Origin: Thalassolituus hydrocarboniclasticus | Lineage (GTDB): Bacteria; Pseudomonadota; Gammaproteobacteria; Pseudomonadales; Oceanobacteraceae | Assembly: GCF_025345565.1 (NCBI RefSeq) | Contig: NZ_CP054475.1 | Coordinates: 3,233,129 to 3,265,128 of the forward strand | Length of the DNA stretch: 32,000 nt | Direction: 5' to 3' | Shown here: one piece after another, positions 1 through 32,000 of the stretch | How positions within the stretch are numbered: position 1 is the stretch's first letter | How the letters are laid out: the number at the start of each line of letters is the position of its first letter | The notes under the pieces: generated by a model | What the model was told of the DNA's origin: nothing | Seen by the model: the letters and a program-made list of their open reading frames with translations, nothing else | Database searches by the model: none | Program-made: the position numbers and the translations under genes

Positions 1-76
1 CACTACTGATATTACAGCCGGCGAGGCCTGCGGTCGTGGCTGCGATGGCCAGACTGAGAAGGGTCTTCTTCACCAT
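1..76 (-). CDS. N-terminal fragment of a lipoprotein (runs off left edge)
   Basis: Minus strand from 76 reads MVKKTLLSLAIAATTAGLAGCNISS..., a Sec signal with lipobox LAGC. AGG-type RBS just upstream. Not in the ORF track because it is truncated. Confidence 0.6.
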   Translation of the reverse strand, partial: MVKKTLLSLAIAATTAGLAGCNISS

Positions 77-465
77 ATTGCTACCTGTCTGTTTTTTTAT
101 GGTTATTGGTGCACTTTCAGGGTTTGAGTGTATCCATACCCCCAAAGAGATGCCCATGACTATAATCTGGCCGCCTTGCACCCTCATCACTCAAAAGTAT
201 GATTCCTTACTAATCCCTTCCTCATTTTGTATCAGTACGTAACACCACCTTGGTCGCATACGCACAACTGCCGCAACTCTGTCGTGATCAACACCCCGGC
301 ATCCTGCACAAGATCCATGCATAACCGCTGATCAGGCAAACAGCACAGAAATCATGCCAGGCAAATAGTGACCAGCACTTATCCAGAGGCGTCTTAATTG
401 TTAAAAAGCGCCCCGTTCCACTAGAATGGCGGCCGATTTCAAGATATCTGACTCAGGAGCAGCAC

Positions 466-1653
466 ATGTCAAATCAAGATTCCGTGGTTATCGTAGCCGG
501 CGCCCGCACCCCAATGGGCGGTTTTCAGGGCAGTCTGGCCAGTGTCAGCGCAACCGATCTGGGCGCCCTGGCGATTGCTGAAGCAGTTAAACGCGCTGGC
601 ATTGATGCCGCCGACGTGCAGGAAGTTATCATGGGTAACGTGCTGCCAGCAGGTCTGAAGCAGGGTCCGGCCCGTCAGGCAATGCGTAAGGCTGGTCTGG
701 CTGATGCCACTGGCGCGACCACCATCAACAAACTCTGTGGTTCTGGTATGAAAGCCACCATGATGGCGCACGATGCCATCAAGGCTGGTTCCGTTGAGAT
801 CGCCGTTGCCGGTGGTATGGAATCCATGTCGAACGCGCCTTACGTACTGGAAGGCGTGCGTACCGGCTTCCGTATGGGTGCAGGCAACGCACCGCAGGAT
901 CACATGTTCCTGGACGGCCTGCAGGATGCTGAAACCGGCAAACTGATGGGCGCTTTCGCACAGGAAATGGCTTCCAAAAAAGGCTATACCCGCGAGCAGA
1001 TGGATGCTTACGCCATTATGTCTCTGACCCGCGCCAAAGACGCGATTGAAAAAGGCCTGAACAGCGCCGAAATCGTGCCGGTTACTGTTACCAGCCGTAA
1101 AGGTGAAACCGTTGTTGAGCAGGATGAACAGCCATTCAATGCCAACATCGAGAAAATCCCGACTCTGCGTCCGGCCTTCGCCAAAGACGGTACCATCACC
1201 GCCGCTAATGCTTCTTCTATTTCAGACGGTGCCTCTGCTCTGGTGCTGATGAGCGAATCTGCAGCCGCAGCCAAAGGCGTAACGCCGCTGGCACGCATCG
1301 TTGCCCACAGCACCCAGTCTCAGCATCCGTCTGAGTTCACCGTTGCACCAGTTGGCGCAATTGAGAAAGTACTGGCCAAAGCCGGCTGGAGCAAAGACGA
1401 CGTGGATCTGTTTGAGATCAACGAAGCCTTCGCCATGGTTGCCATGATGCCTATCGATGAACTGAAGCTGGATATCAATAAAGTGAACATCTACGGCGGC
1501 GCCTGTGCTCAGGGCCACCCGGTTGGCTCTACCGGTTCACGTCTGATCGTTACTCTGATGAACGCACTGAAAAACACCGGTGGTAAGAAAGGTGTTGCCG
1601 CACTGTGTATCGGTGGCGGTGAAGCGACAGCGGTTGCTATCGAACTGGTGTAA
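466..1653 (+). CDS. atoB: Acetyl-CoA C-acetyltransferase (thiolase)
   Basis: 395 aa with thiolase signatures: VVIVAGARTPMGGFQGSL, NKLCGSGMKATMMAHDAIKAG, GGMESMSNAPY, NEAFAMV, GGACAQGHPVGSTGSR, ALCIGGGEATA. The atoB versus phaA assignment is ambiguous. Confidence 0.93.
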   Translation: MSNQDSVVIVAGARTPMGGFQGSLASVSATDLGALAIAEAVKRAGIDAADVQEVIMGNVLPAGLKQGPARQAMRKAGLADATGATTINKLCGSGMKATMMAHDAIKAGSVEIAVAGGMESMSNAPYVLEGVRTGFRMGAGNAPQDHMFLDGLQDAETGKLMGAFAQEMASKKGYTREQMDAYAIMSLTRAKDAIEKGLNSAEIVPVTVTSRKGETVVEQDEQPFNANIEKIPTLRPAFAKDGTITAANASSISDGASALVLMSESAAAAKGVTPLARIVAHSTQSQHPSEFTVAPVGAIEKVLAKAGWSKDDVDLFEINEAFAMVAMMPIDELKLDINKVNIYGGACAQGHPVGSTGSRLIVTLMNALKNTGGKKGVAALCIGGGEATAVAIELV

Positions 1654-1687
1654 TCACCATAGCGTTATGGCTTGCGCCTGACGCAAT

Positions 1688-1725
1688 AAAAAAGGGAGAT
1701 ACCGCGAGGTATCTCCCTTTTTTTT
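1688..1725 (+). terminator. Rho-independent terminator after the thiolase
   Basis: AAAGGGAGATACC (1691-1703), loop GCGA, GGTATCTCCCTTT (1708-1720), followed by a T-run. Confidence 0.9.
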
Positions 1726-1750
1726 GAGCCGAACGTCGAGAGGATGTCGA

Positions 1751-1827
1751 TGTCGGATGTCGGATGTCGGATGTCGGATGTCGGATGTCGGATGTCGGAT
1801 GTCGGATGTCGGATGTCGGATGTCGGA
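1751..1827 (+). repeat. Perfect 7-bp tandem repeat (TGTCGGA)x11
   Basis: 77 bp of uninterrupted TGTCGGA units, preceded by a degenerate TGTCGA at 1745-1750. Confidence 0.97.
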
Positions 1828-1869
1828 AGACTGAAGCGTTGGCAAGGCAGCCAGCACAAGGCGAAAATC

Positions 1870-2037
1870 TTTGAGAAAGCGGAGTTTACTGAAGTAATTG
1901 AGCATTTCGAACAGGCTTCCATTGCTCTTAACGGAGTATCAATAACTGAGCGTTATCGAGGCCGGCAGAGCGCGGCAAAAACAGGCCAAAGAAACGGAGC
2001 TTACAAATGCTAAGTGAGTATTCTTTGGCCTGTTTTT
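1870..2037. repeat. Array of three related imperfect hairpin units, the last forming a strong terminator
   Basis: Units share CGGAG-(T/C)TTAC...GTAA(T)TGAG(C/T)ATT at about 1878-1908, 1931-1957 and 1994-2022. Confidence 0.65.
1977..2037. terminator. 17-bp perfect stem bidirectional terminator between thiolase and purU
   Basis: AAAAACAGGCCAAAGAA (1977-1993) pairs with TTCTTTGGCCTGTTTTT (2021-2037). It has a 27-nt loop and lies just downstream of the purU stop. Confidence 0.8.
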
Positions 2038-2063
2038 AACAAAGCTATGCCAACGCAGATAGC

Positions 2064-2915
2064 TCAGAAGACGATGGTCTTGTTACCATGCAGCAACACC
2101 CGGTCTTCCAGATGGCTGCGCACACCGCGCGCCAGCACCATCTTCTCTACATCCTTACCCAGACGCACCATATCTTCCACGGTATCGTTATGGCTGATGC
2201 GGATCACGTCCTGATCAATAATCGGGCCGGCATCCAGCTCTGAGGTTACATAGTGACAGGTCGCACCAATCAGCTTCACGCCCCGCTCTGCTGCCTGATG
2301 GTAAGGCTTGGCACCAACGAAAGATGGCAGGAAGCTGTGGTGAATATTGATTACCTGGCCGTGGTAACGCTCACAGAGTTCCGGCGGAATAATCTGCATA
2401 TAGCGCGCAAGCACAATGGTATCGGCCTTATGCTCTTCGACGATGGCGTTAACCCGGGCAAAGTGCTCAGCCTTGTTTGCCGGATCAACCGGCACATGGA
2501 AGAACGGGATACCGTGCCACTCAACCAGCGAACGCAGAGTATCGTGGTTGGAAATAACGCAGGGGATATCGCAGATCAGCTCTTTGCTGTGCCAGCGGTG
2601 CAGCAGATCCACCAGACAGTGGCTTTCTTTACTCGCCATCAGGATCACTTTCTTCGGCGCACCGGAGTCGTTTACCTGCCAGTCCATATCGAACTCTTCG
2701 GCAATCGGTGCAAACTCTGCTTTCAGTGTTGCCAGATCAAAGGGCAGCGAATCGGCACGGATACAGTGACGCATAAAAAAGCGCCCGGTAACCGGGTCAG
2801 AATAATGGTTTGCCTCAACAATCCAGCCACCGTGTCCGGAAAAGAACTGGCCTACTTTAGCCACAATGCCCACCCGGTCCGGGCAGGAAATCGTTAATCG
2901 GTATACTCGTTCCAT
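2064..2915 (-). CDS. purU: Formyltetrahydrofolate deformylase
   Basis: 283 aa. N-terminal ACT domain (LTISCPDRVGIVAKVGQFF) and formyltransferase-like domain (ISNHDTLRSLVEWHGIPFFHVPV, VLARYMQIIPPELCERYHGQVINIHHSFLPSFVGAKPYHQA). Confidence 0.95.
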   Translation of the reverse strand: MERVYRLTISCPDRVGIVAKVGQFFSGHGGWIVEANHYSDPVTGRFFMRHCIRADSLPFDLATLKAEFAPIAEEFDMDWQVNDSGAPKKVILMASKESHCLVDLLHRWHSKELICDIPCVISNHDTLRSLVEWHGIPFFHVPVDPANKAEHFARVNAIVEEHKADTIVLARYMQIIPPELCERYHGQVINIHHSFLPSFVGAKPYHQAAERGVKLIGATCHYVTSELDAGPIIDQDVIRISHNDTVEDMVRLGKDVEKMVLARGVRSHLEDRVLLHGNKTIVF

Positions 2916-3035
2916 AGAAATCCACTACTGGCTCATACAGCTGCCACTCTGGCCCGAAAGGCTATTGCACCTGCGCGGGGGAAGTGATCAACTGAAGCCA
3001 ACTAAAAAACAATAATAAGTATCGGAGAGACGCCT

Positions 3036-3812
3036 ATGTTACTCCTTAGATCCCTGATTCTCACCCTGTTTGTCGGCTTTTCAGCACAGGCCAGCAGTAA
3101 TTCTCTGGAACAGAATGTTTTCGATCTCAGTGTCGGCGTCAAAACCCTGCTGCTGCGCTATTACCACCTGCAGGCTGATGAAGGTAATCAACAGCTGCTG
3201 AACGAGCTGAACCGTCACCTGCTGCTGGTTAACGAGCAGCAACTAAGCGTCAGTAATGAGCTGCAGAATATTCAGCTGAACAACGGCAGTAACCCCCAGC
3301 AAAATATCGACAGCCACTGGCAGAAATTCCGGACCCTGATGCAGCAGAATATTCATGAAATTGAAGTGAATGACTTCCCGGAGCTGCAGGTCGTGGCCAT
3401 GATGCGTGATGCTTCCAATGCCATGATCAGTGAACTGGAAAAAATCGGCGATGCCCTGCGCCAGAGCGGCGAGTTCTCAGTATCTGCGATTGAAGGCTGG
3501 ACCCGCAGCCAGAAACGGCTGCTGCTGGGAATTACTGAACGTTATCTGGAGCGTGCAGCCTCTTCAATGGGTGCCCCACTCAGCAACAATCAGGATATCG
3601 ACCAGCTCTGCCAGCAATTTGCCCGTGGTCTTGACAGCATTGACAGTAAAACTCTTGGCACAAAGGGGCAGGCTGCGCTACGCCGCATCCGCAGCCAGTG
3701 GTTGTTTGTCGAAAAATCCGCCACCGACACCGAAGCCAAGCTGGTACCCTTTCTGGTCATGCGTTACACCCATAACATGCTCGATCAGCTGAGCAGCATT
3801 GCTGCCAGCTGA
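3036..3812 (+). CDS. Exported hypothetical protein
   Basis: 258 aa with signal peptide MLLLRSLILTLFVGFSAQASS, then helical sequence. RBS-like GGAGA upstream. Confidence 0.75.
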   Translation: MLLLRSLILTLFVGFSAQASSNSLEQNVFDLSVGVKTLLLRYYHLQADEGNQQLLNELNRHLLLVNEQQLSVSNELQNIQLNNGSNPQQNIDSHWQKFRTLMQQNIHEIEVNDFPELQVVAMMRDASNAMISELEKIGDALRQSGEFSVSAIEGWTRSQKRLLLGITERYLERAASSMGAPLSNNQDIDQLCQQFARGLDSIDSKTLGTKGQAALRRIRSQWLFVEKSATDTEAKLVPFLVMRYTHNMLDQLSSIAAS

Positions 3813-3822
3813 TCAGATTGCA

Positions 3823-4494
3823 TTATTTTTCCAGAAGCTGGCGCGGATCGGTTGCCGGATCAGAGTTACTCTCTGCCGCTGAACGAATACTCTGACTCAG
3901 AATCCGGTCGGCGTCGACCGGCCCCAGACATTCACAAACACCAATATAAATAAAATTCAGCAGACGTTTTAAGTCAGTCAGGCCCACTGCGCTGAGATTC
4001 AGCGGATGCCGTTCATCCCCCCACAAATTAAAGGCATAAGCCAGATCCTGCGAAATGCTATGCCGCAGAGACTGTTCCATCGCATAACGCTTAACAACCC
4101 GCGCAGTATCCGAACGCAGTTGCCCGAACAAGGTTGTCAGTACGACATCGTAGACTTGCGTCCAGTCCTGCTGCTGAAACAATTCCATTCTATCCAGACT
4201 GTTACTCTGCGCCTGATCTGACTGAAATTTCAGCATGTCTTCCATAGGATCAGGCTGTAGCTGGGCACTACCATCCATCAGAACCCCGATCAGCTGCCGG
4301 TATAAGTTTGCCCGGTTTTCAGCCACCTCAGGTATATCGCGGCAGTCGGATAAAAATCCGTTTAATTCAAACTGAGACTTTTGGGCATAATTATTTTGCC
4401 AGCGCCACATTGCCCGCCATAAACCATCGCCTTCCAGAGTGGCATTAAGCACAGTAAATACAGCCCGTCTTTTCTGTTCAATCGTCATAGTCAT
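3823..4494 (-). CDS. Hypothetical cytoplasmic protein, probably co-transcribed with amt
   Basis: 223 aa. It starts 10 bp after the amt stop on the same strand. No family recognised. Confidence 0.7.
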   Translation of the reverse strand: MTMTIEQKRRAVFTVLNATLEGDGLWRAMWRWQNNYAQKSQFELNGFLSDCRDIPEVAENRANLYRQLIGVLMDGSAQLQPDPMEDMLKFQSDQAQSNSLDRMELFQQQDWTQVYDVVLTTLFGQLRSDTARVVKRYAMEQSLRHSISQDLAYAFNLWGDERHPLNLSAVGLTDLKRLLNFIYIGVCECLGPVDADRILSQSIRSAAESNSDPATDPRQLLEK

Positions 4495-4504
4495 GCGCAG
4501 CTAC

Positions 4505-5806
4505 TCATAATTCACGATGATAAGTAACGTTCTGATGAAACTCCGGATAACCCACTTCATCATGCTCGGTAAAATCAAGCCCCTGTTGTTCATGCTGAGT
4601 ACTGGCGCGCAACCCGATCACACGATCAATCAGGAAAAACAGAATAAGCGATAGTGGAAACGCCCAGAAAAAGGCCGAGAAAATACCAACCAGCTGAACG
4701 GCAATCTGCGATAAATCAAACATATTATCTTTCAGGAAAAGTCCGGCAGCCAGGGTTCCCCAGGCACCGGCAAAACCATGAACCGGTATGGCCCCGACCA
4801 CATCATCCAGTCCCCGCCGTTCAAGCCAGCCAGCACCATAGACAGAGATTGCTCCGGCAATAAGACCAGTAAGTGCAGCAAACTCAGGTGTCATTGATGC
4901 ACAGCCTGCCGTAATACCAACCAGGCCGGCAATGCTGCCATTAATTGTTGAAGTTAACAGCACCGGACGTCTGGTTATACGACTGAACAGCAAGGCTCCC
5001 GTTGCACCAGCCGCTGCAGCTAACTGAGTATTAAGTACAATCAGGCCGATTTCCGGACTGGCTGCCAGCGTACTGCCACCATTAAAGCCGAACCAACCCA
5101 GCCACAGAATAAAACCACCCAAAGCAACCAGCGAAAGATTATGGCCCGGAATACTCCGCGCAGCACCGGTGGTGCGATCAAAACGTCCGGTACGTGCTCC
5201 CAGCACGATAATGCCTGCCAATGCGCACCAGGCCCCCACGGAATGAACAACGGTCGATCCGGCAAAATCAATAAAACCCAGCTCAGCCAGCCAGCCTGAA
5301 CCACCGTACATGCCACCCCATACCCAGCTGCCAAATACCGGATAAATAAATGCAGTAATTACACAGGTTGCGATCAGATAGGCATCGTATTTTGTCCGCT
5401 CTGCCATAGCCCCGCTACAGATAGTAACTGCAGTTGCGGCAAACATAATCTGGAATAACAGCACGGTATAATCCCAGGATTGGCTTTCTGATGATGTATT
5501 AAAAAGTGCAAAATGACTGGCACCAAAAAAACCGGTAAAGTTCTCGCCAAACATCAACCCATAGCCAACCAGCCAGAAAATAAGACTTCCAAGGCAAACA
5601 TCCATGTAGTTTTTCATCATCACATTGACGGCATTTTTAGCCCGTGACATTCCACTTTCAAGCAGCGCAAAACCTGCCTGCATAAAAAAAACCAGAGCTG
5701 CCGCCATTACGACCCACAGGGTATCAATACTGCCTTGCGCTGCGGTCTCTCCTGCCAAAGCAGGAATACTGAGACTGCTTAAAACGACCCACATCATCCA
5801 CTTCAT
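4505..5806 (-). CDS. amt: Ammonium transporter (Amt family)
   Basis: 433 aa with signal peptide and Amt signatures: AALVFFMQAGFALLESG, GSTVVHSVGAWCALAGIIVLGARTGRF, WLGWFGFNGGST, DVVGAIPVHGFAGAWGTLAAGLF. Confidence 0.95.
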   Translation of the reverse strand: MKWMMWVVLSSLSIPALAGETAAQGSIDTLWVVMAAALVFFMQAGFALLESGMSRAKNAVNVMMKNYMDVCLGSLIFWLVGYGLMFGENFTGFFGASHFALFNTSSESQSWDYTVLLFQIMFAATAVTICSGAMAERTKYDAYLIATCVITAFIYPVFGSWVWGGMYGGSGWLAELGFIDFAGSTVVHSVGAWCALAGIIVLGARTGRFDRTTGAARSIPGHNLSLVALGGFILWLGWFGFNGGSTLAASPEIGLIVLNTQLAAAAGATGALLFSRITRRPVLLTSTINGSIAGLVGITAGCASMTPEFAALTGLIAGAISVYGAGWLERRGLDDVVGAIPVHGFAGAWGTLAAGLFLKDNMFDLSQIAVQLVGIFSAFFWAFPLSLILFFLIDRVIGLRASTQHEQQGLDFTEHDEVGYPEFHQNVTYHREL

Positions 5807-5879
5807 AACATTACCGCCTGCTGCTCAGGTTCAGCGTATCCGCAATCAGCGTTACGCGTTATTTCCACATACACTGATC

Positions 5880-5895
5880 AGCAAAGCCTGTGCCA
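5880..5895 (-). promoter_or_regulatory. Candidate sigma-54 (-24/-12) promoter for amt
   Basis: Minus strand TGGCACAGGCTTTGCT matches TGGCACR-N4-TTGCW, with 10 nt between the GG and GC elements. It lies about 75 bp upstream of the amt start. Confidence 0.8.
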
Positions 5896-5955
5896 ATCAC
5901 TGTGCGGTAAAAGGTGCAGAAAACAGGGCGGCAGCCTGCTTAAGCCTTCTGGCCG

Positions 5956-5970
5956 GCACCATGAAAGTGC
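5956..5970. promoter_or_regulatory. Possible NtrC half-site pair upstream of the amt promoter
   Basis: GCACC-ATGAA-AGTGC, one mismatch from GCACC-N5-GGTGC. Confidence 0.45.
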
Positions 5971-6063
5971 AACAGAAAATGAATACGCACCAGCTGCAGG
6001 CTGACAGAACAACAGACGCACTGCTATATTGCAGATAGGTATCAGGGATCACGGTCAAAAGTA

Positions 6064-6678
6064 ATGTCATTAATCGTATTCGATATGGGCATCCGGGTTG
6101 AAACCCCTTTGCGGCCGGATAAAAACCGGATAAAAGCAACTGCCGCTTCATCGGCAGTGCAAAAGATTAAGCCGGGGGATGCTCAGTCTCCTGCCGAGCG
6201 CCAGGCTCAGCTGGTTCTGGAGCATTACGCTCATCCGCAAAAAACACCGGAATCCATCGCCTTTGCAGCCGACATTATGAATACACCGGTGGCAACCCTC
6301 ACGCCCGATAAGAATGTTCAGGATGCCTGGAACAAACTTGCAGACACTGGTTACCATCACCTGCCAGTCGTAGACAAAGACAATAAAGTGCAGGCCATTG
6401 TTTCTGACCGCGACCTGATGCTTGCCCTGATGCAACAGAATACTCACTCAACCAGTCTCGGCGACATCTGGGAAAATAATATTCTGGACTATGCCATTCA
6501 TCCGGTTATCTGTGTGATGAAAAACACGGATATCCGCCAGACAAGTAACATTCTTTTTGAATATAACATCGGCGCACTGCCCGTTATCGATGATAATCAA
6601 ATCCTTTGCGGCATTATTACCCGCACCGATATTCTGAAATTACTCCGCCATTACGGCCCAATGGAACTCTGGGCGTAG
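6064..6678 (+). CDS. CBS-domain protein
   Basis: 204 aa. Two CBS motifs: IMNTPVATLTPDKNVQDAWNKLADTGYHHLPVVDKDNKVQAIVSDRDLM and VICVMKNTDIRQTSNILFEYNIGALPVIDDNQILCGIITRTDILKLL. Confidence 0.85.
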   Translation: MSLIVFDMGIRVETPLRPDKNRIKATAASSAVQKIKPGDAQSPAERQAQLVLEHYAHPQKTPESIAFAADIMNTPVATLTPDKNVQDAWNKLADTGYHHLPVVDKDNKVQAIVSDRDLMLALMQQNTHSTSLGDIWENNILDYAIHPVICVMKNTDIRQTSNILFEYNIGALPVIDDNQILCGIITRTDILKLLRHYGPMELWA

Positions 6679-6704
6679 ATATCAGGCGGAGGTAAGGAGA
6701 CAGC

Positions 6705-8066
6705 ATGACAAAACACTATGAACTGATTCACCCTAAAACCCATCTGCGCGTTTTATCACGCTACGAAATACAGCAATTACGGGAAGTCGGAAGCGAAATT
6801 CATGAACTGGTACGGCGCTGCTGCTATGCCGTACTCAGCGCGGGCAGTCAGTCAGACAACTATCTGGAACTTAAAGAAGAATTCCGAAACTTTAACATCC
6901 AGGTCCAGCAGGAAGACCGCGGCATTGTTCTCAGCCTGAAAAACCCGCCACAGAGTGCCTTTGTTGATGGCGAAATTATCCGCGGCGTGCGCGAACAACT
7001 ATTCTCCGTTCTGCGCGATGTACTCTATGCGCAGGAATCGATTCTTAAAGCACACCGCTTTGATCTGAATAACGGTGAAGACATTACCAATGCCGTTTTC
7101 CACCTGCTGCGTAATGCCAATGTGCTTAAACCGGACCGACTACCGAATCTGGCCATCTGCTGGGGAGGACACTCCATCCCGCGCAATGAATATCAGTACA
7201 CAAAAGATGTAGGCTACCAGCTGGGATTGCGTGGTCTCGATGTCGGTACCGGTTGCGGTCCGGGCGCAATGAAGGGGCCAATGAAGGGTTGTGCGATCGG
7301 TCATGCCAAGCAGCACAACCGTGATGGTCGCTATATCGGCATTACTGAACCGGGCATTATTGCGACCGAAGCCCCGAACCCGATCGTCAATGAACTGGTA
7401 ATTCTGCCGGACATTGAAAAACGCCTTGAAGCCTTTATCCGTCTTGCCCATGGCATTGTAATATTTCCCGGCGGCCCCGGAACCGCAGAGGAAATCCTGT
7501 ACTTACTGGGGGTATTATCACATCCGGATAATCAGCAGATTCCGTTTCCGATTGTCATTACCGGCCCCAAAGAAACAGAAGATTATCTGCGTGCCATTGA
7601 CCGCTTTATTGGTACGGCACTTGGTGCTCAGGCGCAGCAGCGTTATCAGATTATTATTCAGGATGCAGAAGCGGTAGCGCGGGCAATGAAGGCGGGTATT
7701 GCAGAGGTTGAACAATATCGTCAATCCAGTAACGATGCTTATTTTTTCAACTGGGCTCTGACCATTGCTGAAGATTTTCAGCTGCCGTTTGATCCGACCC
7801 ATGAAGCCATGAGCAACCTGTGTCTGAGCAAATCACTGCCCGGCCATGAACTGGCTGCTAATCTGCGCCGGGCATTTTCCGGTATTGTCGCCGGTAACGT
7901 GAAAGAAGTGGGCATAACCCGTGTACAGGAGCATGGGCCGTATCAGATACAGGGAGATAAAAGCATTTTGGAAGGGATGGATGTGCTGTTAACCGCGATG
8001 GTAAAACATGGACGGATGAAAATCAGCGGCGAATATACCCCGTGCTACGAAATCGTGGCCCGCTGA
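6705..8066 (+). CDS. ppnN: Pyrimidine/purine nucleotide 5'-monophosphate nucleosidase (LOG family)
   Basis: 453 aa with LOG motifs ICWGGHSIPRNEYQYTKDVGYQLGLRGLDVGTGCGPGAMKGPMKG and GIVIFPGGPGTAEEILYLLG. Length and C-terminal region fit PpnN/YgdH. Confidence 0.92.
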   Translation: MTKHYELIHPKTHLRVLSRYEIQQLREVGSEIHELVRRCCYAVLSAGSQSDNYLELKEEFRNFNIQVQQEDRGIVLSLKNPPQSAFVDGEIIRGVREQLFSVLRDVLYAQESILKAHRFDLNNGEDITNAVFHLLRNANVLKPDRLPNLAICWGGHSIPRNEYQYTKDVGYQLGLRGLDVGTGCGPGAMKGPMKGCAIGHAKQHNRDGRYIGITEPGIIATEAPNPIVNELVILPDIEKRLEAFIRLAHGIVIFPGGPGTAEEILYLLGVLSHPDNQQIPFPIVITGPKETEDYLRAIDRFIGTALGAQAQQRYQIIIQDAEAVARAMKAGIAEVEQYRQSSNDAYFFNWALTIAEDFQLPFDPTHEAMSNLCLSKSLPGHELAANLRRAFSGIVAGNVKEVGITRVQEHGPYQIQGDKSILEGMDVLLTAMVKHGRMKISGEYTPCYEIVAR

Positions 8067-8070
8067 AAGA

Positions 8071-8101
8071 AAAAAGCGGCTGATGATCAGCCGCTTCTTT
8101 T
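8071..8101. terminator. Shared terminator between convergent ppnN and the CxxCH lipoprotein gene
   Basis: AAGCGGCTGA (8074-8083), loop TGA, TCAGCCGCTT (8087-8096), flanked by A- and T-rich tracts. Confidence 0.8.
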
Positions 8102-8105
8102 ATTA

Positions 8106-9842
8106 TCAATAGTAGCTGAGAATCTCTTTGATACCCGTATTCTGTTCAACCTCAACCGATTTATGTACTGTTTTTACCGGTTTAACAATGGCATCCCGGC
8201 CCAACTTATAACTTTGCTCTTTGACGACCACCTGATAAGCCTTATTAAGCATCAGGGCACGTTCTGGCTCCGGCAAAAGCAAGTGACCGATATTCTCAGA
8301 CAGTTTTTCAAATTCCTGTAACTTAGGGCTTCGGTCGTCATTAAAGAACTTATTCAGGACTTCTTTATTATCACGGAATTCATTACCGCTTGGGTTTTGC
8401 TCAAGATAATAAGCATACTCGCCGCGCCCATCCTCACGCATGGGATCAGCGACACCTTCGAGTCCTTTTTCCAGCCAGTGATACCAGCCATTGCGGAAAC
8501 TTCCATGATCAAACTTACGGAAAAATGAAATAGTAGTGTCATTCGATGCGCCGATATAACCGTGACATCCGGTACAGAAATACGTTTCTTCGTAGGTCTG
8601 AGGACGTAACTGACCGGCATCATCCTCAATAAAACCCTGATATGTCCATCCCTGAGCAACCGTTAATCCGGACTCCATATTTCCCAGAGCAACTTTAGTA
8701 CGCCATGGAAAGTCGTGACGTTCTTTAATTTCATCATTAACAATACTGCGTAACTGATAGTAGTTTCTCCAGGAGTTCTTTCTGGAGTAACGCACTTCTT
8801 TCATGCGTCTGGCCATGACAACTTTGCCATTGTTAACGTCCAGGTAGCGTACAGTATGAAGAAACTCAGTACCTTCAGGGTATAAGCGTGCTGCCAGATG
8901 AATGTCACCCTGCTCCAGAAGCTCCTTAGCCTGACCAACATAACTCATCATACGGTTTTCTTTTGGCGCCCAGTCATACTTAATGTATGTCGCCTTAGAC
9001 AAGGTTCCATTTTTATCCAGATCAACGCCATATAACGTTTCGTCAGTTTTTTCGATCGGAATATCTTTTTCCTTTATCAGTGATTCGACAATGGCAAAGT
9101 TAATTCTGTAAGCCAGCAGATCAAATTCTCCGTCTTTATTACGGCGAAAAGCTTCCGGAAGCCGGATCATCACATCATCCGTCGAACCGTTCGTTGGCAT
9201 AAAAGTTCCCAGAAACGGGTAATAGGCAAATACTCGCCAGCCGGTATATTCACCTGCCGGCGAGACATCAAAACCCTGTTCATCAAAAGAAAAATATGCA
9301 TCAGGGATATAACCATCCCAACGGCCGTTTTTATTACGGTCCCATTCTTTTGGCAGGTTGTTCAGTTTGGCAGCCAGGATAATACCGCCATTATCAGAGA
9401 AGTAGTTATCTTCTCTGACGTAATTAATAATCTCCTGATCTGAAACGTTAGCAATATCGTCTGTGCGATCTTTAAACAGATTATCCCAGTTGTTTTTCAG
9501 CCCTGTTTCAGGGAAGTTATAGCCGACCTGAACATCGGTATCATTAAGATAATTCGGTCGTTTACTTTCGGTATGACACGCATAACAAGGATTCTGAACT
9601 CCCTGTTCAGAAACCGGGTCGGTATAACATTGTGGCGGAATGTAAGCCACAGGATTATCCGTAGCATCAGCAGTAAGATCAACCAGTGTGCCGAAGGTAT
9701 AGCCAGTGGCAACCGGGTTGGTTTTATTAGCCGCAGCGGAATCATCCGCCGACATCATTGATCGCTCACCATCAGACGATGTAAAACAACCAGATAAAAA
9801 CAGGGTAAACCCGCCAACCAACAACAATGAGTGTGTTTTCAT
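8106..9842 (-). CDS. Lipoprotein with two CxxCH c-type haem motifs, function unknown
   Basis: 578 aa. Lipobox LFLSGC, CxxCH motifs NPCYACH and FCTGCH. Not recognised as a known cytochrome family. Confidence 0.85.
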   Translation of the reverse strand: MKTHSLLLVGGFTLFLSGCFTSSDGERSMMSADDSAAANKTNPVATGYTFGTLVDLTADATDNPVAYIPPQCYTDPVSEQGVQNPCYACHTESKRPNYLNDTDVQVGYNFPETGLKNNWDNLFKDRTDDIANVSDQEIINYVREDNYFSDNGGIILAAKLNNLPKEWDRNKNGRWDGYIPDAYFSFDEQGFDVSPAGEYTGWRVFAYYPFLGTFMPTNGSTDDVMIRLPEAFRRNKDGEFDLLAYRINFAIVESLIKEKDIPIEKTDETLYGVDLDKNGTLSKATYIKYDWAPKENRMMSYVGQAKELLEQGDIHLAARLYPEGTEFLHTVRYLDVNNGKVVMARRMKEVRYSRKNSWRNYYQLRSIVNDEIKERHDFPWRTKVALGNMESGLTVAQGWTYQGFIEDDAGQLRPQTYEETYFCTGCHGYIGASNDTTISFFRKFDHGSFRNGWYHWLEKGLEGVADPMREDGRGEYAYYLEQNPSGNEFRDNKEVLNKFFNDDRSPKLQEFEKLSENIGHLLLPEPERALMLNKAYQVVVKEQSYKLGRDAIVKPVKTVHKSVEVEQNTGIKEILSYY

Positions 9843-9863
9843 AAACCTACCAGAAACAAAAAA

Positions 9864-9881
9864 GGGCAGCCGTAGCTGCCC
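9864..9881 (-). terminator. Intercistronic terminator-like hairpin between the PhoX-like and CxxCH genes
   Basis: Minus strand GGGCAGC-TACG-GCTGCCC-TTTTTTG, about 20 bp upstream of the CxxCH start codon. Confidence 0.65.
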
Positions 9882-9901
9882 CTGATGTTAAATATCAAAT
9901 A

Positions 9902-11734
9902 TTACTGTACGTTTACAGCCGGGAAAGGCCCAACGTAACCGGTGTAAGCACGGGCTTCACCTGAACCGGTATCTTTATCGTCGTCTGTCTCAACATATGG
10001 ATGCTGAACAACTGTCGTCAGATAAGACCAGCCATTGATGTTCGGATACCAGTATGGAGAGGTGGTTTCTGAGCCATACGGGGTGGTCAGAATGCGGGTC
10101 AGTTTTTTCTCTGAAGCAAAATCATAAGCCCACAAAGCATCATTCTGGTGTGTAGTACCTGCATCTTCACCGATGATCAGCATGTCATAACCTGAGATAT
10201 AGGTAACGTTATCCGGCTCGGCGATGCCATCAATATGGCAGCTGTTTTTGGCTTCAAAACCAGCAACCTGTGGGTCAGCAATACTGACCGGACGTCCGGC
10301 GACCAGGCCATACATGTTGTGAGCCACGTAATTGGAGCCGATTGCAGAGTCAGGACCAAGGTCCATCTGATAGACCGCGCCACATTTGTTTTCTTCATCC
10401 AGCTGAATATGATCCGGGCCACCGACATCACCGGAAGTACCAGCCAGCATGCCTTTAGTAACGTTGGACATACCTACGTACATTTTGTGACGCTTGCTGT
10501 CGTAGGTAATCCCTTCTTCTTTACGGAATTCAGTGGTTGCACCCAACATGGCTGCATAGCGACGGGTTTCCAGACGCGAAGCTACTTTTTCCATACCGGC
10601 TTTAACTTTCAGACACTCCTGGCCAACACCATTGGCATTGATCGACGTAAATCCTGCGCTACACGCATTGCCAACCGGATCTTCTGAATCAAAGATGTCG
10701 TTAAAGGTAACCTTGGTTTTACCATTGGTACCGTGCACATAATCGCTGATTTCAGCATTGGTAGCATGACCCAGACTGATCCAGGTCAGATCAGCTGCAC
10801 CAATACCGGTAGAATCTGTCTGGTTCCATTTAGCAGCGTAAGTAGTACCAGCACTCAGATCACCGGCGGTATCAGCCACAAACATATACAGACCAACGTT
10901 AGTACCATCATCAGTCATATAGGTTGTTTTTGAATCAGGCATTACATAAGCCAGTTCGTATGCCAGACGCCCCATTGCATAATGTTTTTCAGTAGTAACA
11001 GCAGCATTTTCCGCAACAGTTACTTCAATATTCCAGCCGTAGAAGTATGGGTTCCATTCGCTCGCTTCAGCATAGTAGTCGAGCATAGAAGCAGAATAAC
11101 TGCTCAGAGCAGCTTCAGCACTGGTTGGCTGTTTTTTAGCATCCGGTTCATATTCCTCTGACGCCAGATGAGTAGTCCATGGAGTAACAGAACCGGCACA
11201 GTGAACCCAGCCACCATCAATGCCTGATTGATCAATCTGAGTTAAGTTAGCAACGCTCAGCTTGCCGTTGTCTTTATCCTGATTCAGCTCCATCAGGAAC
11301 ATGGCACCAGGGCGATCTTCAAACTGAGAAACAGAATACAGTTTATTGCCAATTGGCAGCAGAGAAGTAAATTCGTTGGAATCAGAAATACGGACTGAAC
11401 CATCGTCTTCAGTCAGAACAGTACCCGCTTTATTGACCAGCTGACCAAATGCAACGCCAGAAATAACATCACCTGAGCGTGCCAGTACGTTATATTCACC
11501 GGCATAAATTTTGCCGTTTACAATGGCTTGTGAAACTGTAATTTCACGCTTTTCGGCATCGGTGGCCGGTGCGGCAACGCCTACAAACTTCATAAAGGCC
11601 GGGCTGCCGTTTACGCCATCAGCCCCGGTGTCACCATTAGAACCATCATCACCACCACAGGCTGCCAGGCTCGCGGCCGTAGCAATAACCATCGCCTGCA
11701 AAAGACGCTTTTTCTGAAAAAGTTCCATCGTCAT
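9902..11734 (-). CDS. PhoX/DUF839-like lipoprotein, putative phosphatase
   Basis: 610 aa. Lipobox SLAACGG then a short collagen-like GSNGDTGADGVNGS stretch. PhoX-family-like GGWVHCAGSVTPWTTHLASEEYEPD, RRYAAMLGATTEFRKEEGITYD, HIQLDEENKCGAVYQMDL and EPDNVTYI. Confidence 0.75.
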   Translation of the reverse strand: MTMELFQKKRLLQAMVIATAASLAACGGDDGSNGDTGADGVNGSPAFMKFVGVAAPATDAEKREITVSQAIVNGKIYAGEYNVLARSGDVISGVAFGQLVNKAGTVLTEDDGSVRISDSNEFTSLLPIGNKLYSVSQFEDRPGAMFLMELNQDKDNGKLSVANLTQIDQSGIDGGWVHCAGSVTPWTTHLASEEYEPDAKKQPTSAEAALSSYSASMLDYYAEASEWNPYFYGWNIEVTVAENAAVTTEKHYAMGRLAYELAYVMPDSKTTYMTDDGTNVGLYMFVADTAGDLSAGTTYAAKWNQTDSTGIGAADLTWISLGHATNAEISDYVHGTNGKTKVTFNDIFDSEDPVGNACSAGFTSINANGVGQECLKVKAGMEKVASRLETRRYAAMLGATTEFRKEEGITYDSKRHKMYVGMSNVTKGMLAGTSGDVGGPDHIQLDEENKCGAVYQMDLGPDSAIGSNYVAHNMYGLVAGRPVSIADPQVAGFEAKNSCHIDGIAEPDNVTYISGYDMLIIGEDAGTTHQNDALWAYDFASEKKLTRILTTPYGSETTSPYWYPNINGWSYLTTVVQHPYVETDDDKDTGSGEARAYTGYVGPFPAVNVQ

Positions 11735-11794
11735 CTCTCTCTAAGACTATATGATCAGGAGTTATTTCCTGGGGCGTTAAGCTAGTAGAGAAAA

Positions 11795-11845
11795 ATGACA
11801 GTAAGCGTGCACTTTTATGACAGATATAAGACGATTTCATGACAG
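11795..11845 (-). promoter_or_regulatory. Pho-box-like array upstream of the PhoX-like gene
   Basis: Three perfect CTGTCAT sites (minus strand) at 11839-11845, 11817-11823 and 11795-11801, spaced exactly 22 bp. A degenerate TCGTCTT sits at the 11-bp phase position 11828-11834. Confidence 0.82.
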
Positions 11846-11848
11846 CAA

Positions 11849-12523
11849 TCAGTAACGCCGTACCTGGACCACCACACGACGATTAGCAGCACGCTGCTGT
11901 TCAATTGTCTGGGCCTGATCCACTTCTTTCGGTCTGCTGTCAGCAAAGCCTGACGCCTTAAGACGTTCCTTGGCAACGCCCTGACTCATCAGATATTTAA
12001 CCACATGGGTCGCTCTGGCTGCTGATAATTCCCAGTTGGAGGGAAATTGCTCATTGGCAATGGGAATATCATCAGTGTGACCTTCCACTTCAATCATATG
12101 TGTTTCGTGGCTGGTATCGCGGATAATCGCGGATACCTTTTCCAACAGGGGAACTGCATCGGCTTTTAAATCGGCGGAGCCGGAGTCATAGAGTGCAACG
12201 TTGGCAAACTCCACTTTAACCCCTCGCTGATCAAGGACCACCGACAACTGATCCTGCAGGCCATTCTGCTCGATATAATCATCCAGCGCTTTTTTAATAT
12301 CGGTAAAGGGCGTTGTTTGCTGTCGATCTGTCATTACCGTCGACAATCCTTCCTGCAGCGCTTCTACTTTGCCCTGATCGATATCAGAGACCGACAGAAT
12401 CATCACAAAAAAAGCCAGCAGCAGCGTAATGGCATCAGAATAAGTGATAAGCCAGGAACTGGAGGAATCGTCAAAATTAGGCCGGCGACGGCGCAGGCCA
12501 CGACGCTTTAACGCATCATCCAC
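11849..12523 (-). CDS. motB: MotB-like stator protein with OmpA peptidoglycan-binding domain
   Basis: 224 aa. SSWLITYSDAITLLLAFFVMILSVSDID with the Asp at residue 30. C-terminal OmpA domain IEVEGHTDDIPIANEQFPSNWELSAARATHVVKYL...ANRRVVVQVRR. Confidence 0.88.
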   Translation of the reverse strand: MDDALKRRGLRRRRPNFDDSSSSWLITYSDAITLLLAFFVMILSVSDIDQGKVEALQEGLSTVMTDRQQTTPFTDIKKALDDYIEQNGLQDQLSVVLDQRGVKVEFANVALYDSGSADLKADAVPLLEKVSAIIRDTSHETHMIEVEGHTDDIPIANEQFPSNWELSAARATHVVKYLMSQGVAKERLKASGFADSRPKEVDQAQTIEQQRAANRRVVVQVRRY

Positions 12524-12546
12524 GGCATGCCTCCGGGTATATCAGC

Positions 12547-13347
12547 TCAGAGTTCTTCATCGGCAAGCTGCAGACGAACCGATGGTTTAAGAAAGGCATT
12601 CAGCCTGTCCTGAATAAACAAGGCATCACGCTTTTCCGCCAGCATAACGAAACCTTCGGTAATCAGCTGATGGCGGTAATAAAGTGCTTCCTGTTTTTCC
12701 GTAACCTGATTGGCTGCCGGTTTAAAAAATAAATTCGCCAGTACCACACCATAAAGCGTGGTAATTAATGCCAGCGCCAGCCCCTGACCTAACCCGGCCA
12801 TATCACCGTTCAGGTTATCCAGCATGATAATCAGACCAATAATCGTGCCGACCATACCAAAACCCGGAGCGTAGGTTGCCATGGTATTCAGCACCTTGGA
12901 TTCCAGCGTATGCCGCTGCCAAGTGGCATCCATGGCATCACTCAGCATTATGCGGATTTCGTGGTTTTTATAACCCGAACCAATCAGCTCCATCGCATGA
13001 CACAGGTATTCGTCTTTACTTTCTTCTTTATTCAGACTCTGCTCAAGGGCACTGATACCACCCTGACGATACAGGTTGCTCCAGTCAACAAAGCGGCTAA
13101 CCAGTGTGCGCAAATGCTTTTGCGATGTCGGAGTATGAAAAAAAGTCTGCACCATACTACGCATAGCAATCAGAACATCACCGCTGCTGTAGCTGATCAG
13201 TGAGGCCGCTAACGTACTGCCCAGTACCAGCGCCAGACTGGAAAGACTCATAAATATCTGGTGATGATCCGTACTGCTGACGATGGCAAATGCAAACAGG
13301 CTGATACCGGCGCAAAAGCCGATCAGGGTGCTGAATGAAAACATCAT
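12547..13347 (-). CDS. motA: MotA-like stator proton/sodium channel protein
   Basis: 266 aa. LYRQGGISALEQ region and YAPGFGMVGTIIGLIIMLDNLNGDMAGLGQGLALALITTLYGVVLANLFFKPAANQVTEK. Confidence 0.9.
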   Translation of the reverse strand: MMFSFSTLIGFCAGISLFAFAIVSSTDHHQIFMSLSSLALVLGSTLAASLISYSSGDVLIAMRSMVQTFFHTPTSQKHLRTLVSRFVDWSNLYRQGGISALEQSLNKEESKDEYLCHAMELIGSGYKNHEIRIMLSDAMDATWQRHTLESKVLNTMATYAPGFGMVGTIIGLIIMLDNLNGDMAGLGQGLALALITTLYGVVLANLFFKPAANQVTEKQEALYYRHQLITEGFVMLAEKRDALFIQDRLNAFLKPSVRLQLADEEL

Positions 13348-15261
13348 TTATTCCTGCCCCTGCGACTGTTTAGCAATAGGCGCCAGCTCTTCCATAGAGA
13401 AACGTCCGGCTTTCAGTACATCACGCATTTTCTGTACAACCTGTTTGCGTCCGGCTTCTACCGTTTCCTGAGCAATATCTGCTTCGGTTGTTTTAAGCTC
13501 TGCAATAACGGCTGCGCGCAATTTAGCAGGCAAGGCTGCCAGCACATGGCGTTTAAATTCCGTTGATGTATGACATAAGGCAGCGGCCAGAACACCGCGA
13601 TCTATATCACGCAGCTCATTCGCCAGTACCCGCTCCGGAGCGCGGGCCATATCGGCAAAGGTAAAATAGACCTGACGCAGTCGATAATAGGTTTCCGGCT
13701 TTTCACCTTTTAAGGTTTTCAGTAAGCGGGTTTCTTCAGCACTGTTCATGTTATCCAGCATACGTATCAGTACCGACAGGCCATCGGCACTGATATTCTC
13801 GAACGTTGGCACCGACAGTGACGCCTGTGCCAGACGGTCCGCCACGTCGCGGAAAGCAGAGACAGGGAGCGTATCGAACTGGCCGAGTTCATAAGCCACC
13901 GCCGCCTGATCTTTTTCTTTCATGCGCTGAATAATATCAGCAGCCCGTTCAGCCGGGAGCTGCGACATAACCAGAGCTTTGATGCGGGTATCCTCATCTT
14001 TAATCAGATACAGCACCTGTGAATCATTGAGTTTCTCCAGAAACGAAAACGGTGAATTACCCGCCGAGTTATCAGCTAAGCCCTGCTGAAGACGCTGCTG
14101 GAAAGCACTGAGTGATTGCAGCAACATCTCATTGCTCCAGTCAGTTTCGCTGCGCTGCTGCTCCAGCTCCTGCCACTCGGTACCGGTTAATGCGGGAACA
14201 AGGCTGCGCAATAACGGCTTACCCATCACTTCAAGCATTGCCGCTGCTTCAGAATACTGCTGTCGCTGCAGTCCCTGTTGCACCAGCTGCTGGAATAACT
14301 GTGGCTGAGACAATCCGGATGAAACCAGCGCCTGACGCACTTCATTAACCTGCCGTTTCAGTTCAACCTGCTGGTCATTTTCCTGTGCAACCACGGCACG
14401 ATTATCGCTATAACCGGTATCGGAACTTGCAGTTAAAGGAGCACTTACTGCAGGAATCATCCGGCGGCCTAACGCACGCATCCCGAAACCAATCACCAGC
14501 AATACCAGTAAAAGTGAAGCAAGCCAGAACCACAGCGCGTATTCATCCCAGATACTGAGCACAACAGGTTTTTCATTCTCCAGACGTTTAAATTCGGTAC
14601 GGACAATATTCAGCGTATCGCCACGTAATTCATCCAGCTGGGACTTGCGGGTAATCAGGTTACGCAGGAATTCAACCTGTTCATCATTCAGGGTACGGTC
14701 CACAACCAGAGTGATGGTCATTTTCTTGATGCTGTTGCGAAAGCCCAGTGTTTTCTCACGAATGGTCTGAATTTTGGTTTCGGCTTCCTGTTTCAGCTGG
14801 TCGGCATAATTGAGCACATCGGTACGCTCACGCTCCAGCTGTTGCACTTTATTCTGCAGCGCCTGAATTTCCTGCTCGTTTTCTTTCAAAAGCGGAAGCT
14901 CATTAACCGGAAGGCCTGGCAATGCTTCCAGCTCATTGTCATCAAAGGTTTTGATCGTACGTGGACGGATTTCCGCGACTGGCTGACGCACAGGAGGCTT
15001 AGGTAAAGCAGACCCAGGCGATGCCGGCTCATTGCTTTTCACCATAGTTCGGGTCTTTTGCAGTGTTGCTTCGACCTGAATAATAAAGCGGTTATCGCCC
15101 AGGTAAGATTTGATATCCCGTGCCAGACGCGCTTCCATTTCATTCTTAAAGCGCGCCTCTTCCAGATCATCTTTTTTAACAGGCACTTCATAAGCCTGCT
15201 CTTCTGCAACAACCAGAAGAGAGACAAAGCAAAGTAAGACAGTAAGAATTCTCATCAGCAA
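13348..15261 (-). CDS. Membrane-anchored protein combining FliF-like periplasmic domain, one TM and FliG-like C-terminal domain
   Basis: 637 aa. Signal peptide, then KKMTITLVVDRTLNDEQ...RGDTLNIVRTEF (FliF RBM-like), TM LWFWLASLLLVLLVIGFGM near residues 243-262. C-terminus has LPAERAADIIQRM and ERVLANELRDIDRGVLAAALCHTSTEFKRHVLAALPAKLRAAVIAEL...RKQVVQKMRDV (FliG-like). Confidence 0.75.
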   Translation of the reverse strand: MLMRILTVLLCFVSLLVVAEEQAYEVPVKKDDLEEARFKNEMEARLARDIKSYLGDNRFIIQVEATLQKTRTMVKSNEPASPGSALPKPPVRQPVAEIRPRTIKTFDDNELEALPGLPVNELPLLKENEQEIQALQNKVQQLERERTDVLNYADQLKQEAETKIQTIREKTLGFRNSIKKMTITLVVDRTLNDEQVEFLRNLITRKSQLDELRGDTLNIVRTEFKRLENEKPVVLSIWDEYALWFWLASLLLVLLVIGFGMRALGRRMIPAVSAPLTASSDTGYSDNRAVVAQENDQQVELKRQVNEVRQALVSSGLSQPQLFQQLVQQGLQRQQYSEAAAMLEVMGKPLLRSLVPALTGTEWQELEQQRSETDWSNEMLLQSLSAFQQRLQQGLADNSAGNSPFSFLEKLNDSQVLYLIKDEDTRIKALVMSQLPAERAADIIQRMKEKDQAAVAYELGQFDTLPVSAFRDVADRLAQASLSVPTFENISADGLSVLIRMLDNMNSAEETRLLKTLKGEKPETYYRLRQVYFTFADMARAPERVLANELRDIDRGVLAAALCHTSTEFKRHVLAALPAKLRAAVIAELKTTEADIAQETVEAGRKQVVQKMRDVLKAGRFSMEELAPIAKQSQGQE

Positions 15262-15264
15262 CTC

Positions 15265-15966
15265 CTACTGCTTCAGCCGGTCAAGGCTGGCCTTGACCTG
15301 ATCAAGACTGGGATCAAGTTTAAGCGCCTGCTCCCAGCTGGAACGGGCTTCCGGCAACAGGCCCATCTTGTAATAGATACTGCCTTTTAATGCATGCGCC
15401 TGAGCGGAATCCGGTAAATTATCGAGTGCTGCATTGGTTTCATCCAAAGCCTGCCAATATTGTTTTTTATAGAATAATGACTGGGCATTGAGAATGTGCT
15501 TAGTGGTATTTTCAACCCTCTGATTTTTGTTTTTTTCCTGCTGCTGAGCATTCTCATTCAGATTTTCATGAATTTCTTCAGCCGTCTTATCATCCAGCAT
15601 TTCGGTTATGTCTTCGTCGGCCTCCTGAGGTATTTCTGCTTCTGGCTGAACCGTCTTACCCGGCAGATCCATGACGAATTTCACGTCACTGTCACCGGCA
15701 TCCAAAGTCAGCAACACATCGTAACCATCACCATAACGGTGAATATGCATCAGGCCATGCTGTTTTTTGGCTTGCTCAGCGATTTCAGATTGTTTCTGGA
15801 TTTCTTCTTCTACAACCTCTGTTTCAGATACCCAGCCGGAATTACCATAACCTTTAACCACTTCATTAGTACGCTGATAGCTACAGGCGGCAGGCAAGAT
15901 AAAAACACTCAGGCTTAACAACCGGAACATCATGCGTACCTGGCATTTTACGCAGAATTTCATCAT
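15265..15966 (-). CDS. TPR-containing lipoprotein
   Basis: 233 aa. Lipobox-like LPAAC and C-terminal TPR units (AQSLFYKKQYWQALDETNAALDNLPDSAQAHALKGSIYYKMGLLPEARSSWEQALKLDP). True start may be the internal MMFRLL. Confidence 0.8.
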   Translation of the reverse strand: MMKFCVKCQVRMMFRLLSLSVFILPAACSYQRTNEVVKGYGNSGWVSETEVVEEEIQKQSEIAEQAKKQHGLMHIHRYGDGYDVLLTLDAGDSDVKFVMDLPGKTVQPEAEIPQEADEDITEMLDDKTAEEIHENLNENAQQQEKNKNQRVENTTKHILNAQSLFYKKQYWQALDETNAALDNLPDSAQAHALKGSIYYKMGLLPEARSSWEQALKLDPSLDQVKASLDRLKQ

Positions 15967-17036
15967 CAGAAACGTACCCCCAGCGTCAGGTCATAACTTG
16001 AACCGCCGAATTTCCCAACCTCTTCATAACCGTCTTTTTTATCCCAGCGGGCATCGACTTCTGGCAGGTAGGTGACGCCAAAATCCATAAAGCCATCACT
16101 GAAAAACGGGAATTCAAATCCAAAGCGGAAGATAAGGGAGTTGCTGTCATTGAAGAAGGCCTGCCCCATGCCCAGATACACCCGGGTATCGATCAGCTCA
16201 TCCATACTTGGAATATCGGCAATAATCCGGCCCTCGAGATTTATTCCTGATACGTTAAATAAATCGGTACCGGAGAAATTTCGGAAATATTCAATCGCCA
16301 GAGTATATTCCAGACTGTCATCAATACTGGTGGTTTCACGCCGGCGCAGACCAAATACAGTTACGCCATTAACTTCTTCAGAGCTGCCATCTGTCAGGTT
16401 TTTCCGGCTGCCATCAATCCCCCAGGCACCCACTGTTAATTCATAGTTAACCGCATCGAATCCCTGCTCTTCCTGTTCACGGGTCGTTATCTTCGAATAT
16501 TCCTTAAGCCACAACAGCTGATTATTCCGGCCGTCAACCATGCGCAGGTTGATGGTAAATTTGTCTTCGTGTACTGAAGCATTCCAGAAAATAAAAGCAT
16601 CCGCGCGCACGTGTTTGGCCAGAGCCCGGAGAGCCTGATTGGATTCTGCTGCGTGGGATATTTCCAGCTTATCGGCACGCATCGCTACCTGTGTAGTCCG
16701 GCACTCAATACACTGAATAACCTCAAAGCGTCCGCTATCCATAATCCGGTGCATCAGTTTATTTTCAATCATCAGATGCACCTGCTTGGGAATCTGACGA
16801 TGGAGACGATCACCATTATGATAAAGGGCAACACGGCGGATATTGCTGTCCAGATCGATAAGTTCTTCCAGAACCAGCGTTTTATCATCATCCAGCAATT
16901 GCCCGAAACCGGTATATAAAGAGGGGGCCGGTGAACTCAGTGGCAGCTCGGTTTTGTTATCGGCACAGGCCAGAGAGGGCAGTAACAGCAGGCTGATAAT
17001 CAGCGATAGCTGTTGGAATAGCGTCGGGGAGTTCAT
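15966..17036 (-). CDS. Exported CsgG/FlgO-like and outer-membrane beta-barrel-like protein
   Basis: 356 aa. Signal peptide ending LACA, N-terminal TolB/CsgG-like alpha-beta region (LMHRIMDSGRFEVIQC...ALAKHVRADAFIFWNASV). C-terminus ends in aromatic SSYDLTLGVRF, typical of outer-membrane barrels. Confidence 0.6.
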   Translation of the reverse strand: MNSPTLFQQLSLIISLLLLPSLACADNKTELPLSSPAPSLYTGFGQLLDDDKTLVLEELIDLDSNIRRVALYHNGDRLHRQIPKQVHLMIENKLMHRIMDSGRFEVIQCIECRTTQVAMRADKLEISHAAESNQALRALAKHVRADAFIFWNASVHEDKFTINLRMVDGRNNQLLWLKEYSKITTREQEEQGFDAVNYELTVGAWGIDGSRKNLTDGSSEEVNGVTVFGLRRRETTSIDDSLEYTLAIEYFRNFSGTDLFNVSGINLEGRIIADIPSMDELIDTRVYLGMGQAFFNDSNSLIFRFGFEFPFFSDGFMDFGVTYLPEVDARWDKKDGYEEVGKFGGSSYDLTLGVRF

Positions 17037-17354
17037 TCAATATCCTTTCGTCAGGAGTCCTGATTTTTCTCCCTCCAGCTTAGTTCATATTTCAGAAACT
17101 GAAGTTTTCGCCAGCACTTATTCCGTTTACTTAACATGAGTTAAACAATCAGCACTTTAATACCTTTACTGATTCGCCAATTTTTTTACGGCAAATACCG
17201 CAGACGGGCGCAGATATCCAGCCTCTCTGTTTCCTTCATTTGCAGAACTTTTAAAACAGTGAAAATCTGCCTTTTTTCTGGCGATTTATTCTCGAAAAAG
17301 CGACAGAAAAACATTAAATCGTTTTTGTTCGTACAATCAGACTCAGTTCAGAGA

Positions 17355-17672
17355 CTAACGGCGCAGCATTTCCGCAACTTCACGATCTGTCTGCACCGCC
17401 AGACGCAAATCCCGGGCGGAAATTCCCTGTACGTCGTGACTCCACCACAACACCTCCAGCCTCCCCCAGCTTAAAGTCAGCTGTGGATGATGATCCTGCT
17501 GCTCGGCATGCACAGCAATATTATTAGCCAGATGCAGGGCTGCGCTGAAATTGTTCAGCGTTATGCTGCGCAGCAATGCCGGCACACCGGCAACCTGGGT
17601 TAACTGCCAGTGCGGATGCTCCGCCAGCCAGCTCTGCAATTGCGTGTCATCTATACGGTCGTCAGTCATCAT
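17355..17672 (-). CDS. phhB: Pterin-4a-carbinolamine dehydratase
   Basis: 105 aa. LRSITLNNFSAALHLANNIAVHAEQQDHHPQLTLSWGRLEVLWWSHDVQGISARDLRLA matches the PCD pattern. Confidence 0.8.
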   Translation of the reverse strand: MMTDDRIDDTQLQSWLAEHPHWQLTQVAGVPALLRSITLNNFSAALHLANNIAVHAEQQDHHPQLTLSWGRLEVLWWSHDVQGISARDLRLAVQTDREVAEMLRR

Positions 17673-17773
17673 CCATCTCCCCGGGCAGAATATTCACATT
17701 AGCGGGAAAATCCGGCTTTGCAGAGTCTTTTCTGCGCCAATGTCATTCATACGATGGCTTTACGACAGGCACA

Positions 17774-17799
17774 AAAAAAGGAGCCGGAGCTCCTTTTTT
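17774..17799. terminator. Terminator after fumarase
   Basis: AAAAAAGGAGC-CGGA-GCTCCTTTTTT inverted repeat. Confidence 0.85.
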
Positions 17800-17832
17800 A
17801 TGTATCGCGGTTTAACGCTTATGCGCCTGCGA

Positions 17833-19341
17833 TCAGACTTCGGTTGCGTTAATCTTGGCGTACCAGGTTTGCGGGCCGGTCTTATGTACCGACTCACCTT
17901 TGGTATCCACGGCCACGGTTACCGGCATATCTTCGACTTCAAATTCGTAGATCGCTTCCATGCCCAGATCATCAAAGCCAACAACCTTAGCGCCTTTGAT
18001 TGCCTGAGATACCAGATAAGCAGCGCCACCAACGGCCATCAGATACACAGCTTCGTTATCTTTAATGGCCTCAATGGCGATGTCGCCACGCTCAGATTTA
18101 CCGATCATGCCCAGCAGGCCGGTTTTTTCCAGCACGGTACGGGTGAACTTATCCATACGGGTCGCAGTCGTCGGGCCAGCCGGACCAACCACTTCTTCGC
18201 GTACCGGATCAACCGGGCCCACGTAATAGATAAAGCGGCCTTTCAGATCGACCGGCAGCTCTTCACCTTTAGCGATCATATCGACCATACGCTTATGCGC
18301 CGCATCACGGCCGGTCAGCATCTTGCCGGACAGCAGGACGGTTTCACCGGTTTTCCAGTCTTTTACGTCTTCCGGAGTGATGGTGTCCAGATTCACACGG
18401 CGTACAGAATCACCCACTTCCCAGGTGATCTGTGGCCAGTCTTCCACTTTCGGCGCTTTGAGAACCGCCGGGCCGGAACCATCCAGCACAAAGTGAGTGT
18501 GACGGGTTGCGGCACAGTTAGGAATAATCGCCACCGGCTTGTTTGCCGCGTGAGTCGGGTAATCAGCCACTTTGATGTCCAGTACAGTGGTCAGACCACC
18601 CAGACCCTGTGCACCAATGCCCAGTTTGTTCACTTTTTCGAACAGTTCCAGACGCAGTTCTTCGGCGCGGTTCTGTGCACCACGAGCCTGCAGTTCCTGA
18701 ATGTTGATTGGCTCCAGCAGTGCTTCTTTAGCCAGCATCATGGCTTTTTCAGCGGTACCACCGATACCAATGCCCAGCATACCCGGCGGACACCAGCCAG
18801 CACCCATTTTAGGCACCTGTTCCAGCACCCAATCAACGATGGAGTCAGACGGGTTCAGCATGGCGAACTTGGATTTGGCTTCAGAGCCGCCGCCTTTGGC
18901 TGCCACATGCACGTCCACGGTGTTACCCGGAACCAGTTTCATGTGGATGATGGCCGGCGTGTTGTCTTTGGTGTTGGCACGTTTGCCATCCGGATCAGCC
19001 AGCACAGAGGCGCGCAGCACGTTGTCAGGATGGGTGTAAGCGCGGCGTACGCCTTCGTTACACATATCCTCAACACTCATGTCGCCTTCGAACTTCACGT
19101 CCATACCAATGGTCAGGAACACGGTAACAATACCGGTATCCTGACAGATCGGACGGTGGCCCATGGCACACATACGGGAGTTGATCAGAATCTGCGCCAT
19201 GGCGTCTTTCGCAGCCTTGGACTCTTCGCGCTCATAAGCCGCATGCACGGCATCAATGAAGTCTTTCGGGTGATAGTACGAGATGTACTGCAGTGCATCA
19301 GCGACGCTCTGGATCAGGTCTTCTTGCTTGATCACAGTCAT
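17833..19341 (-). CDS. fumA: Class I fumarate hydratase
   Basis: 502 aa. ICQDTGIVTVFLTIGM, GGGSEAKSKFAMLNPSDS, MGAGWCPPGMLGIGIGGTAEKAM, GPAGPTTATRMDKFT, AVGGAAYLVSQAIKGAKVVGFDDLGMEAIYEFEVEDMPVTVAVD. Confidence 0.95.
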   Translation of the reverse strand: MTVIKQEDLIQSVADALQYISYYHPKDFIDAVHAAYEREESKAAKDAMAQILINSRMCAMGHRPICQDTGIVTVFLTIGMDVKFEGDMSVEDMCNEGVRRAYTHPDNVLRASVLADPDGKRANTKDNTPAIIHMKLVPGNTVDVHVAAKGGGSEAKSKFAMLNPSDSIVDWVLEQVPKMGAGWCPPGMLGIGIGGTAEKAMMLAKEALLEPINIQELQARGAQNRAEELRLELFEKVNKLGIGAQGLGGLTTVLDIKVADYPTHAANKPVAIIPNCAATRHTHFVLDGSGPAVLKAPKVEDWPQITWEVGDSVRRVNLDTITPEDVKDWKTGETVLLSGKMLTGRDAAHKRMVDMIAKGEELPVDLKGRFIYYVGPVDPVREEVVGPAGPTTATRMDKFTRTVLEKTGLLGMIGKSERGDIAIEAIKDNEAVYLMAVGGAAYLVSQAIKGAKVVGFDDLGMEAIYEFEVEDMPVTVAVDTKGESVHKTGPQTWYAKINATEV

Positions 19342-19431
19342 GACGGGTTCTCTCTCATAGGCTCGCGGGTGTAAAAACGCCCACGTCGGTGGGCGTTACA
19401 GTCGGCCTATTGTACCCCAACTACTGCCGGT

Positions 19432-20136
19432 CTAGAACGGCCACCACTCCTCGGCTTTAGTTCTAGGCTTGGCTTTGGCGCCGGATTCATCGCTCACCTC
19501 TTCGCTATCGGCATCAGCGCTGCCACCGAAGACCTGCTCAGCCATTTCATCTTCTGCCACCGGACGTGGTTTAAGACGATCACGACCATGATGAATCATT
19601 TTAGTTACCGGCAACTCTGCCAGAGCAATACTTGGCGCCACCAGCTGTAATGGTCCATCCCCGAGAGGGATATCTTCCAGATCCGGCTCAACGGTTGGCG
19701 GGTCTATCTCAGAATAACGCAGGTAATACACTTTACCGGGCTTAACATCGAGTCTGAGCTGCGCCACCCGTTTAATTACAAAGTCGCCAACACCTTCAAG
19801 CCCGAGCAGACCGCGGCGGATGATGACATCGTATTCCCCCGGCTCCATTTCATACCAGGTGTAACCGCCGCCCTTAATATTGAACAGGCGCTCATCATTC
19901 ACATTAAAGCTCGGAGTTTCCAGCTCATCCATCGACCACTGGGTAGCCGGACGATAAACGTAAATGAGGGCTGTATTTTCATAATCCCAGCGATAGCCGA
20001 CGGCTTTAAAAGGCTGTCCATCCGGCTCGGATACGTAGGAGCCGAAACTGTCACCAATGGATTGATGGATGGTACATCCGCCCAGCAGCAACGACAGCAG
20101 CACGGAAGAAAGACCAAGCGAGACGATTTTTATCAT
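19432..20136 (-). CDS. Lipoprotein, DUF2846-like
   Basis: 234 aa. Lipobox LLLGGC and ALIYVYRPATQWSMDELETPSFNVNDERLFNIKGGGYTWYEMEPGEYDVII...VKPGKVYYLRY. Confidence 0.75.
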   Translation of the reverse strand: MIKIVSLGLSSVLLSLLLGGCTIHQSIGDSFGSYVSEPDGQPFKAVGYRWDYENTALIYVYRPATQWSMDELETPSFNVNDERLFNIKGGGYTWYEMEPGEYDVIIRRGLLGLEGVGDFVIKRVAQLRLDVKPGKVYYLRYSEIDPPTVEPDLEDIPLGDGPLQLVAPSIALAELPVTKMIHHGRDRLKPRPVAEDEMAEQVFGGSADADSEEVSDESGAKAKPRTKAEEWWPF

Positions 20137-20328
20137 TATTATTTTCCTGCCCGTATTGGGTAAAAGCTGTACCCGGCGACATAAAGCGCCTGCTTTGCTG
20201 CATCGTCAGCCAGGGTCCCTGCCCGGCAAAATTTACAGTGCAAAACCGGCTCACCAGTGTACATAAAAAACTCAGCTTGCTATGATGACATACTTACAAA
20301 AAATAACAAAAACAAAAGGGGTCAACTC

Positions 20329-20820
20329 ATGGAAAGATCCTGTTTTATCATCGCCTGCATCCTTCTGCCACTGGCTGCTGCCCACACACAGGCGGCACCG
20401 GTGAATGAGTCTTACTATTCCTCTGATCTTGAGGATGCCGTTGCGGAAGCTAAACGCAATCCGGTCAACAGCGAGTACGTTGGCCGCTCCTGGTACAACC
20501 GCAGCACCTCCAAGAGCTTCCCGCTGCCGAAACTGCTGAATACCGAAATGGATGCCGAAGTGGTAGAAGGCGCTATGGGCCCGACCGCAGCCGGTGAAGC
20601 GGCCGCCCTCGAAGCTCAGCAACCTGTGCGTGATATCGCTCAGGGCCGCAAAAGCAAGCAGGAAACCCTGGCCGAAGCCAAGAAAAAGCAGGATAAGCCG
20701 GACGAAGAACGGGTTGTTGAACGCTCGCAGGAAATTCACGTACGCGAAGCCCGCTCGAGAGACAGCCGCGTAACGGACATCCGTGCCACCGTAAACATCA
20801 AGGCCACTTACAAGCCCTGA
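20329..20820 (+). CDS. Small exported protein, paralogue A of a tandem pair
   Basis: ATG at 20329 (MERSCFIIACILLPLAAAHTQAAP...) with AAAAGGGG RBS and signal peptide. Part of track ORF 20257..20820. Confidence 0.75.
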   Translation: MERSCFIIACILLPLAAAHTQAAPVNESYYSSDLEDAVAEAKRNPVNSEYVGRSWYNRSTSKSFPLPKLLNTEMDAEVVEGAMGPTAAGEAAALEAQQPVRDIAQGRKSKQETLAEAKKKQDKPDEERVVERSQEIHVREARSRDSRVTDIRATVNIKATYKP

Positions 20821-20834
20821 GCGCCGAGGTCATT

Positions 20835-21242
20835 ATGAGAACAGCTGCGATCAGCCTGCTTACTCTGTTAGCCGCAACGACGCTCAGCGTCCGTGCGGCC
20901 AATCCTCATGATGAGTATTATTCGAACGATATTTTTACAGCAATCGAAGAAGCCAAGCAGCGTACCCACCATTACGACTACAGCCGGGCACAGCGCTATA
21001 ACCGCTCGACGTCGCAGAGCATTCAGTTCTCAAGGTTGCTGAACAAGGAGATGGCGCAAACCATCGTTGAAACACCGGACAGTATTGATGTTGATCCTAA
21101 AGCAGAAACCAGCGACAAACTGGATACAGACTCTCTGACACCACAGGACAGTGAGAAAATGCCGGCGATCGATACAGCACCACCATCCCTGCCCTCCAAC
21201 GTCAGCATCGGCACCACCTCGGTAACCATCACCGTACGCTGA
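20835..21242 (+). CDS. Small exported protein, paralogue B of a tandem pair
   Basis: 135 aa with signal peptide MRTAAISLLTLLAATTLSVRAA. Shares YYSxDxxxAxxEAK...YNRSTSxSxxxxxLLNxEM with paralogue A. Confidence 0.75.
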   Translation: MRTAAISLLTLLAATTLSVRAANPHDEYYSNDIFTAIEEAKQRTHHYDYSRAQRYNRSTSQSIQFSRLLNKEMAQTIVETPDSIDVDPKAETSDKLDTDSLTPQDSEKMPAIDTAPPSLPSNVSIGTTSVTITVR

Positions 21243-21249
21243 CAGGCAT

Positions 21250-22110
21250 TTACGCCAGCAATGAAGCGCGGATCCTGACGCGTAAAGGTGTCGCCAGCTG
21301 CAACAGCATACGATCCCGTAACCAGAGCGGGCGCAGGTCGTCAGGCAGCTGCGGCTGCAGTACTTCCTGACAGGTCAGAACCTCTTCCAGAGCATCCAGA
21401 GCCGCCAGTGAATAGTGCTGTGGCGAGGCAGAGAAAATATCCGCCAGATGCCCGGCCGCTGCCAATAATTGTTCACCTTCTCCGCCGCTATGGGTATTTG
21501 CCAGCAACCAGCCACTGAATGCCAGCGCAACATGCACATCTTCCCAGTAGCGGAAAGGCTTATTCAGCTGACGATGAGCATCATGGCAACGGTAGGCCGA
21601 GGTGATGTTTACATTGGTGAAGCGTACCGGGGTATGGGGAACATCCGCTAAGAAAGGCTGCTCTTTACGCGCAGCCAGAACTTCAATCCCTGTCGCATCT
21701 ACCGCTACCTGCACACACAGCAGATCATCATCGCAGGCAGCAACCACATACAGCAGGTCGAGCCCACGGCTGGCCAGCATGACATGGGATTTTTCGCCAT
21801 TCAGACAGGAAGTTTGTGCGTCAAAGCGGGTCTGCATCTGCCGCAAAGAACGTAATCCGGCTTCAGAGATACAGAATGCCGCCCAGGCGTCGGCAGCAAG
21901 TTGCGGATCAAGCTGACGCATCGCCGCCTGATAACCGCAGAAAAACGCAGTGCCCGGCGTCGCCGCACGCTGACCGTATTGCCAGGCGACTTCTATGGAT
22001 GTGAGGGTGCAGAAAGAATTGGCAAGCTCACGCCGCAGCTGCGCCGCATCCTGCTCAAGAGACAGGCGTGGTGCCGTAGCACCACGCTGACATAATGCGG
22101 ACAGCGGCAT
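21250..22110 (-). CDS. Divergent acyl-CoA-dehydrogenase-like protein, tentative
   Basis: 286 aa. Weak resemblance to the C-terminal part of acyl-CoA dehydrogenases. TAATG overlap with the upstream gene. Confidence 0.5.
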   Translation of the reverse strand: MPLSALCQRGATAPRLSLEQDAAQLRRELANSFCTLTSIEVAWQYGQRAATPGTAFFCGYQAAMRQLDPQLAADAWAAFCISEAGLRSLRQMQTRFDAQTSCLNGEKSHVMLASRGLDLLYVVAACDDDLLCVQVAVDATGIEVLAARKEQPFLADVPHTPVRFTNVNITSAYRCHDAHRQLNKPFRYWEDVHVALAFSGWLLANTHSGGEGEQLLAAAGHLADIFSASPQHYSLAALDALEEVLTCQEVLQPQLPDDLRPLWLRDRMLLQLATPLRVRIRASLLA

Positions 22111-22928
22111 TATTGTGCGCCGCCACCCAGCGCATTCTGAATGCGGTCCAGACGGATCTGAATATCTTCAATTTCCAGCTTCATATCGGCCAGATTACCG
22201 CCAGCGCCACTCTGACGCATCTTGGTCATAGCCGCTTCCAGAGACTGAATAGACTCGGTGTTCTGCGCCACGCGCAGCTCCGTTTCCGCAGGCATCGACA
22301 GCACCTGAGCTTCGACTTTGGCTATCTTCTTCTTCAGGTCAGCAATACCAGCATCCAGTTTCTTCTGTAATGCAGCATCGCTTGCTGCCAGAGCTTTCTG
22401 CTGTTTGTCATTGCTGGCCTTCAGTTCTTTATCCAGACCGGCCAGCGATCCTTTTAACGACGTGATGGCTTTTTCATTGCTGGCGATATCAGCCTTATTA
22501 CGCTTATTCGCCACATCCCAGAGTTTACGGATTTCGGTATCGTGTTCTTTGATAATTACTTTCAGAGCATCCAGCGACAGGTTGGCATTTTCACCAGTAA
22601 CCGACAGTTTCTCATTCAGCACATTAATATTGGCAGCCTGGCTTTTCAGCAGTGCTTCAGCATTGGCAAACTGTCCCTGCAGAGTCTGTAACTGCGTAAA
22701 CAAAAAGGCGGCCAGACCACCCATTGCCACAGCAACGACCAGCGCCACAACAGCCAGCGTCTGTTTCTGTACTGGCGCGGCTACAGTCGCTGCAGCCGAT
22801 GGACCGGCTTTTGCCGCTGCTGCACGCTGGGCCGCAATACGACGAGCCTGCAACTGCTTCTGACGCAGGGCAATATCTTCCTGCGATGGCTTCATATCCG
22901 GCACCAGTGGTTCTTTTTCTTTATCCAT
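22110..22928 (-). CDS. Single-TM protein with long coiled coil (HemX-like architecture)
   Basis: 272 aa. Ala-rich cytoplasmic N-terminus, TM LAVVALVVAVAMGGLAAFLFTQL, then heptad-rich coiled coil. Confidence 0.7.
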   Translation of the reverse strand: MDKEKEPLVPDMKPSQEDIALRQKQLQARRIAAQRAAAAKAGPSAAATVAAPVQKQTLAVVALVVAVAMGGLAAFLFTQLQTLQGQFANAEALLKSQAANINVLNEKLSVTGENANLSLDALKVIIKEHDTEIRKLWDVANKRNKADIASNEKAITSLKGSLAGLDKELKASNDKQQKALAASDAALQKKLDAGIADLKKKIAKVEAQVLSMPAETELRVAQNTESIQSLEAAMTKMRQSGAGGNLADMKLEIEDIQIRLDRIQNALGGGAQ

Positions 22929-23237
22929 TTTTTTGCCCCCACGAAAACGTCATCATTATTATTGCGCCCAGTATAACGGCATCTGCCGTCAGGATGAATT
23001 GCGGGCGCTGTTATTCTTCCCCGCCATCAGCACCAGGCCAAAGGCTTACTGCATGCGACAGAGACAGTCTGTTCAATACCCCTACAAACCTCATGAATAG
23101 CACCCTAAATACAGTGGTGCTATGATTCGGGCTCTAAAGAAGCTCTGCCAGCCTGGTATTGTAAAAGCCAATCCTTACAGAGCTTCGATAATTCAGCAAG
23201 ATATGCAACCTGACTCAGTAATGAATGGAGATACACC

Positions 23238-23819
23238 ATGGCATTTGAATTACCAGCCCTGCCGTACGCAAAAGACGCACTGGAACCACACATTTCTGCC
23301 GAAACCCTGGATTTCCACCACGGCAAGCACCACAACACCTACGTGGTTAAGCTGAATGGCCTGATCGGCGGCACTGAGTTTGAAGGCAAAACTCTGGAAG
23401 AAATCATCAAAACTTCTTCCGGTGGCGTATTCAACAACGCAGCTCAGATCTGGAACCACACCTTCTACTGGAACAGCCTGAGCCCGAACGGCGGTGGCGA
23501 GCCTACTGGCGCTGTTGCTGATGCGATCAACGCTTCTTTTGGCTCTTTTGCTGATTTCCAGGCCAAATTCAACGATATGGCTGTTAACAACTTCGGTTCA
23601 AGCTGGACCTGGCTGGTGAAAAAAGCTGACGGCGCTCTGGACATTGTTAACACGTCCAACGCTGCAACCCCGATCACCGAAGGCCTGACTCCACTGATCA
23701 CTGTTGACCTGTGGGAACACGCTTACTACATCGATTACCGCAACGTACGTCCTGATTACCTGAAAGGTTTCTGGGCTCTGGTTAACTGGGAATTCGCCAA
23801 CGCGAACTTCGCTGCTTAA
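23238..23819 (+). CDS. sodB: Iron superoxide dismutase
   Basis: 193 aa. [105 protein letters not shown]. Confidence 0.97.
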
Positions 23820-23841
23820 TCAGCCTTTGTGGTAAAAAGAA

Positions 23842-23867
23842 AACCGGGTTTTTACCCGGTTTTTTTA
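23842..23867 (+). terminator. Terminator after sodB
   Basis: AACCGGGT-TTTT-ACCCGGTT followed by a T-run. Confidence 0.9.
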
Positions 23868-23896
23868 TATCTGCGTATCTGCAAAACGGTAAAACT

Positions 23897-24484
23897 ATGA
23901 AGCTACTGCTCGCCTCCGGCTCGCCGTACCGCCGTGAACTACTGGCCCGGTTACGGATTCCTTTTGACTGTGCCAGCCCTGATATTGACGAAACACCATC
24001 GGCAAACGAATCGCCGCAGGATTATGTCGCCCGCCTGGCGTACGAAAAAGCCCGGGCACTGGCCGCACAATATCCGCAACACTGGATCATTGGCAGCGAT
24101 CAGACCTGTGTATTAAACAACCAGATCTGCGGCAAGCCCGGTAACCACGACAACGCCGTTGCCCAACTGCAACGCGCCAATGGCCAGCGCGTCAGTTTTT
24201 ATACCGGTCTGTGCCTGCTTAACAGTGACAGTGGTGAATATTATTCGCTGACAGAGCCTTTCCATGTGCATTTCCGCAATCTCAGCGATGCAGAGATCGA
24301 ACGTTATGTCACACTCGAGCAGCCTTATGACTGTGCCGGCAGTTTTAAAGTGGAAGGGCTGGGTATTAATTTATTTGAAAAACTGGAAGGTCGTGATGCC
24401 AACAGTCTGATCGGACTGCCATTAATCGGACTGTTGGATTTAATGCGCAAGGCCGGACTGCAGCCGCTGGAGCTTGCTCAATAA
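23897..24484 (+). CDS. yceF: Maf-family nucleoside triphosphate pyrophosphatase, YceF-like
   Basis: 195 aa. LLASGSPYRRELLARLRIPFDCASPDIDE, ARLAYEKARALA, IIGSDQTCVLNNQICGKPG, YDCAGSFKVEGLGINLFEKLEGRDANSLIGLPLIGLLDLMRKAG. Confidence 0.92.
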   Translation: MKLLLASGSPYRRELLARLRIPFDCASPDIDETPSANESPQDYVARLAYEKARALAAQYPQHWIIGSDQTCVLNNQICGKPGNHDNAVAQLQRANGQRVSFYTGLCLLNSDSGEYYSLTEPFHVHFRNLSDAEIERYVTLEQPYDCAGSFKVEGLGINLFEKLEGRDANSLIGLPLIGLLDLMRKAGLQPLELAQ

Positions 24485-24500
24485 TTTAACAAAGCCATAA

Positions 24501-24527
24501 ATAAAAAAGCCCCGTAAAACGGGGCCT
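24501..24527 (-). terminator. Terminator after gspD
   Basis: Minus strand GCCCCGT-TTT-ACGGGGC-TTTTTTAT. Confidence 0.85.
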
Positions 24528-24553
24528 TATGATTCTGAATCACAGCAAGAAGA

Positions 24554-32000: not shown

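Follow-up and report, generated by a model that had tools for sequence, protein, structure and literature searches.

At positions 11849–17036 of the window, by which we mean the whole 32-kb stretch of Thalassolituus hydrocarboniclasticus DNA that was analysed, five co-directional genes, here called g1 to g5 in the order of transcription, nearly abut one another on the minus strand. They encode an exported outer-membrane protein of 356 aa (g1, 15966..17036), a TPR lipoprotein of 233 aa (g2, 15265..15966), a naturally occurring protein that fuses the C-terminal half of FliF to FliG, 637 aa as counted from a TTG codon (g3, 13348..15261), a MotA/PomA-type stator A subunit of 266 aa (g4, 12547..13347) and a MotB/PomB-type stator B subunit of 224 aa (g5, 11849..12523), all on the minus strand. 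The family matches for the five genes far exceed chance. g1 and g2 have one base in common (TGATG), g2 and g3 are separated by 3 bp when the TTG start of g3 is used, g3 and g4 meet at 0 bp (TAAATG), and a gap of 23 bp lies between g4 and g5. In the database, the protein identical to g3 has 635 aa and begins at the ATG at 15255, so the true start is likely to be this ATG, two codons past the TTG, which would widen the gap between g2 and g3 to 9 bp. The original prediction, made from sequence alone, had listed these five open reading frames with an overlap and gaps of 3, 0 and 23 bp; all five are present at those coordinates on the minus strand, and the junctions held except for the probable shift of the g3 start. 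It had also claimed that the window lacks fliM, fliN, flagellin, rod, hook and export genes, and this held as well, as none was found among the other 22 substantial open reading frames of the window. The 318-bp intergenic region upstream of g1 (17037..17354, minus strand), the presumed location of the promoter, contains no sigma-28 or sigma-54 consensus. A pattern scan of 52 orthologous upstream regions returned no sigma-54 site and no sigma-28 site at the first spacing; at the second spacing there were two weak sigma-28-like sites, both of which come from one near-identical pair of loci.

g3 joins in one polypeptide the last ring-building motif of FliF, the second transmembrane helix and a complete FliG-like rotor protein, and is annotated in the sources solely as "FliG C-terminal domain-containing protein". 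In Pfam it matches FliG_M (PF14841) at 1e-15, FliG_C (PF01706) at 4e-14 and YscJ_FliF_C (PF08345) at 5e-5, the last with 24.3 bits and thus barely over the cutoff of 23.8. The family profile searched against the PDB found FliG (3hjl) at 5.5e-21 and Salmonella FliF (6scn) at 3.5e-9, the latter covering FliF 235-534. Fold search with an AF2 model of moderate confidence (pTM 0.31; pLDDT about 76) matched full-length FliG across 317 columns and FliG_C at an rmsd of 1.6 Å, the stator-bound copy 8ucs_H being among the matches, and FliF RBM3 rings were matched by Foldseek with a TMt of 0.4-0.48. The periplasmic part (14554..15204, minus strand; residues about 20-236 by AF2 secondary structure) has an RBM3-like alpha-beta-beta...beta-alpha-beta fold that is interrupted by a Pro-rich disordered stretch and a 45-residue helix. 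An LPGLP motif in the Pro-rich stretch is near-invariant, with G116 being Gly in 66 of 67 sequences. The domain closes with the RGD-x-LN(I/V) strand that FliF also has, and the RGD is kept in 67 of 67 sequences, the distant branches included. When g3 is aligned to Vibrio FliF, 'RGDLLNVLSVKF' falls directly before TM2; among full-length g3 representatives, 103 of 130 place the RGD no more than 80 aa (<=80) ahead of a transmembrane helix. The helix itself (14461..14553, minus strand; residues about 237-267 by hydropathy and the AF2 model) carries positive residues at its C-terminal, cytoplasmic side.

The cytoplasmic region that follows (13396..14391, minus strand; residues about 291-622) contains equivalents of the N-, M- and C-domains of FliG. 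Its torque helix bears K580, E588, K590 and E593, each retained in 60 of 67 sequences (E588 as E or D), and K580 and E588 occupy the positions of FliG R281 and D289; the alignment of these charges is poor in the most distant branches. Departures from both parents are equally clear. In place of the FliM-binding EHPQR motif g3 reads E423-D-T-R426, and the H, P and Q are conserved nowhere in the family. The FliG equivalog model TIGR00207 gave 60.7 bits against a cutoff of 226.7, and, unlike the soluble FliG of ~330 aa, the 637-aa g3 has a signal peptide and a transmembrane helix. The arrangement of RBM3 followed by TM2 is that of FliF, whereas TM1, RBM1, RBM2 and the beta-collar of FliF are missing and PF01514 is not matched; the N-terminus is a cleavable signal peptide with the RBM3-like fold directly after it, and the position of the beta-collar is taken by the disordered Pro-rich stretch and the single long helix. 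Because RBM1, RBM2 and the beta-collar are lacking, the formation by g3 of a ring like the FliF ring of about 33-35 subunits is an extrapolation, inferred without an experiment or a multimer model.

g4 and g5 form a PomAB/MotAB-type ion-conducting stator with all the ion-flow residues, the plug and the peptidoglycan anchor, and the genomic context argues against their driving a flagellum. g4, which has the four transmembrane helices of a stator A subunit, matches MotA_ExbB (PF01618) at 1e-23 and scores 130-163 bits with the NCBIfam MotP/PomA/MotA models, as compared with 17 for ZorA and 19 for TolQ. Its PDB matches (8ucs, 6ysf, 8bri) allow residues to be mapped; in alignments to PomA 8bri and MotA 8ucs, R94 and E102 correspond to R88 and E96 of PomA and to R90 and E98 of the E. 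coli protein. Both channel prolines are retained, as is Thr at the PomA Na+-site positions: P161 and T168 are found in 70 of 70 sequences, and P210, T196 and T197 in 68 of 70 each, the remaining two being gapped. R94 is R, K or H in 69 of 70 and E102 is E or D in 68 of 70; it is in the most distant branches that R94 (K, Q) and E102 (D, Q, K) vary. g5 matches MotB_plug at 1e-14 and OmpA at 5e-18, scores 130-180 bits with the MotD/MotS/MotB models of NCBIfam, and aligns to the MotB structures 6ysf/8ucs. It comprises a transmembrane helix with the essential Asp30, invariant in 60 of 60 sequences, a plug and an OmpA-like peptidoglycan-binding domain. Neither subunit reaches the NCBIfam equivalog cutoffs, the best scores being 163 bits against 394 (MotP) for g4 and 180 against 283 (MotD) for g5; the pair is a diverged stator lineage and the equivalog of no named flagellar stator. 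For the stator and for the FliG_C domain of g3 alike, the closest solved structures belong to a single complex of stator and FliG, 8ucs. The conservation of the R/E charges of MotA together with those of the FliG torque helix is in keeping with a working stator-rotor contact, and this charge pair is conserved within the main branch.

The two remaining proteins are predicted outer-membrane partners. g1 is an 8-strand-type outer-membrane barrel with a FlgO/LpoB-like periplasmic domain, the fold being that predicted by an AF2 model (pLDDT 76). Its N-terminal signal peptide is of the non-lipoprotein type, and the Cys after it is not conserved. The periplasmic alpha/beta domain (residues about 68-183) is consistent with the FlgO/FlgT_M/LpoB/TolB-N fold group and matches the LpoB C-domain with a TMt of 0.64 in Foldseek; the small C-terminal beta-barrel (residues about 195-356) matches the OmpA/NspA/OmpX/OmpW barrels at E~1e-5 (Foldseek, AF2 model) and closes with the beta-signal DLTLGxRF, the C-terminal Phe being invariant (55/55). 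FlgO (PF17680) scored 12.3 bits against g1 of the window, below the Pfam gathering threshold of 22.6; the sub-threshold match recurred in 24 of 24 family members, with a best E of 7e-4, and FlgT_M was matched in 7 members, also below the Pfam cutoffs. Every source annotates g1 as hypothetical. g2 has an acidic stretch in its middle and, at its C-terminal end, TPR repeats, for which TPR_1 (E=1e-7), TPR_2 and TPR_11 all exceed the Pfam cutoffs. The lipobox Cys is invariant in 65 of 65 sequences and Asp occupies the +2 position in none of those sampled; g2 is a TPR lipoprotein for which an outer-membrane location is likely. The original prediction had named an exported protein with a barrel-like C-terminus, a TPR lipoprotein, a membrane protein with FliF-like and FliG-like parts, MotA and MotB. 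All of these identities held, on the strength of the signal peptide, modelled barrel and C-terminal Phe of g1, the TPR match and lipobox Cys of g2, the Pfam, profile-versus-PDB and fold searches for g3, and the Pfam, NCBIfam and PDB alignments for g4 and g5.

The five genes travel jointly across phyla under purifying selection. g1-g5 are colinear without exception in the 78 related loci of sufficient length, with unrelated flanks, and the colinearity persists down to 22% g3 identity. A Fibrobacterales MAG and one further locus (L080) have the same five components in permuted order, with g1 homology at E = 6e-9 and 6e-12. Ka/Ks values of 0.02-0.18 were obtained across all five genes. In a sister subtype (L081, L082) the fusion protein is accompanied by a TPR protein and by a putative barrel of small size, but no stator genes are adjacent, and linkage to MotAB is therefore not universal. 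Besides the FliG/FliF similarity of g3, which proved real, two checks had been set beforehand: whether the five genes recur together in other genomes and whether the cluster is merely one end of a flagellar locus. Every related locus of sufficient length has all five, even in another phylum, and the cluster is not such an end, as the rest of the window is without flagellar genes and none was seen beside the module when flanking regions of related loci were inspected (about 80 loci). A complete flagellar cluster was rejected as an identity, since no fliM/fliN, flhA/B, fliPQR, rod/hook or flagellin gene is found in the window or the inspected flanks. The taxonomic distribution is patchy. The named cultured hosts (Thalassolituus, Oleispira, Vibrio) are all flagellated; one of the carriers, Oleispira antarctica, has its flagellar genes in a single region apart from the module, and within Vibrio just a few named species were found to have it. 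Main-branch loci have the module embedded in chromosomal housekeeping genes whose synteny is conserved. In three distant loci, which also diverge from one another, its neighbours are an SXT-TraD-like coupling protein, a gene with a weak match to TraE and conserved large lipoproteins. Searches of 72,556 plasmids gave no match to the module other than ordinary FliG genes, and viral contigs gave none.

Taken together, we favour, with moderate confidence, the reading that g1-g5 constitute a self-contained, flagellum-independent machine that spans the envelope, is built of flagellar-motor parts and has an unknown output. A trans-envelope assembly fits the predicted sites of the components, which are the inner membrane, the peptidoglycan, and the outer membrane for both barrel and lipoprotein. 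In the proposed mechanism, copies of g3 would assemble by way of their RBM3-like domains, and the resulting ring in the inner membrane would present the FliG_C torque helices on its cytoplasmic face. The flow of ions, possibly Na+, through the peptidoglycan-anchored stator would turn the MotA pentamer against these helices, contact being made by the charge pairs R94/E102 and K580/E588; the g3 ring would thereby be turned or pushed. The Pro-rich segment and the long helix of g3 may extend in the direction of the outer membrane; there, g1 and g2 would serve as a bearing or anchor, or else as the driven output. Since g3 has lost the FliM-binding motif and FliM/FliN are absent, we infer that there is no chemotactic switching. 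Contact of g3 with MotA, g1 or g2 is likewise inferred, without an experiment or a multimer model. The reduced rotary or force-generating trans-envelope machine put forward in the original prediction is thus supported, while the g3 ring, the rotation and the output remain inference; the outputs it suggested, namely surface motility, polysaccharide movement and envelope energisation, received no specific support.

It remains possible that the module serves the ordinary flagellum of its host as an accessory, with a spare stator and with g3, g1 and g2 as extra basal-body components, e.g. a dock or brake for the stator, or outer parts of the H-ring/disk kind similar to FlgO/FlgP/FlgT. Dual-stator systems with MotAB/PomAB or MotCD are a precedent for a spare stator. 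This view is favoured by the flagellar type of the stator, by the FlgO-like periplasmic domain of g1 in all 24 members (sub-threshold) and by the Oleispira genome paper, which assigns 'two stator systems MotAB and PomAB' to one flagellum; moreover, every named cultured carrier belongs to a flagellated genus, and a flagellum-related role is not excluded. Against it, the module adjoins flagellar genes in 0 of about 80 loci and lacks a sigma-28/sigma-54 promoter consensus, an MS-ring-like/FliG-like protein of its own would compete with FliF/FliG rather than supplement them, the EHPQR motif is lost in g3, only a few named Vibrio species have the module, and it occurs in a Fibrobacterales MAG and elsewhere beside conjugation genes. 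A non-rotary force transducer of the Tol-Pal/TonB kind, in which the stator would power conformational work by a non-ring g3 and the long periplasmic portion of g3 would pull or tether the outer-membrane partners for envelope maintenance or remodelling, appears unlikely. The known parts list of Tol-Pal invites the comparison: a MotA/TolQ-type and MotB/TolR-type pair, a single-pass inner-membrane g3 with a Pro-rich segment and a long periplasmic helix, a TolB-N/LpoB-like domain in g1, a TPR protein (cf. CpoB) and an OmpA-like peptidoglycan binder. However, Ton/Tol coupling runs via the transmembrane helix of TonB/TolA, whereas the module conserves the cytoplasmic MotA charges and the FliG_C torque helix; the periplasmic domain of g3 is a FliF ring-building motif with the RGD signature of FliF, and TolQ/ExbB models reach only 13-19 bits as compared with 130-163 for flagellar stators. 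Identity with Tol-Pal itself was rejected, with TolQ at 18.8 bits against a cutoff of 221 and the TolA, TolB and Pal families unmatched.

We regard it as very unlikely that the module is mobile-element cargo for conjugation or Zorya-like defence. The patchy taxonomy and the SXT-TraD-like and weak TraE-like neighbours in the three divergent loci speak for this, but PADLOC yields just generic ZorB and weak ZorA matches, ZorC/ZorD-like or other effector genes were not found, the module is absent from the plasmids (ordinary FliG genes aside) and viral contigs searched, and in the main branch it resides among syntenic chromosomal housekeeping genes. Zorya was also rejected as an identity: the ZorA models give 14-18 bits, MotA has 266 aa, and no ZorC/ZorD or ZorE/F/G effector is matched. 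That the module is a decaying, functionless remnant of a second flagellar system can be all but excluded. Just a subset of the flagellar parts is present, as a remnant would have it; the low Ka/Ks of all five genes, the invariant catalytic and interface residues, and the intact, tightly coupled reading frames in about 80 loci across phyla argue against decay.

Beyond the flagellum-independent machine that we prefer lies a bolder reading, to which we give slightly less than even credence: the module would represent an unrecognised class of stand-alone ion-driven rotary machine, horizontally spread into several phyla, in which a flagellar-type stator of its own spins a fusion ring that is coupled to partners in the outer membrane, independently of any flagellum. 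Such a machine might be the living counterpart of a rotor-stator core that preceded the flagellum, or a flagellar core turned to a new envelope function. With regard to its spread, one branch adjoins conjugation genes. No description of the five-gene module was found in the literature searched, and it appears undescribed, combining the core torque-generating parts of the flagellum with two outer-membrane proteins without flagellum genes.

When the module is set beside the flagellar core, the homologous elements are the stator, with its plug, Asp, both prolines, R/E rotor-facing charges and OmpA-like anchor, and g3, with FliG N/M/C-like domains, torque-helix Lys/Glu at the R281/D289 positions and the FliF RBM3-TM2 segment with its RGD signature. 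It differs in lacking FliM/FliN, the export apparatus, the rod, hook and filament and the P/L rings, in carrying FliF and FliG in a single polypeptide from which RBM1, RBM2, the beta-collar and EHPQR are missing, in adding a dedicated outer-membrane barrel and a TPR lipoprotein, and in belonging to no flagellar locus or regulon. FlgO/FlgP, in which an outer-membrane protein is paired with a lipoprotein, resemble g1/g2, and g1 has its sub-threshold FlgO (24/24) and FlgT_M (7) matches to the FlgO/FlgP/FlgT proteins of the Vibrio polar flagellum; g1, however, has a barrel added at its C-terminus, and the lipoprotein g2 contains TPR repeats and is not of the LPP20 type. Tol-Pal (TolQRA, TolB, Pal, CpoB) shares with the module an ion motor of the 5:2 type, an inner-membrane protein that crosses the membrane once and extends into the periplasm, a TolB-N-like fold (g1), a TPR protein (g2) and an OmpA-like peptidoglycan binder (g5), whereas the stator of the module is flagellar and not TolQR, its coupling is predicted to occur via a cytoplasmic FliG domain, and it is without a beta-propeller or a TolA-like domain. 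Myxococcus Agl-Glt and the GldLM/T9SS of Bacteroidota are non-flagellar motors of the MotAB family tied to TPR proteins and outer-membrane barrels. They rely on motors of the TolQR/ExbBD or GldL type, which are not known to include a FliG/FliF homologue, and the module is unaccompanied by gliding or T9SS genes. Zorya (ZorAB with ZorC/D) is, like the module, a peptidoglycan-anchored MotAB-family motor outside the flagellum, but the module has neither the long ZorA tail nor the ZorC/ZorD effectors. The covalent link between FliF and FliG has its counterpart in engineered proteins. Salmonella FliF-FliG fusions were made earlier, and engineered Vibrio FliF-FliG fusions still assemble into MS/S-rings (PMC10941966, PMC11481574). 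These laboratory constructs use full-length FliF, whereas g3 is natural, contains only the C-terminal half of FliF and has an unrelated insert replacing the beta-collar; since the engineered fusions form rings, the fused architecture is compatible with ring formation.

The five genes of the module are read from the minus strand at 11849-17036, and in transcription order they encode an outer-membrane barrel protein (g1), a TPR lipoprotein (g2), a FliF-FliG fusion (g3), MotA (g4) and MotB (g5). The original prediction had placed these reading frames with exact coordinates and with the correct junctions, namely a one-base TGATG overlap and then gaps of 3, 0 and 23 bp. The g3 product is 100% identical to a database protein from Thalassolituus hydrocarboniclasticus. 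This homologue has a length of 635 aa; therefore, the start codon is probably the ATG that lies two codons past the TTG, which would make the g2/g3 gap 9 bp. Upstream of g1 there are 318 bp of intergenic sequence.

The g3 product (13348-15261, minus strand) begins with a cleavable signal peptide, after which come a periplasmic part, a single transmembrane helix at about residues 237-267 followed by basic residues, and a helical cytoplasmic part. Pfam assigned YscJ_FliF_C to residues 52-224, barely over the cutoff, together with FliG_M and FliG_C. When a 28-member family profile was run against the PDB, it matched Aquifex FliG at 5.5e-21 and Salmonella FliF at 3.5e-9 over FliF residues 235-534. 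In the AF2 model (pLDDT 76.6) the periplasmic part adopts the α-β-β…β-α-β topology of a ring-building motif, into which a disordered, Pro-rich stretch and a helix of 45 residues are inserted. In FliF structures this position is taken by the β-collar. Foldseek aligned the whole cytoplasmic region with full-length FliG in 317 of 321 columns, the last domain with FliG_C at 1.6 Å, including the stator-bound copy in 8ucs, and the periplasmic part with FliF RBM3 and S-rings. The strand preceding the transmembrane helix, RGDTLNIVRTEF, aligned to RGDLLNVLSVKF of Vibrio FliF, immediately before TM2. Taken together, these results show that g3 is a naturally occurring protein in which the C-terminal half of FliF is fused to a complete FliG-like protein, and the FliF-like and FliG-like parts predicted for this gene were both upheld. 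The protein stays below equivalog level for FliG and does not meet the criteria for a full FliF.

The torque helix of FliG is preserved within this FliF(RBM3-TM2)-FliG fusion. K580 (the R281 position), E588 (the D289 position), K590 and E593 are each kept in 60 of 67 sequences; in the most distant branches the alignment of the helix is uncertain and the rotor and stator charges vary. The FliM-binding EHPQR motif reads E-D-T-R in g3 and is unconserved, consistent with the absence of FliM and FliN. A periplasmic RGD is invariant (67/67), and an LPGLP motif is nearly so, with Gly at G116 in 66 of 67 sequences and a single G116A change, persisting at 22% overall identity. The LPGLP falls within the insert that interrupts the RBM3-like domain, which is disordered and rich in Pro (g3 residues 76-166, window about 14764-15036).

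The two stator genes are of the flagellar type. The g4 product (12547-13347, minus strand) is of the MotA/PomA type, scoring 130-163 bits against the NCBIfam MotP, PomA and MotA models as opposed to 19 bits for TolQ and 17 bits for ZorA, and its nearest solved relatives are Clostridium MotA (8ucs, 6ysf) and Vibrio PomA (8bri). In an alignment with these structural relatives, LYRQGGISALEQ of g4 lies opposite AARKGGFLALEE of PomA, so that the rotor-facing R94 and E102 correspond to R88 and E96 of PomA and to R90 and E98 of E. coli. R94 is R, K or H in 69 of 70 sequences and E102 is E or D in 68 of 70. P161 and T168 are kept throughout (70/70), and P210, T196 and T197 in 68 of 70, the remaining two being gapped. 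The three Thr residues occupy the Na⁺-site positions of PomA; they do not discriminate Na⁺ from H⁺ coupling, as Clostridium MotA has them too. The g5 product (11849-12523, minus strand) is of the MotB/PomB type, with matches to the plug (1e-14) and the OmpA-like domain (5e-18). Alignment with the B subunits of the solved stators 6ysf and 8ucs places the essential Asp within LITYSDAITLLL, and this Asp is kept in 60 of 60 family sequences. Although g4 and g5 fall below equivalog level for MotA and MotB, they constitute a complete flagellar-type, ion-conducting, peptidoglycan-anchored stator; this does not imply that the stator drives a flagellum.

The module also encodes two outer-membrane partners, and the original descriptions of g1 as an exported protein with a barrel-like C-terminus and of g2 as a TPR lipoprotein both held. 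The g1 gene (15966-17036, minus strand) is called hypothetical in every source; its product reached threshold for no Pfam family and its profile matched no PDB sequence. The model (pLDDT 76.4) has a C-terminal barrel resembling OmpA, NspA, OmpX and OmpW and an N-terminal α/β domain resembling LpoB and TolB-N. The C-terminal Phe of the DLTLGxRF ending is invariant (55/55), and sub-threshold FlgO matches were obtained in all 24 of the 24 family members tested. The Cys after the signal peptide is unconserved, which rules out g1 as a lipoprotein. In the TPR protein g2 (15265-15966, minus strand), on the other hand, the lipobox Cys is invariant (65/65) and Asp never occurs at position +2 in the sampled sequences; g2 is therefore probably an outer-membrane lipoprotein.

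Linkage was assessed by tblastn of the five proteins against 78 genome and metagenome loci. The five genes are colinear on the same strand in every locus long enough, gaps occurring only at contig ends, so the predicted co-occurrence in other genomes was borne out. The linkage is complete in one locus (L009) with 39-46% g3 identity and wholly different flanks, and extends to four distant loci (L013-L016) at about 22-24% g3 identity (g1 33-35%, MotA 37-41%). In a Fibrobacterales MAG (L079) and in L080 the five components are ordered g3-g1-g2-MotA-MotB, the g1 homologues being found by family profile at 6e-9 and 6e-12. Conservation of content across phyla despite rearrangement is strong evidence that the five genes form a functional unit. 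Ka/Ks among close relatives is 0.02-0.18 for all five genes; the genes are co-inherited under purifying selection.

An exhaustive search for g3 homologues returned 2040 proteins at E ≤ 1e-3, of which 63 reached E ≤ 1e-30, and a contig search with a single protein returned only 4 close relatives. After clustering at 50% identity, 130 of the 150 top-ranking representatives are 520-800 aa long; 127 of these 130 have a mid-protein transmembrane helix and 103 an RGD no more than 80 residues before it. Named carriers include Vibrio nigripulchritudo, V. agarivorans and other Vibrio, Oleispira, Bermanella, Bacterioplanoides and a Deltaproteobacteria MAG. A sister subtype was observed in a Deltaproteobacteria MAG and a metagenome (L081, 8197-11535; L082, 8034-11597), consisting solely of a TPR protein, the fusion protein and a protein of about 210 aa without a Pfam match; neither MotAB nor g1 adjoins the fusion gene. 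The two 210-aa proteins share homology with each other (E = 9e-18) and have Y(V/Y)NF (YVNF or YYNF) as their last residues, and are therefore probably small outer-membrane barrels. A PilZ-domain gene lies divergently upstream in L082. Five metagenomic proteins from the distant-alignment search, which had a very small yield (P0385-P0389, 731-829 aa), carry FliG_M and FliG_C in another non-canonical FliG architecture.

As predicted, no flagellar gene was found among the other 22 substantial ORFs of the window, which include those for a thiolase, PurU, an ammonium transporter, a CBS protein, PpnN, a CXXCH lipoprotein, PhoX, a pterin dehydratase, fumarase, DUF2846, SOD, Maf, GspD/C/N and a ceramidase. 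The module is thus not the edge of a complete flagellar locus; had it been such an edge, the prediction would have been refuted. The minus-strand gspD (24554-26467), gspC (26474-27343) and gspN (27377-28147) form a trio at 24554-28147, and because gspE-M are absent from the window the T2SS operon appears split. At 8106-11734 (minus strand) a 578-aa CXXCH-motif lipoprotein, with weak Cytochrome_P460 and paired-CXXCH matches, adjoins a PhoX-like lipoprotein. Both lie outside the conserved module; in two related loci (L003, L004) the module is followed by ORFs of similar size and position (about 620 and 551-564 aa), for which homology is not established. A 607-aa ORF at 17551-19374 (plus strand), antisense to the fumarase gene (17833-19341), is almost certainly a spurious shadow ORF in a moderately GC-rich stretch.

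On balance we favor a rotor-stator reading in which an ion-driven MotA pentamer acts on a g3 ring linked to g1 and g2, although the ring, the rotation and the contacts are inferred and no output is assigned. In this reading, g3 would form an inner-membrane ring through its RBM3-like domain; engineered FliF-FliG fusions assemble into rings (PMC10941966, PMC11481574). The MotA pentamer, turned by ion flow, would work against the FliG_C helices. The long helix of g3 and its Pro-rich segment would extend toward the outer-membrane proteins g1 and g2, and there would be no switching. The models are of moderate confidence, and the evidence includes neither multimer models nor whole-genome profiling.

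Among the alternatives, the module might be a flagellar accessory. This is unlikely, since no σ28 or σ54 consensus was found upstream of g1 in 52 loci, which disfavors membership in a flagellar regulon. The carrier Oleispira antarctica has its flagellar and chemotaxis genes in one separate region, and the authors of its genome reported "two stator systems MotAB and PomAB" (PMC3759055); one of these might be the module's own, which is unverified. Less likely still is a non-rotary transducer like Tol-Pal, given the TolQ score of 19 bits for g4 against 130-163 for flagellar models.

That the module is conjugation or defence cargo of a mobile element finds some support in the distant branch. In three mutually divergent loci (L013, L015, L016) it abuts an SXT-TraD-like coupling protein and conserved large lipoproteins, with a weak TraE-like match also beside it. 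Together with an uncharacterised protein of 511-525 aa, these are the extra conserved neighbors of the module there (L013 1-6501 and 12463-16778, and equivalents), the lipoproteins measuring about 1045 and 393 aa. This neighborhood might represent a conjugative element or a larger machine, and the distant-branch module might lie on or adjoin such an element; conjugative carriage is a possible reason for the patchy distribution. However, tblastn against PLSDB gave only ordinary FliG genes, and the module is absent from IMG/VR, so that plasmid or phage carriage is unsupported despite these neighbors. PADLOC gave generic ZorB and weak ZorA matches and no effectors, which rules out Zorya or another defence system. 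The cargo explanation is accordingly very unlikely, and a pseudogenised relic is all but excluded by Ka/Ks of 0.02-0.18 in all five genes.

The rotor-stator reading bears on how these proteins are regarded. To our knowledge, flagellar-type MotAB/PomAB stators have no torque partner other than FliG, and in recent surveys a stator that carries a plug and an interface for generating torque is taken to be specific to the flagellum (PMC12505986; bioRxiv 10.1101/2024.07.22.604496). A 2025 survey left the existence of rotor proteins in the absence of filaments unexplained (PMC12199754). The database name of g3 is "FliG C-terminal domain-containing protein" or "putative FliG", and that of g1 is "hypothetical"; under their present annotation as FliG, MotA and MotB, the module's genes can inflate genome-based predictions of motility or "dual stators". 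We found no description of the module in the literature searched, which left most subscription journals uncovered, and an earlier one is not excluded. An operon of a stator, a minimal FliF-FliG rotor and outer-membrane components is a tractable candidate for non-flagellar rotor-stator function, with cultured carriers for genetics (Vibrio nigripulchritudo, V. agarivorans, Oleispira and Thalassolituus), and gives structural and biophysical studies a motor already minimised by nature. It also has a direct bearing on how a working sub-assembly of the flagellar motor could have existed or can persist. The evidence leans toward a flagellar-type rotor-stator reused outside the flagellum; the chance that it is the first of a new class of rotary machines of the envelope is substantial, if slightly below even. 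The module fails membership in Zorya and in Tol-Pal, and in a flagellar cluster as well, having no export or axial parts; it is the flagellar rotor-stator core that we take it, by analogy, to work like.

Follow-up and report, generated by a model that had tools for sequence, protein, structure and literature searches.

The window, a 32,000-nucleotide stretch of Thalassolituus hydrocarboniclasticus DNA, contains a tightly packed operon of five genes on the minus strand. In order, these encode a FlgO-like beta-barrel outer-membrane protein, a TPR lipoprotein, a fusion of a short FliF to FliG, a PomA/MotP-type MotA and a MotB. The operon contains no type III export, rod, hook, filament, FliM or FliN genes. 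Its features are as follows, with the supporting evidence in brackets.

15966..17036, minus strand: gene 1, outer-membrane protein of 356 aa (AF2, Foldseek, weak Pfam FlgO)
15265..15966, minus strand: gene 2, TPR lipoprotein of 233 aa (Pfam TPR_1 and TPR_2 at 1e-7)
13348..15261, minus strand: gene 3, short-FliF-FliG fusion (Pfam, phmmer, hhalign, AF2, Foldseek)
15202..15261, minus strand: signal peptide of the fusion, aa 1-20, ...LLVVA/EE (hydrophobic N-terminal segment family-wide)
14590..15198, minus strand: split RBM3-like periplasmic domain, aa 22-224 (Pfam, DSSP, Foldseek, hhalign)
14758..15036, minus strand: insert in the RBM3-like domain, aa 76-168 (AF2 model, family conservation)
14908-14922, minus strand: LPGLP motif, aa 114-118 (conservation in the family)
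14461..14538, minus strand: single transmembrane helix, aa 242-267, equivalent to FliF TM2 (hhalign, hydropathy)
14263..14460, minus strand: cytoplasmic FliF C-terminal segment, aa 268-333 (hhalign to FliF 550/552)
14062..14262, minus strand: FliG_N-like domain, aa 334-400 (hhalign, family profile, Pfam, Foldseek)
13810..14052, minus strand: FliG_M domain, aa 404-484 (Pfam FliG_M, E=1.3e-15)
13396..13785, minus strand: FliG_C domain, aa 493-622 (Pfam FliG_C, E=4e-14)
13486-13527, minus strand: torque helix, aa 579-592 (alignment to T. maritima FliG)
12547..13347, minus strand: gene 4, MotA-type stator A subunit of 266 aa (NCBIfam, PDB)
11849..12523, minus strand: gene 5, MotB-type stator B subunit of 224 aa (Pfam, NCBIfam MotD 8e-53)

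The open reading frame of the fusion gene is intact and gives 637 aa if it is read from the TTG at 15261. The true start is probably the ATG at 15255, giving 635 aa, because an AGGAG lies 6 nt upstream and the product matches a 635-aa NCBI protein. From the N- to the C-terminus the protein consists of the signal peptide, the split RBM3-like domain, the TM, the FliF FliG-binding helix and FliG N, M and C domains, and its AF2 model has a pLDDT of 75.5. Current annotation gives genes of this kind the name 'flagellar motor switch protein FliG' or 'FliG C-terminal domain-containing protein'. In hhalign, columns 165-347 of the family correspond to residues 374-550 of E. coli FliF, which has 552 (probability 96.2%, E=2e-9), and columns 348-640 to residues 5-323 of E. 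coli FliG, which has 331 (probability 99.0%, E=3e-18). FliF and FliG are thus joined end to end: the FliF match stops with residue 550 in column 347, and FliG takes over with residue 5 in the next column, 348. The gene product is a single-pass inner-membrane protein made of the C-terminal half of FliF and a complete FliG. A preliminary description of this DNA had proposed a minimal natural fusion of FliF-like and FliG-like parts. The observation is confirmed and its interpretation largely holds; the fusion is natural and truncated on the FliF side, but it is not minimal on the FliG side.

The FliF-like stretch that had been pointed out, KKMTITLVVDRTLNDEQVEFLRNL...DELRGDTLNIVRTEF, is found at residues 179-224, and the TM said to follow it is the hydrophobic helix ALWFWLASLLLVLLVIGFGM at 242-261. 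The likeness had been limited to the last beta-alpha-beta of the domain, but the N-terminal alpha-beta (residues 32-75) also belongs to it and completes a split RBM3-like topology. In the AF2 model DSSP assigns a helix at 32-54, a strand at 59-75, the insert, a strand at 169-188, a helix at 193-207 and a strand at 216-222, and this predicted alpha-beta-insert-beta-alpha-beta order is the split-RBM topology. Pfam YscJ_FliF_C matches residues 52-224 (E=4.7e-5, 24.3 bits against a cut-off of 23.8), and it matches 21 of the 79 family members. A family profile built from these 79 members and used for PDB searches finds Salmonella FliF (220-558) at 6.3e-13 and Vibrio FliF at 2.7e-8. The region is matched to E. 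coli FliF 373-550 by hhalign at 95-96%, with residues 177-271 aligned to FliF 373-474 at 24% identity; for the periplasmic domain the identity to FliF is ~15-24%. FliF RBM3/S-ring structures (8zdt, 6sd1 and 8ftf, ~1e-3) are the sole non-FliG fold family that Foldseek finds at E~1e-3 with the AF2 model. The predicted topology and these matches speak for homology to FliF RBM3 and so in favor of the proposal. The N-terminal half of the domain is placed mainly by Pfam/hmmsearch and the predicted topology.

The insert is made up of a disordered Pro-rich linker, the LPGLP motif and a helix of ~42 residues (123-164). Residues 77-122 have a pLDDT below 50 in the AF2 model, while L114, P115 and G116 of the motif are kept in 128-130 of 135 family members. 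The insert occupies the place of the FliF beta-collar and is predicted to be disordered with one helix instead. A short two-stranded collar may persist in the fusion, since the predicted strands flanking the insert are long (17-20 residues). No N-terminal YscJ_FliF Pfam match is found in the fusion, and only ~20 residues lie ahead of the first helix of the RBM3-like domain. RBM1 and RBM2 are absent, as had been expected from the preliminary description, and the position of TM1 is taken by the signal peptide, which is presumably cleaved. TM1, RBM1 and RBM2 make up the SctJ-like half of FliF, in which the export gate is housed. A hydropathy scan places one TM at a comparable position across ~130 family representatives. 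On the cytoplasmic side, the equivalent of the FliG-binding helix, GLSQPQLFQQLVQQ, matches E. coli FliF ...NDPRVVALVIRQW.

The cytoplasmic part had been read as FliG_M and FliG_C alone, but the FliF C-terminal helix and a FliG_N-like domain are also present. The FliG_N chain 5tdy_B is found with the family profile at 2.3e-4, Pfam FliG_N matches 56 of the 79 members, and Foldseek aligns full-length FliG 3hjl over 315 of 321 residues. The same structure is found by phmmer at 4.4e-14. The likenesses to FliF and FliG far exceed what chance would give. The proposed FliG-like C-terminus is borne out by the Pfam matches listed above, and it has the hinge Gly (G494) and a YFTF at 532-535 equivalent to MFxF. 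The match to NCBIfam TIGR00207 reaches 60.7 bits against a cut-off of 226.7, which is below equivalogue level. Unlike the free-standing cytoplasmic FliG, the FliG part is covalently tied to a membrane protein.

Conservation of the charged residues of the torque helix had been named as a point to check, and the outcome is divided. In E. coli numbering, K580 is equivalent to R281, E588 to D289, C563 to K264, A587 to D288 and A597 to R297; two of the five classical FliG charges, the two central ones, are therefore retained and three are lost. At the R281 position the residue does not vary within the clade, and 117 of 135 members have R or K there; at the D289 position each of the 17 close members has E or D. 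An invariant Cys stands in the place of K264. The FliM-binding EHPQ motif has become EDTR (423-426), with the Glu alone conserved family-wide, and a Pfam scan of the window ORFs of at least 150 aa found neither fliM nor fliN. The degenerated motif and the absence of these genes among the scanned ORFs suggest that the fusion lacks a C-ring partner.

The stator genes follow the fusion gene directly. The ATG of gene 4 abuts the TAA of the fusion gene, and its product is a MotA of the PomA/MotP-like four-helix type. MotP is the best NCBIfam match (5e-48, 163 bits against a cut-off of 394), and PomA is also matched (8e-38, 130 against 341), so that the protein falls below the equivalog cut-off of the named flagellar stators. 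In the PDB it matches MotA 8ucs at 1.3e-29 and PomA at 8e-27. Its R94 and E102 occupy the positions of R88 and E96 in PomA (R90 and E98 in E. coli MotA) and are conserved in 38 and 39 of the 39 orthologues, respectively. The MotB encoded by gene 5 has a TM helix bearing Asp30, a plug (Pfam MotB_plug, 1e-14) and an OmpA-like peptidoglycan-binding domain (Pfam OmpA, 5e-18). D30, the equivalent of MotB D32, is kept in all 39 close orthologues and in 8 distant ones.

The remaining two genes encode envelope proteins. The gene 1 protein begins with a signal peptide of the SPase-I type. This is followed by a periplasmic alpha/beta domain (~68-183) that resembles FlgO, LpoB, TolB-N and PelC and contains an invariant C-x-x-C (C109, C112), and the C-terminus is an OmpA/OmpX-like beta-barrel of ~8 strands that ends in Phe. 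Its AF2 model has a pLDDT of 73.7 overall and 85-93 in the barrel. Foldseek matches LpoB at 1.3e-5 and also TolB, OmpA, NspA, Ail, OmpX and PelC. Weak Pfam FlgO matches are seen in 21 of 21 family members, the best at 8e-4, and there is weak similarity to FlgT_M. Homologues of this protein occur in the distant cassettes L041, L052, L051, L050 and L040. The start of gene 2 overlaps the stop of gene 1 (ATGA). The lipobox L-[AS]-[GA]-C is kept in nearly all gene 2 orthologues and an Asp at +2 is absent, which points to an outer-membrane location for the TPR lipoprotein. The TPR gene adjoins the fusion gene in most distant loci.

The five-gene order is matched at all 39 Saccharospirillaceae-related genome loci, which represent six named genera and unclassified MAGs, as far as each contig extends. 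The cassette recurs with its genes shuffled in distant MAGs. At 7 of 10 informative distant loci MotAB are found close to the fusion, no more than a few genes away, and three different gene orders occur there, while three distant family members have no adjoining MotAB. The genes that neighbor the cassette vary between lineages. Among distant members that carry taxon labels there are one Deltaproteobacteria MAG, Gammaproteobacteria and Pseudomonadota MAGs and 'bacterium', and a protein search with a broad profile returned the same clade without widening the taxonomic range. At least 162 clusters at 50% identity have the fusion architecture. The unfused form exists as well. At locus L053 a 382-aa short FliF and a 310-aa FliG are encoded separately, with MotA and MotB directly upstream. 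The short FliF accounts for positions 5-305 of the family profile (E=4e-36) and the FliG for 304-600 (E=3e-89), and thus the profile splits exactly at the L053 gene boundary, which is the fusion junction. All five operon genes have dN/dS values of 0.02-0.08, which are approximate since dS is near saturation; the operon is kept under strong purifying selection. Elsewhere in the window, the ORFs of 150 aa or more are housekeeping genes and the T2SS genes gspN/C/D, and Pfam scans found no flagellar genes among them. A promoter and terminator scan of 11500-17500 gave counts at shuffle expectation, and no sigma-28 or sigma-54 consensus was seen by eye upstream of gene 1.

The cassette looks like an undescribed flagellum-derived envelope motor. 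On balance we favor the fusion being the rotor, or the driven element, of an ion-driven envelope machine that has neither filament nor export apparatus, and we infer that it forms a ring and rotates. That MotAB are functionally linked to the fusion is suggested by the synteny, the overlapping or abutting gene junctions and the dN/dS values. A motor with its own stator is the fairly probable reading. In such a machine, ions passing MotB Asp30 would drive the MotA pentamer of peptidoglycan-anchored MotA5MotB2 to rotate, and MotA Arg94 and Glu102 would engage Lys580 and Glu588 in the torque helix of the fusion. The fusion would form a membrane ring via its RBM3-like domain, and the covalently joined TM helix would pass force or torque from this ring to the periplasm. 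There the insert, with its Pro-rich linker, LPGLP and a helix of ~6 nm, would touch the TPR lipoprotein and the FlgO-like outer-membrane protein. These steps would amount to a flagellum-derived, filament-less and switch-less motor that sends ion-motive energy to an outer-membrane process. Points that weigh against a motor of its own are the missing beta-collar, the incomplete set of FliG charges, the low identity to FliF, the three distant members without MotAB and the lineage-variable neighbors.

The closest known system is the flagellar rotor-stator core, FliF and FliG with MotA5B2 or PomA5B2, which the cassette resembles in homologous parts and their order. Both have RBM3, TM2, the FliF C-terminal helix, FliG N/M/C, a torque helix with the R281 and D289 equivalents, the stator charges, the plug and the peptidoglycan-binding domain, with the same topology across periplasm, membrane and cytoplasm. 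The flagellar core, however, has TM1, RBM1, RBM2 and a beta-collar, and the flagellum has an export gate, rod, hook, filament, FliM and FliN, none of which are found in the cassette. In the cassette FliF and FliG form one polypeptide, an FlgO-like outer-membrane protein and a TPR lipoprotein are included, and the genes lie outside flagellar clusters. SpoIIIAG, the ring of the sporulation channel, likewise has its RBM split, by an insert that lies between beta1 and beta2; it is a periplasmic or intermembrane domain that forms rings and is held by one TM. Its similarity to the fusion family is marginal (E=0.017 with the family profile), it has neither a FliG domain nor MotAB, and its insert is a beta-barrel whereas that of the fusion is helical.

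FliF-FliG fusions have been described before. Engineered Salmonella and Vibrio alginolyticus fusions have the same end-to-end join and form membrane rings (PMC6079021, PMC10941966, PMC11481574), and the Salmonella ones support flagellar assembly and rotation (reviewed in PMC4768692). By analogy with these, and given that RBM3-RBM3 contacts have been proposed to start MS-ring assembly (PMC11739650), it is plausible that the Thalassolituus fusion is competent to form rings. The engineered proteins contain the whole of FliF and act inside a complete flagellum, whereas the natural one lacks part of FliF and differs in its periplasmic insert. Among natural fusions of FliF to FliG, the literature search turned up that of the Chlamydiaceae alone (Bergeron 2016, PeerJ, PMC4768692), and it is a different one. 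It likewise combines a FliF-like periplasmic RBM region, a TM and a FliG-like cytoplasmic domain in a setting that lacks a complete flagellum, and it is thought to be associated with the injectisome. However, the Chlamydia protein has ~330 aa, with RBM2, one further RBM-like segment and a retained N-terminal TM; it has no SpoIIIAG-like RBM3, only a FliG_M-like domain and no reported MotAB partner (PMC4768692). As published, that architecture sets it apart from the Thalassolituus fusion, which keeps RBM3, has all three FliG domains (N, M and C) and shares its operon with MotAB. A description of the cassette was not found in the literature searched, which took in a minority of subscription-journal papers, and a paper on MotAB evolution does not mention a FliG-linked non-flagellar clade.

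A more specific proposal is that the cassette is a free-standing rotary motor, either a stripped-down descendant of the basal body or surviving kin of a pre-export ancestor. We hold this only tentatively and think the odds are somewhat against it. The short-FliF-FliG ring would be spun by its own MotAB without an export apparatus, rod, hook, filament or switch. A helical periplasmic 'shaft' would turn against a complex of the FlgO-like barrel and the TPR lipoprotein and could power an outer-membrane process such as the handling of surface polymers or proteins.

Ion-driven motors in the inner membrane with periplasmic or outer-membrane partners are also found in ExbBD-TonB, TolQR-TolA, GldLM, AglRQS and ZorAB (PMC9389320), and the logic of the cassette is likely the same, the delivery of ion-motive energy to the outer envelope. 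These systems use generic A and B subunits and their partners are not FliG or FliF, whereas the cassette has a flagellar-type stator and a presumed FliG partner. The fusion could nevertheless be a ring-less monomeric or dimeric adaptor of the TonB/TolA type in a transducer that does not rotate, which we regard as unlikely. MotAB would pull on the FliG domain, and the periplasm-spanning insert would tug at the TPR lipoprotein and the outer-membrane protein. The insert, with its Pro-rich disorder, long helix and invariant LPGLP, resembles the segments with which TonB and TolA span the periplasm and their box motifs, the partner genes encode outer-membrane proteins, and the ring itself has been deduced rather than seen. 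Against this, the insert lies within a domain that has a dedicated ring-building motif as its homologue and that ends in a nearly invariant RGD (213-215). FliG_C works within rings elsewhere; to our knowledge it is driven as part of a ring in every known case. A flagellar-type four-helix MotA has so far been found solely against ring rotors. Flagellar and generic transporters are separated in PMC12505986.

Thalassolituus is flagellated. The related genus Oleispira is also flagellated, with a full flagellar cluster (PMC3759055), so the MotAB of the operon could instead serve the polar flagellum. The operon would then be an accessory module, in which MotAB form a second, alternative stator set and the other proteins are scaffold or regulatory parts at the canonical motor. 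In such a module these parts would be comparable to H/T-ring or stator-docking components. MotA and MotB are indeed of the flagellar type (NCBIfam MotP, PomA and MotD are the best models and flagellar stators the best PDB matches). FlgO and FlgT, to which the gene 1 protein is weakly similar, are outer-membrane/periplasmic parts of the polar flagellum of Vibrio. The genome of Oleispira antarctica has been interpreted as having two stator systems, MotAB and PomAB (PMC3759055). We nevertheless consider an accessory role distinctly unlikely. A scaffold would need neither the complete C-terminal half of FliF nor a FliG with a conserved torque helix, hinge Gly and xFxF, and the FliM-binding motif has been lost. 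The RBM3-like domain is too diverged from FliF for co-assembly to be expected, and the ORF scan of the window places the operon away from flagellar genes. In distant lineages the cassette, also in the form of an unfused short FliF and FliG, is self-contained with MotAB.

The flagellar-type parts occur with the rest of the flagellum missing, which would fit a decaying, functionless remnant of a second flagellar system. Such a relic is highly improbable and is effectively ruled out by the conservation and the dN/dS values: the ORFs are intact, the synteny of the five genes is maintained in six named genera so far as contigs cover the cassette, the architecture is found in many clusters, and catalytic and interface residues are conserved. 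Scarcely credible at all is a C-terminus that is not FliG but MgtE_N-like or a generic ARM/HEAT fold, or an operon that is a Zorya-type defence system, since the weak Pfam MgtE_N match (24.1 bits against a cut-off of 25.9) stands against the hhalign result for FliG 5-323 and a family profile that finds FliG at 1e-51 and the MgtE structure 2yvy at E=0.33, and the PADLOC ZorA and ZorB matches to MotA and MotB are generic core matches (14-18 bits for ZorA, confined to the TM core, compared with ~107 bits for the best flagellar MotA), in a MotA of just 266 aa and with no match of the other three operon proteins to PADLOC models, ZorC and ZorD included. The MgtE and defence assignments were therefore rejected. 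A PADLOC match to LmuB (23 bits) spans a coiled-coil region and was regarded as compositional.

If the fusion forms a ring that is driven by its cognate MotAB, then one polypeptide would combine the ring, the membrane anchor and the torque interface, and it would have a stator of its own but not one of the ~25 other proteins of the flagellum. This would make the system attractive for the reconstitution of torque in vitro and for structures of the FliG-MotA interface. It would also mean that the rotor-stator module has been selected independently of type III export and the filament, and the question of which came first in the origin of the flagellum could be tested by the phylogeny of FliG, FliF and MotAB. 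The 5:2 ion-driven motors (Ton, Tol, Gld, Agl, Zor) would gain a member that retains a flagellar rotor. Should the cassette prove to be such a motor that stands on its own, it would represent a new class of rotary machine in bacteria, and no natural torque-generating unit of FliG and MotA would be smaller. The MotAB of this operon may have been taken for a second flagellar stator, and such annotation could lead to motility being misjudged in marine degraders of hydrocarbons, among them Thalassolituus, Oleispira and Bermanella.

The third gene of a five-gene operon in the window encodes a short FliF joined to a full FliG, an identification that leaves little room for doubt. The operon comprises the following genes.

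15966-17036, minus strand: P356, an outer-membrane protein of 356 aa, first gene of the tightly packed operon
15265-15966, minus strand: TPR protein of 233 aa, whose start overlaps the stop of the P356 gene
13348-15261, minus strand: fusion, an intact ORF of 637 aa when read from TTG, third gene
12547-13347, minus strand: MotA homologue, with its ATG directly after the TAA of the fusion ORF
11849-12523, minus strand: MotB homologue, last of the five genes

The ORF finder starts the fusion gene at TTG 15261, from which residues are numbered here. ATG 15255 is probably the true start because an AGGAG lies 6 nt before it and because the length agrees with the identical NCBI protein, which has 635 aa and is annotated 'FliG C-terminal domain-containing protein'.

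The preliminary description had proposed a FliF-like region with a TM helix after it and a FliG-like C-terminus, and both parts of this proposal are borne out. Pfam places FliG_M at residues 414-484 (E=1.3e-15) and FliG_C at 516-622 (E=4e-14); YscJ_FliF_C, at 52-224, scores just above its gathering threshold (E=4.7e-5, 24.3 vs 23.8 bits). In phmmer searches of PDB sequences the fusion matches Aquifex FliG (4.4e-14) and Thermotoga FliG, and residues 189-268 match Vibrio FliF 416-498 weakly. A profile built from 79 family members and run against the PDB reaches FliG structures at 1e-51 and the isolated FliG_N domain at 2.3e-4, and its positions 22-303 match Salmonella FliF 220-558 (6.3e-13) and Vibrio FliF (2.7e-8), with SpoIIIAG marginal. 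When the family is aligned by hhalign, E. coli FliG is covered from 5 to 323 of 331 residues (probability 99.0%, E=3e-18) and E. coli FliF from 374 to 550 of 552 (96.2%, E=2e-9), the latter stretch running from the final beta-alpha-beta of RBM3 through TM2 to the FliG-binding helix at the C-terminus. These alignments lie directly next to each other, family column 347 falling on FliF residue 550 and column 348 on FliG residue 5, therefore the protein is an end-to-end join of the FliF C-terminus to the FliG N-terminus. Its FliF part is approximately residues 1-333 and its FliG part 334-637. An MgtE-like C-terminal domain is refuted by the hhalign coverage of FliG and by the family profile, which reaches MgtE at just 0.33; the MgtE_N score of the fusion itself falls below the Pfam cut-off.

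Independent evidence for a gene fusion is provided by free-standing FliG-like proteins of ~310 aa, found among the best family-profile matches. One distant locus, L053, encodes an unfused cassette at 419-3227, with MotA (partial), MotB, a short FliF of 382 aa and a FliG of 310 aa that has all three domains (N, M and C); the stop codon of the short-FliF gene overlaps the start of the FliG gene. The 382-aa protein has YscJ_FliF_C as its only domain, together with a signal peptide, LPGFP, RGD, a TM helix and a GNPETATNILNNW helix at its C-terminus. At this gene boundary the family profile divides, the short FliF matching 5-305 (E=4e-36) and the FliG 304-600 (E=3e-89), which indicates that the fusion arose from a short fliF and a fliG gene. 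Short FliF, FliG and MotAB thus form a conserved unit. The L053 FliG keeps more of the canonical torque-helix charges (K, R, E-D), and the unfused cassette may be the ancestral arrangement.

The AF2 model of the fusion (17-sequence alignment, mean pLDDT 75.5) contains the following elements.

N-terminus: signal-peptide helix
23-28, 32-54 and 59-75: beta, alpha and beta, periplasmic
77-122: disordered Pro-rich stretch
123-164: long helix
169-188, 193-207 and 216-222: beta, alpha and beta, periplasmic
242-267: TM helix, with the cytoplasmic remainder all-helical

The signal peptide and single TM helix imply, as a prediction from sequence, a periplasmic RBM3-like domain and a cytoplasmic FliG part. 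The periplasmic order alpha-beta-insert-beta-alpha-beta is that of the split RBM described for FliF RBM3 and SpoIIIAG (PMC4768692), so the RBM-like character first suspected for this region is upheld and no non-RBM fold was predicted. At the position of the beta-collar in FliF, the fusion has instead a linker and a helix. The predicted-disordered insert contains an LPGLP motif (aa 114-118, window 14908-14922). Its LPG (114-116) hardly varies over 135 family members, even among very distant ones, and recurs as LPGFP in the unfused short FliF; LPGLP is presumably a binding motif. Other near-invariant positions in this set are the RGD that ends RBM3 (213-215), PFxF 404-407, E423 and G494.

When 1.84 billion representatives were searched exhaustively with a profile, 162 clusters matched at E<=1e-30. 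Lengths are 520-780 aa in ~130 of the top 150 matches, and a hydropathy scan of these ~130 found that most begin with a hydrophobic segment and that nearly all have one TM helix at about 160-380. Among 79 members, Pfam detects FliG_M in all 79, FliG_C in 78, FliG_N in 56 and YscJ_FliF_C in 21. Distant members with a taxon are all MAGs ('Deltaproteobacteria bacterium TL4', Gammaproteobacteria, Pseudomonadota). Closer to the window, a genome scan yielded 39 loci, distributed over Thalassolituus, Oleispira, Oceanobacter, Bacterioplanoides, Bermanella, Oceaniserpentilla and a number of unclassified MAGs. The five-gene order is matched at 39/39, as far as each contig reaches, and the cassette adjoins a fumarase gene at most of them, which indicates vertical inheritance. 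All five genes are under purifying selection, with dN/dS of 0.02-0.08 against two congeners, values that are approximate because dS exceeds 1. A relic of a second flagellar system is refuted by this conservation.

The stator genes also accompany the fusion outside this clade. In 7 of ten informative distant loci MotA and MotB lie at most a few genes from the fusion homologue, in three different arrangements.

L040, L041/42 (counted as one), L043 and L047: MotAB downstream
L050: MotAB downstream, with two other genes between
L051 and L052: MotAB upstream

The other three (L045, L046 and L048) have no adjacent MotAB; their stators may be encoded elsewhere, or these members may work in a different mode. 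At L045 (6001-9709) a 771-aa homologue is followed by a KAP-family NTPase gene. A TPR gene adjoins the fusion homologue in most of the ten loci, and P356 homologues occur at L041/42, L052, L051, L050 and, weakly, L040. The cassette adjoins BBP2 porin, Wza, Wzc and Wzy exopolysaccharide export genes at L052 (8614-14130), a MoxR-DUF58-DUF4381-VWA (Bat-like) operon at L047 (8953-12262) and two CarboxypepD_reg/Calx-beta proteins of 700-800 aa at L040 (10508-15116). These envelope-locus neighbours possibly hint at the output but are mutually inconsistent, and no common cargo is evident among them.

Residue alignment to T. maritima FliG, combined with family statistics, located the torque-helix charges of E. 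coli FliG in the fusion.

R281: K580, invariant in the clade; R or K in 117/135 members of the family
D289: E588, with E or D in 17/17 close members
K264: C563, Cys invariant in the clade
D288: A587, charge lost
R297: A597, charge lost

The question of whether these charges are conserved, raised in the preliminary description, therefore has a divided answer: R281 and D289 are represented, and K264, D288 and R297 are not. The hinge Gly is retained as G494 (130/135 members) and MFxF as YFTF. The FliM-binding EHPQ is lost, reading EDTR, and across the family Glu alone is conserved; this is consistent with missing fliM and fliN, neither of which was found by Pfam in window ORFs of at least 150 aa. 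The operon MotA can be aligned to MotA of C. sporogenes (1.3e-29) and to PomA (8e-27), and its R94 and E102 land on PomA R88 and E96; they are kept in 38/39 and 39/39 close orthologues, respectively, and both in most distant ones. MotB has a plug, an OmpA-like PG-binding domain (Pfam) and, in a YSDAIT TM motif, Asp30, conserved in all orthologues compared. Asp30 is probably the equivalent of E. coli D32, judged by the E. coli motif rather than by an alignment. Both proteins score far under the NCBIfam equivalog cut-offs of named flagellar stators. A Zorya identity is refuted by PADLOC, in which ZorA matches reach 14-18 bits over the TM core alone. The operon MotAB and the FliG_C of the fusion are probably a cognate working pair.

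P356 carries a signal peptide of the SPase-I type and is predicted by AF2 (pLDDT 73.7 overall, 85-93 in the barrel) to form a periplasmic alpha/beta domain followed by a small C-terminal beta-barrel with a terminal Phe. Foldseek relates the former to LpoB, TolB-N, PelC and GNA1162 and the latter to OmpA, OmpX, NspA and Ail. Weak Pfam FlgO matches occur in 21/21 family members tested (best 8e-4), some of which also match FlgT_M, CsgG or LpoB. In the FlgO/LpoB-like domain an invariant CxxC, the C-[IL]-E-C pair at aa 109-112 (window 16701-16712), falls within a low-confidence loop and could form a disulfide or bind metal. A lipobox is conserved in nearly every orthologue of the TPR protein, and Asp is absent from +2. 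Lipoproteins without Asp at +2 are sorted to the outer membrane by the Lol system, so this protein is probably an outer-membrane lipoprotein.

The remainder of the window is housekeeping (thiolase, PurU, Amt, PpnN, PhoX, pterin dehydratase, fumarase, SodB), and a Pfam scan of its ORFs of at least 150 aa found no flagellar genes. Other features are listed here.

9902-11734, minus strand: PhoX-type alkaline phosphatase, 115 bp downstream of motB
24554-28147, minus strand: gspN, gspC and gspD (secretin) of a T2SS
28331-30409: neutral ceramidase-like gene
17551-19374, plus strand: 607-aa ORF, antisense to the minus-strand gene of class I fumarase (17833-19341)
8106-9842, 21250-22110, 22110-22928, 3036-3812 and 3823-4494: ORFs of 578, 286, 272, 258 and 223 aa, with no Pfam match at E<=1e-5

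The PhoX-type gene is probably not a cassette member because only some related loci have it. The 607-aa ORF is almost certainly a shadow ORF.

These components suggest how the cassette could work. PG-anchored MotA5B2 units would drive the FliG_C domains of a ring formed by oligomerisation of the RBM3-like domain, and the covalently attached TM helix would transmit torque or force to the periplasmic insert, whose LPGLP motif and ~6-nm helix may engage the TPR lipoprotein and the FlgO-like outer-membrane protein. It has been proposed that MS-ring assembly begins with RBM3-RBM3 contacts (PMC11739650), and rings are formed by engineered FliF-FliG fusions (PMC10941966, PMC11481574, PMC6079021). That the fusion is a rotating ring is a serious possibility, somewhat short of an even chance. 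The Pro-rich, helical insert and the outer-membrane partners would also suit a non-rotating transducer of the Ton/Tol type, an unlikely reading given the ring-building domain. Slightly more improbable is a role at the polar flagellum, as an accessory module or an alternative stator. The stator is of flagellar type, the P356 domain is FlgO-like, and the authors of the Oleispira antarctica genome paper interpreted the genome as encoding both a MotAB and a PomAB flagellar stator system (PMC3759055). O. antarctica RB-8 has the cassette, judged by the P356 homologue P0314, and one of those systems may be the cassette MotAB. Such a role is opposed by a self-contained rotor-like protein that has lost the FliM site, by an operon located apart from flagellar genes and by the mobility of the cassette.

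The natural FliF-FliG fusion of Chlamydiaceae (PMC4768692) has RBM2 rather than RBM3, FliG_M only and no MotAB, whereas the window fusion keeps RBM3. The closest known systems include engineered full-length FliF-FliG fusions and the flagellar FliF-FliG-MotAB core. No description of the family or cassette was found in the literature searched, which mostly excluded subscription journals, so that an earlier description is possible, and a recent MotAB phylogeny does not mention the cassette. The cassette amounts to the rotor-stator core of the flagellum in a naturally fused form, with everything else stripped away. There is a substantial chance, though less than even, that it represents a rotary envelope machine that stands on its own and belongs to a new class.
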